Source: Micavibrio sp. UBA6145
GTDB taxonomy: Bacteria; Pseudomonadota; Alphaproteobacteria; Micavibrionales; UBA1664
Reading direction: 5' to 3'
DNA length: 64,000 nt
NCBI GenBank assembly: GCA_002423205.1
Contig: DIUZ01000020.1
Coordinates: 39,480 to 103,479 of the forward strand
Numbering within the stretch: position 1 is the stretch's first letter; every line of letters starts with the position of its first letter. Below the pieces are notes generated by a model. It made no database searches. It was not told the DNA's origin and saw only the letters and a list, made by a program, of their open reading frames with translations. A program made the translations under genes and the position numbers. Of the stretch, positions 1 through 64,000 are shown piece after piece.

Positions 1-1432
1 GGTGATGGCCGTGGTCGTGCATCCAGTGCAGGGCGTATTTCAGGCGGTTCATCACTTCGCCCTGGCCCAGCACTTCGGCAGCCTTGGCAATCGGCGGTGA
101 TGTCATGGTGCCGGCGAGCGCGGCGCGGAATGGCATCATCACCTTGGCCAGTTTGCCTTCATATTTTTCGTTGGCGATGGTTTTCAGGGCTGCTTCGATA
201 TCCGTATCTTTGAAATCAGCGCCAAGACGCGCGAGAGCGTCGTAAATATAATGCATGGCGTGATGTGCATCGTGATCGTGCAATGTGTGCGATGCTTTCT
301 CGTCATACTCGAAGGGTGTGTCCTTCAGATATAGCTGCGCATCGGACGCCAGCTGAACAATGGTGGCGGCACGTTGCTTCAGGTCATGCATGCCTTTGAG
401 CAGGCGGTCCTTATGCGCGGCGTCAGTTGCGCCGACGCGTTCCAGCACCAAATCAGTCAGGCGGGCGTCGTCGGCAATTTTCATGTAATGCGCGTTGATG
501 TGATCCAGTTTTTTGAGATCAAGGCGTGACGGCGCGGCGTTGATGTTGGTCAGTTCAAACCATTCCGACGCCTGTTCCTTCGTAAAAATCTCATCATCGC
601 CGTGCGACCAGCCGAGACGCAGCAGGTAATTGCAGACGGCTTCTGGCAGATATCCCAGTTCCTTAAATTCGCCGGCAGCCTGTGCGCCGTGGCGCTTGGA
701 CAGTTTGGCGCCGTCCGGACCATGGATCAGCGGGACATGCGCAAATTCCGGCACGGACCAGCCCATGGCTTCGAAAATCAGTTTCTGGCGGAAGGCGTTG
801 TTCAGATGGTCGTCGCCGCGCACCACATGCGTAATGCCCATATCATGGTCATCAACCACGACGGCATGCATGTAGGTTGGGGAGCCGTCAGAGCGCAGGA
901 GGATCATGTCATCCAGCTGGCTGTTGGCGACGCGGACTTCGCCCTGGACCAGGTCATTGATGACGCTGTCGCCCTCGATCGGGGCCTTGATACGGATAAC
1001 AGGTTTGACGCCTGCGGGGGCGGTCGCGGGGTCGCGGTCGCGCCAGAAGCGATTGTAGCGGGGCTGTTCACCCTTCGCCAGCGCGTCAGCGCGCATGGTT
1101 TCCAGTTCTTCGGGGGAGCAGTAGCAGAAATACGCCTTGCCGGCCTTGACCAGTTCATGGGCGACTTCCGCATGGCGGGCGTCGCGTTTGGACTGGAACA
1201 CCGGTTCGCCTTCCCAGTCGATGCCAAGCCATTTCAGGTCGCGGATAATCGCGTCGATGGCGTCCGGGGTGGAACGGGCCTTGTCGGTGTCTTCAATGCG
1301 CAGGACAAATTTGCCGCCGGTATGTCTGGCATAGCACCAGTTGAACAGGGCCGTGCGTGCACCGCCAATATGCAGGAAACCGGTGGGGGATGGGGCGAAA
1401 CGGGTAACCGTTGATTTGTCAGGGGCAGTCAT
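1..1432 (-). CDS. gltX: Glutamyl-tRNA synthetase, N-terminal ~477 codons (3' end of the gene runs off the left window edge)
   Basis: Absent from the ORF track because it is open at the edge. Reverse-complement translation from the ATG at 1432 reads MTAPDKSTVTRFAPSPTGFLHIGGARTALFNWCYARHTGGKFVLRIEDTDKARS. This shows the class I HIGH motif and a GltX-type N-terminus. The 602..1414 + ORF is its antisense shadow. Confidence 0.85.
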   Translation of the reverse strand, partial: MTAPDKSTVTRFAPSPTGFLHIGGARTALFNWCYARHTGGKFVLRIEDTDKARSTPDAIDAIIRDLKWLGIDWEGEPVFQSKRDARHAEVAHELVKAGKAYFCYCSPEELETMRADALAKGEQPRYNRFWRDRDPATAPAGVKPVIRIKAPIEGDSVINDLVQGEVRVANSQLDDMILLRSDGSPTYMHAVVVDDHDMGITHVVRGDDHLNNAFRQKLIFEAMGWSVPEFAHVPLIHGPDGAKLSKRHGAQAAGEFKELGYLPEAVCNYLLRLGWSHGDDEIFTKEQASEWFELTNINAAPSRLDLKKLDHINAHYMKIADDARLTDLVLERVGATDAAHKDRLLKGMHDLKQRAATIVQLASDAQLYLKDTPFEYDEKASHTLHDHDAHHAMHYIYDALARLGADFKDTDIEAALKTIANEKYEGKLAKVMMPFRAALAGTMTSPPIAKAAEVLGQGEVMNRLKYALHWMHDHGHH

Positions 1433-1471
1433 GTCTTGCCTTGGCTTAAGTATCAGGTATCAGTGTTATAA

Positions 1472-3604
1472 ATGCTTAAAGTTTTGAACACAATCAGGGA
1501 AGAATGGCGCGAGCACTGGCGTCCCACGCGGGACCGGGTGCTCTGGGCACCCGTTTTCGTGGCCCTTGGTATCGGGCTGTATTTTACCCTGATGTTTGAG
1601 CCGTCTTTGGTGGCTGGTGCCATCTGTTTCGGGGTGTGTACCGTTGCTGCGCTGGTTGCCACGCAAAAGGCACCGGCATGGGGTTATGTTGCCCTTGCGG
1701 CCATGCTGATGGCGCTGGGTTTTGGGGCGGCGCAGTTGCGCACCTATATGGCTGATGCGCCGCAGCTGAGCCGGGAAATCAATTTCACCCGCGTCGAAGG
1801 CCGGGTGCAGGATATCACCACCGCCGATATCAACCCCAACACGGGCCGCCAGCGCGCCAAGAAGGTGACGCTGGATTCCCTGATCGTTGAAAAGCTGGCA
1901 CCGGAGGCGACGCCACGATCCATTCGCCTTTCTACTTATCATGTGCCGGACGGCGTGGTGCCGGGGGATCGCATCGCTTTGCTGGCGCATCTGATGCCAC
2001 CGTCGGGGCCGGTGGCACCGAACGGGTTTCCATACCGGCGGCAGGCGTTTTTTGAAGGTCTGGGCGCGACCGGATTCACGATGGGTAAGTTTGAGCTAAT
2101 CGCCAAGGGCGATGCGCCGGGCAATATGTGGTTCAACGCATTGCGCCAGAAAATCGCCACGCGCATTTCTGCGCATCTGCCACACCCGGAAAGTGCCGTG
2201 GTAACCGCGTTGTTGGCGGGGGAACGCGCAAGTATCCCGGAGAGCATCAATAACGATCTGCGGGATTCCGGGCTTTATCATCTGTTGTCGATTTCGGGCC
2301 TGCACGTGGCCATTGTGTGCGGGTTTACGTTTTTTGTTCTGCGTTTCCTGATGGCGCTTGTGCCGTTGATGGCGCTGCATCTGCCGATCAAGAAAATTGC
2401 GGCGGCGGCCGCTTTGGCGGTCGGATTTTTCTATTCCATGCTTGCGGGTATGCCGGTGCCGACGGAGCGGGCGTTGTTCATGACCGGTCTTGCGTTGCTG
2501 GCAGTGATGCTGGACCGTACGGCGTTGTCACTGCGCACCATCGCGCTGGCCGCGTTTTTCATTTTGCTGATCCAGCCCGAGAGCCTGGTCGGGGCTTCGT
2601 TTCAGTTATCGTTTGCGGCGATGCTGGCGATGATTGCATTTTATGACAGTGCGGGCCGCAAATGGACGGTCAGCAGCCGTGAAGACAGTTTTATACGCAA
2701 ACTGTTTCTGTATTTTGCGGGCATATTCATCACGACAATACTGGTCAGCTTCGCAACTTTGCCGCCGATCCTGCATCACTTCGGGCGGTTCCAGATATTT
2801 GGGGTGATCGCCAATGCGATTGCCATTCCGTTGACCAGCTTTGTCGTGATGCCTGCGGGCATGGCGGCGATGGTGCTAATGCCGCTCGGGCTGGAAGGTG
2901 TATTTCTGAAGATTTGCGGCTGGGGCGTTGAGGCTACGTTGCAGGTCGCAGCATGGGTCGCGCATCTGCCGCATGCGACATCGGCATGGCCCAATGTGCC
3001 GACCGGATGGTACATGGCATCGTGGCTGGGATTTTTGATTGTGTGCCTGTGGCGGGGGCGTTTGCGGTGGATCGGTGTGCCTGTGATGATTGCATCTGTT
3101 GCACTTGGTATTGCCACGGGTGCAAGGCCTGTTGCGATGATTGTCGATGATGGCAAGGCGCTTGGTGTTAAGGGCGGCGACCAGATCGCCTATTTCGGCA
3201 AGGCACCCAGCAAGTTTGAAAAAGATAACTGGATGTCCGTGTGGGGCGGCGTGGAGGTGAATAACGGCAAGGCCGTGAAAGACCCATTATGGCAGTCAGG
3301 CAATGTCAGCGTCGCTTGCGATGACTGGGCATGCCGCATTGCACCGGCAAACGGCATGGGCCTGAGCGTCGTGCGCAGCGCGACGGTCATGAACGAGGAA
3401 TGCAACTGGGCCGGTATGGTCGTCGTGCTGGACAAGGCCGTGAAAGACGCACGGCAGGAAAATTGCGCGGCGCAGATGGTCAGTGCGTGGGATATAGAGA
3501 ATGCCGGCGGTATGGCGTTTTATCACATGCCGGATGATACATGGCGCGCGCAGGGGTTTACGCCGCGCGAGGAACGCAGGCCGTGGACGCTGCGTAAGCA
3601 GTAA
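1472..3604 (+). CDS. comEC: ComEC/Rec2 family competence-type polytopic membrane protein
   Basis: 710-aa ORF with an ATG start. It has many hydrophobic segments and the SISGLHVAIV motif typical of the ComEC competence domain. Confidence 0.8.
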   Translation: MLKVLNTIREEWREHWRPTRDRVLWAPVFVALGIGLYFTLMFEPSLVAGAICFGVCTVAALVATQKAPAWGYVALAAMLMALGFGAAQLRTYMADAPQLSREINFTRVEGRVQDITTADINPNTGRQRAKKVTLDSLIVEKLAPEATPRSIRLSTYHVPDGVVPGDRIALLAHLMPPSGPVAPNGFPYRRQAFFEGLGATGFTMGKFELIAKGDAPGNMWFNALRQKIATRISAHLPHPESAVVTALLAGERASIPESINNDLRDSGLYHLLSISGLHVAIVCGFTFFVLRFLMALVPLMALHLPIKKIAAAAALAVGFFYSMLAGMPVPTERALFMTGLALLAVMLDRTALSLRTIALAAFFILLIQPESLVGASFQLSFAAMLAMIAFYDSAGRKWTVSSREDSFIRKLFLYFAGIFITTILVSFATLPPILHHFGRFQIFGVIANAIAIPLTSFVVMPAGMAAMVLMPLGLEGVFLKICGWGVEATLQVAAWVAHLPHATSAWPNVPTGWYMASWLGFLIVCLWRGRLRWIGVPVMIASVALGIATGARPVAMIVDDGKALGVKGGDQIAYFGKAPSKFEKDNWMSVWGGVEVNNGKAVKDPLWQSGNVSVACDDWACRIAPANGMGLSVVRSATVMNEECNWAGMVVVLDKAVKDARQENCAAQMVSAWDIENAGGMAFYHMPDDTWRAQGFTPREERRPWTLRKQ

Positions 3605-3607
3605 TGC

Positions 3608-4303
3608 TTAATGATACTGGCGATAAATGCCGGATAAAATGCCCTGCACCTGTACGCGGCCGCCTTCGAAGGTGCGGATTTCGTAGTCCGGGTTTTCAGG
3701 GATCAGGTCGATGTGACCGCCGCGGCGGCGCAGGCGTTTGAGCGTCACTTCCTGGTCGTCAACCAGTGCCACAACGATATCGCCATCATGCGCGGTGTTA
3801 ACCTTTTTAATCACGGCGACGTCCTGGTCCAGGATGCCGGCACCGGTCATGGAATCGCCATCGACAATCAGGGCGTAGAAATCACCCTTGCCGAGCATGC
3901 TTGAGGGCATGTCGATATTCTGGCCGTCGTGGCGGATCGCCTCGATCGGTGTGCCGGCGGCGATTTTGCCGAGCAGGGGGATGGATGAAATAAGCTGTCG
4001 GTCCTGCTGCGCACGATAGGACGACAGGTCGGTGACAATGCGTGCCTTTTGCGCGACTTCGGAATGGTCGGCGGCCTTGGGCGTGTAGCCTTCGGGCAGG
4101 CGGCGGACATGAAGGGCGCGGGCGCGGTTGGGAAGGCGTTCGAGAAAACCGCGTTCGACCAGTGCCTCAATCAGGCGGTGAATACCGGATTTGGATTTTA
4201 GGTCCAGGGCGTCCTTCATTTCATCGAAAGACGGGGCCAGATCGCCGTCGGACATCTTTTCGTGAATGAAAACCAGCAAATCGCGCTGTTTCTTGGTGAG
4301 CAT
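3608..4303 (-). CDS. lexA: LexA repressor (S24 peptidase)
   Basis: 231 aa. N-terminal winged-helix region (MLTKKQRDLLVFIHEK...). Ala-Gly cleavage region (GKIAAGTP). Ser (VDGDSM) and Lys (TLKRL) catalytic dyad. An SOS box lies in its own upstream region. Confidence 0.95.
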   Translation of the reverse strand: MLTKKQRDLLVFIHEKMSDGDLAPSFDEMKDALDLKSKSGIHRLIEALVERGFLERLPNRARALHVRRLPEGYTPKAADHSEVAQKARIVTDLSSYRAQQDRQLISSIPLLGKIAAGTPIEAIRHDGQNIDMPSSMLGKGDFYALIVDGDSMTGAGILDQDVAVIKKVNTAHDGDIVVALVDDQEVTLKRLRRRGGHIDLIPENPDYEIRTFEGGRVQVQGILSGIYRQYH

Positions 4304-4342
4304 AGGTAATCCCCTTAGTAAATCCTGATATATTCTCTATAT

Positions 4343-4357
4343 GTTCTAGCTCTGTTC
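4343..4357 (-). promoter_or_regulatory. Alphaproteobacterial LexA operator (SOS box) GAAC-N7-GAAC upstream of lexA
   Basis: The + strand reads GTTCTAGCTCTGTTC, which is GAACAGAGCTAGAAC on the lexA strand. It lies ~40-54 nt upstream of the lexA ATG and 3 nt after the trpC stop. Confidence 0.7.
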
Positions 4358-4359
4358 CT

Positions 4360-5115
4360 TTAGAAAGTCAACAGGGCCGCGCCGGGGTCGGGTTTGGTCA
4401 TGAAGGCTTCACCGATCAGAAAGCCGTGAAATCCCGCTTTTTTGAGCATTTTGAGGTCTTCGGACGAATGGATGCCGGACTCCGAAATGATGGTCCGCCC
4501 GGCGGGGACATGACGAATCAGGTCCAGCGAGGTCTGGAGCGTGATGTTCAGGGTTTTAAGATCACGGTTGTTGATACCCAGAATGGCATCATCGGCGCGC
4601 AGGTTCAGGGCGCGCATCAGTTCGTCCTTGTTGTGGACCTCGATCAGCACGTCCATGTCGAAGCTGCGGGCGGCGTCGTAAAGTTCCTGTGCCGTCTGGT
4701 CGCCGACAGCAGCCATGATTATCAGGATGCAATCGGCGCCCAGCATGCGGGCTTCACTGACCTGCCATGTATCAATCATGAAATCCTTACGCAGCACGGG
4801 CAGCAGGCATGCGCCGCGTGCGGACACAAGGTCGCCGTCCTGACCTTTGAAATAGGGTTCATCCGTGAGCACCGACAGGCATGCCGCGCCAGCAGATTGA
4901 TATTGCTGTGCGTGCAGGGCGGGGTCGAAATTTTCGCGCAGAATGCCCTTGGACGGCGAAGCCTTTTTAATTTCGGCGATGATGGATGTGCCGCCGGATG
5001 TCAGTGATTTTTTGAATCCGCGCACGGGCGACAGGTTGGTAAGATCGAGTTTGCGCTTGACGGAATCAACATGCTTGCGTTTGTCGGCGCAGATTTTCGC
5101 GAGTACATCGCTCAT
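4360..5115 (-). CDS. trpC: Indole-3-glycerol-phosphate synthase
   Basis: The ORF track gives 4360..5262. I place the start at the ATG at 5115 (MSDVLAKICADKRKHV...), which overlaps the trpD stop as ATGA. The upstream 49 codons are Arg-rich and overlap trpD. Confidence 0.9.
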   Translation of the reverse strand: MSDVLAKICADKRKHVDSVKRKLDLTNLSPVRGFKKSLTSGGTSIIAEIKKASPSKGILRENFDPALHAQQYQSAGAACLSVLTDEPYFKGQDGDLVSARGACLLPVLRKDFMIDTWQVSEARMLGADCILIIMAAVGDQTAQELYDAARSFDMDVLIEVHNKDELMRALNLRADDAILGINNRDLKTLNITLQTSLDLIRHVPAGRTIISESGIHSSEDLKMLKKAGFHGFLIGEAFMTKPDPGAALLTF

Positions 5116-6062
5116 GATACGTAATCCCGGTAACGATTGAGAATGTCTTTGGCCTTGCCGGATGTCAGCGCATCGCGTGCCATGGCGACGCCGGACTTTA
5201 AATCCTGTGCGGCGCTGGCCATGACCAGTGCGGCGGAGGCATTGGCGCACACGGTATCGCAATAAGCGCCGTCGCCGCCATCCAGAAGATGGGTCAGGGC
5301 GTTGGCGTTATATTGCGCATCGCCGCCTTTGATGTCTTCGTATGTGCACGCGTTCAGACCGAAATCATCCGGTGTGATTGTGAATTCTTCGATCGTGCCG
5401 TGCGAGAGTGCGGCGACCCTTGTGGGCGCTGCCAGTGTGACTTCATCGACGCCGTCGCTGTTCACGATCCATGCGTTGTCGGATCCAAGTTTTTGCAATG
5501 CCTGCGCCATCGGGACCAGATACGCTACATCAAATACACCGATCAGTTGTTTGCGCACGCCCGCCGGGTTGGCAAGAGGGCCGAGCAGATTGAAAATCGT
5601 GCGGCGGCCAATGGTTTTGCGCACCGGCGCAACATGCGCCATGGCGCGGTGGTGCATGGGGGCCATCAGGAAGCAGAAGCCCAGTTCATCCAGCGCATCT
5701 TCCAGTTTTTCAAAACCAACCTGAAGCGGAATGCCCAGGGCTTCCAGCACATCGGCTGCGCCGGACGGGGATGAGTGCGAACGGTTGCCGTGCTTGGCGA
5801 CGGGCACGCCGCAGGCGGCGACGACAAGGGCGACCGCGGTAGAGATGTTGAGCGTATGACGTCCGCCGCCACCGGTGCCGCAGCAGTCAATCGCATCAGC
5901 CGGGGCAACTAGACCGGTGACGTGGCGACGCATGGCGCGGGCAGCGCCAACCAGATCGTCAACGGTTTCACCGCGGTCGGCGAGTTCGTTCAGATACTGG
6001 GTCATTGCTGCTTCGGACATTTCGCCGCCGAGCATGGCGTTAATGGCGGTTTCTGTGTTCAC
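5112..6062 (-). CDS. trpD: Anthranilate phosphoribosyltransferase
   Basis: 316 aa with the CGTGGGG and KHGNRS motifs. Start and stop overlap trpG and trpC. Confidence 0.9.
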   Translation of the reverse strand: MNTETAINAMLGGEMSEAAMTQYLNELADRGETVDDLVGAARAMRRHVTGLVAPADAIDCCGTGGGGRHTLNISTAVALVVAACGVPVAKHGNRSHSSPSGAADVLEALGIPLQVGFEKLEDALDELGFCFLMAPMHHRAMAHVAPVRKTIGRRTIFNLLGPLANPAGVRKQLIGVFDVAYLVPMAQALQKLGSDNAWIVNSDGVDEVTLAAPTRVAALSHGTIEEFTITPDDFGLNACTYEDIKGGDAQYNANALTHLLDGGDGAYCDTVCANASAALVMASAAQDLKSGVAMARDALTSGKAKDILNRYRDYVS

Positions 6063-6628
6063 AGCATATCCAGGAAGTTTTTGAGCATGCTGTGGCCGTG
6101 TTTGGTCATGATGCTTTCGGGGTGGAATTGTACGCCGTGGATCGGCAGCGTCGCATGATGCAGGCCCATGATAACGCCGTCATCGCTTTGCGCGGTGACA
6201 TGCAGATCCTTGGGCAGGGTTTCGCGTTCAACTGCCAGTGAGTGGTAACGCGTCACCTCGATGGGTGATGGCAGGCCGGCAAACACGGATGCGCCGCCAT
6301 GTGTAATCATCGATGTCTTGCCGTGCACGGGGTGCGGCGCGCGGATAACCTTGCCACCGAAGGCCTGACCAATGGCCTGATGGCCAAGACAGACGCCCAG
6401 CAGCGGCATTTTAGCGGCAGCGCATGCCTTGATAGTGTCGAGGCAGATACCGGCGTGGTCCGGATCAGAGGGCCCTGGCGATATCACAACACCCTGCGGC
6501 TTTTTGGCCAGAACGGCATCGACCGTGATCTGGTCATTGCGGTGGACTTCGACGTCCGCACCCAGATCGCCCAGATACTGGACAAGGTTGAAGGTGAAGC
6601 TGTCGTAATTGTCGATGAGGATGATCAT
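6059..6628 (-). CDS. trpG: Anthranilate synthase component II (glutamine amidotransferase)
   Basis: 189 aa reading MIILIDNYDSFTFNLVQYL...GVCLGHQ...HPES, a class I GATase triad. It is overlap-coupled within trpE-G-D-C. Confidence 0.9.
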   Translation of the reverse strand: MIILIDNYDSFTFNLVQYLGDLGADVEVHRNDQITVDAVLAKKPQGVVISPGPSDPDHAGICLDTIKACAAAKMPLLGVCLGHQAIGQAFGGKVIRAPHPVHGKTSMITHGGASVFAGLPSPIEVTRYHSLAVERETLPKDLHVTAQSDDGVIMGLHHATLPIHGVQFHPESIMTKHGHSMLKNFLDML

Positions 6629-8121
6629 GACTGCACCTTTGAAAGATCAATCGCGTCCTGCGCGGCGCGCAGTAAGGCGCGGGCTTTGTTGACGCATTCC
6701 TGGTGTTCGGACTCCGGTACGCTGTCGGCCACGATGCCTGCGCCTGCCTGAACATAGAGTGTGTTGTCTTTCAGCAGTGCGGTGCGCAGGGCGATGCATG
6801 TATCGACATCGCCGTTACCATCCAGATAGCCCATGCAACCCGCATAGAAAGAGCGGCGTTCGGATTCAAGGCGGTCGATGATCTGCATCGCACGGACCTT
6901 GGGCGCACCCGACACCGTACCGGCGGGGAAGCCCGCGAACAGGGCATCCAGCGGGTGAATACCGTCTTTCAGACGGCCTTCGACGTTGGAGACGATGTGC
7001 ATGACATGCGAATATTTTTCGACGTTGAACTGTTCCGTCACCTTGACGGTGCCGGTTTCAGCGACGCGGCCGACATCATTGCGGCCAAGGTCGAGCAGCA
7101 TCAGGTGTTCGGCGCGTTCCTTGGGGTCGGCCAGAAGTTCGTTTGCCAGTGCCATGTCTTCCGCCTTGTCGATCCCGCGTTTGCGTGTGCCGGCGATGGG
7201 GCGGATGGTAACGTCGCCCTTGCGGACGCGGACCATGATTTCGGGTGATGATGCTATGAGCGAGAAACCGTCCAGCGTCATCAGTACCAGAAACGGTGAC
7301 GGGTTCAGGCGGCGCAGTGAGCGGTAAAGTTCAACAGCCGGAAGATCGAACGGCGCAGAAAAGCGTTGCGAGAGGACGACCTGGAAAATCTCACCTGCGA
7401 CGATGTCTTCCTTGGCGCTTAGCACCATGCTTTTGTAATCGGATTCGGTTGTGTGTGCCTTGATGGGCAGTGGCGTTGCAACAGTCGAGCCCTTTTCAGG
7501 TAACGGCATGTCGCCGCGCAGTAGCGTGTTTTTTGCGTCGTTCAGGCGTTGAACGGCGGCGTCATATGCCGCATCGGCATCACCCGTTACATCGCGTACC
7601 GGCACGGCCAGATGGACGATCTGGCGGATATTGTCGAACACGGCCATCAGGCTGGGTCGCATCATGACCGAGTCCGGGATGTTGATATTATCTGGTTTGG
7701 TGTCGGGTACGGTGGGTTCGACATGATGGATCATGCCATAGCCCATATATCCGAACATGCCGGATGCAAGCATTGGCGGCGCATCTTCGGGCACCACGTC
7801 GATGCGGCTTTGCGCGACCAGTTTTTTCAGTTCGTCGATGGGTTTGTCACCGGACGAAGTCCAGACAATGTCGGGGTCCATGCCGATGGCGGAATAACGC
7901 CCCAGCACTTCGCCGCCGGTCACGGATTCCAGCAGGAGTGAATATTTGGCGGCCTTTGTCAGGCGCAGATAGGCGGAAACAGGCGTAAGGGTATCAGCAA
8001 TCAGCGCAAGCGTGATCAGCTGTGTCTTGCCGGCATCCCGGTTTTTGCGGAATGCATCACGTGACGGCCAGATGGTTCCCAGTGGCTGCTCATGGTTGGA
8101 CATTCTGGCTTTCCGGACCAT
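6625..8121 (-). CDS. trpE: Anthranilate synthase component I
   Basis: 498 aa with a chorismate-binding C-terminal region (GTRKRG, GAPKVRAM, GAGIVADS). An alternative ATG at 8103 (MSNHEQ) is possible. The 5' end overlaps the ppiD 3' end. Confidence 0.9.
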   Translation of the reverse strand: MVRKARMSNHEQPLGTIWPSRDAFRKNRDAGKTQLITLALIADTLTPVSAYLRLTKAAKYSLLLESVTGGEVLGRYSAIGMDPDIVWTSSGDKPIDELKKLVAQSRIDVVPEDAPPMLASGMFGYMGYGMIHHVEPTVPDTKPDNINIPDSVMMRPSLMAVFDNIRQIVHLAVPVRDVTGDADAAYDAAVQRLNDAKNTLLRGDMPLPEKGSTVATPLPIKAHTTESDYKSMVLSAKEDIVAGEIFQVVLSQRFSAPFDLPAVELYRSLRRLNPSPFLVLMTLDGFSLIASSPEIMVRVRKGDVTIRPIAGTRKRGIDKAEDMALANELLADPKERAEHLMLLDLGRNDVGRVAETGTVKVTEQFNVEKYSHVMHIVSNVEGRLKDGIHPLDALFAGFPAGTVSGAPKVRAMQIIDRLESERRSFYAGCMGYLDGNGDVDTCIALRTALLKDNTLYVQAGAGIVADSVPESEHQECVNKARALLRAAQDAIDLSKVQS

Positions 8122-10006
8122 ACATTTTTTCGAGCCTGTCGCGCTTGATCAGGACATCGTGACGTTCGCGCAGATCGGCGTAGTACAGCGCGGCGACCGC
8201 CTGCTGCATCTGCTGTTCGATCTGGGCGCGTTCGCTGGCGTCGAGTTTAGCCGTGCCGGATTCAGGAATGCGTGCATCCAGCACCTGCGCCAGGATGACG
8301 CCGCCTTCGGTCGGGACTTTCACGACGGCGTTCAAATCGGTTTCATCGAACAGCCGCGTCAATGCGATGGGATCGTTGAGGCCGGCCACTTTCGACTGGC
8401 GGCTGACATCGCGTGCGGTTTTCAGGACCGCGCCGGATTCCTTGGCTGCCTGCGCAAAGTCTTTTTCACCCTTGGACAATTGCGTCGTCAATGCGTCGAC
8501 GGCGGTGTTCATGGCGGTGCGGCTTTGTTCCTCGTAATATTTTTTGGCTATGTCGTCGCGTATTTCGGCGAAATCACGGTCGCGTGTCGGGCGAACGCTG
8601 TCGATCGAGAAGGCGGCGTATGTGGTGTCATTAATCTGACCCAGATCGCCGGTTTCACCTTCCATCAGTTCAAACAGGGACGAAAGCACGTCCTTGTTTT
8701 GTGACAGGGCGGTCAGAAGCGGATCAGCATCGGCAGCCTGGAAATTGCCCTGCGCATCAATGGGACCGATGGTGCGGATCTGTACACCCATATCGGCGGC
8801 AATCTGGTCCAGCGTCTGGCCTGAACCGAGGGCTTCATCAACCTTGGTGATGCGGGCCTGCATTTCGCTATGCATGGCGTCGGATTCAAGTTCCTTGCGC
8901 AGGTCTGACTGCACGTCGGCCAGCGATTGCAGGCGCGCGGGCATGACGGAGGCAACGCGAATAACGTGCCACCCCAGCGGCGTTTTGATGGGGTTTAGAA
9001 CCGTGCCGGATTTTGCGCTGAAGATCGGGCCCGACAGTTCAGGCGGCAGGCCGTTCTGCTCAACATCGGTGGCGGCGCGGTAGGCCTGCGGTGCTATGGA
9101 TTTCAGCGACGTGCCCTTGCGCGCAGATTCTGATGCCGCTTTTGCTTTTGCTTCGTCGGTCAGGACGATCTGTTCGATCTTGCGGCGTTCGCCGATGCGG
9201 AATTGTTCTTTGCGTTCTTCATACGCGGTTTTTACATCAGCGGCGCTGATGGTGGCGGATGATTTAACGTCATCGGTCGAGAAGACGATGGCTTTGAATG
9301 TGCGCTCTTCGGGGATCTGGTACTGGTCTTTCAGTGTTTCGTAATAGGCTTTCAGTGTGTCTTCGTCCGCTTCGGCGTTCGCCTTTGCGACGGCCAGTTC
9401 CGGCGTCAGGGTGAAAAACATGATGTCGCGGCGTTCGCCGTTGTAACGGCCCATGGCGTCCTGCGCCAGTTGCGGCGTGTAGTTCACAGCGCCTTTGAGC
9501 GAGGCGTTGATAATGCCGGAGGTGATGTCCTGGCGCATAGATTGCATCAATTGCGCTTCGTTCATGTTCTGGGTGCGGAGCAGGCGATTGAGCGTGTCCT
9601 GTGGTTTTTCACCCGGCTGGATCTGCAATTTGATCATGTCGTGGACGCGGGTGGCGAGGTCGGCGCGGCTCAGCATAAGGCCTTCGCTGACGGCTTCCTG
9701 GCGCAGGGCTTCGCGCGTCACCATTTCATCCAGCAGGTTGCGCAGCAGGCCGAATTTGTAAGCTTCCTGCATGTTCATGTTCTGGGCCTGCAGGGACGGT
9801 GTCGCCTGGCGTTCGAATGTTTGCTGGTCGATTTTTACCTTGCCGATTTTTGCCAGTGTGGTGTCGGTGAAGCCATTCCGGAAAACGCCGTTGACGTCCA
9901 TGAAGACCATCCCGAGGGATGCCAGCATGACGAAACTGAGTGCGATGTACTTGATAGCCTTGGCACCGTGGCCTTCGCGAAAGGTATTGAGCATTGTTTT
10001 CAGCAC
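8090..10006 (-). CDS. ppiD: Periplasmic chaperone / peptidyl-prolyl isomerase, PpiD-like
   Basis: 638 aa with an N-terminal membrane anchor (AIKYIALSFVMLASLGMVF). SurA_N-like region, a parvulin-like segment (PIKTPLGWHVIRV) and a long C-terminal chaperone region. Its position upstream of trpE is typical for alphaproteobacteria. Confidence 0.7.
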   Translation of the reverse strand: MLKTMLNTFREGHGAKAIKYIALSFVMLASLGMVFMDVNGVFRNGFTDTTLAKIGKVKIDQQTFERQATPSLQAQNMNMQEAYKFGLLRNLLDEMVTREALRQEAVSEGLMLSRADLATRVHDMIKLQIQPGEKPQDTLNRLLRTQNMNEAQLMQSMRQDITSGIINASLKGAVNYTPQLAQDAMGRYNGERRDIMFFTLTPELAVAKANAEADEDTLKAYYETLKDQYQIPEERTFKAIVFSTDDVKSSATISAADVKTAYEERKEQFRIGERRKIEQIVLTDEAKAKAASESARKGTSLKSIAPQAYRAATDVEQNGLPPELSGPIFSAKSGTVLNPIKTPLGWHVIRVASVMPARLQSLADVQSDLRKELESDAMHSEMQARITKVDEALGSGQTLDQIAADMGVQIRTIGPIDAQGNFQAADADPLLTALSQNKDVLSSLFELMEGETGDLGQINDTTYAAFSIDSVRPTRDRDFAEIRDDIAKKYYEEQSRTAMNTAVDALTTQLSKGEKDFAQAAKESGAVLKTARDVSRQSKVAGLNDPIALTRLFDETDLNAVVKVPTEGGVILAQVLDARIPESGTAKLDASERAQIEQQMQQAVAALYYADLRERHDVLIKRDRLEKMYGPESQNVQP

Positions 10007-10075
10007 GCCTTCATGTTTGTCGGATTATGGGTCCGACGGCTTGTAAAAATGATTCCGGCACTATAAATACCCGAC

Positions 10076-10804
10076 ATGGCTATGAAAAGAACCCCCTTTA
10101 TCGCTGGCAACTGGAAGATGAACGGCACGCGCGAACAGGCGGCCAAGCTGTCTGCCGCGATCAAGCCGCAGGCGGGGGTCGATGTCGTCCTCTGCCCGCC
10201 CTTTTTGCATATTTCGGCGATTGTCGGGACCTGTGCCATCGGCGCTCAGGACGTGTCCGATCGTGATGACGGTGCCTTTACGGGTGATGTTTCCGCCAAA
10301 ATGCTTGCCGATATGGGCTGTAGATACGTGATTGTCGGCCATTCCGAGCGCCGCCAGTACCACCGGGAGACCGATGCCCTTGTCTCGGCCAAGGCTGCCA
10401 AGGCCATGGAAGCCGGGCTTATTCCGATCATCTGTGTGGGTGAAACCAAGGCCGAGCGCGAAGCGGGCCTTACTGAGGCCGTTATTGAGACCCAGATTGC
10501 CGGGTCCGTCCCAGCCGGGGCCACGGGGCAGAACATCGTTATCGCTTACGAACCCGTCTGGGCCATTGGCACCGGGCTGGTGGCCAGCATCGACCAGATT
10601 GCGCAGGTGCACGCACAAATCCGTGGACTGCTTGAAAAGCGGCTTGCGGACGGGGGTATTTTACGCATTATATACGGCGGTTCGGTGAAAGCCGACAACG
10701 CCGCAGAAATCCTTGGTTTGGACGATGTGGACGGGGCCTTGGTGGGTGGTGCATCCCTTAAGGCCGAAAGCTTTGTTGAAATTATCCGCGCAGTGAAGGT
10801 ATAA
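10076..10804 (+). CDS. tpiA: Triose-phosphate isomerase
   Basis: 242 aa with IAGNWKMNG, VGHSERR, AYEPVWAIGTG and GGASL. Confidence 0.95.
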   Translation: MAMKRTPFIAGNWKMNGTREQAAKLSAAIKPQAGVDVVLCPPFLHISAIVGTCAIGAQDVSDRDDGAFTGDVSAKMLADMGCRYVIVGHSERRQYHRETDALVSAKAAKAMEAGLIPIICVGETKAEREAGLTEAVIETQIAGSVPAGATGQNIVIAYEPVWAIGTGLVASIDQIAQVHAQIRGLLEKRLADGGILRIIYGGSVKADNAAEILGLDDVDGALVGGASLKAESFVEIIRAVKV

Positions 10805-10813
10805 GTACGCCCA

Positions 10814-11185
10814 ATGCAAGAAGTCATCCTCGTCATTCATTTGATTCTGGCCCTGTCGATCATCGTCATGGTGCTGATCCAACGCTCTTCCGGGGGTGGT
10901 CTTGGCATCGGTGGCAGCTCCGGCGGTCTGGGCGATTTCGCCACTGCGCGCGGCGCGGCCAATGCACTGACCAAGGCGACCACGATTTGCGCCTTTTGCT
11001 TTTTCGGAACCTCGCTGCTCCTGGCCTATATGGGCAAGGGTACCGCCAATTCCGGCCTGCTTTCCAATATTGATGCGCCTGCTGTCAGCGCCCCGGCCAT
11101 GCCCGGTTCACCGGCCGACACAATTACTGAGCCTGCGACGCCACCGGCTGCCAAGACACCTGAACCTCCGATCTCTAAAAAATGA
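10814..11185 (+). CDS. secG: Preprotein translocase subunit SecG
   Basis: 123 aa with an N-terminal TM ([27 protein letters not shown]) and a low-complexity Pro/Ala tail. Conserved tpiA-secG-pyrG order. Confidence 0.85.
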
Positions 11186-12810
11186 CGCGATATATATTCA
11201 TAACAGGCGGGGTTGTTTCTTCCTTAGGGAAGGGCCTCGCCGCCTCCGCTATTGGTGCGCTTTTACAGGCGCGCGGCTTCACTGTCCGCCTTGCCAAGAT
11301 GGATCCGTACCTGAATGTCGATCCGGGTACGATGTCGCCGTTTCAGCATGGCGAAGTATTCGTCACTGACGACGGTGCCGAGACCGATCTGGATCTTGGC
11401 CATTACGAACGCTTCACGGGTCGTTCCGCCAACAAGAACGATTCCATTTCCGCTGGCCGTATTTTCATGAACGTCCTGCAACGCGAGCGCCGCGGCGATT
11501 ATCTTGGCGCGACTATTCAGGTCATTCCGCATATCACGGACGAGATTAAAACATTCATCCGCGAAAAAGACGGCTCCGCCGACTTTGTGCTGGTCGAAAT
11601 CGGCGGCACGGTCGGTGACATTGAATCCCTGCCGTTCCTCGAAGCCATTCGCCAGTTCGGCAACGAAGTGGGTGAGGCGCGTGCGCTGTTCATTCATACC
11701 ACCCTGCTGCCGTATATTGCGGCCGCGGGTGAGCTGAAAACCAAACCGACGCAACACTCGGTCAAGGAATTGCTGTCGGTCGGTATTCGTCCGCGTATCC
11801 TGCTGTGCCGTGCAGACCGCGAAATCCCGGAAGATGAACAGCGTAAAATCGCCCTGTTCTGTAACATCGATCCGCAATGCGTGATCCCGGCGCTTGACGT
11901 TAAATCCATCTATGAGGTGCCGCTGTCCTATGGCCGCGAAGGTCTGGATACCCAGATCCTGCGCTGCTTCAATATGGACGCGAAGAAACCGGATCTTAGT
12001 GTCTGGGAAAACATCAATCACCGCATTCAGAACCCTGAAGGTCATGTGCGCATCGGTATCGTCGGTAAATACACCGAACTGACCGACAGCTATAAGTCGC
12101 TGAACGAAGCGCTGACGCATGGCGGTGTTGCCAATAATGTTTCGGTCGACCTTGTGTTCATCGAGGCCGAGAAATTTGAAAAAGAAACCGATGCGATCAA
12201 CGCGCTGGAAAATGTAAACGGCATTCTGGTGCCCGGCGGCTTCGGCCAGCGCGGCACAGAAGGCATGATCAAGGCGGTTGAATTCGCACGCACGCGCAAG
12301 ATTCCGTATTACGGTATTTGCTTTGGCATGCAGATGGCCGTCATTGAAGGTGTCCGCAATCTGTGCGGTATCAAGAATGCCAGTTCCACCGAATTCGGTG
12401 AAACATCGGAACCGGTTGTTGGCCTGATGACCGAATGGATGAAGGGCAACGAGATTGAAGAACGCAAAGCGGCCGGCGATCTCGGCGGCACGATGCGTCT
12501 GGGTGCGTTCCCGGCCAAGCTTATTAAGGGCAGCCGCGCGGCGCAGGCTTACGGTTCAATCGATATCAGCGAGCGTCATCGCCATCGTTATGAAGTGAAC
12601 ACCAATTACAAAGCCGGCCTTGAAGCCAAGGGCATGGTATTTTCCGGGATGAGCCCGGACCAGCGCCTGCCGGAAATCGTCGAATACCCGGATCATCCGT
12701 GGTTTGTCGGCGTGCAGTTCCACCCCGAACTGAAATCCCGCCCGCTGGATCCGCACCCGCTGTTCGTGTCGTTTATCCGCGCAGCTTTGGACCAGTCACG
12801 GCTGGTTTAG
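11182..12810 (+). CDS. pyrG: CTP synthase
   Basis: 542 aa reading [18 protein letters not shown]..., with a GATase domain ([16 protein letters not shown]). Confidence 0.97.
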
Positions 12811-12906
12811 CGCATTTATTAGTCATAACGTTTATTTCTAGTGCTTTTTCCTGAATGGTGAGTTGCCATAAGCTGTTGCTTTGGGCAGAAATGTCGCAGT
12901 CAACAA

Positions 12907-14670
12907 TTGTGGAAAACGCACGCTTATGGGACCATTGCGCTGATGGGACACATCTTTTCCCGCCGCTGGCCCGTTCTGGTCCGGCTCGCTCTTATGCAGA
13001 TCATTCTTCAGACGGCTTTCATGCCGGGAATGGTGCCCCATGCCTATGCGCAAGTGGTGCCTGAAACTTTGCCTGGTCCGGCGGACGCCAACCGCATTTC
13101 GCCGCAACCTGAGCGCCGCCTGCCGCCACAGGACAGCAAGATGACGTTGCAGGATCAAAACCTGCCAGGCACGGAAATGCCGGAAGGTGCAGATCAAATT
13201 CACCTGACATTGAACGATGTCGTTTTCGAAAATGTAAATGCGTTCACCGCTAGTGAGCTTCGACCGCTTTATGCGGAGTATCTGGGCAAAGACATCACGC
13301 TCGACAAGGTGTATGGCATCGCAGGACGCCTGACGAAAATGTACCGCGAGCGTGGGTATTTCCTGTCGATGGCGTATGTGCCTGACCAGAAAATTGGCGG
13401 CGGCATCGTGCGCATTGCCGTGGTTGAGGGGCGCATTTCAGAGGTGGAAATGCAGGGAAACGCGCCGCAGGGCGGTGTTCTTTCGCGCTATGTTGCCTGG
13501 ATACAATCACGCCTGCCGGTGAAGTCGGATGAAGTCGAAAGTTTTCTTCTGCGCCTGAATGATGTCCCGGGTTATGATTTCCGCGCGGTGCTTTCACCGT
13601 TGCCGGATGCTGCGCCGGGGGCGGTCAAACTTGTGCTGGTCCCATCTAAAGAAAAAGGTCGCGGGCAGGTCAGTTTTGACAATTTCGGTTCGCGCTATCT
13701 TGGTCCTAATGAATTGTCAGTCTTTTATTCCAAAAGCCTGTTGCCTATGAGCCAGACATCCGTATCGGCGCTTGTGTCCGCACCTGCGGATGAACTTCGG
13801 TATTTTACGGCCGAGCATTCCGTTCTTGTTGCGCCGGATGTGCGCGTAAAAGTGGCCGGAAACATCACGCGTTCGACGTCGGGTTATCGTTTAAAAAACC
13901 TTGATATCAGGGGCGATTCCAGTGATGTAAGCGCCGCCGTCGAGTGGCAGCCGGTGCGCCAGCGCGACCGCAATGTCGTGTTGTCTTTCACGCTTGAGCG
14001 CCGGAACACCGAAACCGAATTGCTTGAAACGCCGTTTTCAAAAGACCGGGTCCGCGCCGCGCGTGCGGCCGTGCGTTATGACGGCCAGAATTATTTCAGC
14101 GGATATGATTTTGCGGAAGTGACGATGAGTCGTGGTCTTCCGATTATGGGAGCAAGCCGCGAGAATGATCCCGATGTATCGCGCCCGGAAGCTGAACCTG
14201 ATTTCAGCAAGCTTGAGGCGCGGATCACGCATCTGCACGACATGGGGCATGATCTGGTTCTGTCAGTATCTGGCGCGGGGCAAGTGGCATCAGGCCCCAT
14301 GTATGCGTCAGAAGAATTCGGATATGGCGGGCAAAGTTTTGGCCGTGCGTATGATTCATCGGAAATTACGGGCGATCATGGTATCGCGGCGGCGGCGGAG
14401 CTTCAGTATAACGGCCTTGATGTGGGTGATGTCTTTCAGGTCAACCCGTATGTGTTTTACGATGTCGGCCGTGTGTGGAACGAAGATGCAGGACAGCCGG
14501 AAACGGCATCTGGCGCATCGGCCGGTCTCGGCGTTCGGGGCAGTGTCCTGACCAAAACCAACTATAATCTGGGGCTGGCTTACCCGCTGACCCGCACCAT
14601 CAGTGCGCCGGTCTACGGCAGCGGTGAAGACGGACCCCGTATGTATGTTCAGGTTAACCGGATTTTCTAA
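12907..14670 (+). CDS. Two-partner secretion outer-membrane transporter (TpsB; ShlB/FhaC/HecB family)
   Basis: 587 aa with a signal-like N-terminus; an alternative ATG at 12943 is possible. POTRA region (LTLNDVVFENVNAFTASELRPLYAEYLGKDITL...IVRIAVVEGRISEV). C-terminal beta-barrel ending in an aromatic residue (VQVNRIF). It sits directly upstream of a TPS-domain exoprotein. Confidence 0.85.
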   Translation: MWKTHAYGTIALMGHIFSRRWPVLVRLALMQIILQTAFMPGMVPHAYAQVVPETLPGPADANRISPQPERRLPPQDSKMTLQDQNLPGTEMPEGADQIHLTLNDVVFENVNAFTASELRPLYAEYLGKDITLDKVYGIAGRLTKMYRERGYFLSMAYVPDQKIGGGIVRIAVVEGRISEVEMQGNAPQGGVLSRYVAWIQSRLPVKSDEVESFLLRLNDVPGYDFRAVLSPLPDAAPGAVKLVLVPSKEKGRGQVSFDNFGSRYLGPNELSVFYSKSLLPMSQTSVSALVSAPADELRYFTAEHSVLVAPDVRVKVAGNITRSTSGYRLKNLDIRGDSSDVSAAVEWQPVRQRDRNVVLSFTLERRNTETELLETPFSKDRVRAARAAVRYDGQNYFSGYDFAEVTMSRGLPIMGASRENDPDVSRPEAEPDFSKLEARITHLHDMGHDLVLSVSGAGQVASGPMYASEEFGYGGQSFGRAYDSSEITGDHGIAAAAELQYNGLDVGDVFQVNPYVFYDVGRVWNEDAGQPETASGASAGLGVRGSVLTKTNYNLGLAYPLTRTISAPVYGSGEDGPRMYVQVNRIF

Positions 14671-14951
14671 CCGGTCTTTAAGCCATAGTCAGGCTAAGCC
14701 CTTATATTTTCTGCATTTTATTACGAATCTGAAATAATGATCTGGCCATACCTTTGTAGGTTTTTGGCCCGGATTTTGTGCCTGTGGTGACGTAAAGCGC
14801 GAAATATGGGGTTTTCGGGTGAATTTAAGGGGGCTTTCTGTTTCCTTTTTAAGCTCAAAATTTGCTCAAAACCCATACTAAAGTTTAGGTCCTAAGTGCA
14901 TGATTTTCAAAATTAATTTCAGCTTTACCAATCCAGCGTAAACTTATCTTC

Positions 14952-17900
14952 ATGGAACTGCGTCGCCAGTTACTCACTACCAGCGCATTGTCGGTCATGG
15001 TTGCAAGTGCATTCATGCCGCACGCGCATGCGAACCCGATCGACGGTGTAGTGAGCGCTGGTTCCGCGGACATTGCGTCGAACGGCAAGACGCTGGACAT
15101 CACGCAGCATTCGGACAAGGCGATCATCGACTGGCGCGGATTTGACATCGCGCATGACGAGACCACTAACTTTTACCAGCCGTCTTCGAGTTCGATCATC
15201 GTCAACCGCGTGCATTCGAGCCAGGCATCGCAGATCGACGGTCGCCTGAACGCCAACGGCAATGTCATCATCATCAACCAGAACGGTCTTGTGTTCGGCG
15301 CGGGCGCTGTCGTTGACGTGCACGGGCTTGTGGTGTCGACCAGCGACCTGGACAACACGGCGTTCATGACCAACGCGCCGGTGCGCTTTACGCAGCCGGG
15401 TAATGTCAACGCCGCCATCGTCAATCACGGGACGATCACCGCGCATGACGCGGGCCTGGTCGGCTTCGTTGCGCCGCATGTCGAGAACCACGGTGTCATC
15501 ACCGCCAATCTGGGCCGCGTGCATCTGGCGACCGGCGATAAAGCCACCGTAGATTTTTACGGCGACGGGCTGATGGAGGTTGAGGCCAGCGACAGCCTGC
15601 AGAACCAGATCCTGAACCAGACCGGCACGATTATTGCCGACGGCGGCAAGATCGCATTGAGCGCATCTGCCGGCGGCGAGGTGGTGACCAGCATCATCAA
15701 CGCGCAAGGCACGATCCGCGCGCAGAGCGTGGGCGTTCATAACGGCGAGATCGTCATCGGCGCGAAGAAGAACGGCAAATCCAAGGTTAACATTGCGGGC
15801 AGCGTCGACGCATCAAGCGCCACGGGCAAGGGCGGCAAGATCACGGTTACGGCCGACCACATCGCGCTCAAACCCACCGCCAATCTGAACGCCTCGGGTC
15901 TCACCGGCGGCGGCACGATCAAGGTCGGCGGCGACAGGCACGGGCAGGGGGCGACCCCTAATGCAAAAACCTTAACCGTTGAGCAGGGTTCGTACATCGC
16001 CAACAATGCGCTCGATCTTGGCGACGGCGGCGAGACGGTGCTGTGGTCCGACCTGGTGACGTACTTCGCCGGTGGCATATCGGGCACGGGCGGTGCGAAT
16101 GGCGGCGACGGCGGCTTCGTCGAAGTGTCGGGTAAGGACCATCTGGAATACCAGGGCCATGTCGATCTCTCGGCGAATGAGGGTTATGACTTCGGCAACC
16201 TGCTGCTGGATCCGAGCGATATCATCATCTCATCGGGTGGTGATACGGGTGGTTCATTCACGAGCGGCACCTACACGGCGTCGGCGGGCGCATCGGTGAT
16301 CAACACCGCAACGCTGCAATCCCAGATCACGGCGGCCAACGTCACGATCAGCACGGCGGGCGGCACGGGCGGGAACGGCGATATTACGTTTGCTAACTCA
16401 GTTGCGTTCACGACGACCAGCCGCACGCTGACGCTGAATGCGGACCGGGACATCGTGTTCAACGCGAGCGCGGCCTGGACCGCGGGTAATGGCGGCTTCA
16501 CCATGACGGCCGCGCGCGATATCCTGTTTAACGCCAATGTTAGCGCCAATGGTTCGGGCTCGCTTTCGGCTATCGCCCAACGCAACGTGACGGTCGGCAA
16601 CGGTGTAACGGTGCGCAGTGCCAGCAGTGGTGGCACCATTCTTCGTGCAGCAGGTGGGGTTATCACGAATACAGGCGTGCTGACGAATAACGGTATTATC
16701 TCTGTCGGGACTGGCACGCTTTCGCTCATTTCAGGTTTAGATACGCTTGGTGAACGTGCAGATATCTCCTTGGATGGAGTGAACCTTCTTTATACGGGCG
16801 CGACAACAGGGTCGACAGGCGTAACAGGTTTTCGTGATGTGACCATCGGGCGTAATTTTTCAGCGACAGGTAGTCTGACTATCCAGGCCGAGCGTCACCT
16901 GACGATCAATAGCGGCGTCACGCTTTCTACGACGTCTACCGGCAATATAAACCTTAAAGCATCAAACACTGCCGGCATCAACGGACTTGGCTATCTTAGT
17001 AATTCAGGTACCGTTTCAGCCGGCACGGGCTCTTTTACGCTTGCGTCCGGTGTCGATGGTTCAGGGAACCGCCCGGATCTTGTTCTGAACAGCAGTCTTT
17101 ATTCCACCGGTGCTACTGTTACCGGTGTAGGCGTTACAGGTTTCCGCGACATCACGGTCGCACGCAATTTTACATCTACGGGCAGTATCACAATATCGGC
17201 CGAACGCGATCTTACGATCAATACCGGTACGGCACTGACAGCCGGCACCGCGGGTTCCATGCTGCTGAAGGCCGCCGCCACCAGTATCGCGAATGCCGGG
17301 GTCCTGACATTAAATGGTTCGCTCACGCTTGGGACGGGGACACTGAACCTGCAATCCGGCCTGGATACGCTGGGGAATCGCGCTGATCTTGTGCTTAATG
17401 GCACGAACACCTCAATTATCGGTGCGAATGTGGGCACTACAGTGATAACGGGTTTCCGTGACGTCACAGTCAATCGCAATCTTATCAGTGCTCTTTCTGT
17501 CAACATCAGCGCCGAGAGAAACCTGACGATTGGATCGGGGATTACCGTCGCCACTGGCGCTGCGGGCGGCATGACGCTTCGCGCATCGACGACCGCCGGC
17601 ATTGGTGGCACGGGCGTTCTGAACAATAATGGAACAGTATCGACAGGAACCGGAACTTTTGTGCTTCTGTCAGGCCTGGATACACTGGGTGAGCGCGTTG
17701 ATCTAAATCTGAATAACGCCACATGGGTTTCACAGGGTGCCAGCCATACGGGTATAAGCCTCACCGGCTTCCGCGATATCACGGTTAATCGTGATTTTAC
17801 GACTACCGGCAGTATCACCATGTCGGCAGAGCGTCATTTTACCAACAACGCTAACCTGACTTCTGGCGCTGCAAGCAGCATGCTTCTGAGAGCGGCAAGT

Positions 17901-20900
17901 TCGTCTGTTGCCAATATTGGTTTATGGAGCAATACGGGAACGATTACTGCCGGAAGCGCCTCGCTTGCTTTGCAGTCAGGCCGGGATTCTCTGGGCAACC
18001 GCGTTAATTTAAACCTGAACAATACATCCGATCTTGTTTTCCAGGGGGCGAGCTTCACTGGTGTTACCATCACGGGTTTTGGTGATGTTGTGGTCAACCG
18101 CGATATCACGTCCACAGGCAGCATCACGATTGCGGCGGAAGGCAGTATCACGAATAATGCGGTGGTGACTACAGGCGCTGCGGGCGCTCTTTCGTTTCGG
18201 GCGGCGACATCGTCGGTTGCGAATGTTGGTACCTGGACAAATAATGGCACGCTTTCTGTTGGAACGGGGACGCTTACCATTTCAGCAGGGGCGGACGGTT
18301 CTGGCGGCAGGCAGGATCTTGTGCTGAATAATGGATTTGTAACCAGGCAAGGCGCAAATTTCGGCTCTTTCACAGCGGTAGGATTCCGCGATATCACCCT
18401 TAATACGGATATCCTGTCCGCAGGCAGCGTTAACCTGACGGCAGAGCGTAACCTGACAGTCAATTCGGCGGTGACAACATCGCTCACCGGTGCTCTGCAT
18501 CTGCGTGCAGCCGGGGCACTTGTCACCAATCAAGGGGTTCTGACCTTAAATGCGCCTATCAGCACGGGCAGCAGCACCTTGGTGCTTTTGACGGGGCTTG
18601 ATACTACCGGCAACGCGACGACTGATCTTCTTATCAACAATGCGTTGTTGACCACGCAGAATGCAACTGTGGGCTCGATAAATATCTCGGGATTCCGTGA
18701 TCTTACAATTGATCGCGCCTTCAATTCTACCGGCTCCGTAACATTGACATCGTTGCGTGATCTAAATGTAAATGGACCGATCACATCATCCACTACATCA
18801 AATCTGACTTATACTGCGGGCAGGGATCTTGTCATTGGCGCAAGCCAGACGCTTACGAATTCAACATCTACAGCCGATATAGCCTTTTTGGCAGGCCGCC
18901 ATCTAACGATTAATAGCGGGGCTGTCATTAAATCCGGATTGATCGGAGCGACCACTATCCGTGCCGCGAATGCTGTCCTTACAAACCAGGGCGTTCTGAC
19001 GATCAATGGTACGATCAATGCCAGCACCGGCACCACAACACTTCTCAGCGGGCTTGATTTGTCGGGGAACCGTACAGCCGACTTCACTCTCAGCGACGCG
19101 ACGATGACTTACCAGGGCGCTGTGCAGGGGGCGCTTACGGTTACCGGTTTCCGCGATGTCACGGTTGCGCGTAATCTTACATCAAGCACCACGAATATCA
19201 CGGCCGAACGCAACCTGACTATTAATCCCGGCGTCAGCCTTACGGCGACGACAACCGGCACATTCACATTCAGGGCGGCTGGCGGCCTATCTACCAATAC
19301 AGGAACGCTTGTGTTATCTGGCGCCACGATCAGCGTGGGCACGGGGGCGCTCACCCTGGTCAGCGGTATGGATGAATCAGGCAATCGTACGGATCTTACA
19401 TTGGATAACAGCAACCTGACCTTTCAGGGGGCCAATATGGCTGCTTTGAGTCTGAGCGGGTTCCGCGACATCAATCTTGCGCGTGATATCACCATCGGCG
19501 GATCCAGCACCATTACCGCAGAGCGCAATCTGAATGTGGTGACCGGTGCCACTTTGACAACGAACATCAATACACTGGTTTTGCGGGCGGCGGGCAATAA
19601 CACTAACAATATTGGCGCCCTTACAATTGATGGCAATATCACTACCGGTGCGGCCTCGATCACGCTTGTGAGCGGTCTGAATGCCGATGGTACGCGTAAT
19701 GATCTTACGCTCAGCAACAGCAATTTCACTCTAAGTGGCGCGAATATGAACGCGCTGAGTATTTCTGGTTTCCGTGATGTGACTTTCGCCAGGAATATAA
19801 TGTTTAATGGTACACTGAGTGTGGTTGCGGAGCGCAACGTCAATGTCAATGGCGGCGTAAACCTTACCTATGGCGGCACCAATATCACCATGTCCCTGCG
19901 GGCAGGGGGTGCAACGTCCGTAAACGAGGGCGCGATCAACATTGACGGCGTTCTGACGGCTGGCACGGCGGGCACGCTTACGCTAGCAACGGGCACGGAT
20001 TCCACCGGTGCGCGTACCCAAGACCTTGTGCTGGACAGTGCCCGTTATGTGATGACGGGGTCCGATATCGGCCGTCTGACCGTCACGGGATACAGGGATA
20101 TTACTTTTGCATCCGATTTTACGTTCGGTAACATTATAAGCGTGATAGCCGAGCGTAACCTGACGGTAAACAGCGGCGTCACACTTACGGGCGGGCCGAC
20201 CCAGGGCTTCCTTTTGCGTGCAGGGGGCGAAAACTCCGTAAATATCGGTACATTGACCCTGGACGGAAAAATCATTTTTGGCAGCGGCGGTACATTTACG
20301 CTTGGCAGCGGTTTTGATAATTCCGGTCTGACGCGCGGCGCAGATCTTGTGCTTAACAGCAGCAATTTTGCGATGCGGGGTGCCACTGCGGGGGGGCTTG
20401 CCATCTCTGGTTTCCGTGATGTCACGCTGAACACTAATTATAACTCCGCCAGCACAATAAACGTTGTTGCCGACCGTAATCTGACGATTGGCAATGGCGT
20501 TACGCTGTCCAGCGGCGGTACAGGCAGCATGATTTTGGCAGCCGGTGGCACGGATGGAGTGAATGCAGGTATCCTGACGAATAACGGCACTGTGCGTGTG
20601 GTCGGTGCCCTGTTTGCGCAATCCGGTGCCAATTCACTGGATGCCGGTGCAGACTTTGTGTGGGACGGCGTGCGTTACAGTATGCTGAATTCCAGCCTAT
20701 CGGGCGGCGTAACAGTAAAGGGTTTCCGCGACGCCATATTCAGTGCAAATATTTCTGCTACTGGTCATTCCGACATTACGGCGCAGCGTGACGTGATCAT
20801 TGATTCCGGGGTCATGTATAATGTAGTGGGAAATTGGAATTTTACCGCTGCCGCTGCCAATAACGTAACGCAGAACCGTGGTCAGTTCATCAATAACGGC

Positions 20901-21926
20901 ACACTCGTGATGGGCGGTACCGGTTCTATCAGTCTTTCGTCGGGTAAGGATGCAGGCGGATTGTACAGTGACTTCATCTGGGACAATGGCGGCCGCTACG
21001 TTACGCCGAATGCGAATATTTCCGCTTTCTATCTGGCTGGTTTCCGTGACATCACAATTGCACGTGATATCACGGCAACCAGTCATGTTTACCTGAAGGC
21101 CGACCGTAACGTTACGATTGCCAGCGGCACGACGGTCCGGGCAGGTACGACGACCAAGCTTACCGCGGCCAATAGTGATGTAAACGCGCAAGGCGTTATC
21201 CGTGTTGATGGGACGCTGTATTACGGCGGCAGCGGAGAGTTGACATTCCGGAGCGGTTTGGATTCCAGCGGCAACCGCGTTGACCTGGATCTGGGCAGCA
21301 GCAACTTTATCAAGAATGCCGGTGCAGGATATTCCGAGGTTGAGATCAAGGGCTTCCGTGACGTAACCATTCCGGTCAGCCTGTCTTCATCGTCGACGAT
21401 ATTGCTTGAGGCTTACCGCACGCTGACGCTGGACGCGGGCGCTACGCTGAGCAGTGCCACCGGCACAACCGTTTACGCTAAAGACGCCTTTGTAAACAAT
21501 GCCGGCGCAGGCGTATTTGGCGGGGCGGGGCGCTGGCTGGTGTACAGCACATCGGCGCAGAAAAACGTCAATGGTGGTTTGGCTTACGGTTTTCAGGCAT
21601 TTAGCTGTACATATGGCGCAAGCTGCGCCGGGCTTTCGGGCAGCGGCAGTGGCTTCATTTATACAATCAGTGATCCAGACAGCATCCTGGCCAGAATCCG
21701 TAATATTACGGGCGGTGGATTGCCGGATACGATTGTCCGCACCTCGCAGAATTTCAGCGCCAATCATGCGGCCACGCCCGGTACATCGACGACACCGTCC
21801 AATTTTGGCAGCAATGTAATAGTCAATGCGGTATCACCCGCGGGCGGTTACGTGCAGACCGATTACATGCTGACATTCTCGCCGGATCTGGCACAGCGTT
21901 TCGAGCTTGAAGAGTGGTTGTTCTGA
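14952..21926 (+). CDS. Very large TpsA exoprotein: filamentous-haemagglutinin-type TPS secretion domain, long beta-helical repeat region and an unknown C-terminus
   Basis: 2324 aa with a signal peptide (…SAFMPHAHA/NP). TPS domain at aa ~28-150 (ITQHSDKAIIDWRGFDIAHDETTNFYQPSSSSIIVNRV...GRLNANGNVIIINQNGLVFG). Then Gly/Thr/Asn/Ser-rich repeats follow. Confidence 0.85.
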   Translation: MELRRQLLTTSALSVMVASAFMPHAHANPIDGVVSAGSADIASNGKTLDITQHSDKAIIDWRGFDIAHDETTNFYQPSSSSIIVNRVHSSQASQIDGRLNANGNVIIINQNGLVFGAGAVVDVHGLVVSTSDLDNTAFMTNAPVRFTQPGNVNAAIVNHGTITAHDAGLVGFVAPHVENHGVITANLGRVHLATGDKATVDFYGDGLMEVEASDSLQNQILNQTGTIIADGGKIALSASAGGEVVTSIINAQGTIRAQSVGVHNGEIVIGAKKNGKSKVNIAGSVDASSATGKGGKITVTADHIALKPTANLNASGLTGGGTIKVGGDRHGQGATPNAKTLTVEQGSYIANNALDLGDGGETVLWSDLVTYFAGGISGTGGANGGDGGFVEVSGKDHLEYQGHVDLSANEGYDFGNLLLDPSDIIISSGGDTGGSFTSGTYTASAGASVINTATLQSQITAANVTISTAGGTGGNGDITFANSVAFTTTSRTLTLNADRDIVFNASAAWTAGNGGFTMTAARDILFNANVSANGSGSLSAIAQRNVTVGNGVTVRSASSGGTILRAAGGVITNTGVLTNNGIISVGTGTLSLISGLDTLGERADISLDGVNLLYTGATTGSTGVTGFRDVTIGRNFSATGSLTIQAERHLTINSGVTLSTTSTGNINLKASNTAGINGLGYLSNSGTVSAGTGSFTLASGVDGSGNRPDLVLNSSLYSTGATVTGVGVTGFRDITVARNFTSTGSITISAERDLTINTGTALTAGTAGSMLLKAAATSIANAGVLTLNGSLTLGTGTLNLQSGLDTLGNRADLVLNGTNTSIIGANVGTTVITGFRDVTVNRNLISALSVNISAERNLTIGSGITVATGAAGGMTLRASTTAGIGGTGVLNNNGTVSTGTGTFVLLSGLDTLGERVDLNLNNATWVSQGASHTGISLTGFRDITVNRDFTTTGSITMSAERHFTNNANLTSGAASSMLLRAASSSVANIGLWSNTGTITAGSASLALQSGRDSLGNRVNLNLNNTSDLVFQGASFTGVTITGFGDVVVNRDITSTGSITIAAEGSITNNAVVTTGAAGALSFRAATSSVANVGTWTNNGTLSVGTGTLTISAGADGSGGRQDLVLNNGFVTRQGANFGSFTAVGFRDITLNTDILSAGSVNLTAERNLTVNSAVTTSLTGALHLRAAGALVTNQGVLTLNAPISTGSSTLVLLTGLDTTGNATTDLLINNALLTTQNATVGSINISGFRDLTIDRAFNSTGSVTLTSLRDLNVNGPITSSTTSNLTYTAGRDLVIGASQTLTNSTSTADIAFLAGRHLTINSGAVIKSGLIGATTIRAANAVLTNQGVLTINGTINASTGTTTLLSGLDLSGNRTADFTLSDATMTYQGAVQGALTVTGFRDVTVARNLTSSTTNITAERNLTINPGVSLTATTTGTFTFRAAGGLSTNTGTLVLSGATISVGTGALTLVSGMDESGNRTDLTLDNSNLTFQGANMAALSLSGFRDINLARDITIGGSSTITAERNLNVVTGATLTTNINTLVLRAAGNNTNNIGALTIDGNITTGAASITLVSGLNADGTRNDLTLSNSNFTLSGANMNALSISGFRDVTFARNIMFNGTLSVVAERNVNVNGGVNLTYGGTNITMSLRAGGATSVNEGAINIDGVLTAGTAGTLTLATGTDSTGARTQDLVLDSARYVMTGSDIGRLTVTGYRDITFASDFTFGNIISVIAERNLTVNSGVTLTGGPTQGFLLRAGGENSVNIGTLTLDGKIIFGSGGTFTLGSGFDNSGLTRGADLVLNSSNFAMRGATAGGLAISGFRDVTLNTNYNSASTINVVADRNLTIGNGVTLSSGGTGSMILAAGGTDGVNAGILTNNGTVRVVGALFAQSGANSLDAGADFVWDGVRYSMLNSSLSGGVTVKGFRDAIFSANISATGHSDITAQRDVIIDSGVMYNVVGNWNFTAAAANNVTQNRGQFINNGTLVMGGTGSISLSSGKDAGGLYSDFIWDNGGRYVTPNANISAFYLAGFRDITIARDITATSHVYLKADRNVTIASGTTVRAGTTTKLTAANSDVNAQGVIRVDGTLYYGGSGELTFRSGLDSSGNRVDLDLGSSNFIKNAGAGYSEVEIKGFRDVTIPVSLSSSSTILLEAYRTLTLDAGATLSSATGTTVYAKDAFVNNAGAGVFGGAGRWLVYSTSAQKNVNGGLAYGFQAFSCTYGASCAGLSGSGSGFIYTISDPDSILARIRNITGGGLPDTIVRTSQNFSANHAATPGTSTTPSNFGSNVIVNAVSPAGGYVQTDYMLTFSPDLAQRFELEEWLF
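16412..21560 (+). repeat. In-frame array of ~16 diverged tandem super-repeats (~103-107 aa each) inside tpsA
   Basis: G-[FY]-[RG]-D anchor codons lie at 16827, 17139, 17451, 17766, 18075, 18381, 18690, 19146, 19458, 19767, 20088, 20409, 20721, 21039 and 21351. The spacings are 312, 312, 315, 309, 306, 309, 456, 312, 309, 321, 321, 312, 318 and 312 nt. Unit consensus is roughly GFRD(I/V)T(V)xR(N/D)(F/I)TSTGSITISAERNLTINSG... . DNA identity between units is only ~60% by eye. Confidence 0.8.
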
Positions 21927-22144
21927 GGCACAAAGGGGTACTTGGGACCGATTTCGAAGACCGTTCATTCCCACCTAATAAAAGAGTGATAATGTATATT
22001 ATGGGAAATAATGGATTAGGTTTGTCAGGGGGTGTGTCCATCCTGTAACAGCCGGTTCTCCGGCGTTATCTCGCGCTTTTGCCTTTGCGCCGACGCAATC
22101 ACAGCCTAAAACCACGATATCAATTCTATCAGGAGTCTTTCTTC

Positions 22145-22621
22145 ATGCGTTTTGGTTTTCTGGTTCTGGCGGTGTCCGCATCAATGTCATTCGCGTCGTT
22201 TGCGGATGCGCACGAATATAAGGCTGGCGATCTGTTCATCGCGCATCCGGCCATCAATGCGACGCCGTCCGGTGCCAAGGTCGCTGTCGGCTATTTCACG
22301 ATCAAAAATAATGGCAGCGCTGATGATGTGCTTCTGGGCATCGATACGCCGGGCTTAACCAAGCGCACCGAGATCCATTCCATGACCATGGACGGCGGCG
22401 TCATGAAAATGCGCAAGCTTGAGACGTTAACAATTCCGGCTGGCCAGGAAACAAAGCTGTCGCCGTCGGGCAATCACGTGATGTTCATGGACCTGGATAA
22501 AGCCGTTACGGCGGAGGATGAGTTCGAAGCCACGCTGCATTTCAAAAATGCGGGCGCTGTGAAGGTTTTGTTTGCCGGTGAGCCGATGGGCAGCGCGCCA
22601 GCCATTCACGCGCATCACTGA
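22145..22621 (+). CDS. Periplasmic copper chaperone PCu(A)C (DUF461 family)
   Basis: The ORF track starts at 22079. I prefer the ATG at 22145, preceded by CAGGAG, which gives a signal peptide (MRFGFLVLAVSASMSFASFADA). The mature part has H...M...HxM-type Cu(I) ligands (TEIHSMTMDGGVMKMR, GNHVMFM). Confidence 0.8.
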   Translation: MRFGFLVLAVSASMSFASFADAHEYKAGDLFIAHPAINATPSGAKVAVGYFTIKNNGSADDVLLGIDTPGLTKRTEIHSMTMDGGVMKMRKLETLTIPAGQETKLSPSGNHVMFMDLDKAVTAEDEFEATLHFKNAGAVKVLFAGEPMGSAPAIHAHH

Positions 22622-22641
22622 TAGGAATATCCATAGGAATT

Positions 22642-22671
22642 AAAACCGGGGCTTTTTGCAGCCCCGGTTTT
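22642..22671. terminator. Bidirectional rho-independent terminator between convergent genes
   Basis: AAAACCGGGGC-TTTTTGCA-GCCCCGGTTTT, a perfect GC-rich stem flanked by an A-tract and a T-tract. Confidence 0.65.
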
Positions 22672-22672
22672 C

Positions 22673-23029
22673 TTATACGGATACGCAGTTTGCGCCGAGT
22701 TTGCAGGATAATTCGACCGCGCCGATATAATATGCTGGTGAAATCAGCGCGTAAGCGATGCCGATACCCAGCGTACGCCGCCAGCTATCCGTGGTGTTTT
22801 TGGTGATAATCAGGCCCGGCAGGAAATAGATCAGGAATGCCAGGAAACGTGATGGATTGCCGCCGGATACGGAAATGGCGCTGCCGGCTGCCAGGGTTTC
22901 GACCACGGCCATGATCAGCATGGGCAAAGCCAGGACCATGATGTAGAAGCCGAGTTTATAGGTATAGGATCGTTCAAATGTGCTCATATACAGCCAACGC
23001 AGGTGGGGCTTTTTATGTTCCGCCGGCAT
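22673..23029 (-). CDS. Small hypothetical membrane protein (about 3 TM segments)
   Basis: 118-aa ORF with an alternative ATG at 22987. Hydrophobic segments (FYIMVLALPMLIMAVV, FLAFLIYFLPGLII, GIGIAYALISPAYYIGAV). I recognise no family. Confidence 0.45.
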   Translation of the reverse strand: MPAEHKKPHLRWLYMSTFERSYTYKLGFYIMVLALPMLIMAVVETLAAGSAISVSGGNPSRFLAFLIYFLPGLIITKNTTDSWRRTLGIGIAYALISPAYYIGAVELSCKLGANCVSV

Positions 23030-23043
23030 GCTAGTCTAACACC

Positions 23044-23853
23044 ATGACCGACACCCCTATTGATCCGAAATCCGGTATCCAGTCCCTTCTCAACGTCATG
23101 GCGCGTTTGCGTAATCCTGACGGCGGTTGCCCGTGGGATCTTGAGCAGACGTTTGAAACCATCACGCCGTATACGATCGAAGAAGCCTATGAAGTGGCCG
23201 ACGCGGTTGAGCGCGGTGACATGAAAGACTTCAAGGAAGAGCTTGGTGATCTGTTGCTCCAAGTCGTATTCCAAAGTCAGATCGCGAACGAACAAGGTAT
23301 TTTTGATTTTGACGCGGTCGCGCGCGCCGAGGCCGACAAACTGGTCAGCCGCCATCCGCATGTATTTGGCGACCAGAGCGCCAAGGATTCTGCGGCGGTC
23401 ATGGATATCTGGAACGCGCAGAAGGACAAGGAAAAGAAAGACAAAACCACGCATCTGCTGGATGCAATCACACGCGGGCTCCCTGCCCTTATGCGTGCGC
23501 AGAAAATTCATCGCAAGGTGGCTAAAGTCGGGTTTGACTGGCCCAGGGTGGACGATGTTTTCGCCAAGCTGGACGAAGAAGTGGCGGAATTGCGTGAAGC
23601 GGCGGTGCAAGGTGATGCAAAACACATTGAGGAAGAGCTTGGGGACATCCTGTTTGTAAGCTGTGTACTGGCCGAACATCTGGGTGTGGACGCTGAAACG
23701 GCGCTGCGCTCAGCCAATAATAAATTTATACGTCGTTTCAATGGTGTAGAAGATCTTCTTAAGGCGAATTCTCAGGAATTGGGCAAGGCCAGCCTTGAAG
23801 ACATGGATGCGCACTGGAATACCGTCAAAAAAGACGAAAAAAGCGCCGCATAA
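23044..23853 (+). CDS. mazG: Nucleoside triphosphate pyrophosphohydrolase MazG
   Basis: 269 aa with tandem MazG domains (GCPWDLEQTFETITPYTIEEAYEVADA ... EELGDLLLQV; EEVAELREA...EELGDILF). Confidence 0.9.
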   Translation: MTDTPIDPKSGIQSLLNVMARLRNPDGGCPWDLEQTFETITPYTIEEAYEVADAVERGDMKDFKEELGDLLLQVVFQSQIANEQGIFDFDAVARAEADKLVSRHPHVFGDQSAKDSAAVMDIWNAQKDKEKKDKTTHLLDAITRGLPALMRAQKIHRKVAKVGFDWPRVDDVFAKLDEEVAELREAAVQGDAKHIEEELGDILFVSCVLAEHLGVDAETALRSANNKFIRRFNGVEDLLKANSQELGKASLEDMDAHWNTVKKDEKSAA

Positions 23854-23951
23854 AGGGTCATGATCCGCGGGTGCCCCTATCGCCCGCAAACCCGCCCCTC
23901 GCCTCGGTTTTGCGGCTTTTAGATATGCGTGAGGGGGGTAGTTTCCAGGCG

Positions 23952-25226
23952 TTAGCCTTCGGCCTTACGGCTGATGTTGAAACGGGCGTAATCGGCGTCC
24001 CCGAGCATCACTTTCAGGTACCGTATGGCACCGCGTGTCCGGTCGGATTTGATCTCGCCGTGGCGGTGCAGCCATGACAGCCATTTGCCGTCGCTGATGG
24101 GCAGCTTGATCGCGTATTCGGTACGGTCTTTATCCAGATAAGTCTTGATGTGATCCATCAGTTCTTCAAGCCCGGTGCCCTCAACGGCCGAGACAGCCAC
24201 GCCCTTGGTGTTGCGACGCCATTCCTTGGCTTCCTTGGCGGGTAGACGATCGACCTTGTTGTAGACGTCCAGAATGTTTTCAGCGTCCGGATCGACGCCC
24301 AGCTGTTCCAAAATTTCCAGAACGTCGTTACGGCGCAGGACATGTTCGGGGTCGCTGATATCCTGCACGTGGAGGATGATTTCAGCCTGTGTCACCTGTT
24401 CCAGCGTGGCACGGAAAGCCGCAACAAGTTGGGTGGGCAGGTCGGTGATGAATCCGACTGTATCGGACAGGACAATCTTGCGGCCGCCCGGCAGCGTGAT
24501 GGCGCGGGTGGTGGTATCCAGCGTGGCGAAGAGCATATCCTTCACCAGAACATCCGCCTTGGTCAGTTTGTTGAACAGGGTGGACTTGCCGGCGTTGGTG
24601 TAGCCGACGATGGCGACCAGCGGGAACGGCACCTTTTCACGCGCCTTACGTTGCAGGTCGCGGGTGTTGCGGACATGTTCGAGCTGCTTTTTGATCTGGG
24701 CAATTTTGTCGGCGATGATACGGCGATCCAGTTCGATCTGGGTTTCGCCGGGACCGCCGGTTTTTCCCGTGGCGCGTTGGCGTTCAAGGTGGGTCCATGA
24801 ACGAACCAGGCGGGAGCGCTGATAGCTCAGTGACGCGAGTTCGACCTGAAGTTTACCTTCCTTGGTGACCGCCCTTGCCCCGAAAATCTCAAGGATAAGA
24901 CCGGTGCGGTCGACAACCTTGGCATTCCAGGCTTTTTCAAGGTTGCGTTGCTGAACGGGTGACAGCGTGCCGTTGACGATGACGACGGTCGGTTTGTGTT
25001 CTTCAATCGCGATGGCGGCCTTGTCGACGCCGCCCTTTGAAATGAGCGTTGCCGGGCTCGGCGTGGCCACGTTTACGATCATGGCTTCCGCCACTTCCAT
25101 TTCAATGGCAGCGGCAAGGCCTACGGCCTCTTCCAGTTGTGCTTCGGGGTCACGCGATGTGGTGCCCGCGCCTTTGAGCACTGGGTGGACGACGATGCAC
25201 GTCAGTCCTGATTTTTTCTTACGCAT
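23952..25226 (-). CDS. hflX: GTPase HflX
   Basis: 424 aa with the HflX N-domain (LEIFGARAVTKEGKLQVELA) and G-domain motifs (GYTNAGKST, DTVGF, NKVD). Confidence 0.93.
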   Translation of the reverse strand: MRKKKSGLTCIVVHPVLKGAGTTSRDPEAQLEEAVGLAAAIEMEVAEAMIVNVATPSPATLISKGGVDKAAIAIEEHKPTVVIVNGTLSPVQQRNLEKAWNAKVVDRTGLILEIFGARAVTKEGKLQVELASLSYQRSRLVRSWTHLERQRATGKTGGPGETQIELDRRIIADKIAQIKKQLEHVRNTRDLQRKAREKVPFPLVAIVGYTNAGKSTLFNKLTKADVLVKDMLFATLDTTTRAITLPGGRKIVLSDTVGFITDLPTQLVAAFRATLEQVTQAEIILHVQDISDPEHVLRRNDVLEILEQLGVDPDAENILDVYNKVDRLPAKEAKEWRRNTKGVAVSAVEGTGLEELMDHIKTYLDKDRTEYAIKLPISDGKWLSWLHRHGEIKSDRTRGAIRYLKVMLGDADYARFNISRKAEG

Positions 25227-25252
25227 GGATTCGATCTAGGGCGTGCGGCTGT

Positions 25253-25510
25253 TTACGCAACGTCGCCTTCGGGATTGGTTGCTTCATCATCGTGCAGCTT
25301 GATCGGGCCACCCGGCATGATGGTCGAAATGGCGTGCTTGTACACCAGCTGGGGGCTGGCGTCGCGGCGCAGGAGCATCGAGAAATTATCAAACCAGGTA
25401 ACGACGCCCTGCAATTTTACGCCGTTGACGAGGAAGATGGTGACGGGGACTTTCTGCTTACGCAGGGCGTTCAGAAAGACGTCCTGAACGTTTTGGCCTT
25501 TTTCGCTCAT
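25253..25510 (-). CDS. hfq: RNA chaperone Hfq
   Basis: The ORF track start at 25519 is a TTG. The ATG at 25510 gives [47 protein letters not shown]..., a canonical Sm fold. Confidence 0.95.
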
Positions 25511-25559
25511 TTGTTTCAAATCCTGATGTCGTTTTTATTATAATATTTTGCGTTTGGTT

Positions 25560-26216
25560 TTAGACCAGACCTTTTAGATAAGCAAGGCATTCCCTTGGAT
25601 TTTTAAAGGTCATTGCGGGGGATAGCGCCTCAATTTCCGCTAAAGGGGTCATGGTTAGGTTCTCGACGAAGACCGATACGGCCCCTGCCCCATGGGCGGC
25701 CTGAATATCAATTTCCGTATCACCGACGTACCATGTGCCCGCCGGTTTAATGCCTAACGCGCCGAGGGCCTGAAGAATTCCATCCGGGGCCGGTTTGCCG
25801 GGACCGTTGATTTCATCCGCACCGACGATGACCTTGAAATAATGGTCCCAGCCGGCCTGCGTGACTTCCTTGCGCAGGAATTCGCCGCGCTTGTTGGATA
25901 CCACACCCATGGGGATGTTCCGGCCTTTGATGTGGTCCATAAGGTCCGCCGTACCGTCGATGATAGTCATCATGCTCAGGTGGTTGGCGCGGACATGGTC
26001 CAGGTAGATTTTTTCGGCGTCCCGGGCGCGGTCACCGTACCATTTGGGGAAGATGTCTTTCATGGCCAGGCGAATGTTGCGGCGGGCATCGTCTTCGGTC
26101 CACAGAGTGTGACCAAGGGCGCGGCGGACTTCGTTATGCGCCTCGAATATCATGGGAAATGTGTCGACCAGCGTATTGTCCCAGTCGAACAGGATGGCGG
26201 AGGGAAGATTGCTCAT
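25560..26216 (-). CDS. HAD-superfamily hydrolase (phosphoglycolate-phosphatase-like)
   Basis: 218 aa with the DxD motif (ILFDWDNTLVDT), a Ser/Thr motif (VVSNK) and a late GD motif (YVGDTEIDIQAA). Confidence 0.75.
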   Translation of the reverse strand: MSNLPSAILFDWDNTLVDTFPMIFEAHNEVRRALGHTLWTEDDARRNIRLAMKDIFPKWYGDRARDAEKIYLDHVRANHLSMMTIIDGTADLMDHIKGRNIPMGVVSNKRGEFLRKEVTQAGWDHYFKVIVGADEINGPGKPAPDGILQALGALGIKPAGTWYVGDTEIDIQAAHGAGAVSVFVENLTMTPLAEIEALSPAMTFKNPRECLAYLKGLV

Positions 26217-27460
26217 GACGCCATGCGCTCTGCGCCCTCGCCGTCTTTCAGGGATTTAAGCTTGCGGTGCAGGGCAGTGCGGTCCATGCCGGCGAAGGAT
26301 GCAACCTGGCTGACATTGCCGTCGAAACGTTCCATGAGGTGTTCAAAATACCAGCGTTCAAAGCTTTCGCGCGCGGTACGCAGGTCGGTTGCCAGCCAGT
26401 CGGATGGTACAGGCGTGCCCTGGTTCTGGTTTGCGCTGGCTTCACTGGCCAGATGATGGGTTTTTAGTTCGTGCGTGTTTTCCAGCGCCATGCGTACGGC
26501 GGCCATGGCCATCAGGGCGCGGAGTTCGGCCACGTGTCCGGGCCAGTTGCGATGGCGCAGATTTGTCAGCGCTTCGTCCCCGACCGTGTAGCCGTCGCCG
26601 AGAATGCTTAAGGCCAGTTCGCCGATATCGCCGCGGCGTTCTTCAAGCGGCGGCAGGATGATGGATGCCACCGCCAGGCGTTCAAACAGGTCGGGCATGA
26701 CTTTGGCGTTTGGTGTGGATGTCGCCATGATGCGGGCATCAAGTTTTGCGTTTAGCCGCGCGAGCACAAAGGCCTGCATCTCGGCGGGCATCAGGTGGAC
26801 ATCCTGTAGCACAAGCGTACCCTCACCCGCGCGGGTAAAGGCGTCATTGAGGGTGTTGGTATCCAGCCCGGCGCAGCTTACCGAGATAAACGGTTTGGCA
26901 GAGCGCGGCGATTCCTGATGCATCCAGCGGGCCAGATGCGTGCGACCGGCACCCCACGGGCCGGTGATGAGAATGCGTGCTTCGCCGCTGGCGGCCTTGA
27001 GCGCCGCCTTTTGCACAGTCTGCATTTCCGGGGATATGGTGACCAGATGCGCGCCGCCTGCCGGTGCGTTGCGGCGCAGTGAACCGGATTCAAGGGCGCG
27101 GCGCACCAGATTGAGCAGACGATCGGTATTGAAGGGCTTTTCGATGAAATCATAGGCCCCAAGTTTGATCGCCTTGACCGCCATTTCAATATTGCCGTGA
27201 CCTGAGATCATGAGCACGGGCAGCGTGCGCGATTTCTTTTTCAGATCGGCCAGAATTTCCATGCCGTCACGGTCGGAATTTTCGAGCCAGATATCCAGGA
27301 TAACAAGATCGGGCATGCCATGCGCGGTGATTTCAGCGAAAGCAGCTTCGGAATGCGGTGCTTCGGCCACGGTGTAGCCTTCGTCGCCCAGAATTTCGCT
27401 GAGCAGAAAACGGATGTCTTTTTCATCGTCAACGATGAGGATTTTACCCTTGCTTGTCAT
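26213..27460 (-). CDS. ntrX: Response regulator NtrX (receiver + degenerate AAA+ + HTH)
   Basis: 415 aa with a receiver domain (ILIVDDEKDIR...DLVILDIWL...) and a C-terminal Fis-type HTH (NVSQVASFAGMDRTALHRKLK). It is overlap-coupled to ntrY. The Walker A region reads GPWGAGRT with no Lys. Confidence 0.8.
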   Translation of the reverse strand: MTSKGKILIVDDEKDIRFLLSEILGDEGYTVAEAPHSEAAFAEITAHGMPDLVILDIWLENSDRDGMEILADLKKKSRTLPVLMISGHGNIEMAVKAIKLGAYDFIEKPFNTDRLLNLVRRALESGSLRRNAPAGGAHLVTISPEMQTVQKAALKAASGEARILITGPWGAGRTHLARWMHQESPRSAKPFISVSCAGLDTNTLNDAFTRAGEGTLVLQDVHLMPAEMQAFVLARLNAKLDARIMATSTPNAKVMPDLFERLAVASIILPPLEERRGDIGELALSILGDGYTVGDEALTNLRHRNWPGHVAELRALMAMAAVRMALENTHELKTHHLASEASANQNQGTPVPSDWLATDLRTARESFERWYFEHLMERFDGNVSQVASFAGMDRTALHRKLKSLKDGEGAERMAS

Positions 27461-29661
27461 GCCTGTCCTTCCGGAATAAAGAGCCAGAAATGCGCGCCGT
27501 CGTATCCAGGCGGTGCCGGTACCGGGTCTTCCATGACGATGCGGCCGTCATGGTCTTCGATAATTTTTTTAACGATGGCAAGGCCCAGCCCTGTCCCCTT
27601 TGCCTTGGTCGTCACATAGGGCTCAAGCACCGCATGTCTACGGTTTGCCGGAATGCCGGGACCGGAATCGAGTACGCCCAGCCATATACCGTTATCCTGG
27701 CGATCCAGTATCAGCGCGATTTTTTTGACGGGCTGGTCAGCGACGGCGTCGACGGCGTTCTGAACCAGGTTTGTCAGTGCCTGCCGGATCTGCTGCTGGT
27801 CCGCGCGTAATGTCCACGGTCCTTCCGACTGGATAAGGTCAAATCTGACAGATGCGTTGGCGGATGACTGAAGGATGGACACCTCGCTTACCAGTGCGGC
27901 TATATCAACCGGAGCCATGACGGGGTCGGGCATTTTTGCAAAATCTGCGAACGCATTCACCATTGTTTTGATGTCATCGACATGACGCACGATGGTGTCG
28001 GTGCATTTTTCCAGTATTTCGCGTTCTGCCGGATCGGTCAGGTGATCGAGGAATTTACGTTTGATCCGTTCGGCCGATAGCTGGATGGGGGTCAGCGGGT
28101 TTTTGATTTCATGCGCGATGCGGCGGGCGACATCCGCCCATGCGGCGGATTTTTGTGCCGCGGCAAGATCGGTGATGTCGTCGAATGCCAGAATGGTGCC
28201 GTGACCGGTTTCGCCAACCAGTTCGGTGGATGCACGGACAAGGAAACTGCGCGGGGCGCCGTCGCGGCGCATGGCGGATACTTCATGTTCGCGCGATGCA
28301 CCCAGTTCAGCGCCCGGCAGCACGTCGGAAAGTTTTTGGCCGATCAGTTTTTCGTTGGATGTGCCCAGAAGTTTACCAGCGGCGGGATTAGCCAGCGTGA
28401 TGATGCCGTCTTCGTCCATGCCCATGATACCGGTGGATACACCGCCCAGAACCGTTTCGGTGAAACGGCGGCGGTAATCAAGGGTCTTGTTAGCTTCGAT
28501 CAGCTCGTTACGTTGCCGTTCTATTTCCGTGGTCATGCGGTTGAACGCGCGGCCCAGCATGACGAATTCCTGCAGGCCCTTGGTTTCGCCGACGCGTGCG
28601 GTCATGTCACCGGCGCGCAGCCGTTCGGATGCGGTGATAACCGCGCTGATCGGGTCGACCATGCGTCGGGCCAGTGCCAGACCGAACCAGACGGCAATCG
28701 CCATCAGCAACAGGACAACGATCACGTAGAGCACCGTGATCGTGAACTGAATACGGCCGGATTTGCTGGCCATTTCCTGATACTGGGTGACGGCGGCCTT
28801 GGTGGTGTCAAGGTGTGTGATCACCTGCGGGTCGACGCTTCTGCCTACGTAGAGATATGTTTCCTCACCAAATCCGCGCAGGCGGACGAGTGCGCGAATG
28901 CGGCTGTCATCTTCGGCGGTGGCGACCGCCACATTACCCGCCCGGGCCTGATCGGTCAGGGCATCCGGGATGGGGTCGAAGATCATGCTCAGTGCGATGC
29001 CGCTTTGCGCCAGAACGTGGTGGTCTTGATCAAAAATGACGGCTTCGGCAAAATTGCGCAGGAAGCTTTGGGTTGAGACCATTTTCTCAAGCGCCTTGGG
29101 GTTGATGCTGAGCGCATAGGCATCGCGGTCAAGGTCGGCGGCCATGGCGGTAATGTCCGCGCGGATCACCTGCTGGTGCTCGTTCAGATAGGCCTGTGCG
29201 ACAGCGAGCGATTCATTGACGGCCGTGCGCACGCGCGTGTCGAACCAGCCATGAAGACCGTAATAAAACAGACCGACGGAAAACACTGTCGTCAAAATGG
29301 CGGGAATGGCGACCAGAAGTGAAAATAGCCCGACAAGGCGAACCTGAAGGGCGGAGCCCGCGACGCCGCGGCGGCTGCCGGTCCACAGGGCAACAACACG
29401 CCGCGCAATGGCGACAACAAGCGCCAGCAGAACCACGAGGTCAATGTTGAGCAGCAGGATCAGTTTATTGGTGTCACCCGACAAGGGTGAATGCGCCGTC
29501 ATGGCCGTGTAGGTCAGCCCCCCCATAACGACCGCCAGAATGACCAGAAGCAATGTCAGTGGGTTGCCTAGAGCATGGCGTTCCGTCCAGGCAGCAAAAA
29601 GGGCCGCCCGGCGCAAAAGCAGGCGGCGCATATCAACGGCTGTGGTGGTGCTTGTGCTCAT
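27457..29661 (-). CDS. ntrY: Sensor histidine kinase NtrY
   Basis: 734 aa with N-terminal TM segments, then HAMP, PAS and HisKA (HEIKNPLTPIQLSAERIKRKF), and an HATPase domain (DSGPGIP...GTGLGLAIVKKIIEDHDG). Confidence 0.8.
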   Translation of the reverse strand: MSTSTTTAVDMRRLLLRRAALFAAWTERHALGNPLTLLLVILAVVMGGLTYTAMTAHSPLSGDTNKLILLLNIDLVVLLALVVAIARRVVALWTGSRRGVAGSALQVRLVGLFSLLVAIPAILTTVFSVGLFYYGLHGWFDTRVRTAVNESLAVAQAYLNEHQQVIRADITAMAADLDRDAYALSINPKALEKMVSTQSFLRNFAEAVIFDQDHHVLAQSGIALSMIFDPIPDALTDQARAGNVAVATAEDDSRIRALVRLRGFGEETYLYVGRSVDPQVITHLDTTKAAVTQYQEMASKSGRIQFTITVLYVIVVLLLMAIAVWFGLALARRMVDPISAVITASERLRAGDMTARVGETKGLQEFVMLGRAFNRMTTEIERQRNELIEANKTLDYRRRFTETVLGGVSTGIMGMDEDGIITLANPAAGKLLGTSNEKLIGQKLSDVLPGAELGASREHEVSAMRRDGAPRSFLVRASTELVGETGHGTILAFDDITDLAAAQKSAAWADVARRIAHEIKNPLTPIQLSAERIKRKFLDHLTDPAEREILEKCTDTIVRHVDDIKTMVNAFADFAKMPDPVMAPVDIAALVSEVSILQSSANASVRFDLIQSEGPWTLRADQQQIRQALTNLVQNAVDAVADQPVKKIALILDRQDNGIWLGVLDSGPGIPANRRHAVLEPYVTTKAKGTGLGLAIVKKIIEDHDGRIVMEDPVPAPPGYDGAHFWLFIPEGQA

Positions 29662-29689
29662 GGTATCGGGAGGTTATGTTTAGCGCGAT

Positions 29690-30850
29690 TTGAACGAAAA
29701 AACAAAGGATTGCGTGGTGTCGAGCTGGGGCACAATCATCGTGGCCGGGGGTAGCGGGACGCGCTTTGGCGGCGGGGTCCCGAAGCAATACGCCACCCTT
29801 GCCGGTCGCCCGGTGGTGGCCTGGTGCCTTGAAACCCTTGCAAATCAACAGCCTGCGGTCCTTGTGGTCGATCCGGCCCATGAAAAACTGTATGCCCCGG
29901 TCCTGAAAGCCTACCCCCATATCCGGATTATTCCCGGTGGCAAGACAAGGCGCGAAAGCGTCATGGCGGGTCTTTCGGCCTTCAATGACAACCCGCCCCA
30001 ATACATTCTTATCCATGATGCGGCCCGCCCGCTGGTGCCGCTGGCCTGTGTTGAGCAGTTGAAAAAGACGGTTGAGGCGGGTGCGGCATCGGCCACGCTG
30101 GCGGTACCGGTTGCTGACACGCTGATGCGCGGGACCGAAGTTGTGGACCGTAACGGCGTTCAGGCCATCCAGACGCCGCAGGCTTTCGATTATGCGATTT
30201 TGAAAGATGCGCATGCGAGCGCGACCAGGGAATATACCGACGATACGTCACTGGTGTTTGGCGAGCGTGGCATTGCCACGCAATTCGTCCCGGGATGCCC
30301 CGATAATTTTAAAATCACGACACGGGATGAGCTGGCCTGGGCAGAAAAAATGATCTATGCGGCTTATGCCGATACCCGCACCGGGCTTGGCTTTGATATT
30401 CATACCTTCGGTCCCGGCGATAAGGTGCGCCTGTTTGGCGTTGATATCCCGTCCTCCAAATCGCTGATTGGTCATTCGGATGCCGATGCGGGTTTGCATG
30501 CGATTGCCGATGCCATTCTTGGCACCATTGGCGCGGGGGATATCGGCGTATTGTTTCCGCCGTCCGATCCGCAGTGTAAGGGTATGGACAGTGCGGTGAT
30601 CGTTGAAAAGGCGCTGGCACTGCTGCACGCCAAAGGCGGCATTCTTGCACATGCGGATATCATGCTGATGAGCGAGTTTCCGCGTATCGGCCCGCACCGC
30701 GATCAAATCATTGCGCGACTTTGTGACATCTTGCATCTGCCGGCGGATGCGATTGGACTAAAGGCGACAACAACCGAAAAACTGGGTGCGATCGGGCGCG
30801 GCGAAGGACTGGCCGTGCAGGCGATTGTCACCGTAAGGATCAAACGATGA
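29690..30850 (+). CDS. ispDF: Bifunctional MEP cytidylyltransferase / MEcPP synthase
   Basis: 386 aa with an IspD N-half (IIVAGGSGTRFGG..PKQY) and an IspF C-half (GLGFDIHTFG...GHSDADAGLHAI...). Confidence 0.9.
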   Translation: MNEKTKDCVVSSWGTIIVAGGSGTRFGGGVPKQYATLAGRPVVAWCLETLANQQPAVLVVDPAHEKLYAPVLKAYPHIRIIPGGKTRRESVMAGLSAFNDNPPQYILIHDAARPLVPLACVEQLKKTVEAGAASATLAVPVADTLMRGTEVVDRNGVQAIQTPQAFDYAILKDAHASATREYTDDTSLVFGERGIATQFVPGCPDNFKITTRDELAWAEKMIYAAYADTRTGLGFDIHTFGPGDKVRLFGVDIPSSKSLIGHSDADAGLHAIADAILGTIGAGDIGVLFPPSDPQCKGMDSAVIVEKALALLHAKGGILAHADIMLMSEFPRIGPHRDQIIARLCDILHLPADAIGLKATTTEKLGAIGRGEGLAVQAIVTVRIKR

Positions 30851-31326
30851 AGCTAGATTACAAACCCCTGCCAGCAGGTCTTTCCATGAAAAATCCGGCG
30901 ACGCTGATTGCGACCGGTTTTGGTTCTGGCCGTATGTATCCGATGCCCGGTACGTGGGGGTCGATGGCTGCATGGATTGTTGCCTTCGTGGTATCCAAAC
31001 CGGTTTTGATTTTTGCTTTCATACTGGCATGTATCGGCGGCTTATGGGCTGCAAAGCATTTCGAAGATCAAAGTCATAGCCATGACAGCAATATGATCGT
31101 GATTGATGAATGGGCTGGCATGTGGCTGGCCATGCTTTTTGCCTCGTTTCTGGATCAGGCCATTCTGGCATTTGTACTTTTCCGCGCACTCGACATCATG
31201 AAGCCGGGCCTTATTGGATGGCTGGATAAAAATGTCAGCGGCGCTTGGGGCGTGATGGCCGACGACCTTGCCGCTGGTCTGGCCGCGGGCATCATTGTGT
31301 ATGGGTATGGTTTATGGATGTATTGA
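30847..31326 (+). CDS. pgpA: Phosphatidylglycerophosphatase A
   Basis: 159 aa with LIATGFGSGRMYPMPGTWGS...DIMKPGLIGWLD....GVMADDLAAG, typical of PgpA. Confidence 0.85.
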   Translation: MKLDYKPLPAGLSMKNPATLIATGFGSGRMYPMPGTWGSMAAWIVAFVVSKPVLIFAFILACIGGLWAAKHFEDQSHSHDSNMIVIDEWAGMWLAMLFASFLDQAILAFVLFRALDIMKPGLIGWLDKNVSGAWGVMADDLAAGLAAGIIVYGYGLWMY

Positions 31327-31784
31327 TTTTAAAGATTTTTGAAAAACTACAGGCCCGCAACTGGATGATTGCCACGGCGGAATCCTGCACGGGTGGGATG
31401 ATTGCATCAAAACTGACGGCTGTTCCGGGCAGTTCGCTTTATCTTGACCGCGGGTTCGTGACTTATTCCAATCAGGCCAAGATGGATATGCTGTCGGTAC
31501 CAAGCGCACTGATTGATGAATATGGTGCCGTATCGGCGCAGGTGGCCGAAGCCATGGCACAGGGCGCATTGAAGGCCAGCAGCGCCAAGATCACAGTGTC
31601 GGTCACCGGTATCGCCGGTCCGGGCGGCGGGTCTGACAAGAAGCCTGTCGGCCTTGTTTATATCGGCATTTCAACGTGGGATTCCTCCCTTACATTCAAA
31701 CATGTTTTCGAAGGTGACCGCGATGCCGTGCGCGCGCAGGCGACGCAGGCCGCACTCAACCATGTACTTGAGGCTTTGATTTGA
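31314..31784 (+). CDS. pncC: CinA C-terminal-domain protein / nicotinamide-nucleotide amidohydrolase PncC
   Basis: The ORF track starts at 31245 inside pgpA. The ATG at 31314 gives MDVLILKIFEKLQARNWMIATAESCTGGMIASKLT...GIAGPGGG..KPVGLVYIG. Confidence 0.8.
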   Translation: MDVLILKIFEKLQARNWMIATAESCTGGMIASKLTAVPGSSLYLDRGFVTYSNQAKMDMLSVPSALIDEYGAVSAQVAEAMAQGALKASSAKITVSVTGIAGPGGGSDKKPVGLVYIGISTWDSSLTFKHVFEGDRDAVRAQATQAALNHVLEALI

Positions 31785-32686
31785 TGCGTGTTGCGATTGT
31801 CACTTCGGCAGATGCCAAATACTTTCCACTTTTGTCCGAGCTTCTGGCGTCGATCATGCGTCATCGTCAGGCGCGGGATCTGGCGGCCATCTGTATTATC
31901 GATGCCGGGCTTACGGCGGAGCAGAACAAAACCCTTATGGACAAGGGCTATACCGTGGCGAACGGTATCTGGCCGGTGGAATTATCGGACAAGCGCATTG
32001 CGGGGCGTGAATTTTTAAAGGCTTGCGTATCGCGACCGTTTATCCCTGCGCTGTTTCCCGGTCATGACGTTTATGTCTGGATGGATGCCGATACATGGGT
32101 GCAGGACTGGAGTGCTATTGATCTGCTGGTTGCGGGCGCACAAAAATCCGGCATGGCCGTGGTGCCGCAGGTGGACCGGGCCTATGGCAAGACCATGCGC
32201 ATTTCGTGGTTTGGTCCCATCCCATACCGCCCGCGCAGCTTTTATTATTCCAACGCGCGTAAAAGCCTTGGCGGCAAGATGGCGCGTAAACTATTCCCCT
32301 TCCCCACCATCAATGCCGGCGTGTTCGCCATGGCCGGCAAGGCGCCGCACTGGGCGCGCTGGCAGGAGTTGATCAAACAGGTTTTGGAAAAACCGCGTGC
32401 CAATATTTTTACGGCCGAGCAACTGACTATGGGCGTTATGGCGTATGTCGACCAATATCCGACGGAACGTCTGCCATCGGTATGCAACTGGCTGTGCGAT
32501 ACCACGCCGATGTTTGATCCGTCGCGTCGCGCGTTTGTTGAGCCCAACCTGCCGCACCAGCCTATCGGCATCCTGCACCTGACCGGGCTTGATGCAATGC
32601 GCGCGGATAAAAGCATTGTCACAGATGTGCTTTTTACCGACGGCGCAACGCATCCGATGTCTCTGCGCTACGCGGATGGCGGCTGA
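31781..32686 (+). CDS. Putative nucleotide-diphospho-sugar transferase (GT8-like fold)
   Basis: 301 aa with VAIVTSADAKYFPLL..., a DxD-like motif (VWMDADTWV) and INAGVF. The resemblance to GT8-type glycosyltransferases is by eye only. Confidence 0.45.
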   Translation: MMRVAIVTSADAKYFPLLSELLASIMRHRQARDLAAICIIDAGLTAEQNKTLMDKGYTVANGIWPVELSDKRIAGREFLKACVSRPFIPALFPGHDVYVWMDADTWVQDWSAIDLLVAGAQKSGMAVVPQVDRAYGKTMRISWFGPIPYRPRSFYYSNARKSLGGKMARKLFPFPTINAGVFAMAGKAPHWARWQELIKQVLEKPRANIFTAEQLTMGVMAYVDQYPTERLPSVCNWLCDTTPMFDPSRRAFVEPNLPHQPIGILHLTGLDAMRADKSIVTDVLFTDGATHPMSLRYADGG

Positions 32687-33045
32687 TGCCAAAATCTGGG
32701 AATGACGCGGTTTTGAAAGGCCTTTATCTTCTGGCCCATTGGGACGGACAGGGTTTGAATGTCTATTTCAAAGTCGTTTCTTTAAACCAGCAGAGCGATA
32801 TTCAGAATTTTGTTTATGACGCCATGGACAAGGCTGAATTGTCCCCGGTTTCCAGTCGCATACAAAGCGACAGACGGTCCATGTCGATAACGTATGGCTT
32901 TGCGCGGGATGACTGGCATAAGGCGCAGGCATTTTGCAGGGATTTTGAGGGCCAGTACGGATATGACGCCCCTAACGCAGTCCCCTTTAACGGTCACCGT
33001 AAAGCGCGCGGCCGTGTTGTTCAAAAGCGGTCACCATCCGTTTGA
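32686..33045 (+). CDS. Hypothetical protein, start-stop coupled (TGATG) to the GT8-like gene
   Basis: 119-aa ORF whose ATG shares one base with the upstream TGA. Its 3' end overlaps the convergent SRPBCC gene by 59 nt. I recognise no family. Confidence 0.35.
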   Translation: MPKSGNDAVLKGLYLLAHWDGQGLNVYFKVVSLNQQSDIQNFVYDAMDKAELSPVSSRIQSDRRSMSITYGFARDDWHKAQAFCRDFEGQYGYDAPNAVPFNGHRKARGRVVQKRSPSV

Positions 33046-33424
33046 CGGCTTCATTAAAAAATACGCCCATTACTTTTTGAAAGACCGGATTCTTGAATTC
33101 GAAATCGACGAAGAAGTCGATGACGCAGGCATCCGGATTGCTGGGCAGGAAGCGCCAGTGATTGGATAGATATTTCAATGGCCCTTTCAGGTATTCGACA
33201 TGGATGTGGCCCGGTTTGGTCAGTGTGACCTTGGACGTGAATCGTTCACGGAACATCTTGTAGCCGATGACCAGATCGGCGTAGACGACATTGCCTTCGC
33301 GTTTCCAGATTTTGGCCTCAAGGCACCACGGCAGGAATTCCGGGTAGCTTTCAATATCGGCGACCAGATCAAACATCTGTTCGGGCGTGTGTGGCAGGGT
33401 CCTGATCTCGGCATGGGTAGGCAT
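32987..33424 (-). CDS. SRPBCC/START-fold protein (RatA / COQ10-like polyketide-cyclase family)
   Basis: The first ATG at 33424 gives MPTHAEIRTLPHTPEQMFDLVADIESYPEFLPWC.... Its position next to lipA is typical for alphaproteobacteria. Confidence 0.75.
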   Translation of the reverse strand: MPTHAEIRTLPHTPEQMFDLVADIESYPEFLPWCLEAKIWKREGNVVYADLVIGYKMFRERFTSKVTLTKPGHIHVEYLKGPLKYLSNHWRFLPSNPDACVIDFFVDFEFKNPVFQKVMGVFFNEAVKRMVTAFEQHGRALYGDR

Positions 33425-33462
33425 GCGCAAAGGTTTAGCGAAGTCAGACGGGTTTTACAATT

Positions 33463-34605
33463 TCAGGAATACTTATATTGACCGCTTTCGAGGAAACCCA
33501 CGTTCTGTTCGCGGATTTTGGCGGCTGCGTCGTCGTACAGGAAGGGTAAAAAGGCGTATCTTTTGCCTGATGTGACGCGGGAAACCTCATGCAGGAGCGA
33601 GCATGAGAACACGCAGGCACCCCCAACCGGTGGTTTAAAGGATTTCATGCCATATTCCGGGAAAGAAACTTCGCCGCCGTCGAATTCTGCATTCAGGTTG
33701 ATGGATACGGCAAAACGGCGATGTGCCGTGCCCTTCGTTGTGTTGTCGCGGTGCGCGCGGAAATGCCCCTTGGTCGCGCTATCGTAACATCCGACAAGGT
33801 AGCGTTCCATGCGGGTCACTTCGTATTGATGGACCTTTAAAATTTCCGGCACGATGCGGCGGATGACTTTTTGCTGAATGACGGTTTTCAGGGCTTCGTC
33901 CTGAATTTCAAAGTCAGACCGGCGTTTATGTCCGTAATCGGTGACGCTGATGGTCTTGCCGTCTTTTTCACGCATGAAACCGGAATCCGTGCCGCCGTCA
34001 GCCAGGTACAGATCGATCAGATGCTGGCAGAATTCGGATTCGAAAACGTTTGGAAGAATGAAGACCGGAGCCTGCACTTCAAAGCCGGGATATTTATTCA
34101 CATCGGGTAGCGTCTTCAGATACGCGGCGACGTCGTGACGTTCGCTGCCATCGGGTTTGACCGCGAAGACTTTGCGCACGCGCATGGTGGGATCGATGAC
34201 AAACCAGACCGGGCGCAGTGTAATCTTGTCTGCGCCTTCCGGCATTTCGGTGGGGGTTGATCCGTAGAGTTTGCCGATTTTGCCGTCGATGTCCCAGAAA
34301 TAACGGATACCGGGCATTTGTTCGGCGACGCGCTTTTCTTTTTCGTCGTTCGCATCATGCGTTACGCCGAAGAATGCGATTTTGTCGTCGTTGAATAGTT
34401 CGCGGTACTCGCTCAGGATTTTGAGCATGTTCTGCCCCGCAGGCTGGCCCGCGGACAGGAAAAAACACATGACAATGTAACGGCCGGCGGCGGTGTCGAA
34501 GTTGTAATCTTCGTTTGAGCTGCTGCGCTGGCGGAACCACGGTGCCGGGTCGCCCGCTTCAAGGCGTTTGAACTTAAAGGCTTTTTCGGGCGCTTTTGTA
34601 TCCAT
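33463..34605 (-). CDS. Fusion of a degenerate redoxin/AhpC-TSA-like domain and a 2OG-Fe(II) oxygenase (prolyl-4-hydroxylase-like) domain
   Basis: 380 aa. The N-half reads GDPAPWF...RYIVMCFFLSAG...IAFFGVT...GKIGKLYG. The C-half has HxD...H ligands (FRAHRDNT...SLLHEV) and GKRYAFLPFLY. Confidence 0.6.
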   Translation of the reverse strand: MDTKAPEKAFKFKRLEAGDPAPWFRQRSSSNEDYNFDTAAGRYIVMCFFLSAGQPAGQNMLKILSEYRELFNDDKIAFFGVTHDANDEKEKRVAEQMPGIRYFWDIDGKIGKLYGSTPTEMPEGADKITLRPVWFVIDPTMRVRKVFAVKPDGSERHDVAAYLKTLPDVNKYPGFEVQAPVFILPNVFESEFCQHLIDLYLADGGTDSGFMREKDGKTISVTDYGHKRRSDFEIQDEALKTVIQQKVIRRIVPEILKVHQYEVTRMERYLVGCYDSATKGHFRAHRDNTTKGTAHRRFAVSINLNAEFDGGEVSFPEYGMKSFKPPVGGACVFSCSLLHEVSRVTSGKRYAFLPFLYDDAAAKIREQNVGFLESGQYKYS

Positions 34606-34620
34606 CCCTATAAGCGTAAC

Positions 34621-35583
34621 TTATTTGGCGGGAGAATTCAGCCTAGCCTTGCGTATAGCGGTCAGCTTTACGAAATCTTCACCTGCATGATGGCTGGAGC
34701 GGGTCAGCGGCGTTGCGGACACCATTAAAAAACCCTTGTTCTTGGCCATGCGCTCATATTCCGCGAACTGTTCCGGTGTCACGAAATCCATCACCGGGTG
34801 GTGCTTGGGCGTGGGCTGGAGATACTGGCCGATGGTGATGAAATCGACATCAGCGGCGCGCAGGTCGTCCATGACCTGGCCTACCTCTTCCTTGGTTTCG
34901 CCCAGGCCGACCATGATGCCGGACTTGGTGAAGATGGACGGGTCAACGGCTTTTGCATCCTGCAAAAGTTTGAGCGAGATGAAGTAACGCGCACCGGGGC
35001 GCACCGACGGATACAGGCGCGGCACGGTTTCAAGGTTGTGGTTGAACACATCAGGGCGTGCGCGCGCGACGGTTTCAACTGCGCCCGCCTTGTTTTTGAA
35101 ATCAGGGGTCAGAATTTCAACCGTCGTTTCAGGTGAAAGACGGCGGATTTCATTGATGGTTTTGACGAAGTGCTCAGCACCGCCGTCGGCCAGATCATCG
35201 CGGTCAACGGATGTGACGACGACATGTTTGAGGCCCATTTTCTGGACGCCTATGGCAACCTTGGCCGGTTCAAACGGGTTCAGTGCATCAGGTTTGCCGG
35301 TGGCGACGTTGCAGAAGGCGCAGGCGCGCGTGCACACCTCGCCCATGATCATGAAGGTCGCGTGTTTCTTCTGCCAGCATTCGCCGATATTGGGGCAACC
35401 GGCTTCCTCGCACACAGTGGTCAGGTGCAGTTTGCGGACGATGTCGCGGGTTTCTTCGTACCCCTTGCTGGTGGGCGCCTTGACGCGGATCCAGTCCGGC
35501 TTTTTGCCGGCAGGACGGTCAGGGTTCTTTTGCTTTTCAGGATGGCGCTTGGCCGGGTCCAGCAAGTCAGGGTTATAAGTCAT
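34621..35583 (-). CDS. lipA: Lipoyl synthase
   Basis: 320 aa with the [12 protein letters not shown] and CTRACAFC clusters. Confidence 0.95.
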
Positions 35584-35714
35584 GGCCGGACCCTAACATT
35601 TTCTTTTTGGAATGGGCAAAAAAAGCATCTATTTCGCAGTCGCAGCAAAGACATGTTGCCAAAGCGCATGGCTACGATTATGTAATGTTTCTGCATAAAT
35701 ACGTATGAGCCCTT

Positions 35715-36116
35715 ATGTCCTTTAATTTGCCTGACAACCACGAATTTAACGGTGCTGTCCTTAAAAATGACTTTGACCGCATCGAACCGACCCTGCGTTC
35801 GGCTTTTGGTGATGTGTCCCGTTTTGGCGTGGTGGCGGAAGATAACACATCCTGCCTGATCGAGCTTCCCCGGGCCCCGCTTCTTGACCGCGTTGTGGCT
35901 GCCCCCACCAAGACCTTCACTATTCGTACCGTGGGTCATTTGCTGGGCTGTGTATTTCACATGGCAGGCGTTGCGGTTACGCATTTTGGTCCGTCGCGTA
36001 ACGGTGAAGCCATGATACTGCGTGTGTCGACAATCGGCCCCACTGAAGTGTTCAGTGACATGAGCAAGCGCCTGACCAACTCTCTGGCCCAGATCGCCCA
36101 CAGCCCAAAAATCTGA
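35715..36116 (+). CDS. Hypothetical protein
   Basis: 133-aa ORF with an ATG start. Its third-position pattern resembles the neighbouring real genes. The competing 35580..36101 minus ORF is Arg/His/Cys-rich and looks spurious. Confidence 0.45.
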   Translation: MSFNLPDNHEFNGAVLKNDFDRIEPTLRSAFGDVSRFGVVAEDNTSCLIELPRAPLLDRVVAAPTKTFTIRTVGHLLGCVFHMAGVAVTHFGPSRNGEAMILRVSTIGPTEVFSDMSKRLTNSLAQIAHSPKI

Positions 36117-36118
36117 CC

Positions 36119-37546
36119 TTAGAAGTGAATGGCGCGGCCATAGGCTGACAACACGCTTTCATGCATCATTTCCGACAGTGTCGGGTGGGCATAGACAGTG
36201 TGCATGAATTCGGCTTCGGTCAGTTCGTTGGTCTTACCAAGCACGTAACCCTGGATAAGTTCGGTGACTTCTGCACCGACCAGATGCGCGCCCAGCAATT
36301 CGCCGGTCTTGGCATCGAACACGGTTTTGATCAGACCTTCCGGTTCGCCGAGTGCAATCGCCTTGCCATTGCCGATGAACGGGAATTTACCGACTTTGAC
36401 GGTGTAGCCTTTTTCCTTCGCGGCCTTTTCCGTCAGGCCGACCGATGCCACCTGCGGTGTACAATAGGTGCAGCCGGGGATGTTTTCTTTTTTCATCGGA
36501 TGAACGTCTTTGAGGCCTGCGATTTTCTCAACGCAGATGATGCCTTCGTGTGACGCCTTATGCGCCAGCATCGGCGCACCGGCAACGTCGCCGATGGCAT
36601 AGACGCCAGGTTCACCGGTTTGCAGATACTGGTCCGTAACGATGAAGCCGCGGTCGACTTTGACCTTGGTGTTTTCAAGGCCGAGGTTTTCGGTGTTGGC
36701 GACAACGCCAACGGCCATGATGATGCGGTCCGCGGTCAGTTTTTCAACTTTGCCGCCGACTTCGACATGCGCGGTGACGTTGTTCGCGCCCTTATCAAGT
36801 TTTTGCAGCTTGGCACCGGTCAGGATTTTCATACCGCCCTTTTCCAGCTGCTTGCGGGCGATGGCAGAAATCTCTTCGTCTTCCACCGGCATGATGCGGT
36901 CAACGGCTTCGATCACCGTTACGTCCGCACCCATGTTGCGGTAGAAGGATGCAAATTCGATACCGATCGCGCCGGAGCCGACGACGATCAGGGATTTCGG
37001 CATTTCAGTCGGCACCATCGCTTCGCGGTAGGTCCAGACCAGTTTTTTGTCCGGCTCAAAGCCCGGGATGACACGGGCGCGTGCGCCGGTTGCGATGATA
37101 ATGTGCTTGGCGGTGATGATTTCGGTTTTCTCGACACCCTTCACGCCTTCCAGCCATTTGGACGGGCTGACTTCAATCTTGCCCTTGCCCTGCAATTTTG
37201 CGAGGCCCATGAGCACGGTGATCTTGTTTTTCTTCATCAGGTGGCCGATGCCGCCCGTAAGTTGTTTGGATACGGCGCGTGAGCGTTCAACGATTTTCTT
37301 GAAATCGAAGGTGACTTTCTCGGCCTTGAATCCGTACTGGTCGAGATTGTGCAGAAGGTGGTTGATCTCAGATGATTTCAGCAAGGCCTTGGTCGGGATG
37401 CAGCCCCAGTTGAGGCAGATGCCGCCGAGATGGCTGCCTTCGACCACGGCGACCTTCATGCCCAGTTGCGCGGCACGGATGGCGGCGACATAACCGCCGG
37501 GACCGGCACCGATTACAACGATGTCAAAAGAGGTTTCAGCGGTCAT
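36119..37546 (-). CDS. lpdA: Dihydrolipoyl dehydrogenase (E3 of the PDH complex)
   Basis: 475 aa with FDIVVIGAGPGGYVAA, the redox disulfide GGICLNWGCIPTK, and the C-terminal HAHPTLSE. Confidence 0.92.
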   Translation of the reverse strand: MTAETSFDIVVIGAGPGGYVAAIRAAQLGMKVAVVEGSHLGGICLNWGCIPTKALLKSSEINHLLHNLDQYGFKAEKVTFDFKKIVERSRAVSKQLTGGIGHLMKKNKITVLMGLAKLQGKGKIEVSPSKWLEGVKGVEKTEIITAKHIIIATGARARVIPGFEPDKKLVWTYREAMVPTEMPKSLIVVGSGAIGIEFASFYRNMGADVTVIEAVDRIMPVEDEEISAIARKQLEKGGMKILTGAKLQKLDKGANNVTAHVEVGGKVEKLTADRIIMAVGVVANTENLGLENTKVKVDRGFIVTDQYLQTGEPGVYAIGDVAGAPMLAHKASHEGIICVEKIAGLKDVHPMKKENIPGCTYCTPQVASVGLTEKAAKEKGYTVKVGKFPFIGNGKAIALGEPEGLIKTVFDAKTGELLGAHLVGAEVTELIQGYVLGKTNELTEAEFMHTVYAHPTLSEMMHESVLSAYGRAIHF

Positions 37547-38388
37547 TGCAGCAACTCCATCAGTTTTTCGGTGGGATAATCGGGTGTGTCGTGCGCGAGC
37601 AGGCCGTGCGCGGGGTAGGCGCGGCAGGTGGTGTTGAGAATAATCTCCCCCCTGCCCTTCATGACGGTGTCGCGGAAATCTTCGCTGTCGGACACTTTGA
37701 GAATTTCGTCGGCGGTAACGACCAGGTATTTCAGGTTGATATGCGCGGGCAGATCGCCGGATTTTGCAGCGATGTGCGCGTAGGCGTCTTTCATGGTCAT
37801 GCTGGCGGTCATTGGCGCATCTATTTCAATGCGCTCCGCAATCGCGGGGGCGGCCAGGAACATGGGGTTCCAGACGCGCATGATGCCCTGCATCGGGTCG
37901 GTGTCTACGCCTTGCGCGCCGGCATACAAAAGAAGCGATTGGATTTTATCGAGGGGCGCATCTTCCTGCGTCAGCGACCACAGGGCGGCAACCGCGCCGA
38001 ATGAATTACCGATGATGTCGATACGGGCGAAGGCATTGCGCAGGGCATCCAGAACAATCTGCGGTTCTTTCAGCCACGCCGCCATGGTTGATGGACCACC
38101 GCCAAGATGAGTCTCACCTTTTTGGCGCGCCTTCATCAGGCGGGCGGCATTGTTGACTGTGAACGGCGCATCAGGTGAATCGAGGCGCGTGCCAGCGTGC
38201 TTGATAACGCCAAGCGTAGCGCCATATTCCACGATTGCGGCGGCATGGCGTTGTTCAAATCGCGTTGCACCCAGACCGGGAAAGCCGGAGCACATCAGGA
38301 TCAGACGGTCTGATTTGGTATGGGGGGCGAAGAACTGCGCCTCCACAATCTGGCCGGCGTGTTCGAATGTCTGCCAGCTTACATGCAT
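37543..38388 (-). CDS. Alpha/beta-hydrolase-fold protein of unknown function embedded in the PDH operon
   Basis: 281 aa with a nucleophile-elbow-like GNSFG. Its stop overlaps the lpdA start (ATGA), and its start lies 3 nt after the pdhC stop. Confidence 0.5.
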   Translation of the reverse strand: MHVSWQTFEHAGQIVEAQFFAPHTKSDRLILMCSGFPGLGATRFEQRHAAAIVEYGATLGVIKHAGTRLDSPDAPFTVNNAARLMKARQKGETHLGGGPSTMAAWLKEPQIVLDALRNAFARIDIIGNSFGAVAALWSLTQEDAPLDKIQSLLLYAGAQGVDTDPMQGIMRVWNPMFLAAPAIAERIEIDAPMTASMTMKDAYAHIAAKSGDLPAHINLKYLVVTADEILKVSDSEDFRDTVMKGRGEIILNTTCRAYPAHGLLAHDTPDYPTEKLMELLQ

Positions 38389-38391
38389 GGC

Positions 38392-39657
38392 TTACACCAG
38401 CATCAGAATGGGGTTTTCAATGCAATCCTTGAACGCTTTCAGATACTCGGCGCCGACAGCTCCGTCGACAACACGGTGGTCGACCGACAGCGTGACCGAC
38501 ATGACGGTGCCGACGACGATCTGGCCGTTTTCAACAACCGGCTGTTCAACGCCTGCGCCGACGGCGAGGATGCATGCCTGCGGCGGGTTGATGATGGCGG
38601 CGAAGTCTTTGACGCCGTACATGCCAAGGTTGGAGATGGAGAATGTACCACCCTGATATTCGGACGGTTTGAGTTTACCGTCACGCGCACGTGCTGCCAG
38701 GTCCTTCATTTCGCTGGAGATCTGGGGCAGTGTTTTGTTCTGCGCTTCCTTGATGATCGGCGTAATCAGACCGTTGGGCGTAGCGACGGCGACAGAGATA
38801 TCGGCGTTTTTGTACTGAAGCACTTCGGTCTCAGCCCATGCCATGTTGGCAGCCGGGATTTTCATGAGGGCGGCCGCGACGGCCTTAATGACGAAGTCGT
38901 TGACCGAAAGCTTGTACTTGCCGCCCGCCGCATCGTTCAGCGCCGCGCGTGCCTTGAGCAGCGCGTCGATGCGGCAATCGGTGGTCAGGTAGAAATGCGG
39001 AATGGTCTGTTTCGATTCAGACAGGCGCGCCGCAATGGTTTTGCGCATGCCGGATACGGGTTGCGCGTCATACGACATACCCAGAAGGTCGGATAGTTGT
39101 CTTGCGCCGGGGCCGGACGGGACATTGCCTGCACGAGGTGCAGACGCCGCACCAGGTTTGGCGTTCTCAACGTCGGATTTCACGATACGTCCATGTGGGC
39201 CGGAACCACGGATGTTCGAAAGATTGATGCCTTTGTCTTTAGCTATACGACGTGCCAGCGGTGTTGCGAATACGCGTGCGCCGGAAGCCTGTGCAACCGG
39301 TGCAGCAGCAGGAGCAGCGGCGGTGGTTTTGGTTTCAGCCTGTGCCGTTGAGGCCGTGGCCGGTTTCTTGCCATTGTCGTTGGCCAGATACGCGTCGATG
39401 GTGCTGGCATCTTCACCGTCTTCCAGAAGGACGGCGATCAGTTTGTTGACGGGTACGCCTTCCGTCCCCGCGGGCACCAGGATTTTACCGATTTTACCGC
39501 TGTCGACGGCTTCGACTTCCATCGTCGCCTTGTCGGTTTCAATCTCGGCGATGACTTCGCCGGGCTTGATCTTGTCGCCTTCCTTTTTGGTCCATTTGGC
39601 CAGTTTGCCTTCCGTCATCGTCGGGCTCAGGGCGGGCATAAGGATGGAAATGGGCAT
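38392..39657 (-). CDS. pdhC: Dihydrolipoamide acetyltransferase (E2 of PDH)
   Basis: 421 aa with a lipoyl domain ([13 protein letters not shown]), a peripheral-subunit-binding domain (ATPLARRIAKDKGINL) and a catalytic domain (DHRVVDG). Confidence 0.92.
   Translation of the reverse strand: MPISILMPALSPTMTEGKLAKWTKKEGDKIKPGEVIAEIETDKATMEVEAVDSGKIGKILVPAGTEGVPVNKLIAVLLEDGEDASTIDAYLANDNGKKPATASTAQAETKTTAAAPAAAPVAQASGARVFATPLARRIAKDKGINLSNIRGSGPHGRIVKSDVENAKPGAASAPRAGNVPSGPGARQLSDLLGMSYDAQPVSGMRKTIAARLSESKQTIPHFYLTTDCRIDALLKARAALNDAAGGKYKLSVNDFVIKAVAAALMKIPAANMAWAETEVLQYKNADISVAVATPNGLITPIIKEAQNKTLPQISSEMKDLAARARDGKLKPSEYQGGTFSISNLGMYGVKDFAAIINPPQACILAVGAGVEQPVVENGQIVVGTVMSVTLSVDHRVVDGAVGAEYLKAFKDCIENPILMLV
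39418..39657 (-). repeat. Lipoyl-domain module of pdhC, copy 1 of a dispersed ~240-bp direct repeat
   Basis: The first ~80 aa are ~85% identical to the first ~80 aa of pdhB. The DNA shares long identical runs, for example CTTCCATCGTCGCCTTGTCGGTTTC. Confidence 0.8.
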
Positions 39658-39708
39658 TCGTCAAACTCCAGCTAAAGAGACAGAAAATTTCGGTTTTACC
39701 AAGTTGGC

Positions 39709-39739
39709 AACAAGCCCCGCACCATCTGCGGGGCTTGTT
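39709..39739. other. Perfect 12-bp stem-loop between pdhB and pdhC (intra-operon hairpin or terminator-like element)
   Basis: AACAAGCCCCGC-ACCATCT-GCGGGGCTTGTT. The T-run (GTTTTATTT) follows it on the + strand, not on the strand of the pdh genes. Confidence 0.5.
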
Positions 39740-39742
39740 GTT

Positions 39743-41176
39743 TTATTTGTTCACCAGTTCGCGTGCCTTGTTGACGATGTCATCAACCTGCGGCAGTGCG
39801 AGTTTTTCAAGATTGTTGGCGTAGGGCAGCGGCACGTCTTTTGCGCCGACGCGTGCAACCGGCGCATCGAGGTAGTCAAACGCGTGTTCGTTCACCAGCG
39901 CGGCGATCTCTGCGCCGATACCGGCGTAGAGCCACCCCTCTTCCACTGAAACAATGCGGTTTGTCTTCTTGACCGACTCCAGAATTGTCCATGTGTCGAG
40001 CGGGCGGATGGAACGCAGGTTGATGACTTCGGCGCTGATGCCGGCCTCAGCCAGTTTTTCAGCCGCCTGCATCGCCTTGCCGACCATGATGGAGAATGCC
40101 ACGAGCGTGACATCGGTGCCTTCACGTTCCACGCGGGCGCGGCCGATGGGAACCACGAAGTCGTCGTTGGACGGGCATTCAAACGACTGGCCGTACATGA
40201 TTTCGTTTTCAAGAAAGACGACCGGGTTCGGGTCCTTGATCGCGGCCTTCATCAGGCCCTTGGCGTCAGCCGCAGACCACGGTGCAACCACTTTGAGGCC
40301 CGGGATGTGGCCATACCACGAGGCATAGCACTGAGAGTGCTGAGCACCTACGCGGGCAGCGGCACCGTTGGGACCACGGAACACAATGGGGCAACCCAGC
40401 TGGCCCCCAGCCATATACAACGTCTTGGCAGCGGAGTTGATGATGTGGTCGATGGCCTGCATTGCGAAGTTCATGGTCATGAATTCGACAATCGGTTTTA
40501 GGCCACGGAAGGCAGAGCCGACAGCAAGGCCGGCAAAGCCGTGTTCGGTGATCGGTGTGTCGATGACACGCTTGGGACCGAATTCGTCCAGCATGCCCTG
40601 CGAGATTTTGTACGCGCCCTGGTACTGCGCGACTTCCTCGCCCATCAGGTAGACGGATTCGTCTTTGCGCATTTCTTCGGACATACCGGCACGGAGTGCT
40701 TCGCGCACGGTCATGGTTACGGTGTTTTGCGTATAGGAATTTTCATCGAATACAGGCGGTTCGATGACTTTTCCTTGCGCATACAGGATATCGCGGTTGG
40801 TGATGTGCGCACCGGCGGAACCGGCAGATGCGGTTGCCGTGGTTTGCACTGGGGCTGCTTCCTTGGGCGCATCAGCCGAAAGGCCAGGACGTCCGCAGGC
40901 GAATAATGCGTTCGGGATGTCAGCAGCCTGTTCGCCGTCTTCCAGCAGAACAGCGATCGGGGTGTTCACCTGAACGCCTTCAGTGCCGGCAGGTACCAGG
41001 ATTTTACCGATGACGCCAGCGTCGACGGCTTCAACTTCCATCGTCGCCTTGTCGGTTTCGATTTCGGCGATGACTTCACCCGGTTTTACCTTGTCGCCCT
41101 CGTTCTTGGTCCATTTGGAAAGCTTGCCTTCCGTCATGGTCGGGGACAGTGCGGGCATGAGAATTTGTGTAGCCAT
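39743..41176 (-). CDS. pdhB: Pyruvate dehydrogenase E1 beta subunit with N-terminal lipoyl domain
   Basis: 477 aa with an N-terminal lipoyl domain ([13 protein letters not shown]) and then a transketolase-like E1-beta body ([13 protein letters not shown]...). Confidence 0.93.
40937..41176 (-). repeat. Lipoyl-domain module of pdhB, copy 2 of the dispersed repeat
   Basis: See 39418..39657. Confidence 0.8.
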
Positions 41177-41181
41177 GGTGA

Positions 41182-42210
41182 TTATGCCTCCACCGGTTTC
41201 AGGATGTCAGTCCAGAGTTCATCCGGGTGCGGTTCAGGGGATTGCTGTGCGAATTCGGCGGACTCGTTGACGATTGCCTTGATCTCTTTTTCGAAGGGAT
41301 TGAAGTCCTCTTCGGACATGCCGAGTTCCTTCATCATCAGTGCCTTCAGTTTTTCAATCGGGTCGCGTTCGGCCTTGGCCTTTTCCAGTTCTTCCTTCGA
41401 CCGGTATTTGCCGGGGTCGGACATGGAGTGGCCGCGGAAACGGTAGGTGCTCATTTCCAGCACATACGGACCGTTGCCGGAGCGCACGTAATCGAGCGCC
41501 TGACGCGCGACGTTCTGAACGGTCAGCACGTCGGAGCCGTCAACCTTCTCGCCCGGGATACCGAACGATGCGCCGCGCTGGTAAAATTCACCGGCGGCGT
41601 GACGCTTGGTCGATGTGCCCATGCCGTACTGGTTGTTTTCAATGATGTAGAGAACGGGCAGTTTCCACAGTGCCGCCATGTTCATGCATTCAAAGAACTG
41701 GCCCTGGTTGGATGCGCCGTCGCCGGAATAGACAACCGCCACACCCTTATCGCCCTGATACTGGTGCGCGAAGGCAAGACCGGTACCGAGTGACGCCGAT
41801 GCGCCGACGATACCGTGACCGCCGTAGAATTTGGCCTCGCTTGAGAACATGTGCATCGAGCCGCCCTTGCCGCGCGAATAGCCGCCTTCGCGGCCCGTCA
41901 GTTCGGCCATGACGCCCTTGGCATCCATGCCGCAGGCCAGCATGTGGCCGTGGTCGCGGTAAGTGGTGATGACGGTATCCTGCGGTTCCTGTACCGACTG
42001 GATGCCCGTAACGATGGCTTCCTGGCCGATATAGAGGTGGCAGAAACCACCGATCAGGCCCATGCCGTAAAGCTGTCCGGCTTTCTCTTCAAAGCGGCGG
42101 ATCAGAAGCATGTTGCGGTAGAGTTGTTTGAGCTCGGCCGCCTCGGGGATTTTGCTGGTATTCGAGATGGCGCTGGAGGCGTCGGACTTGGCTTTTTTAA
42201 CTGATGCCAC
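41182..42210 (-). CDS. pdhA: Pyruvate dehydrogenase E1 alpha subunit
   Basis: The ORF track extends to 42339. I prefer the GTG at 42210, preceded by AGGAGA plus 6 nt, which gives (M)ASVKKAKSD...[17 protein letters not shown] (342 aa, the usual length). TPP motif GDGASNQG. Confidence 0.88.
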
Positions 42211-42393
42211 AGATAATCTCCTGCTATGAAACGTGTGGGCAGAGAAATACCTAATTTGCATTCCTCTGGCCAGCGAAAAAGAACGGTTTGTGCAGCGCAA
42301 TATTTTGATATAATTAGAAAAAAGCGGCATCGCATACAAACCGCGACATTCTCACACGTTTTATTTGCATAATACCTATATTTGCGATAAGAA

Positions 42394-42885
42394 GTGCCCC
42401 AGATGATTATGAAGCCCATTTCAGCCCTTCACCTGCCTGCGACTTATATCAAGTCGCCGGAGGACTTCATTACCACCACATTCGTCGAAATGGGGGTGGT
42501 TGGCCGTGCCTCTGATATTACCGACGATATGCGCCGCGATGCCTGCGCGTTACAGACTTACGGACAGATCATGTTCCTGCTGAAGGATAAGCTCAGCCTT
42601 GAACAGGTTGGGCCTTTTTATGCGGGCACATTCAGTGAAGATGCCCCGCTGGCCCAGCAGGCCTTGCGCGAAGTCATTGCCCGCCGCATGCAACGCTCAA
42701 CCATTCCCGGCGACGACCGCACTGCCATGAAACTGGCGACCGAAGGTCTGGACCGTCTGGTACGCAAATATCTGGATTATGCCGTGTTTGCGCAAAACCT
42801 GCACGATCTGGATCGCCTCGCGCACCGTTTCTGCAATTCACTTCCCGGTAATGGCCGCACGCACAAGGCGTTTACACCCGGCTAA
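42394..42885 (+). CDS. Hypothetical protein inserted between pdhA and ftsB
   Basis: 163-aa ORF with alternative ATGs at 42403 and 42409. I recognise no motif, but its composition is ordinary for this genome. Confidence 0.4.
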   Translation: MPQMIMKPISALHLPATYIKSPEDFITTTFVEMGVVGRASDITDDMRRDACALQTYGQIMFLLKDKLSLEQVGPFYAGTFSEDAPLAQQALREVIARRMQRSTIPGDDRTAMKLATEGLDRLVRKYLDYAVFAQNLHDLDRLAHRFCNSLPGNGRTHKAFTPG

Positions 42886-42906
42886 ACTTTCACCAAGACG
42901 GCAATA

Positions 42907-43215
42907 TTACATTTTCAGAGATTTGGTATCGGCACCGCGGGGGCCGAGCAGGCTTTGCGCCTGTTGCTCAACCAGGTCCCAATCCAGGGAACCCGGGCGC
43001 ATGCGCACGACACGGTCCTCGATGCCGGCGCGTTGCGTGTGCACCGCGTTTAGATGGCTAGATAGCTGCGCCTCCTGCACTTCCAGTGCCCGCATGCTGA
43101 AGATGGAGTTTGATCCGAACAACAGATAAAACCCGCACCACGCACAGACGAACGTGGAAATGATGACCGGCAGGGCCGACAAGATGTCGTGGCGAAACTT
43201 CATAAACCGCTTCAT
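42907..43215 (-). CDS. ftsB: Septum formation initiator (FtsB/DivIC family)
   Basis: 102 aa with a single N-terminal TM (ALPVIISTFVCAWCGFYLLFG) followed by a coiled-coil. Its eno...ftsB...pdhA position is conserved in alphaproteobacteria. Confidence 0.7.
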   Translation of the reverse strand: MKRFMKFRHDILSALPVIISTFVCAWCGFYLLFGSNSIFSMRALEVQEAQLSSHLNAVHTQRAGIEDRVVRMRPGSLDWDLVEQQAQSLLGPRGADTKSLKM

Positions 43216-43224
43216 AGATTGATT

Positions 43225-43316
43225 GAATCACATGCGATTCGCGGCCGTCAAAGGGTTTGATTCGCGCGTTTTGCTAAGTGATTCAAAAGATTCACTTCTT
43301 TTATTTTAACAGATTC
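43225..43316. promoter_or_regulatory. Cluster of six GANTC (CcrM methylation) sites in the ftsB/permease divergent promoter region
   Basis: GAATC at 43225. GATTC at 43236, 43259, 43280, 43289 and 43312. The embedded direct repeats are TGATTCGCG x2 and GATTCAC x2-3. Confidence 0.5.
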
Positions 43317-43372
43317 ACGCCTGCGGCCTATGGCCCGTTTCGTTCTATATTTGTTTGCAATAGAGTGGCTGC

Positions 43373-45951
<2,579 letters not shown>

Positions 45952-46782
45952 TTAGGCCTTCTTTTTAATGAGTTGGTCAATTTCGAGAAGCGTTTCGAGA
46001 ACGCCGGGGAAGTCGGTGAGTTTGATCATGTTCGGGCCGTCGGACGGTGCATTGTCCGGGTCCTGATGGGTTTCCATGAACAGGCCGGCAACGCCGACAG
46101 CAACGGCGGCGCGTGCCAGCACCGGCACCATGCGGCGGTCACCGCCGGATGTCGTGCCATTGCCGCCCGGCTGCTGAACCGAATGCGTAGCATCGAAAAT
46201 AACCGGGTATCCGGTTTCAGCCATGATCGGCAGGCTGCGCATGTCGGATACGAGCGTGTTGTAACCAAACGATGCGCCGCGTTCGCAGAGCATGATGTTT
46301 TCGTTGCCTGTCGATGCGATTTTGGCCGCGACGTGTTTCATGTCCCACGGGGCCAGGAACTGGCCCTTTTTGACGTTGATGGCCTTGCCGGTTTTACCGG
46401 CGGCGATCAGTAGGTCAGTCTGGCGGCACAGGAAGGCCGGGATCTGCAGAATGTCGGCGGCCTTGGCCACTTCGGCGCATTGCCAGGGTTCATGCACATC
46501 GGTCATGACCGGCATACCGAATTGTTGCTTGATGTCGGCGAAAATGGTCAGCGCCTCGTCCAGGCCCGGACCGCGTGCGGAGCCGATGGATGAGCGATTT
46601 GCCTTGTCGAAGGACGTCTTGTAAATGACGCCGATCCCAAGCTTGTCGCAGGTTTCCTTGATGGCCCCTGCCATATCGAAGGCATGCTGACGGCTTTCAA
46701 GGACGCAGGGTCCGGCCATCAGGGAAATAGGGGCGTTATTGGCAAATGTAGTCGATCCGACAGAGACTTTTTTCATGGTCAC
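45952..46782 (-). CDS. kdsA: 3-deoxy-8-phosphooctulonate (KDO-8-P) synthase
   Basis: 276 aa with GPCVLES...[11 protein letters not shown]...DATHSVQ. Confidence 0.95.
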
Positions 46783-46840
46783 TGAGAATAGGTGACTGAG
46801 GCCTTGTCGGAAAGGCCTAATATATTGCCATAACGAATAT

Positions 46841-47389
46841 TTAGATGACGGGGATCGCTGGTGCGGTGGACCGGGTGGCCCGAATGATGGCTTCGCTGGT
46901 CATGCATGCGCCTGCGCCCATCATGACGGGATCATTCAGCACGACCCCCGAACCCAGAAGCGACAGGCCGCCCGCCATCGACAGGCCTGTATGTGTGCTG
47001 CTGGCGATGTCGTTGTAGCGGCGCTTGATGTTCGCGGTCAGGATTGTGCCCTGGCTTGCGGCCATCAGCACGCCACCGACAAAATATGCAGGGTCGGCAA
47101 TGCCGGCACCAATACCGGCCACCATGGCAGCACCAAAAGTTGCGCCCGCGTTGCCGATAATTTCCAGACGTCCGCCAAGCGGTATTTGTTTTTTGCGCAC
47201 GACGCTGAATGCTTCCATCAATGCGCCGGCAGCCATGAAGCCGCCACCGATTGAAATGATCGGATGGGCATCTGAAAGGGCAAGCGCCGTGCCGGCGAGA
47301 ACCTTGAATGTGGGGGAAACCAGTTTGCCGACGGATGCAGCGAGGTGATTGAATGTGTTTTTCATGATGGGAAAATACGCCCCACCCAT
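46841..47389 (-). CDS. Hypothetical Gly/Ala-rich membrane protein
   Basis: 182-aa ORF with an alternative ATG at 47365. It has GxxxG/glycine-zipper-like stretches ([26 protein letters not shown]). I recognise no family. Confidence 0.4.
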
Positions 47390-47458
47390 AAGTTTTGCAA
47401 TTTATATGAAAACCTTTTGGTTTTCTCAATTTGGGTGCGTCCAAGCCTTGGAAAAAGC

Positions 47459-48403
47459 TCAGGCGCGGGGGTGCGCCTTCTTGAAGGTTTCCAGCAGCTG
47501 GGTGTAATCGACTTCCGTATAACGCTGCGTCGTGGTCAGGGATGAGTGGCCGAGGAGTTCCTGGATTTCGCGCAAATTCATCCCCTCGCCCAGCAGATGC
47601 GTGGCGTAGGAATGGCGCAGGGCGTGCGGTGTTGCGGTTTCACCCAACCCCATGCGCACGCGCAGTGCGCGCATGCGTTTTTGTACCATGCCGGGGTTGA
47701 GGCGGTCGCCGCGCACGCCAATGAATAATGGCCGGTCATCGGTTTCAACTTCAGGACAGGCTTCACGGTAAGCGCGGATAAGACTGACGGACTGTGGCAG
47801 CAGCGGGACTTCGCGCTGTTTGTTGCCTTTACCGGTGATACGGATCATGTCGGTTGCTTCATCAATGTTCCTGATGTTGAGCGAGAGGCCCTCGCTGATA
47901 CGTAAGCCAGAGCCGTAGAGCAGACCGAACAATGCCATGTCGCGCAGATCGGTCCAGTCGCCGCCTTCCATCGTATCCAGCATTTCAAAAATGCGCGGCG
48001 CTTCCAGCGGGCGCGGTACTTTGTGCGGCACTTTTGGCGTGGTCATCAGTTTCAGTGCGGCGTTATGCAGGATGCCGTTGAAATCCATCCATTTGAAAAA
48101 AGTGCGAAGAGATGACAATGCGCGTGCGCGTGTTGTCGATGAATTGCCCTTTAATGCCTTTTTTGAGAGATAGCCGCGAAAGTCGCGCAAGGCCGCGTCG
48201 GAAATATCCTTGAGACCGACGGGCGCGCCAAGGTGATTGTTCATGTATCCCAGAAACTGGCGGATATCGGAATCATATGCACGAAGGGTGTGGCGCGAGA
48301 CGCGGCGCTCACCACTTAAAGTGGCCAGCCACGTGGAAACAGCCTGAAGCAGGTCAGGCTGGCACATACCTTCAAGGGGATTTACGCCGGGACGTCCAGC
48401 CAT
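47459..48403 (-). CDS. xerC: Tyrosine site-specific recombinase XerC (XerC/XerD family)
   Basis: 314 aa with the catalytic region ...TPHALRHSYATHLL...LGHSSLTTTQRYTEV. An alternative ATG at 48367 is possible. It follows a DUF484 gene, the usual partner of xerC. Confidence 0.8.
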   Translation of the reverse strand: MAGRPGVNPLEGMCQPDLLQAVSTWLATLSGERRVSRHTLRAYDSDIRQFLGYMNNHLGAPVGLKDISDAALRDFRGYLSKKALKGNSSTTRARALSSLRTFFKWMDFNGILHNAALKLMTTPKVPHKVPRPLEAPRIFEMLDTMEGGDWTDLRDMALFGLLYGSGLRISEGLSLNIRNIDEATDMIRITGKGNKQREVPLLPQSVSLIRAYREACPEVETDDRPLFIGVRGDRLNPGMVQKRMRALRVRMGLGETATPHALRHSYATHLLGEGMNLREIQELLGHSSLTTTQRYTEVDYTQLLETFKKAHPRA

Positions 48404-49086
48404 AGACGGAACATACGTTCAACAACACGGGCAAGATGCGCCACGAGTTCAGTGCCAGCGCCGTCGCGGAACATTTCCGGGTCGCGTGAACCAAAGCACA
48501 ATACTGCGGGTGGTGTCTGCATGGAAATATCGACGCGAAGCACGGCCTGTGACCGGACAAGGCGTGCGCCGCCGCCGTAAATGGCTTCGCTACCCTGGAT
48601 GTCGGCTTGCAGAAGAACGGTTTCGCCCTGCATCCACTGGGCAATGGTGCCGGCCGGAACGACCTTGATGCCGCTGGCGTGCATATTGGGAATGTCGCCG
48701 GTGCTGGCCTCGACAACCAGTACGGACATGTCGACATCGAGAATGGTGCTCAGGTCCATGGTGATGGCCTGAATGAATTGTACGAAGTTGCGGGCTTCGA
48801 GCAGTTTGAGCGTCGCTTCCTGAATACGGGTGACGCTATTCATGTTCATGCGGCTGACTTCGATCAGGTCGCGGGTAGTTTCGGTGATGGTGTCGCGGTC
48901 CTTTTTCAGGCGCTGAACCATGTAATGCTGAAAATCAGCAACGCCCTTGCCCATGTTTTCCTTGGGCGGTGTCAGGTGCTCAAGAATGTCCGGGTGACGC
49001 TGGATGAAATTCGGATTGGCTTTGAGCCAGGCCAGAATGTCCTTTTCGTTCAGGGAGTCCTTGGGCGTTTTCGTGTCAGTCATCAT
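48382..49086 (-). CDS. DUF484-family (GAF-like) protein
   Basis: 234 aa. The N-terminal region KDILAWLKANPNFIQRHPDILEHL is typical of DUF484 proteins found upstream of xerC. Confidence 0.65.
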   Translation of the reverse strand: MMTDTKTPKDSLNEKDILAWLKANPNFIQRHPDILEHLTPPKENMGKGVADFQHYMVQRLKKDRDTITETTRDLIEVSRMNMNSVTRIQEATLKLLEARNFVQFIQAITMDLSTILDVDMSVLVVEASTGDIPNMHASGIKVVPAGTIAQWMQGETVLLQADIQGSEAIYGGGARLVRSQAVLRVDISMQTPPAVLCFGSRDPEMFRDGAGTELVAHLARVVERMFRLWLDVPA

Positions 49087-49205
49087 GAGGATTCGGTACG
49101 TGTAAGAAGTTCAACAAATCAGAGTCTAACATGACTCGGGGCGGTTTTTATGGAGAACTTTTAGCCCAGGATGATCAGCAGAATACCGCCCATGCTTGCA
49201 GGACC

Positions 49206-50600
49206 TTAGATATGAATCGGGCGGCCGTCGACGGCGAGTGCCGCTTCCTTGACCGCTTCGTTCAGTGTCGGGTGTGCGTGGCAGATGCGTGCGATGTCTT
49301 CCGCCGAACCGCCGAACTCCATGATCGTGACGATTTCCGCAATCAGCGTACCCGCTTCGGGGCCGAGGATATGCGCGCCCAGAACGCGGTCGGTCGTGGC
49401 ATCCGCCAGAATTTTGACGAACCCGTCGGTCGAGCCGATGGCACGTGCGCGGCCGTTGGCCGTGAACGGGAATTTGCCGACCTTGTAGGCGGTGCCGGAT
49501 TCTTTCAACTGTTCTTCGGTTTTGCCGACCGATGCGATTTCAGGCCATGTGTACACAACACCCGGGATAGCATCGTAATCGATGTGGCCGGATTGACCCG
49601 CCAGCATTTCAGCCAGAACGACGCCCTCGTCTTCGGCCTTATGCGCGAGCATCGCGCCCCTGATCACGTCACCGATGGCGTAGATGCCAGGCACGCTGGT
49701 TTCGAAGTGATCGTTCACATCCACGCGGCCACGATTGTCGAGCGTGACGCCGACTTTATCAAGGCCCAGCGTTGCTGTGTGCGCTTTGCGGCCGACAGCC
49801 ACAAGGACGACATCGGCGTTCAGCGTTTCCGCCTTGCCGCCGGCGGCGGGCTCGACGGTCAGGGCGACGCCCTTCTTGCCGGTTTCGGCACCGGTGCATT
49901 TGCTGGACAGCTTAAATACGATGCCCTGTTTTTCAAGGACGCGTTGCGCCTGCTTGGCGGTTTCGAGGTCCATGCCGGGCAGGATGCGGTCGAGATATTC
50001 AATCACGGTGACCTTGGCACCCAGACGACGCCAGACGGTGCCGAGTTCGAGACCGATGACACCCGCACCGATGACGATCATTTCGTCCGGCACTTTTTCC
50101 AGCGTCAATGCGCCGGTGGAGGACACGATTTGTTTTTCGTCGATCGTAATGCCCGGCAGCGGCGTTACGTCGGAGCCGGTGGCAATGACAATGTGTTTGG
50201 CGGCGTATGTTTCGTCGCCGACCTTGACCTGACCGGCGGCAGGGATTGATCCCTCACCCTTCAGCCAGTCGATCTTGTTTTTCTTCATCAGGAATTCGAT
50301 GCCCTTGGTGTTGTCCGCAACGACCTTGGACTTGAACGCCATCATGGCGGCTAGATCGAGTTTCAGCGAACCGATCTTGATGCCGAAATCGGCGTAGTGA
50401 TGACCGGCACCTTCGAATTTTTCAGATGATGACAGCAGCGCCTTGGACGGTATGCAGCCGACATTCAGACATGTGCCGCCGAGCGTGGCGCGCTTTTCAA
50501 CGATCGCGGTTTTCATGCCCAGCTGGGCACAACGGATGGCGCAGACATAACCGCCGGGGCCGGAACCGATTACGATGACATCATAGGATTTTTCGGACAT
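49206..50600 (-). CDS. lpdA: Dihydrolipoyl dehydrogenase, second paralogue
   Basis: The ORF track starts at 50636. The ATG at 50600, preceded by AAGGAA, gives [18 protein letters not shown]...[13 protein letters not shown]...HAHPTLNE. Confidence 0.9.
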
Positions 50601-50683
50601 GGGATTCCTTGGGGCACAATTGAACAGGACGCCCAAAGAATTAGCGGATCAGGCCCCTTTTCACAAGGCCCTGAAACGGGGGT

Positions 50684-53620
50684 TTACGCGAGGCGCAGGG
50701 CCCGTTTTTTGTCCGGGGCTTTGCGCGGTTCTGTCCAGGGGGCGTTGGCAGGAATATAGATTTCGCCGGGTTTGAGCGCCTTTTGCATGGCGGCGCGTGA
50801 TTTCATAAGAATATCCAGCGCCTGTTCCTGTCTGTCAACGACATGGACGTTGAGGCGAATCATTTCGTCATTGCTCATCATATTTATAAGCGGATCAAAG
50901 ACGCGGATACCGTCAATCTGTTCATTCACGATGACGAGCGGGCGATTGGACACCGGCATGATGCCCCATTGGCGCATCAGGATGGATGCGGCGATTTCCT
51001 GGATGGAACCGGCACCGCCGGCCATCAGGATTTCGGCATCCGTGTTCATCAGGTGCGCCATGCGCTGTTCGATCACTTCGAAAATGCGCGCGTCGTCATT
51101 GTCCTTGTGCCAGCCGCCTTCGCGTTCAAACGTGTCGTGGCACTGATAGGACGTGACATGGTTGCGGGGCATTTCTTCGCGGCGATCGCGACGCCAGTCG
51201 CGGCGCGCCTGGTGGACGCCTTCGGATGTGGCGACCATCAGGCCTTCTTTACCGCCACCATTGATCAGCGAAAAACCGTTCTGCGCGAGGCTATAGGCAA
51301 AAGCATGCGCGTTTTTGCACGCGTCGGTTTCCTTGCCCAGCGAGGCGGAGCAGTAGACGGTCACGCGATACAGATCCGCGGGCATTTCGATGCCGTCGTC
51401 TTTTTCAACGATGCCCTTTTCCGTGATTTTCGGGCGGATATAACTGGTGTTGAATTTTTTTAGGCCCCTGCGCAGCGCGGTGCCTGATGTATACACGCCC
51501 ATGATGTCATCCTGGCGATTATTGAGCAGCGGCGTCTGCGCCAGATGGTGGAAGATATTTTCCTGGGCCGCCCATGATGTATTGCCTGTCAGATGGCCAA
51601 AGAATTTAGCCTTGATCGCGCGGTCATCGACCTGTTTTCCCACCACGAGAGAGTAATACAGAAGTGTCTTAAGCCATTTAATACCTGAGAAATTATAGAG
51701 TTTGTGGCTGTCCTCGGTCAGCAGGAAACCGTCGGCTTCTTTATACAAGGCGCGCAAGCGATTCAGAACGCTTTCGGCCTTCTGGCGATGCGTGTCGCCA
51801 GTGCGGGTTGTGTCACGCAACAGGGGGCCTTTGTTGCGGAATTCAGCCATGCTGAAACGGCTGCCGTTGCCGGACATCATTTTAAATGCACCGGTAACAA
51901 TGCGATGCATACGACGATTGCCGTGGCCGTAAATGTCTGCAAACAGGGTGTGAAGACTTGCGATACGGTAGTTTTGCTTACCGCTTGCGGCGGCATTGAA
52001 TTCCAGATTGAAATTCGAAAGATTTTTGCTGTGCTCGCTCACGCCGGTTACGTCGCTGAGCGCGCGGATTGAACCGACCACTTCGGAGTGCGTTTCGATG
52101 TAGCCATCGATTTCAGCCTTTGTGCGGCGCTGTTTCGGTGGTAAGTGGCCGTCGAAAGCCGTCGGCACTAGATAATGGTCCGTCTGGAAAGCCTGAATTC
52201 GCTTGCCGCGCGCATCAAGGGTCGGCGATGGGTGGGTGCGTGCCGTTGATTGCACCTTTGCCATGGTTGCGATGTAACGCAGGTTCTGCTCTTTCAGCCA
52301 GTCAAGGCGCACCGCAATGTGGCAGGCGGTGTCATTGACTGTAAGGTCTGCAGCTTTGGCGTTTTCTTTGCTTTCAATTTCCGTGACTGCGCCGGCAAGC
52401 ATGTCTTCAAACAGACGGGTGCGCGACACGGTTTTAAGGATGCCTGCCAGTTCGGCCCCGGGACCCGGTTTCAGCAGATACGGGTTGAGCAATGGGCGGA
52501 TGGGATCAAACGCGCGCGCATCCATGATGCGGTAGTCGAGGAATTCAAGACCGCGATCATCAAACATCAGCCAGACATTTTCAGGGCGCTTGCCATTCGT
52601 GCACAGGGCCGCGGCCACTTTGTCGTAGCCTTCATCGCGGATACGGTCGACAACGGATTGCAGCTTTTCCATGTTGTTGCCCTCAAGGCTGCAACTGGTT
52701 TCGTCTGCTTCGCGGGGTTTTACATCAATGACCGAGTTAAGCGAGTAAACGTTGACGCGCGCGCGCAGCGTGGCAAAGGCCGCGCTGATTTCCTTGGATT
52801 TGTGCGGCGAACCTGATGCCACGTAAATCGTGTCCCCGGGCATGATGCTGGCATCCATTCGGTCACAGCCTGGGGGGGTGTGTCTATCTGGCAGGTTTTT
52901 GAGAACCTGAAGCGTCGATGACGTGCCTTCATCGGCGGTTTCATTGCCACCAGGATAATGGGTGATGTGAACGCCGTACGCTGCCAGAAGCGGATCGTTC
53001 GCGCTTATGCCAATGGCGTCCAGCAAAGGATTCCAGAAACCGTTATGCGTATTCTGGATGATCAGTGCGGTATCTTTTGCGCGTCCATCGTTTGTAAGTT
53101 TTGCATAGAGGATGTGCAGCGCCTGACGCAGGCTGTGCATGTCGCCACGCGTAAGGATCAGGGCGCCTGCGTCTTCGCATTGTTCAAGCGGATCGCTTGT
53201 GTCGAAATTGCCGGTGCGCGAGAGATTGCGGAAATATGGATCGAGGCCAAGGACCTTGTAATTAAAAACGCCGTCATTGCTGGCGGCGCTATCGAGAACT
53301 TGTCGGCGTTGGGTCAGTTCCTGCGAAATCGGATGAACCCATGTCTTGCCCTTATATCGCGCGAGCGCTGTGTCGGACGGGTCTTCACCTGGGAGATAAA
53401 CATACGACGCAGGCGCTTCGGTCAGGAACCCGTCATTCCACATTCGGGAAAGGAGAGGGATAAGTTCTTTGGGATATTCGGTCGGTTTATCCCCGCGGCA
53501 GATTGCCTCCACGGGTCGGAGAAGAAGCTGGATTTTTGCGGCCACCTGTTCTGCGGTGGCGCCAGTCAGTATTCTTTGTCCCGTCACGTCCCTGTTTCCC
53601 ATGAGCCAGTAGTTATGCAA
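50684..53620 (-). CDS. 978-aa multidomain nucleotide-processing protein: degenerate LOG-like N-region, Ham1/ITPase-like middle domain, C-terminal LOG (TIGR00730-type) domain
   Basis: The C-terminal aa ~752-935 read VYCSASLG...LINGGGKEGLM...AEILMAGGAGSIQEI...PLVIVN...FDPL. The middle aa ~263-521 have Ham1-like blocks (IYVASGSPHKSKEI, EADETSCSLEGNNMEK, LMFDDRGLEF, FQTDHYLVP...TKAEID...THSE). The N-terminal aa ~150-205 read ALILTRGDMHSLRQAL...ALIIQNTHNGFWNPLLD. The start is ambiguous, either TTG at 53620 or ATG at 53602. Confidence 0.55.
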   Translation of the reverse strand: MHNYWLMGNRDVTGQRILTGATAEQVAAKIQLLLRPVEAICRGDKPTEYPKELIPLLSRMWNDGFLTEAPASYVYLPGEDPSDTALARYKGKTWVHPISQELTQRRQVLDSAASNDGVFNYKVLGLDPYFRNLSRTGNFDTSDPLEQCEDAGALILTRGDMHSLRQALHILYAKLTNDGRAKDTALIIQNTHNGFWNPLLDAIGISANDPLLAAYGVHITHYPGGNETADEGTSSTLQVLKNLPDRHTPPGCDRMDASIMPGDTIYVASGSPHKSKEISAAFATLRARVNVYSLNSVIDVKPREADETSCSLEGNNMEKLQSVVDRIRDEGYDKVAAALCTNGKRPENVWLMFDDRGLEFLDYRIMDARAFDPIRPLLNPYLLKPGPGAELAGILKTVSRTRLFEDMLAGAVTEIESKENAKAADLTVNDTACHIAVRLDWLKEQNLRYIATMAKVQSTARTHPSPTLDARGKRIQAFQTDHYLVPTAFDGHLPPKQRRTKAEIDGYIETHSEVVGSIRALSDVTGVSEHSKNLSNFNLEFNAAASGKQNYRIASLHTLFADIYGHGNRRMHRIVTGAFKMMSGNGSRFSMAEFRNKGPLLRDTTRTGDTHRQKAESVLNRLRALYKEADGFLLTEDSHKLYNFSGIKWLKTLLYYSLVVGKQVDDRAIKAKFFGHLTGNTSWAAQENIFHHLAQTPLLNNRQDDIMGVYTSGTALRRGLKKFNTSYIRPKITEKGIVEKDDGIEMPADLYRVTVYCSASLGKETDACKNAHAFAYSLAQNGFSLINGGGKEGLMVATSEGVHQARRDWRRDRREEMPRNHVTSYQCHDTFEREGGWHKDNDDARIFEVIEQRMAHLMNTDAEILMAGGAGSIQEIAASILMRQWGIMPVSNRPLVIVNEQIDGIRVFDPLINMMSNDEMIRLNVHVVDRQEQALDILMKSRAAMQKALKPGEIYIPANAPWTEPRKAPDKKRALRLA

Positions 53621-53624
53621 ACTG

Positions 53625-53654
53625 GTTATAGAAAATTTATGCAGCTCTTGTCAA
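53625..53654 (-). promoter_or_regulatory. Possible sigma-70-type promoter (TTGACA-N18-TATAAC) immediately upstream of the 978-aa gene
   Basis: On the minus strand, TTGACA lies at 53654..53649 and TATAAC at 53630..53625. The -10 element ends only ~5 nt before the TTG at 53620, implying a leaderless or very short-leader mRNA. Confidence 0.3.
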
Positions 53655-53758
53655 AATCTGCTTTTGAAGTTTTTTACCCTGTTTTTCAGCCGCTTGCGAG
53701 TCCGCCAAGACCCCTTACTCACAGGGGGTTTTAACGGTTGGGAAAAGACCAATTTGAC

Positions 53759-54214
53759 TTAGGCCCCACCCCAGTCTTCAAGCCATAAATCAGGCTTTTC
53801 GTCGATAAACTTGCGACAAAGCGCAATGCAGTCCGGGTCGTTCACTTCAATCACTTCGACGCCGCGTTCGCGCAAAAGCACCTCGTTCCCGCTGGAATTG
53901 GTGGTGTCGCCGACGACGACTCGTTGAATCTTGAACTGCAGGATCGTGCCCGTGCACATCATGCAGGGGCTTAAGGTCGTGTACATGGTGGTATTGCGGC
54001 GGCTTTTCATACGGCCTGCGGCGCGCATGGCGGCCATTTCGCCGTGGATGATGGGGTTACCCTCCTGGACCAGGGCGTTGTGCCCCTCACCCAGGATTTC
54101 GCCGGTTTCATTGTCAACGATGACGCCGCCAATGGGGCATCCGCCCTCGTTATAGCCTTTCAGGGCTTGTTCGTAGGCGCGGCGCATATACACTTCGTGG
54201 GATTGATATGTCAT
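53759..54214 (-). CDS. Fcy1-type cytosine deaminase (CDA/dCMP-deaminase zinc-binding fold)
   Basis: 151 aa that aligns by eye along its full length with yeast Fcy1 (EGGCPIGGVIV...GEGHN...IHGEMAAM...MYTTLSPCMMCTGTIL...VVVGD...CRKFIDEKPDLWLEDWG). HxE and PCxxC motifs are intact. Confidence 0.8.
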   Translation of the reverse strand: MTYQSHEVYMRRAYEQALKGYNEGGCPIGGVIVDNETGEILGEGHNALVQEGNPIIHGEMAAMRAAGRMKSRRNTTMYTTLSPCMMCTGTILQFKIQRVVVGDTTNSSGNEVLLRERGVEVIEVNDPDCIALCRKFIDEKPDLWLEDWGGA

Positions 54215-54235
54215 TGGTTTGTCTCCTGTTCACGC

Positions 54236-55204
54236 ATGGCTTTAGCAGATACCGCACTCATCCTTCAATACATGCAACAGGCCGTTGACGTCGTCCTGAC
54301 GGGCGAACATGCCGACAGCAAGGTTTCCGCCTGTGCTTTCCACCCGGAACAACCCGAGATTCCCGCCGTCGCCACGGTCAGCGCCCGCCCGGATTGCCTG
54401 AAAGGTCACTTTGCCTGGGATGCCCGCATCGGTGCGTCCAGCCAGTTTATTCATGCGGAGCTTGCCGCGCTTTTGAAATTCGGCGGCAATTTACGCGGTG
54501 CGCATGTCTGCGTGACCGATCCGTTCTGTCCCAACTGCGCCAAGAACATGGCCGAGGCCGGCGTGCGCGCCATCTATATCGACCATAAAGGCTTTCAGAA
54601 AGACTTCATCGCGCGGAATGGCGACGAATTCAAAACCATGTCCATGCTGATCGCTGAAAAGGCGGGCATCAGTGTTTTTGAAGTCAACCGCAAGGCGGGC
54701 ACGGTTACGCCGATTTTGGACCAGCAGGCAACCACTCGCCCCGCATCTACGGCAATTGAATTTTTTGATATTGCGGACGGCATGACGCTGGAAAGTGCTA
54801 TGCAGACATTTAAAAACCGTCTTGGCACGCGCGAAGCATGGACGCTGGCGTTTGTTAAAGAACGCGACGGCAGTCCGCGCGGGCTTCTGGTGTTCGAGGC
54901 ATTGCCGCCGGGCATCACACCCGAAGATTACCGCACGCGCGGCACGGATACCGGCAAATACCGTTTTCCCATCGACCCGCTGACACGGCTTGGCATCATT
55001 ACGCGACGCATGGGTATGACATTGCTCGATCCGCGTATAGGTTGCGCACGGCTTCCGTCGTCGCGCTCGCTTGTCAACGCGCTGGGCATGGGTATATCAA
55101 ACCTGTTACTGGCCTCGGCCCAGCCAGACCATGATCCGCTCGGTCTGGCCGCAATCACCCTGTTGCGGGATAAAAAGATTTTGAACGTATCGGAGATGAC
55201 ATGA
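54236..55204 (+). CDS. Two-domain protein: N-terminal dCMP/ComEB-type deaminase domain plus a ~170-aa uncharacterised C-terminal domain
   Basis: The ORF track starts at 54044, inside the opposite-strand deaminase. I use the ATG at 54236, with 54272 as an alternative. Motifs are FIHAELAAL (HAE) and DPFCPNCAKNM (PCxxC). The C-terminal half has no motif I recognise. Confidence 0.55.
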   Translation: MALADTALILQYMQQAVDVVLTGEHADSKVSACAFHPEQPEIPAVATVSARPDCLKGHFAWDARIGASSQFIHAELAALLKFGGNLRGAHVCVTDPFCPNCAKNMAEAGVRAIYIDHKGFQKDFIARNGDEFKTMSMLIAEKAGISVFEVNRKAGTVTPILDQQATTRPASTAIEFFDIADGMTLESAMQTFKNRLGTREAWTLAFVKERDGSPRGLLVFEALPPGITPEDYRTRGTDTGKYRFPIDPLTRLGIITRRMGMTLLDPRIGCARLPSSRSLVNALGMGISNLLLASAQPDHDPLGLAAITLLRDKKILNVSEMT

Positions 55205-55665
55205 AAAAACTTTTGATGATTGCCGCGGCCGTTCTGGCTTTAAGCGCCTGTGACCAAAACCCGCAGGAGGCCCGCGAGCGCGCGACCAATGCCAATGAGG
55301 CCGTTGAAGTCCCGTCTGTTTCAGGCGCATCGACACCGGCGCAAGCAACACCGCAGGCGCAATCAGGCGTCGTTGGCGGCGCGATGGTGAACACGCCCGT
55401 GTCCAGCAGCTCACCCGCCATGCAAAACACGCCTGCGCCAACCGTTGCGCAGGCAACGGCGCAGGCTGGCTCACCCGCAAGCACATGCGGGGCGGATCAG
55501 TCATGGGTAGGGCAGCCGCTAAAATCCATCGACTTAAGCAAAATCACCGGCGTGATCCGGACAATTTATCCGAACCAGCCGGTGACGATGGATTACAGCG
55601 ATCAGCGCCTGAACATCATTCTTGAGCCCGGCACCGATAAGGTGCTGGAAGTGAAGTGCGGTTAA
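55201..55665 (+). CDS. Lipoprotein with a C-terminal peptidase-inhibitor-I78-like domain
   Basis: 154 aa with a lipobox (VLALSAC/D) and a low-complexity Ala/Pro/Gln linker. The C-terminal region reads [12 protein letters not shown]...[37 protein letters not shown]. Its ATG overlaps the upstream stop (ATGA). Confidence 0.55.
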
Positions 55666-57134
55666 CGCGCGAGCGTTTTTGCCGCTTCCTTCGTGGTATG
55701 CACAGCCGACGATGAGCGTTGCACCGCCTCGGCGATATTGACCACATTCTCGCTGATGGACGTTACGGCATCTGATGCGTGCTGCATGTTGGAAGAAATT
55801 TCGCGTGTCACGGCTGATTGCTCTTCCACTGCGCTTGCGGTGCCGCTGACGTAACTTTCGACGGATTCGATGCTTTTCTTGATTTCGTTGAGCGCATTGA
55901 CGACGCCTTCAGATACTTTCTGAATGCCTTCGATTTCACGCGAAATCTGTTCCGTGGCATCGGCTGCCTGCTTGGCCAGGTTTTTAACCTCGTCGGCAAC
56001 GACGGCAAATCCTTTGCCAGCGTCGCCCGCACGCGCTGCCTCAATCGTGGCATTGAGCGCAAGAAGGTTAATCTGTCCCGCAATGTTTTGAATGAGGGTG
56101 ATGATACCGCCCATGGATACGGCGGCGGCGTCGAGTTTTTGTGTCGACTGATCGGCCCGGGCCGTCTCGATCATCGCGCTTTTCACGGCTTCCAGTGACT
56201 TGACCATGCTGGACGAAATCTCCTGCACGGATGCGGTCATTTCCTCCGCGCCGGTTGCGATGGCCTGCATGTTGCTGGCGCTTTGCTGGGCGGCATGTGC
56301 CGCGTTTGATGCCTGACGATCCGTGTCTGTAACGGCAAGATCGATTTCACCAATGTTGCTGTCGATCAGTTTCTGGACATTCTCCAGCAATTCAATCTGT
56401 TTGGTGATGTCGGTGGCATATTTGACGACTTTGAAGGGTTTGCCATTCATATCCATGATCGGGTTATACGATGCCTCGATCCAGATCACCTTGCCGCCTT
56501 TGCCTATGCGCTTGTATTGGCCGGCGTCATATTTTCCACTGGCAAGCTTGCGCCAGAATTCGGCGTATTCGGGTGAGCGTGCATAGACCGGGTCTACAAA
56601 CATGGAATGGTGCTGGCCCTGTACTTCATCCAGCGTGTAGCCGACGGCGTTCAGGAAGTTGGGATTGGCGGTGATGATCGTTCCGTCGAGATTGAAATGG
56701 ATTACGGCCTGCGCCTTGTCGATGGCGGATAATTGACCCTCGGCGTCAGCGGCTTCAAGTTTTCGGGCCGTGATGTCGGTCGCAAATTTTACGACCTTGT
56801 ATGTCTTGCCGTTTTTGTCTTTGACCGGATTGTAGGTTGCCTGGATCCAGATTTCGCGCTGGCCTTTGCCAAAGCGTTTGTATTCGGCAGAATCGAAATT
56901 TCCGGCGGCCAGATTTTTCCAGAAATCGGCATATTCGGCTGACTGGGCATAGGCCGGGTCGACAAACATTCTGTGATGTTTGCCGCGCACTTCATCGAGC
57001 GTGTAGCCCATGGCGCTTAGAAAATTTTCGTTTGCCGTCAGGATCGTGCCGTCCGGCGTGAATTCAATGGCGGCCAGAGAGTGACCAATGGCGCGCAGCG
57101 TGTTCAACGCATGCGTTTTTTCTTTGCTAAACAA
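55662..57134 (-). CDS. Soluble methyl-accepting chemotaxis protein with tandem PAS domains
   Basis: 490 aa with no TM segment. Two ~120-aa PAS units are ~65% identical to each other ([27 protein letters not shown]... and [27 protein letters not shown]...). The MCP signalling domain reads [31 protein letters not shown]. Confidence 0.85.
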
Positions 57135-57161
57135 TAGCTTCTCCTAAACCTATGATGGGAT

Positions 57162-57183
57162 GTCACATACAAGTGTATGTGAC
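57162..57183. promoter_or_regulatory. Perfect 10+2+10 palindrome upstream of the MCP gene (candidate operator)
   Basis: GTCACATACA-AG-TGTATGTGAC, located 28-49 nt upstream of the MCP ATG at 57134. Confidence 0.4.
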
Positions 57184-57233
57184 TCGACCCCATTTCAGCA
57201 GTCTATCTTTAGAATAGATTGTCTTCGTTACGG

Positions 57234-57259
57234 AAATAAAACGCCTGTGTGACAGGCGT
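57234..57259 (-). terminator. Rho-independent terminator downstream of ugd
   Basis: The minus strand reads ACGCCTGT-CAC-ACAGGCGT followed by TTTATTTCC. Confidence 0.6.
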
Positions 57260-57267
57260 GTGCCAAG

Positions 57268-58596
57268 TTATACCGCGCCGCGACCGATGCCGTAATACGG
57301 CACGCCTTGCGTCTTTTTACGCTTGGGATCGTAGATGTTACGACCATCAAACAAGACGACCGTGCGCATGCGCGCCTTCATGTCATCGACATCAAGCGCC
57401 TGGAATTCCTTCCATTCGGTCACAACGATCAGGCCGTCTGCGCCGTTCAGTGTCTCCATGGCGCTGTCGCACAGCACCAGATCATCACGGTCGCCGTAGA
57501 TGCGTTTGCATTCATGCATCGCCTTGGGATCATAGGCGCGTACGCTTGCGCCGCGTTTCCACAATTCTTCCATGATCGCGCGGGCGGGTGCATCGCGCAT
57601 GTCGTCGGTCTGCGGTTTGAACGCCAATCCCCAGATTGCAAAGATTTTACCCTTCACATCGCCCTTGAAATGCTCATCGATCTTGCTGACAAGCACCAGT
57701 TTCTGGCGGTCATTCACGTCTTCCACGGCTTCAACCAGTTTTGCCGGCACTTTCTTGCGGCGCGCCATGGCGGCAAGCGCCTTTACGTCTTTCGGGAAGC
57801 ACGAACCGCCATAGCCGGCGCCCGGATAGATGAAGTGGTAACCGATACGCGCATCAGACCCGATCCCCATGCGCACCTGTTCAATATCCGCGCCGACGGC
57901 GTCAGCGATGTTGGACAGTTCGTTCATAAAACTGATCTTGGTCGCCAGCATGGCGTTGGCGGCATATTTGGTCAGTTCGCTTGAGCGCACATCCATTTCA
58001 ACCATGCGGTTAGAACGGCGGTTGAAGGGCGCATAAATTTCGCGGAGGATTTCCGCGGTTTCCTTGTTATTGACGCCGACGACGATGCGGTCGGGCTTTT
58101 CAAAATCCTCGATGGCGTTACCCTCTTTCAAAAACTCGGGGTTGGACGCCACGTCGAATGTGAATGCCTTGCCTTGCGCATGCAGCGACTGGGCCATGAT
58201 ATCACGCACCTGGTCGGCGCTGCCCACGGGTACGGTCGATTTGGTCACGACGACGCGCGGCTCGGTCATGAAAGTCGCGATGGTTTTGGCAACGGACAGA
58301 ACGGCGCTGATGTCAGCCGAGCCGTCTTCGTCGGCGGGTGTGCCGACGGCGATAAAGATGACTTTGCCGTGGTCGACGCCTTTTTGCGCGTCGGTGGTGA
58401 ATGACAGGCGGCCAGCCTTGGCATTTGTTTCGATTTTTTTGTCGAGGCCGGGTTCGTAAATCGGCACCTGCCCGTGCTGAAGCGCCTTGATCTTGTCCGC
58501 GTCGCGGTCAACGCACATGACGTTGTGACCGATATCGGCGAGACACGCCCCCGTTACCAGACCCACATAACCGGAACCAAAGATTGTCAAACGCAT
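57268..58596 (-). CDS. ugd: UDP-glucose 6-dehydrogenase
   Basis: 442 aa reading [20 protein letters not shown]...GGSCFPKD.... Confidence 0.92.
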
Positions 58597-58680
58597 CGTA
58601 AATATCCCTTGTTTCGTGGGTATCCTACACTGGCCAAGGGTCAGAAAACAAACGGCAATTTTGTGGTCAAATGCGCCTTA

Positions 58681-61527
58681 TCAGGCGGATTTGCGGGCCT
58701 TGGGTTTATTCAACAGCGGCTTTAAGTATTCGCCTGTATATGACCCTTTATGCGCGGCCACGTCTTCGGGGGTGCCGGCGACCAGCAATTGCCCGCCTTT
58801 GTTGCCGCCCTCAGGCCCCATGTCGATGATCCAGTCTGCCGTTTTGATGACGTCCAGATTATGTTCGATGACCAGCACGGTATTTCCCTGCTCCACCAGC
58901 GTGTGCAGAACATCAAGGAGCTTGCGCACGTCGTCGAAATGCAGGCCGGTGGTGGGTTCGTCCAGAATATATAACGTCTGGCCGGTGCCGCGTTTGGACA
59001 ATTCCTTGGACAGTTTTACGCGCTGCGCCTCACCGCCCGACAAAGTCGTGGCGGCCTGGCCGACCTGGATGTAACCGAGGCCGACTTCCTTCATCGTTTC
59101 CATCTTGTTGCGGATGGAGGGCACCGCCTTGAAGAATTCGGCGGCATCTTCGATCGTCATGTCGAGAACATCACTGATGGATTTATCGCGGTATTTTACT
59201 TCCAGTGTTTCGCGGTTATAGCGTTTGCCATGACATGCATCGCATGTGACATACACGTCGGGCAGGAAGTGCATTTCAATCTTGATAACACCGTCGCCCT
59301 GGCATGCTTCGCACCGCCCGCCTTTGACGTTGAAGCTGAAACGACCCGCATCGTAACCGCGCGCCTTGGATTCCGGCATGCCCGCAAACCAGTCGCGGAT
59401 CGGTGTAAACGCGCCCGTATACGTGGCGGGGTTGGAACGCGGCGTGCGGCCGATGGGGGACTGGTCGATGTCGATGATGTTGTCGACAAAACTTAGTCCA
59501 CGGATTTCCTTGTACGGCGACGGCATGTCGCCGGCCTGATCCCATTCACGGACGATGCCGTTGAACAGCGTATCGATCACAAGCGTCGATTTACCTGAAC
59601 CGGATACGCCGGTGACGCAGGTGAACGTACCGAGCGGAATATCGATGGAAACATTTTTGAGGTTGTTCCCGGTGGCACCCTTCACGCTCAGGAATTGCTT
59701 GGGCTTGCCCTTGCGGCGCGTGGTCGGGACCGGAATGGATTTACGCCCCATCATGTAATCGGCGGTCAGGGATTTTTTGTTATCAAACACCTGCTGCGGC
59801 GTGCCGGCGGCGACGACATGCCCACCATGAACGCCGGCACCCGGGCCCATATCGATCAGGTAATCGGCTGCCCGAATGGCGTCTTCGTCGTGTTCGACAA
59901 CCAGCACGGTGTTACCGAGGTCGCGCAGACGGCGCAGCGTGGTCAGCAGGCGGTCATTGTCACGCTGGTGCAGACCGATGGACGGTTCATCCAGTACGTA
60001 GAGAACACCGGTCAGGCCAGAACCAATCTGGCTGGCCAGACGGATACGTTGCGATTCACCGCCGGATAACGTGCCGGATGCACGCATCAGGGTCAGGTAA
60101 TCAAGGCCGACATTCATCAGGAAGGTCAGGCGCTCGTTGATTTCTTTCAGCACGCGCGCGGCGATCTCGCGGTGCTTGGCGCTGAGCTTTTTGTCGAGTT
60201 TGCCGAACCATGTGCAGGCATCTTCAATCGACATTTCTGCCGCCTGCGAAATGTGGAAGTTATTGATTTTGACGGCCAGCGCCTCCGGCTTCAGACGCGC
60301 GCCCTTACAATGCGGGCATGGCACGGACATCTGGAAACGGCCCAGTTCTTCGCGGACCTGATCGGAATCGGTTTCCAGCAGTCGGCGTTGCAGATTGGGA
60401 ATGACGCCTTCGAATGGTTTGGTGGTTTTGTAAGTGCGTGCACCGTCTTCGTAGACAAACGTCACGTCTTCGTCGCCGCTGCCGAACAGGATGATGTTCT
60501 TTGCCTGGTCTTTCAGGTCTTTCCATGCGGCGTTCATGGGGAATTTGTATTTCTTGGCCAAAGCCTCAATCGTCTGCATGTAATAGCGGGACTGGGTTTT
60601 GGACCATGGAGCGATCGCGCCCTTGGCCAGCGTGAATTCGGGGTGCGGGACGACCAGTTCCGGGGTGAAGGTCATCTGTTCGCCAAGGCCATCGCATGCC
60701 GGGCATGCGCCGTGGGGTGAGTTAAATGAAAACAGGCGCGGTTCAATCTCGGCAATCGTGAAGCCGGAGACGGGACATGCGAATTTTTCGCTGAACAGCG
60801 TTTCCTTGCCAGTGGTTGCATCTTCGACAATCACAAGACCTTCGGCCAGGCGCACGGCGGTTTCAAGTGAGTCCGCAAGACGGTTGCCCATGTCCGGTTT
60901 CAAAACCAGACGGTCGACCACGATGGAAATGTCGTGTTTATATTTTTTGTCGAGGTTTGGGATCGTATCAAGTTCGATGATCTTGCCGTCGATCTTGGCA
61001 CGCTGGAAACCCTTGGCGCGCAGTTCCTGCAATTCCTTTTTATATTCGCCTTTACGGCCGCGCACGATGGGGGCCATGACGTAGAGCTTGGTCCCCTCGT
61101 CCATTTTCATGATGGCGTCGACCATCATGGATACGGTCTGGCTTTCAATGGGCAGGCCGGTGGCCGGTGAATAGGGCACGCCAATACGCGCCCAGAGCAG
61201 ACGCATGTAATCGTAAATCTCGGTCACCGTGCCGACGGTGGAACGCGGGTTGCGGGACGTGGTTTTTTGTTCGATGGAAATGGCTGGCGAAAGACCGTCG
61301 ATGGAATCGACATCCGGCTTTTGCATCATCTCGAGGAACTGGCGCGCATAGGCCGACAGGCTTTCAACGTAGCGACGCTGGCCTTCGGCATAGATGGTGT
61401 CAAAGGCAAGGGACGATTTGCCCGAGCCCGAGAGCCCGGTGATAACCACCAGCGAATCGCGCGGCATGTCGACGGTGATGTTCTTGAGGTTGTGCTCGCG
61501 CGCCCCTCTGACGGTGATGGATTTCAT
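58681..61527 (-). CDS. uvrA: Excinuclease ABC subunit A
   Basis: 948 aa reading [17 protein letters not shown]...[14 protein letters not shown]..., with two ABC modules and zinc-finger Cys clusters. Confidence 0.98.
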
Positions 61528-61583
61528 AGTGATTTTATATGGTGCGGAGCGGGTAAAAATCCAGCTTTTTCAGGAAAGTGAAA

Positions 61584-61611
61584 GCCCCGGTCCATTTTCA
61601 GGCACCGGGGC
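61584..61611 (-). terminator. GC-rich hairpin between the DUF2059-like gene and uvrA (probable terminator)
   Basis: GCCCCGGT-(12-nt loop)-ACCGGGGC, flanked by AAA and TTT. Confidence 0.5.
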
Positions 61612-61634
61612 TTTGGTTGGGTCAAAGTCAGGGC

Positions 61635-62135
61635 TTATTGGCCCAGATCGACACTGATATTGTTTTCTTTCAGTTTCATGACGAAACCCTGCAACGCCTC
61701 AAACATGGCGGGTTGCATGCTGGCTTCGTAAGTCGGCAGTTTCTTGCGGATGGACTTGCCTTCGGCCGAACCGAAAAATTTGGTCATGGCCTTGATTTCA
61801 TCATCCGTGAACTGGTTTGCGACCTGCGTCACCGCCGCGTTTTTCAGCTTGGCATAGTCAATAGTGCTGTCGGCCAGTGAACGGAACAGGACGCGCTGGT
61901 CCTGTTTAACGCGCTGGGCCATCTGCTCCACAGCCGCTTTGACGTCGTCTTCAATGGGAACGATGTCGATGTAAGCCTTGGCCAGGGCGATGTGGTCAGG
62001 CGCGGTTGCGTTGGCCACGACCGGAATGGCCGGGGCGGTTGCCACAGGATCTGCGGTCGGGGCGGCGATGGCCGCGCCGGTGATACCGCAAAACAATGCC
62101 GCGATCAGAAGCTTAGAACGGAATGTCGTCTTCAA
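61635..62135 (-). CDS. Secreted DUF2059-like protein
   Basis: The ORF track extends to 62249, inside ssb. I place the start at the TTG at 62135, preceded by AAGGAA, which gives (M)[25 protein letters not shown] (signal peptide). The segment [26 protein letters not shown] resembles DUF2059. Confidence 0.5.
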
Positions 62136-62604
62136 AGTCGTTTCCTTTGTTGGATGATTGCCAGTTACCGCCGCCCTGCGCGCCACCGGCGGCCTGTTGT
62201 TGCGGACGCTGGTCGTAATTACCGCCATTGTCGTTGCTTTGACCGGCACCGCCTTTGGTGTCGAGCATGGTCAGTTCGCCGCGGAACTGGCGCAGGACGA
62301 CTTCGGTCGAGTATTTTTCTGCACCGGACTGGTCGGTCCATTTGCGGGTTTCAAGCTGGCCTTCGACGAATACTTTGGCACCTTTTTTAAGGTAGTTTTC
62401 GCAGACATTGATGATGTTCTCATTGAACACGACGACGCGGTGCCATTCGGTTTTTTCTTTGCGCTCGCCCGATGTCTTGTCTTTCCAGGTTTCGGATGTC
62501 GCGACGGAGAGGTTGCACACTTTCGATCCGTTTTGCATCGTCTTGATTTCCGGGTCGCGACCCAGATTACCGATGAGCATTACCTTGTTTACGCTGCCTG
62601 CCAT
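62113..62604 (-). CDS. ssb: Single-stranded DNA-binding protein
   Basis: The ATG at 62604 gives MAGSVNKVMLIGNLGRDPEIK, an OB fold. It has a Gly/Gln-rich tail ending in DDIPF. The longer ORF in the track runs into the tRNA gene. Confidence 0.93.
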   Translation of the reverse strand: MAGSVNKVMLIGNLGRDPEIKTMQNGSKVCNLSVATSETWKDKTSGERKEKTEWHRVVVFNENIINVCENYLKKGAKVFVEGQLETRKWTDQSGAEKYSTEVVLRQFRGELTMLDTKGGAGQSNDNGGNYDQRPQQQAAGGAQGGGNWQSSNKGNDFEDDIPF

Positions 62605-62638
62605 GTGAACTCTCTTTCCGTGCCATATAAAAATAAAT

Positions 62639-62722
62639 TGGTGCCCCAGGAGGGACTTGAACCCCCACACCTTTCGATACCTGATTTTGAGTCAGGCGCG
62701 TCTACCATTTCACCACTGGGGC
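62639..62722 (-). tRNA. tRNA-Leu (anticodon CAA), CCA encoded
   Basis: The minus strand reads GCCCCAG-TG-GTG-AAATGGTAGA-CGC-G-CCTGA-CTCAAAA-TCAGG-TATCGAAAGGTGTG-GGGGG-TTCAAGT-CCCTC-CTGGGGC-ACCA. That gives a 7-bp acceptor stem, a long variable arm and a GTTCAAGT T-loop. Confidence 0.9.
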
Positions 62723-62898
62723 CTTGATCGGGGCAGAATAGAACATTCTTTGGTTTGCGCAACATTCCTAAAATGGGTTTCCCCCGTCTTTCCTTCAGTA
62801 AACCAGATTATTTCGGCATTCTTTGGGCGCTTTCAAAATTGACAGAATAGCAGCACAGGTTTAATGGCTATTATTCATAACTTGCCGATGGATTGCTT

Positions 62899-64000
62899 AT
62901 GGACCAGAACACACCCCTTCCCCTTGTTGCGCCGGACATGGGTCTTTTTGAAGACGGGATCAAAAGCTTTCAGGGCATCAAGCCGCCCTATGCGCGCGGC
63001 GGGGGTACATCGGCCACGCAAATTCTGGAACGCGCCTGCCAGGCGCATCTGGGCAATCATCGCAACACAGACCCTTTAAGCGTCGCCATAGTTTCAAGCG
63101 GTCAGGCCGCCAACCATGTGGTCTTCAAAGCCATTCATGGCGGTGACCTTGTTTCTTCGTCGCATTTGTTCGGCACGACCAAAGTCGATCTGAAAAAAAC
63201 ATTCGAGCGCACGGGCGGTAAAATCGCCTGGGTGGACCCCGGCGATACACAGGCTTTCATCGACAACACGACCCTGGCAACCACGACATGGTTTCTGGAA
63301 GCCATTTCAAACCCGGCAGGCCGCGTCCCGGACTTTGAATCGCTGAGCCATGCCGCGCGGGAGCGTGGCATCATGCTGGCCGTTGACGCCACGCTTGCGG
63401 CGGGCATGCCGTATTTCGACGGCCTGAAATACGCTGATGTCCTGACGATATCGCTGACCAAACAGGCTGGCGGCGGTCAGAACCTTCATACAGGCGGTGC
63501 CATTCTTGTCGGCAACAATTTTGCATGGGAAGACAAGGCCGCGCGTTTTCCTGAATTCAAAGAGTATTTTTCAGATGCGGCCGGCACCGTCGTCCTTCCG
63601 TCCAGCCCGTTTGGCGCATTGGCATCGAAGATCAGCCTGCATGAAGGCAGCGGTGTGATTGCACCGCAATCCGCCCTGTCTATCGCCCGCAGCCTGCCCG
63701 GCATGGGCGACCGTGTGGCTAACATGTGTGAAAATGCGCGCATGCTGGCCGAGATTCTGGACGGGCATGAAAAGGTGAACAGCGTTCAACTGGCCGGTTA
63801 CAAGACGAACGACGTCAACGATGCGTGCACCCAGAAATACCTGGGCAAAAATCATTTTGTCATTCTGGTTGACCTGAAAGATGGTTTTGCGGCAGCGGCC
63901 AGCTTTATCAATGCGCAACAATTCGCGCATGCGGTCGCCCTGGGACAGCAGAACACGGCGATTTCCCACCCGGCATCAAGCACGCACCGCCAGTATTCCA
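62899..64000 (+). CDS. Cys/Met-metabolism PLP-dependent enzyme (O-acetylhomoserine sulfhydrylase / cystathionine synthase family), 5' part; runs off the right edge
   Basis: Absent from the ORF track because it is open at the edge. The frame from the ATG at 62899 is open for 367 codons: MDQNTPLPLVAPDMGLFEDGIKSF...AVDATLAAG...DVLTISLTKQAGGG (PLP-Lys region)...ALGQQNTAISHPASSTHRQY. The track ORF 62864..63079 is in another frame. Confidence 0.75.
   Translation, partial: MDQNTPLPLVAPDMGLFEDGIKSFQGIKPPYARGGGTSATQILERACQAHLGNHRNTDPLSVAIVSSGQAANHVVFKAIHGGDLVSSSHLFGTTKVDLKKTFERTGGKIAWVDPGDTQAFIDNTTLATTTWFLEAISNPAGRVPDFESLSHAARERGIMLAVDATLAAGMPYFDGLKYADVLTISLTKQAGGGQNLHTGGAILVGNNFAWEDKAARFPEFKEYFSDAAGTVVLPSSPFGALASKISLHEGSGVIAPQSALSIARSLPGMGDRVANMCENARMLAEILDGHEKVNSVQLAGYKTNDVNDACTQKYLGKNHFVILVDLKDGFAAAASFINAQQFAHAVALGQQNTAISHPASSTHRQYS

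Follow-up and report, generated by a model that had tools for sequence, protein, structure and literature searches.

A four-module Ham1-LOG fusion protein of Micavibrio-like Alphaproteobacteria as a candidate bifunctional nucleotide hydrolase

In a 64,000-nucleotide stretch of the genome of Micavibrio sp. UBA6145 (the window), we identified a gene whose product joins a central Ham1/ITPase-like domain and a C-terminal LOG domain in one polypeptide. Judged by the residues that are conserved, both active sites are intact. The gene occupies a syntenic position among housekeeping genes and is under purifying selection. We give about an even chance to the reading that the product is a soluble, cytoplasmic, bifunctional nucleotide hydrolase with a housekeeping role, which would convert nucleoside triphosphates (NTPs) to monophosphates (NMPs) and these to base plus ribose-5-phosphate. 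The original prediction had likewise placed two consecutive nucleotide-degrading steps in one polypeptide; it had the architecture right, and the coupling of the steps, which we also infer, is a reasonable idea. The novelty lies in the architecture, the component enzymes being already known. A literature search found no paper on this Ham1-LOG combination, in line with the earlier statement that no characterized protein is known to have it.

The listed open reading frame of 978 codons, whose extent had been predicted correctly (without the strand), covers positions 50684 to 53620 and is on the minus strand; the plus-strand reading of the same interval is full of stops. It starts mechanically at a TTG (53620). 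The true start is probably the ATG at 53602 (M7), because homologs and the called gene of a 92% identical relative begin there and because a promoter-like TTGACA-18-TATAAC site ends at 53625. From this ATG, the fusion gene spans 50684 to 53602 on the minus strand, stop codon included, and encodes 972 amino acids (open reading frame listing, alignment, and the relative's called start); residue numbers throughout are those of the 978-residue frame. The candidate sigma-70-like promoter (TTGACA, 18 nt, TATAAC; 53625 to 53654, minus strand), a consensus match only, lies directly upstream of the gene. It is identical in locus L014 and is conserved, spacing included, in L005; in L001 it is not conserved. 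The promoter scan tool missed the site because its -10 hexamer ends in C. No transmembrane segment or signal peptide was predicted in the fusion protein, and the full-length AlphaFold model was confident and compact (pLDDT, 91.6; pTM, 0.90).

Its family, which carries no annotation, comprises about 125 clusters (at 50% identity) found in uncultured Alphaproteobacteria, of which some are labeled Micavibrio. Long-form members have the order N-terminal module, Ham1 domain, middle module, and LOG domain; the N-terminal module is missing from short-form members, so that Ham1-middle-LOG is the unit kept in both. Among 70 long-form members, mean column identity was 17% and only 10 columns were invariant, namely, K274, E307, N315, K319, and D355 in the Ham1 domain and A759, G788, R853, G871, and E875 in the LOG domain. 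All ten are canonical motif residues of these domains, and 16 short-form variants retain every one of them. Similarly, of the 26 positions with at least 90% conservation, 20 fell within 79 motif residues (hypergeometric P of ~2e-18, with the motif blocks drawn after the alignment had been viewed). The dN/dS ratio relative to L014 was 0.076, with no domain above 0.11. Amino acid change was 3 to 14 times faster in the fusion gene than in its housekeeping flanks (dN of 0.038 versus 0.003 to 0.013), and the fusion protein was 29 to 34% identical where the flanking TadA was 88 to 95% and Lpd 81 to 84% identical. A core enzyme would not usually change so fast.

The LOG domain (TIGR00730/PF03641; residues 746 to 960, positions 50741 to 51385, minus strand) has complete catalytic motifs according to profiles, Foldseek, and invariant residues. 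The GGGxxGxM and PGGxGTxxE motifs are present together with the catalytic Arg and Glu, in the blocks VYCSA(759)S, INGG(788)GKEGLM(795), EQR(853)M, and AGG(869)AG(871)SIQE(875); the last of these carries P-to-A and T-to-S changes in the window protein, and the family consensus is GGxGTxQE. For the window protein, Pfam Lysine_decarbox gave an E value of 4e-6 (27.4 bits, barely above the cutoff of 27) and TIGR00730 gave 1e-11 (44.6 bits, below the cutoff of 96.35). The LOG profile matched 47 of 52 family members (best E value, 4e-18), the family profile matched the LOG structure 2a33 (E value, 9e-22), and Foldseek aligned the domain with 5zbl, 3qua, 3sbx, and 2a33 (TM scores of 0.77 to 0.83, normalized to the target). 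The C-terminal LOG domain that had been predicted was therefore confirmed by Pfam, TIGR00730, family profiles, and Foldseek, and the modeled C terminus adopts a LOG-type Rossmann fold. The C-terminal 215 residues share this fold with type I LOG/TIGR00730 proteins (C. glutamicum 5ZBL, M. tuberculosis Rv1205 7W2I, and Arabidopsis 2A33; TM scores of 0.77 to 0.83), and the GGGxxGxM and GGxG(T/S)xxE motifs and the catalytic Arg and Glu are common to both. Whereas those proteins stand alone at about 180 to 220 residues, the LOG domain here forms the final quarter of a protein that has four modules and about 970 residues. It further differs from them in the two motif substitutions, an insert of about 30 residues after the second helix, and a score below the TIGR00730 cutoff, and the fusion protein carries two additional LOG-half-like relics.

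The central Ham1/ITPase-like domain (residues 255 to 530, positions 52031 to 52858, minus strand) contains insertions and was recognized by weak Pfam and NCBIfam matches, a family profile, a PDB profile, and Foldseek. In the window protein alone, the Pfam Ham1 match covered only profile positions 1 to 58, with an E value of 0.005 and a score of 17.2 bits (cutoff, 22.5). Across the family, Ham1p_like (PF01725) matched 23 of 52 members at an E value of <0.01 (best, 2.8e-8), and the family profile matched the dITP/XTPase 6wwd (E values of 1.3e-5 to 1.8e-5) and also 3tqu. Foldseek retrieved 1vp2 (TM score, 0.77), 6wwd, RdgB (1k7k/2pyu), and KomB (9v0g), with E values of 7e-5 to 4e-4. The Ham1-like middle region of the original prediction thus stands at the family and fold levels and is weak for this sequence taken alone. 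The motif blocks are SGSPHK(274)skE, E(307)tSxSxEGN(315)NxEK(319), FDD(355)RG, and PG(388)AE(390)L. Within them, K274, E307, N315, K319, and D355 align with 6wwd, 3tqu, and 1vp2, and the phosphate/Mg-binding and catalytic residues (Lys of GNxxK, Glu, ENxxK, and Asp of DD(S)G) are kept.

With Ham1/RdgB/ITPA proteins (E. coli RdgB 1K7K/2PYU, TM0159 1VP2, and M. abscessus 6WWD), the domain has in common the fold (TM score up to 0.77) and the N-terminal catalytic core, consisting of the GNxxK-type Lys, Glu, (E)GNxxEK, DDxG, PG, and the catalytic Asp. Unlike them, it is about 275 rather than about 190 residues long, with inserted helical segments; it is joined to a LOG domain, scores below the Pfam cutoff, and has lost the base-recognition motifs. 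The large insertions and altered FGYDP block noted earlier are real, and the SHR block is changed as well: (Q)TDHYLVP stands in place of FGYDP and xSE in place of SHR. Across the alignment, the SHR equivalent is xSE(V/M), and neither Asp-Pro nor His-Arg is conserved. Because these ITP-specific motifs are replaced, specificity for ITP or XTP should not be assumed, and the domain may even bind nucleotides without turnover.

The two remaining modules appear to be partly LOG derived. The N-terminal module (residues 7 to 250, positions 52871 to 53602, minus strand) is helical in its first half and beta-alpha in its second and has its own family-specific conserved residues (G43, G125, and W196). Modeled alone with AF2, it reached a pLDDT of 91.5, and a Foldseek search of the PDB returned no significant fold match (best E value, 0.27). 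Its residues 149 to 243 (positions 52892 to 53176, minus strand) aligned with the C-terminal half of the family's LOG slice in hhalign (probability, 97.9%; E value, 4.9e-13; 80 columns). The PGGxGTxxE equivalent there is degenerate (TRGDMHSLRQ), with Glu changed to Gln. The middle module (residues 545 to 745, positions 51386 to 51988, minus strand), supported by hhalign and by domain HMM matches in long and short forms, is the least conserved region and has the family-specific motif SLVVGKQ(663)VDD. Its residues 620 to 726 (positions 51443 to 51763) also aligned with the LOG C-terminal half (probability, 94.1%; E value, 1.3e-7), and this LOG-half-like segment contains no catalytic motif. A PDB profile search gave a secondary weak LOG match at profile positions 593 to 647, in the middle module. 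Control alignments against the Ham1 slice gave probabilities of 0.3% or less. Both degenerate LOG halves that had been suspected were thus recovered, by profile-profile comparison and by no other method.

The fusion gene lies in a TadA-gene-Lpd slot between sucB and lpd that is syntenic across homologs conserved at 28 to 92% identity; this order was found in the nine loci spanning the TadA slot. Upstream on the same strand is the tRNA adenosine-34 deaminase gene tadA (53759 to 54214, minus strand; Pfam dCMP_cyt_deam_1 E value, 4e-25; NCBIfam TadA E value, 8e-22), and downstream is the gene for dihydrolipoamide dehydrogenase, Lpd (49206 to 50600, minus strand; Pfam Pyr_redox_2 E value, 2e-72). 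The terminator scan found no terminator-like site in the gap between the fusion gene and lpd. The GC content of the gene matches that of its flanks. Nucleotide enzymes recur as neighbors: TadA, a PfkB kinase in some loci, and a divergently encoded 310-residue long-form dCMP-deaminase-like protein (54272 to 55204, plus strand). The last has an intact HAE...FCPNC motif and an unassigned C-terminal extension of about 180 residues, matches T4 dCMP deaminase (1vq2; E value, 3.6e-4), and recurs beside distant and short family members. It also occurs without the fusion gene, and a functional partnership between the two proteins is possible.

We propose that the central domain would hydrolyze an NTP, probably a purine nucleotide and probably a noncanonical or modified one, to NMP and pyrophosphate, and that the LOG domain would then cleave the N-glycosidic bond of that NMP, releasing the free base and ribose-5-phosphate. 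The net effect would be irreversible removal of the nucleotide with recovery of the ribose-phosphate. Within one compact particle, the N-terminal and middle modules, which lack catalytic motifs, would most likely provide a scaffold, stand in as a pseudo-dimer partner, or have an allosteric function. In this setting, a vertically inherited, lineage-specific gene of Micavibrio-like Alphaproteobacteria would have a pool-sanitizing or a catabolic/salvage role. The product class of RdgB/ITPA enzymes, NMP, is the substrate class of LOG/PpnN enzymes. The window protein's Ham1 score below the Pfam threshold, the replaced base-recognition motifs, the fast amino acid change, and an N-terminal module without a recognizable fold relative were counted against the proposal.

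For the second step, PpnN/YgdH (E. coli 6GFL) is the nearest functional analog. Its LOG core cleaves NMPs to base and ribose-5-phosphate, and it has a role in nucleotide pool control. Both proteins are multidomain and built around a LOG core, but only this core aligns (about 225 structural columns; TM score of 0.35 to 0.37 normalized to PpnN; E value of 2.5e-5 over about 107 positions of the family profile). PpnN (about 455 residues) has flanking N- and C-terminal domains of its own that the fusion protein lacks, and it has no Ham1 domain. An ordinary PpnN/YgdH ortholog with known function and a conserved housekeeping context had been named as the outcome that would overturn the prediction. 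The context is indeed conserved and housekeeping, whereas the function is not a known one and orthology was rejected, the PpnN architecture being absent.

Alternatively, the protein could be a regulated nucleosidase, in which the Ham1-like module senses a nucleotide and turns LOG activity on or off, thereby reshaping nucleotide pools, much as ppGpp regulates PpnN or KomB binds dITP; predator growth phase transitions would be one occasion. PpnN is regulated by alarmones, and the title of PDB entry 9hs1 ("partial alarmone form") is consistent with this. Also in favor are the diverged base-recognition motifs, two noncatalytic LOG-like modules that could serve allostery, and the match to KomB (Foldseek 9v0g TM score, 0.70, plus a weak profile match), the HAM1-like dITP sensor of the Kongming antiphage system, which provides a precedent for a sensory HAM1 (bioRxiv 10.1101/2024.12.20.629578). 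KomB has in common with the fusion protein the HAM1 fold and the logic of a nucleotide-degrading effector. In KomB-clade sensors, however, the catalytic Asp is invariably replaced by His, and these proteins pair with the SIR2 protein KomC in defense islands or mobile elements (bioRxiv 10.1101/2024.12.20.629578). In the fusion family, neither D355 nor any of the Mg/phosphate-binding residues varies, no SIR2 gene or other effector partner occurs in any neighborhood examined, and the context is chromosomal and housekeeping. We therefore rejected a KomB-type defensive HAM1, read the domain as being of the active type because its catalytic Asp is retained, and consider a regulated nucleosidase unlikely. 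It is improbable, too, that the two domains have independent activities on unrelated substrates (e.g., ITP/XTP house-cleaning plus an AMP or cytokinin-type nucleosidase) and are fused only for coexpression or stability. Conservation of both active sites would suit such a protein, and a fusion by itself does not prove sequential coupling or channeling; against it, the Ham1-middle-LOG order has persisted while family members diverged to about 20% identity, the model is compact, and one domain yields the class of compound on which the other acts.

Two further readings are less probable still. The characterized role of LOG is that of a cytokinin riboside 5'-monophosphate phosphoribohydrolase, and one short-form homolog lies two genes downstream of the tRNA isopentenyltransferase gene miaA. 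An enzyme that releases a cytokinin-like or other modified purine base from a nucleoside tri- or monophosphate, mirroring LOG's role in cytokinin activation, is quite improbable all the same, as the MiaA adjacency occurs in a single locus with housekeeping flanks (DegP, an HAD hydrolase, and IlvB/IlvN/IlvC), no isopentenyltransferase is near the other loci, and nothing else points to signaling. Least probable is a conflict effector that depletes nucleotides as a toxin against phage or prey, the framing first suggested. Nucleotide depletion is a known defense strategy, amino acid divergence far outpaces the flanks, the L016 homolog has a prophage about 2.5 kb away, and the dCMP-deaminase-family neighbor weakly matched an "anti-phage dCTP deaminase" model, with every score falling far short of its cutoff. 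On the other side, no PADLOC-DB family matched the fusion protein at E values up to 1, none of about 20 neighborhoods examined contained defense genes or mobile-element hallmarks, viral structures matched single domains only, and the protein has no secretion signal. Uniform GC, the fixed vertical slot amid housekeeping genes, and the low dN/dS ratio also argue against it, and the metabolic or scavenging role that had been offered as an alternative fits better.

Provided that both activities exist and are coupled, the bifunctional hydrolase would become the first single polypeptide described as taking an NTP to free base and ribose-5-phosphate, a route of irreversible disposal or salvage where the usual house-cleaning stops at the monophosphate. 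The finding also names a family of about 125 clusters of large "hypothetical proteins" from poorly studied, small-genome Alphaproteobacteria and proposes for it a function that can be tested. The HAM1 domain would act here as an enzyme, in contrast to the dead sensor of KomB, and LOG-derived half-domains appear to have been recycled as noncatalytic modules. More tentatively, and at clearly less than even chance, we suggest a substrate-channeling demolition machine for modified or noncanonical purine nucleotides that would constitute a new sanitation or salvage route. In predatory Micavibrio-like bacteria, such nucleotides might be released from prey or from the RNA of the cell itself; the relic modules might re-create the LOG dimer interface within one chain or act as allosteric gates, and the adjacent long-form dCMP-deaminase-like enzyme might feed the same pathway.

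The fusion architecture put forward in the original prediction, with a Ham1 domain upstream of a LOG domain, was borne out for both domains by profiles of family members, an AlphaFold2 model, and Foldseek searches. When the window protein was scanned alone, the C-terminal LOG domain was significant (Pfam PF03641, E = 4e-6; SLOG LDcluster4, E = 2.5e-5; TIGR00730, E = 1e-11), and the Ham1 match was weak (E = 0.005; 17.2 bits versus a cutoff of 22.5; first 58 profile positions only). The Ham1 identity of the central domain is settled by family-level evidence. Among 52 family members scanned, 47 matched LOG (best E = 4e-18) and 23 matched Ham1p_like (best E = 2.8e-8). The family profile also matched the solved LOG structure 2a33 (E = 9e-22), the dITP/XTP pyrophosphatases 6wwd (E = 1.8e-5) and 3tqu, and, weakly, KomB, the HAM1-like dITP sensor of the Kongming anti-phage system. 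The full-length AlphaFold2 model, for which 70 sequences were aligned, was compact and confident (pLDDT of 91.6; pTM of 0.90). Foldseek searches of the PDB with this model returned LOG structures (TM scores of 0.77 to 0.83) and Ham1/ITPases (1vp2 at 0.77; also 6wwd and RdgB 1k7k/2pyu; KomB 9v0g at 0.70).

The gene is one long open reading frame on the minus strand (50684..53620; 978 codons from a TTG); on the plus strand of this interval, stops interrupt reading. The residue numbers of the original prediction, which named no strand, fit the minus-strand translation, and we keep them here. Translation probably begins at the ATG of 53602 (M7), giving 972 aa, since all aligned homologues start there, as does the called gene on the 92%-identical contig (L014). 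Just upstream, in the spacer between the TadA gene and the fusion gene, lies a near-consensus sigma-70-type promoter element, TTGACA-18-TATAAC (53654-53625, minus strand), which has the same sequence in L014 and is conserved in a 68% relative (L005). Our promoter scan overlooked it because the -10 hexamer has a final C; the promoter and terminator scan at this locus was uninformative, at about shuffle level. A hairpin without a T-run, CCCCT-gtgagta-AGGGG (53711-53727, minus strand), directly follows the TadA stop and is kept in the same two relatives. It may mark a transcript end or serve in processing, dividing TadA from the fusion gene. We found neither a hydrophobic segment in the protein (19-aa Kyte-Doolittle maximum of 1.41) nor a signal-peptide-like sequence at its N terminus, so we consider it soluble and cytoplasmic.

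We searched 1.84 billion representatives exhaustively with HMMER; 125 clusters reached an E value of 1e-3 or better, most of them 880 to 1000 aa long and aligned end to end. Domain HMMs distinguished a long form consisting of the modules N, Ham1, Mid, and LOG (the window and related loci L016, L017, and L023) from a short form of 650 to 790 aa consisting of Ham1, Mid, and LOG (L018 to L021). Being common to both forms, Ham1, Mid, and LOG make up the conserved core. The named sources are all uncultured Alphaproteobacteria ("Micavibrio sp.," "Rhodospirillales bacterium," and "Alphaproteobacteria bacterium PRO2"), and one bin is labelled Patescibacteria. All members are annotated as "hypothetical protein" or "predicted Rossmann-fold nucleotide-binding protein." We found no paper joining LOG/phosphoribohydrolase to Ham1/ITPase as a fusion, and the four-module architecture appears to be undescribed, a new arrangement of known kinds of enzyme.

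The degenerate LOG halves of the original prediction were supported as segments. In profile-profile comparisons of domain slices, aa 149 to 243 in the N module (probability of 97.9%; E = 5e-13) and aa 620 to 726 in Mid (94%; E = 1e-7) both resembled the C-terminal half of LOG, with controls against the Ham1 slice at or below 0.3%. The PGGxGTxxE motif is gone from both. The N module as a whole has no recognisable LOG fold, because the module modelled alone (pLDDT of 91.5) had no significant fold match in the PDB (best E = 0.27); we therefore rejected the idea that it is a full degenerate LOG domain. Its LOG-like profile signal is confined to the last ~95 residues, and its first half is helical. 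These relic modules plausibly serve as a scaffold, pseudo-dimer partner, or allosteric elements.

Only 10 columns were invariant among 70 members (mean column identity of 17%). Five are Ham1 residues (K274, E307, N315, K319, and D355), representing the Lys, Glu, (E)GNxxEK, and DDxG residues, and five are LOG residues (A759, G788, R853, G871, and E875) in the strand-1, GGGxxGxM, catalytic Arg, and GGxGTxxE motifs. All ten were kept in 16 of 16 shorter variants. Conservation reached 90% or more at 26 positions, 20 of them within the 79 residues of canonical motif blocks (P about 2e-18, with blocks delimited after the alignment had been viewed and the motifs themselves known a priori). In sensor-type HAM1s such as KomB, the catalytic Asp is invariably replaced by His (Kongming study, bioRxiv 10.1101/2024.12.20.629578), whereas the equivalent D355 is invariant in the fusion family. 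The Ham1 domain therefore looks like an active pyrophosphatase, judging by its residues, and not like a KomB-type sensor. The base-recognition motifs of ITPases are aligned in position but replaced (FGYDP by ...DHYLVP and SHR by xSE), so ITP/XTP specificity should not be assumed. Since these replacements make plain ITP/XTP less likely, a reasonable guess for the substrate would be a modified or damaged purine nucleotide.

The best-supported reading is that the fusion is a cytoplasmic bifunctional enzyme. RdgB/ITPA enzymes convert NTP to NMP and PPi, and LOG/PpnN enzymes cleave NMP to base and ribose-5-phosphate. The Ham1 domain would carry out the former reaction and the LOG domain the latter. 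From the conserved active sites, constant domain order, and compact model, we infer that both reactions may be present and act in sequence, such that the protein would combine the actions of a LOG and a Ham1 enzyme. It has the fold and catalytic motifs of both, lacks the Ham1 C-terminal motif, and falls short of the curated PF01725 and TIGR00730 score thresholds; we regard it as a divergent member of each superfamily and an equivalog of neither. Nor is it an orthologue of PpnN, the ordinary alternative named in the original prediction, as the family profile aligns with the LOG core of PpnN only (E = 2.5e-5). Among other explanations, we rank highest a nucleosidase regulated by a sensor, although the retained catalytic Asp weakens it. 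Two uncoupled activities come second, and an enzyme whose product is a base or signal comes third. The bifunctional reading is a clean and biochemically novel hypothesis for a sizeable and wholly unannotated family.

The lowest-ranked explanation, a defence effector, is contradicted by context, composition, and selection, and the anti-phage role entertained in the original prediction is not supported. PADLOC had no match for the fusion protein, no defence or mobility genes adjoined the fusion gene in any neighbourhood examined, GC content was uniform (0.53 to 0.58), and viral structure libraries gave single-domain matches only. The gene order in the window is enolase, KdsA, an unknown ORF, XerC, DUF484, Lpd, the fusion gene, and TadA, followed divergently by a dCMP-deaminase-like gene, then I78, MCP, Ugd, and UvrA. 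The slot between TadA and Lpd was found in all nine loci spanning it (gene identity of 28 to 92%), and in the wider family the gene sits between sucB and lpd. Two distant members lie among housekeeping genes of other kinds, one near flagellar genes, a formyltransferase (Formyl_trans_N), and an Ogt-type methyltransferase and the other near a DegP-type protease, HAD hydrolase, MiaA, and IlvB. In L016, the most distant of the long-form homologues, a prophage-like block (13070-18498; S24 repressor, head-tail connector, T7-like capsid, and Phage_capsid_2) lies ~2.5 kb downstream of the gene, with PurS, an HhH-GPD glycosylase, NAD kinase, and a phosphoribosyltransferase in between. One lineage has the sucB-lpd slot without the fusion gene (L022, 682-4120); it holds a 561-aa unknown protein, a YmdB-type phosphoesterase, and a metallo-beta-lactamase-fold protein matching the Anti-Pycsar Apyc1 family. 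The 561-aa protein was tested as a reduced fusion homologue and found to be unrelated.

Divergence of the fusion protein far outpaces that of its flanks: in related locus L012, identity was 95% for TadA, 84% for Lpd, and 89% for KdsA versus 29% for the fusion gene. Divergence is fast in all modules, least so in LOG and most so in the first half of Mid. Compared with the 92% relative (one sequence pair; simple NG86 estimate), the dN/dS of the fusion gene was 0.076 versus 0.009 to 0.049 for housekeeping flanks (dN of 0.038 versus 0.003 to 0.013), and no domain exceeded 0.11. The gene is therefore functional and under purifying selection, with constraint relaxed outside the catalytic residues. 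The same single-pair estimate gave no sign of pervasive positive selection, and given these ratios allele swapping or diversifying selection was judged unnecessary for the divergence. By this estimate, a dN ~3 to 14 times that of the flanks roughly accounts for an identity of ~30% where Lpd has ~80%.

A gene divergent from the fusion gene recurs beside it and encodes a 310- to 340-aa protein with an N-terminal domain of the dCMP-deaminase/ComEB type and an intact HAE...(F/P)CxxC motif. The window copy (54272-55204, plus strand; 310 aa, long form) has HAE...FCPNC intact and a C-terminal extension of ~180 aa without an assigned domain. Its family has at least 354 matches, "deoxycytidylate deaminase" proteins of alphaproteobacterial MAGs, and a PfkB kinase precedes the gene in L022 and L023. 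An obligate partnership was rejected: the deaminase-like gene also occurs without the fusion gene, so a functional link to the fusion enzyme is only suggestive. The gene for a small I78-domain protein (peptidase inhibitor; 55201-55665, plus strand) accompanies the deaminase-like gene in many loci, and beyond it in the window is a soluble-type chemoreceptor that combines two PAS domains with an MCP signalling domain (55662-57134, minus strand). A tRNA-Leu (CAA; 62639-62722, minus strand) is the sole RNA gene found in the window, where an Rfam scan otherwise gave no family at its gathering score. The window also carries a two-partner secretion pair, comprising a ShlB/FhaC-type TpsB transporter (12907-14670, plus strand) and a 2324-aa TpsA exoprotein with an N-terminal TPS secretion domain (14952-21926, plus strand). 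The 182-aa ORF between KdsA and XerC (46841-47389, minus strand), without a Pfam match, is conserved in position and fast evolving (omega of 0.149), with 38% identity in L005, a MAG labelled Micavibrio, versus more than 90% for the flanks (90 to 97% protein identity across the window flanks).

Follow-up and report, generated by a model that had tools for sequence, protein, structure and literature searches.

The closest described counterparts of the genes considered here are the yeast proteins Ham1p, Log1p (YJL055W) and Fcy1p, which belong to the same three families and for which the same order of action has been proposed, namely an NTP pyrophosphatase followed by a LOG N-glycosidase and release of the free base (PMC5940212). 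Yeast genetics places LOG1 downstream of HAM1 in the clearing of aberrant nucleotides (PMC5940212). The yeast proteins are small, separate and unlinked, their connection being a genetic one (PMC5940212), whereas in the Micavibrio locus described here a single protein of about 970 aa (the giant) unites the Ham1 and LOG domains and the deaminase gene is adjacent. The giant is further set apart from Ham1p and Log1p by additional, degenerate LOG-like regions. PpnN (YgdH) of E. coli resembles the giant in carrying a LOG-type core inside a larger multidomain protein, and both would be expected to free the base and ribose 5-phosphate from nucleoside monophosphates, but PpnN has no Ham1 domain. The fold match of the giant to PpnN structures (6gfl, 9hs2) is weak (Foldseek E ~1e-3, target TM ~0.35), and Pfam reports only LOG, SLOG and Ham1 families on the giant, with no apparent match to the flanking-domain families of PpnN.

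The anti-phage system Kongming, composed of the adenosine deaminase KomA, the dead Ham1 protein KomB and the SIR2 protein KomC (bioRxiv 10.1101/2024.12.20.629578), likewise has a deaminase gene as the neighbour of a Ham1-domain protein to which a second catalytic module is coupled. However, KomA belongs to PF00962 while both deaminases encoded here belong to the CDA superfamily (PF00383), and the Ham1 Asp that is replaced by His in Kongming is invariant in the giant (D349). The partner module is SIR2 in Kongming and LOG in the giant; across the loci examined, Pfam found no SIR2 domain in the giant or its neighbours. Kongming is also found in a defence island or mobile element, in contrast to the core-chromosome setting of the present genes. 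A last point of comparison is the dCMP deaminases (T4 Cd, human DCTD and the ComEB-type enzyme of S. mutans), which have the HAE...PCxxC zinc site in common with dea2, a 322-aa dCMP-deaminase-like protein of the same cluster whose N-terminal domain finds its closest matches, in sequence as in fold, among such enzymes.

The window, meaning the whole 64-kb stretch of DNA that was analysed, contains the four ORFs of this cluster exactly where the preliminary description had placed them (50684-55665). Pfam bears out their location between lpdA (dihydrolipoyl dehydrogenase; 49206..50636, minus strand), a conserved anchor downstream of the giant that stands outside the proposed pathway, and a PAS-PAS-MCP chemoreceptor gene on the other side. 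The four domain identifications hold by Pfam, PDB and Foldseek matches, that of the Ham1 domain being weak by sequence and backed by fold and motifs. The 138 bp between the cytosine deaminase stop codon and the TTG of the giant (53620) were given correctly, as was the lack of upp, codB, cdd and udp adjoining the cluster; pyrG lies approximately 38 kb away. The cluster sits in the core chromosome, with host-like composition and GC content and housekeeping genes on either side, and its genes are real and conserved, chance ORFs being excluded.

The mechanical ORF of the giant (50684..53620, minus strand, 978 aa) begins at this TTG; because homologues begin at the position corresponding to ATG 53602, the latter is the most likely start, which yields a gene of 50684..53602 (minus strand) and a protein of 972 aa. 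A promoter-like element read from the sequence upstream of the giant, TTGACA-N18-TATAAC (53625..53654, minus strand), was missing from the consensus scan because its last base is C, and the homologous spacers of loci L001, L003 and L089 show, when aligned, a comparable -35/-10 pattern. In this spacer neither an RNA structure (z -0.3) nor an Rfam match was found. Among 1.84e9 proteins searched, the giant family comprises 298 clusters (50% identity) matching at E<=1e-3, not one of which carries a name. Homologues are generally 880-1010 aa long, with short members of ~740-790 aa. The order of domains is a degenerate LOG domain, a Ham1/ITPase-like domain, a helical or degenerate-LOG linker and a canonical LOG domain; the Ham1-LOG fusion is kept throughout the 298 clusters, and the catalytic-type residues of both domains are invariant in 21 diverse giants with identities down to 18%. 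The giant is an undescribed, predicted enzyme, a new architecture built from known kinds of enzyme.

The Ham1/ITPase-like domain (giant residues 255-520; 52043..52840, minus strand) contains insertions and is faint at the level of sequence profiles: Pfam Ham1p_like scores 17.2 bits, under its gathering score of 22.5, and only four of the 21 family members have a Ham1 Pfam match at E<=0.01. The fold and motifs nonetheless support the assignment. More specifically, Foldseek recovers an ITPase fold from a model with pLDDT of ~70-85 in this region (1vp2, E 1.6e-5, target TM 0.72; also 1k7k, 2pyu and 6wwd), and the best PDB match of the region's profile is a dITP/XTP pyrophosphatase (6wwd) with its motifs in register, including K268, E301, N309, K313 and D349. 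All five of these residues, together with P381 and E384, are invariant among the 21 giants, which means that conservation extends to the DDSG catalytic Asp as well as to the Lys and Glu that bind phosphate and metal; the canonical ITPase motifs VATGNRKKYNE and FDDSGL are present in distant members. ITPases such as RdgB and ITPA carry a C-terminal S-H-R specificity motif. At the aligned place the giant has S506-E-V/M, in which the Ser is nearly invariant and the H-R is not kept, and the substrate and even the catalysis of the domain are therefore uncertain; such a divergent motif suggests an unusual substrate.

The canonical LOG-type domain (giant residues 740-945; 50768..51385, minus strand) is predicted to be a nucleoside-5'-monophosphate N-glycosidase. 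It scores just over the cut-off of PF03641 (27.4 versus 27 bits, E 4e-6), matches PF18306 (2.5e-5) and TIGR00730 (1.3e-11), in the last case with 44.6 bits, under the cut-off of 96.35, and would on these scores be placed as a divergent member of the superfamily. Its Rossmann-like fold agrees with LOG structures at target TM values of 0.75-0.83 overall in Foldseek (5zbk, E 4.4e-7, target TM 0.80; 3sbx, target TM 0.83). Of the LOG motifs GGGxxGxMG and PGGxGTxxE and the catalytic Arg and Glu, the giant shows GGGKEGLM, R847 and AGGAGSIQE869, the first Pro of PGGxGTxxE being replaced by Ala, and G782, G783, G787, R847, G863, G865 and E869 are invariant in the 21 giants. The N-terminal region (residues 14-250; 52853..53563, minus strand) is a degenerate LOG/SLOG-like domain, modelled mostly with pLDDT of 80-90, that has TRGDxHxLRQ in place of PGGxGTxxE but keeps LIIQNxxxFWxP, and that hhalign relates to the family's C-terminal LOG domain (probability 94%, E 9e-8, 171 columns). 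This domain is lacking in the short family members. The helical region between the two known folds (residues 521-735; 51398..52042, minus strand) is poorly modelled, with pLDDT below 50 at residues 525-584 and 652-725, and possibly retains part of a third LOG-like domain (ADGFLLTxDS...VGKQVxD...W); hhalign pairs it with the N-terminal domain (probability 65%, E 6e-5).

The gene upstream of the giant (53759..54214, minus strand) encodes a protein of 151 aa that aligns over its full length (residues 10-149) with solved yeast cytosine deaminase (yCD) structures 1ysd, 1uaq and 1p6o at 1e-40 (phmmer, PDB) and matches PF00383 at 4.4e-25. Its zinc motifs, HGE and PCMMC, align to HxE and PCxxC of yCD, as does the base-binding Asn (GHN), and the C-terminal site-closing helix (W..ED) reads DLWLEDWG against QDWFEDIG; the Phe of NFKS in yCD falls at a gap position. 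By alignment the protein is an Fcy1-type (yeast-type) deaminase, predicted to be of the free-base-specific kind and to act on free cytosine. The alternative that the two deaminases of the cluster are tadA and comEB orthologues was also considered: matches of the 151-aa protein to TadA (2.6e-16) and guanine deaminase (5e-11) are far below that to yCD, and dea2 scores 24.6 bits against a ComEB equivalog cut-off of 219.45.

The distribution of these genes is revealing of which of them belong together. In the 76 species loci anchored on dea2, 14 of the 15 cytosine deaminases whose neighbourhood could be determined lie next to a giant (Fisher p 2e-9, a statistic that ignores phylogeny), in each case immediately upstream of it, in the same orientation and 50-190 bp away. 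Conversely, the cytosine deaminase is absent from 54 of the 55 loci without the giant. The pairing extends to a divergent subfamily of giants of 742-757 aa (L083, L085), and the module is present in about a quarter of the species examined. All four genes of the cluster occur together in the closest relatives, at giant identities down to 32%. Over the wider set of loci the expected co-localization stands for the deaminase and giant but not for dea2 and the lipoprotein gene downstream of it, which are distributed independently of the giant. The four-gene unit of the preliminary description is not sustained, since 54 of the 76 dea2 loci have neither the giant nor the cytosine deaminase and outside the nearest clade the lipoprotein gene does not accompany dea2. 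The deaminase and giant would instead form an accessory module of two genes in Micavibrio-like Alphaproteobacteria, while dea2 appears to be a separate, lineage-wide gene anchoring a site at which varied nucleotide-metabolism genes accumulate. The same genomic position is held across an order-level lineage; lpdA is the next gene after the giant in nearly all loci and borders the site in giant-less genomes as well, and the interval between lpdA and dea2 is occupied in other cases by genes for a PfkB kinase, for GMP reductase or for HD and CYTH proteins. In another locus (L097) the giant adjoins an AMP nucleosidase.

From the observed gene and domain identities, residue conservation and gene order we infer activities, substrates and a role, and the reading that we favour, at a probability of roughly 0.45, is that the two-gene module dismantles nucleotides from NTP to NMP to base plus ribose 5-phosphate, with cytosine passing on to uracil. 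The Ham1/ITPase-like domain would convert a nucleoside triphosphate to the monophosphate and pyrophosphate, and the C-terminal LOG domain would then cut the N-glycosidic bond of the monophosphate to leave a free base and (deoxy)ribose 5-phosphate. The degenerate N-terminal and middle regions might serve as scaffold, oligomerization or regulatory modules. Cytosine nucleotides would make up at least part of the flux, and the partnered deaminase would turn the freed cytosine into uracil for re-use or excretion, because free cytosine leads no further in metabolism until it is deaminated. We know of no cytosine phosphoribosyltransferase, and salvage of cytosine would thus be possible only through deamination to uracil. 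Characterized Ham1 enzymes favour non-canonical purines over CTP, and the lack of an adjacent cytosine deaminase in seven of the 21 giants implies that the main product may be something other than cytosine. The chain of activities proposed earlier, from (d)CTP through (d)CMP and cytosine to uracil, gains real support from the fusion with its invariant catalytic-type residues, from the deaminase pairing and from the co-localization of all four genes in the closest relatives, while its cytosine specificity and the choice of ribo- or deoxy-substrates are conjectural. The module may serve to control or clean the nucleotide pool or to feed ribose phosphate into metabolism; a scavenging role is not required, given that M. 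aeruginosavorus is reported to synthesize nucleotides de novo and to be without nucleotide transporters (PMC3189940).

The same chemistry could serve house-cleaning (sanitation) instead of the bulk turnover of cytosine nucleotides, the Ham1-like domain removing non-canonical or modified (d)NTPs, the LOG domain destroying the monophosphates before they can be re-phosphorylated and the deaminase taking modified cytosines such as 5-methylcytosine. Characterized Ham1 proteins are house-cleaning enzymes, and the divergent C-terminal motif of the giant and the presence of an accessory module in only about a quarter of species would suit an unusual substrate and an optional protective function. In yeast, HAM1 and LOG1 each confer resistance to 5-FU and HAP in a partly interdependent manner, with LOG acting downstream of Ham1p in the authors' proposal (PMC5940212). 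No sequence feature identifies a modified substrate, however, and MazG is already encoded in the window. This possibility is somewhat doubtful, and on the present data, which fit both, it is inseparable from dismantling because only the substrate range differs. A narrower version, which seems unlikely, would make the module a sanitation pathway for modified cytosine nucleotides, such as 5-methylated or otherwise altered (d)CTP or (d)CMP set free when prey nucleic acids are degraded. Hydrolysis of the modified NTP to NMP would be followed by removal of its base, and deamination would then turn the modified cytosine into a harmless pyrimidine, which, if true, would prevent foreign epigenetic bases from entering the DNA and RNA of the predator. 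In a related reading the Ham1-like domain would sense the modified cytosine nucleotide and switch on the LOG domain. More generally, the Ham1-like domain could be a nucleotide sensor without catalysis that allosterically activates LOG, making the giant a regulated nucleotide-pool valve. KomB is precisely such a Ham1 protein turned sensor, of dITP, yet in every defensive or sensor Ham1 protein His takes the place of the Asp that is invariant here as D349 (bioRxiv 10.1101/2024.12.20.629578), and the metal- and phosphate-binding residues of the giant are retained also; thus a sensor is quite unlikely even though PpnN, the weak fold match, is a LOG-type nucleosidase under allosteric control (ppGpp) and the two extra LOG-like regions could be regulatory.

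A defensive role, in which infection would lead the deaminases and giant to drain the cell of (d)CTP or other nucleotides, as the preliminary description had also entertained, is very improbable. The variable presence of the module at a single genomic site, the phage-like genes 3-6 kb away in one locus (L096) and the combination of deaminase and Ham1 that recalls Kongming (bioRxiv 10.1101/2024.12.20.629578) may be read in its favour, as may weak matches of both deaminases to anti-phage dCTP deaminase models. These matches (NF041025/PADLOC dCTPase), however, stay at 32.8 and 14.9 bits where the cut-off is 400, and align the zinc motif of ~50 residues alone, while the giant is unmatched by PADLOC models (PADLOC-DB of 2023, with newer systems outside its coverage). 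Together with these sub-threshold scores, the core-chromosome context, between housekeeping genes and with host-like GC, and the retained catalytic Asp of the Ham1 domain argue for a metabolic module; the position is moreover kept across an order-level lineage, the alternative occupants of the site are metabolic enzymes, and neither SIR2 or another effector nor a PF00962 deaminase is present. Decidedly unlikely, finally, is that the four genes are functionally independent and merely neighbours through inherited synteny. The flanking uvrA, ugd, lpdA, DUF484 and xerC genes are conserved lineage-wide as well, and dea2 and the lipoprotein gene are distributed independently of the giant; but the cytosine deaminase tracks the giant tightly even in the divergent subfamily, dea2 and the giant stay together in L095 and L096 despite differing outer flanks on both sides, and all partners are predicted to act on nucleotides or bases.

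Apart from the dismantling module, dea2 (54236..55204, plus strand) would convert dCMP to dUMP. Its mechanical ORF (54044..55204, plus strand) has a GTG start that overlaps the cytosine deaminase gene, and the start was refined to ATG 54236. In the N-terminal CDA domain the motif for zinc binding and catalysis is intact (HAE...CPNC), with H72, E74, C97 and C100 invariant among homologues, and profile matches of dea2 in PDB are 1vq2 (T4 Cd, 2e-9) and 4p9c (3e-8); the model (pLDDT 91) matches human dCMP deaminase 2w4l at 1e-6 in Foldseek. In contrast to the deaminases with which it was compared, dea2 has a C-terminal domain without zinc ligands (PSSRxLVN), which is probably a degenerate second CDA fold. 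Weak whole-length matches to the two-CDA proteins APOBEC3G and CDADC1 are consistent with a CDADC1-like overall layout, and hhalign relates the two halves at a probability of only 7%. Among recovered loci the dea2 family is confined to Micavibrio-like bacteria. The lipoprotein gene (55201..55665, plus strand, 154 aa), whose start overlaps the dea2 stop (ATGA), encodes a lipobox (LSAC) and, beyond a linker of low complexity, a peptidase-inhibitor I78 domain at the C terminus (PF11720, residues 100-154; 2e-9, 37.8 bits with the cut-off at 23.6). The gene is found after dea2 in the nearest clade alone (L001-L014), including loci without the giant, and appears to be a clade-specific passenger of dea2.

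The four genes described here as a cluster are flanked by lpdA and a PAS-PAS-MCP chemoreceptor gene, and ORF calling bears out exactly the coordinates first assigned to all four. The gene for the Ham1-LOG fusion protein (hereafter the giant) occupies 50684..53620 on the minus strand, and its likely start is placed at ATG 53602, giving 972 aa, because every homologue begins there. Directly upstream on the same strand lies the gene for a 151-aa cytosine deaminase (53759..54214). On the plus strand, the true start of the dCMP-deaminase-like gene dea2 (322 aa) is ATG 54236; a longer ORF with a GTG start was rejected, because it would overlap the deaminase gene and homologues show nothing equivalent. 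The lipoprotein gene (55201..55665, plus strand) follows, its start overlapping the dea2 stop (ATGA). The GC content of the four genes (0.51-0.61) is in line with that of their flanks. Only 21 bp separate the divergent start codons of the cytosine deaminase and dea2 (window 54212-54238), and the promoter of each must therefore sit within the coding sequence of the other, an overlap that could couple the regulation of the two genes. The spacing is comparably short in several further loci (e.g. ~25 bp in locus L021).

The neighbourhoods of homologous loci in other genomes are revealing of which genes belong together. The preliminary description treated all four as one unit, and this holds in the closest relatives (giant identity 92%-32%), where gene order and the housekeeping flanks are both kept, but the pattern splits across the wider Micavibrio-like lineage. 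There lpdA and dea2 bracket a variable site (loci L009-L088, e.g. L012:7690-10001, L027:7735-9903, L037:5816-9803), which is empty in some loci (~100-200 bp) and in others holds the cytosine deaminase and the giant. In 21 loci it holds a PfkB kinase, co-directional with dea2 and often preceding it, sometimes accompanied by unknown proteins, CYTH, HD, GMP reductase, MBL-fold/nucleotidyltransferase proteins or a dea2 paralogue. The kinase yielded no substrate assignment. Besides it, and varying by species, the occupants comprise an unknown family of ~380-450 aa (16 loci), CYTH-domain proteins (8 loci), an HD_3 protein, GMP reductase, an MBL-fold protein with a nucleotidyltransferase, and a second dea2 paralogue.

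Among 76 determinable species loci, giant and deaminase occur together in 14, the giant only in 7, the deaminase only in 1 and neither in 54, an association with a Fisher p of 2e-9 by a statistic that ignores phylogeny. Every locus with both genes has them on one strand, with the deaminase immediately 5' of the giant at a distance of 50-190 bp, and this arrangement holds also in a divergent subfamily of 742-757 aa that lacks the N-terminal domain. The dea2-giant pair is kept in L095 and L096 although both outer flanks differ, and the giant stands alone in L092. In L097 (6001-10596) a distant giant, P0240 (1012 aa), has a bona fide AMP nucleosidase (NF006142, E 1e-217) 43 bp downstream of it, and neither deaminase nor dea2 was found near it. 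From these patterns, therefore, the robust unit is the cytosine deaminase plus the giant. The gene dea2 is independent of this unit and lineage-wide, with nucleotide-metabolism genes collecting around it, and the lpdA-dea2 locus would constitute a genomic site for the exchange of such genes in Micavibrio-like bacteria. The lipoprotein, composed of a lipobox, a low-complexity linker and an I78 inhibitor domain, is a passenger; only in the nearest clade does an I78 gene come after dea2, and there also at loci without the giant.

The giant is an undescribed architecture assembled from known enzyme families. Its C-terminal LOG domain matches PF03641, PF18306 and TIGR00730, and Foldseek retrieves LOG structures for it with target TM up to 0.83. 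By sequence the Ham1 domain scores poorly (17.2 bits), but it is supported by fold matches to TM0159, RdgB and a mycobacterial ITPase; the best PDB match of the family profile in this part is a dITP/XTP pyrophosphatase with the motifs in register, and the canonical motifs VATGNRKKYNE and FDDSGL are present in distant family members. The N-terminal 250 residues form a degenerate LOG-like domain (profile-profile probability 94%, E 9e-8), where TRGDxHxLRQ stands in place of PGGxGTxxE, and the poorly modelled middle region (residues 521-735) is weakly similar to it. Across 21 members, with identity down to 18%, nearly all the invariant residues fall at catalytic-type positions, either of the Ham1 domain (K268, E301, N309, K313, D349, P381, E384) or of the LOG domain (G782, G783, G787, R847, G863, G865, E869).

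By sequence, its 151-aa partner is a cytosine deaminase of the yeast Fcy1 type. Full-length phmmer comparison gives 1e-40 against the solved yeast enzyme, versus 2.6e-16 against TadA and 5e-11 against guanine deaminase, and the zinc ligands, catalytic Glu, base-binding Asn and C-terminal W..ED lid all align with the yeast protein. The housekeeping assignments weighed in the preliminary description are rejected, TadA for the 151-aa protein (77.7 bits versus an equivalog cut-off of 150) and ComEB for dea2 (24.6 bits versus 219). The nearest characterised relatives of dea2 are dCMP deaminases, by sequence and by fold, and its HAE...CPNC site is invariant. Its C-terminal half, which has no zinc ligands, probably represents a second CDA fold in degenerate form, as suggested by register and weak whole-length fold matches; hhalign of the N half against the C half is weak (7%). 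With its relatives it defines a lineage-specific family of two-domain, dCMP-deaminase-like proteins.

An anti-phage defence system is a very improbable explanation of the module. Kongming (bioRxiv 10.1101/2024.12.20.629578), which consists of a deaminase, a Ham1 protein and an effector, likewise combines the first two, but none of its hallmarks is seen here: the Kongming deaminase belongs to PF00962, whereas the deaminases here belong to PF00383, a different superfamily; in every defensive Ham1 protein His takes the place of the catalytic Asp, which here is invariant as D349; and the SIR2 effector is absent. A PADLOC scan of the four proteins (PADLOC-DB of 2023) gave no model match for the giant, and dCTP-deaminase models matched the deaminases at the zinc motif only, far under their cut-offs. 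The genomic context of the module is, moreover, housekeeping. The original observation stands, and its interpretation is borne out in part.

We infer the functions of the giant and the deaminase as follows. The Ham1-like domain would hydrolyse an NTP to NMP and pyrophosphate, and the LOG domain would then cleave the NMP to base and ribose 5-phosphate. To our knowledge, cytosine is re-usable only after deamination to uracil, and a deaminase partner would fit if cytosine were among the bases released; the tight pairing predicts cytosine nucleotides among the giant's substrates. If the substrates are canonical, the giant may serve catabolism or pool control; if they are aberrant, it may serve sanitation. 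A predator obliged to scavenge nucleotides was also considered, a reading weakened by the report that M. aeruginosavorus makes nucleotides de novo and has no nucleotide transporters (PMC3189940), so that obligatory scavenging is not implied.

The Ham1-then-LOG order is that proposed from yeast genetics, in which HAM1 and LOG1 each protect against 5-FU and HAP and are partly interdependent (PMC5940212). The fusion lends this coupling independent genomic support. A natural fusion of the two domains would also provide 'Rosetta-stone' evidence for an idea that has so far rested on yeast genetics, in which LOG enzymes act immediately after Ham1-type pyrophosphatases, taking nucleotides out of the pool for good, and in which this activity rather than cytokinin activation was the original task of LOG proteins. 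With the giant, the two-step reaction, the range of its substrates and any channelling could all be measured on one polypeptide.

The giant is confined, as far as found, to Micavibrio-like bacteria. A word-indexed search retrieved only 9 homologues, and an exhaustive HMM search of 1.84 billion cluster representatives retrieved 298 at E<=1e-3, mostly 880-1010 aa; none of those checked was a named protein. Scanning metagenomes with a 13-sequence giant alignment gave only 6 loci, and the dea2-family genome scan gave 80 species loci, titled mostly Micavibrio, Alphaproteobacteria or 'Pseudobdellovibrionaceae' MAGs. In L096:11575-15003, at 2.5-6 kb downstream of the giant homologue, there are genes for a LexA/S24-like repressor, a phage head-tail connector and T7-type capsid proteins, and this stretch looks like a prophage edge.

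In a consensus scan, promoter and terminator counts did not exceed those of shuffles, and no terminator came up between deaminase and giant. Neither Rfam across the whole window nor folding of the deaminase-giant spacer revealed a riboswitch or structured RNA. Upstream of the giant stands a TTGACA-N18-TATAAC element, with which comparable elements in relatives can be aligned. Almost always lpdA follows closely after the giant on the same strand, and read-through into lpdA would therefore be possible.

The window is ordinary core chromosome, with comEC, lexA, trp genes, tpiA, pyrG, a two-partner secretion pair, mazG, hflX, ntrYX, lipA, the PDH operon, eno, kdsA, xerC, lpdA, ugd, uvrA and a tRNA. 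It carries two lpdA paralogues within 64 kb, one (36119-37546, minus strand) ending the pyruvate dehydrogenase operon (E1 alpha, E1 beta, E2) and the other (49206-50636, minus strand) adjoining the giant; in distant Micavibrio loci this second lpdA follows sucB, and dea2, on the opposite strand, separates the two. The chemoreceptor (55662-57134, minus strand) combines two PAS domains with an MCP signalling domain, with no family match pointing to a periplasmic sensor; it holds the same position in L005, L009 and L089 and is absent from L001, L003 and L008. A tandem-domain MazG nucleotide pyrophosphohydrolase, encoded at 23044-23853 (plus strand), is a second NTP pyrophosphatase of the house-cleaning kind, and MazG is also near the cluster in L003 and L004. 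The two-partner secretion pair (12907-21926, plus strand) comprises a ShlB/FhaC-type transporter (587 aa) and then a 2324-aa protein whose only Pfam match is an N-terminal TPS secretion domain. Adjoining lipA is an unusual 380-aa fusion of an AhpC/TSA-redoxin with a 2OG-Fe(II) oxygenase (33463-34605, minus strand).
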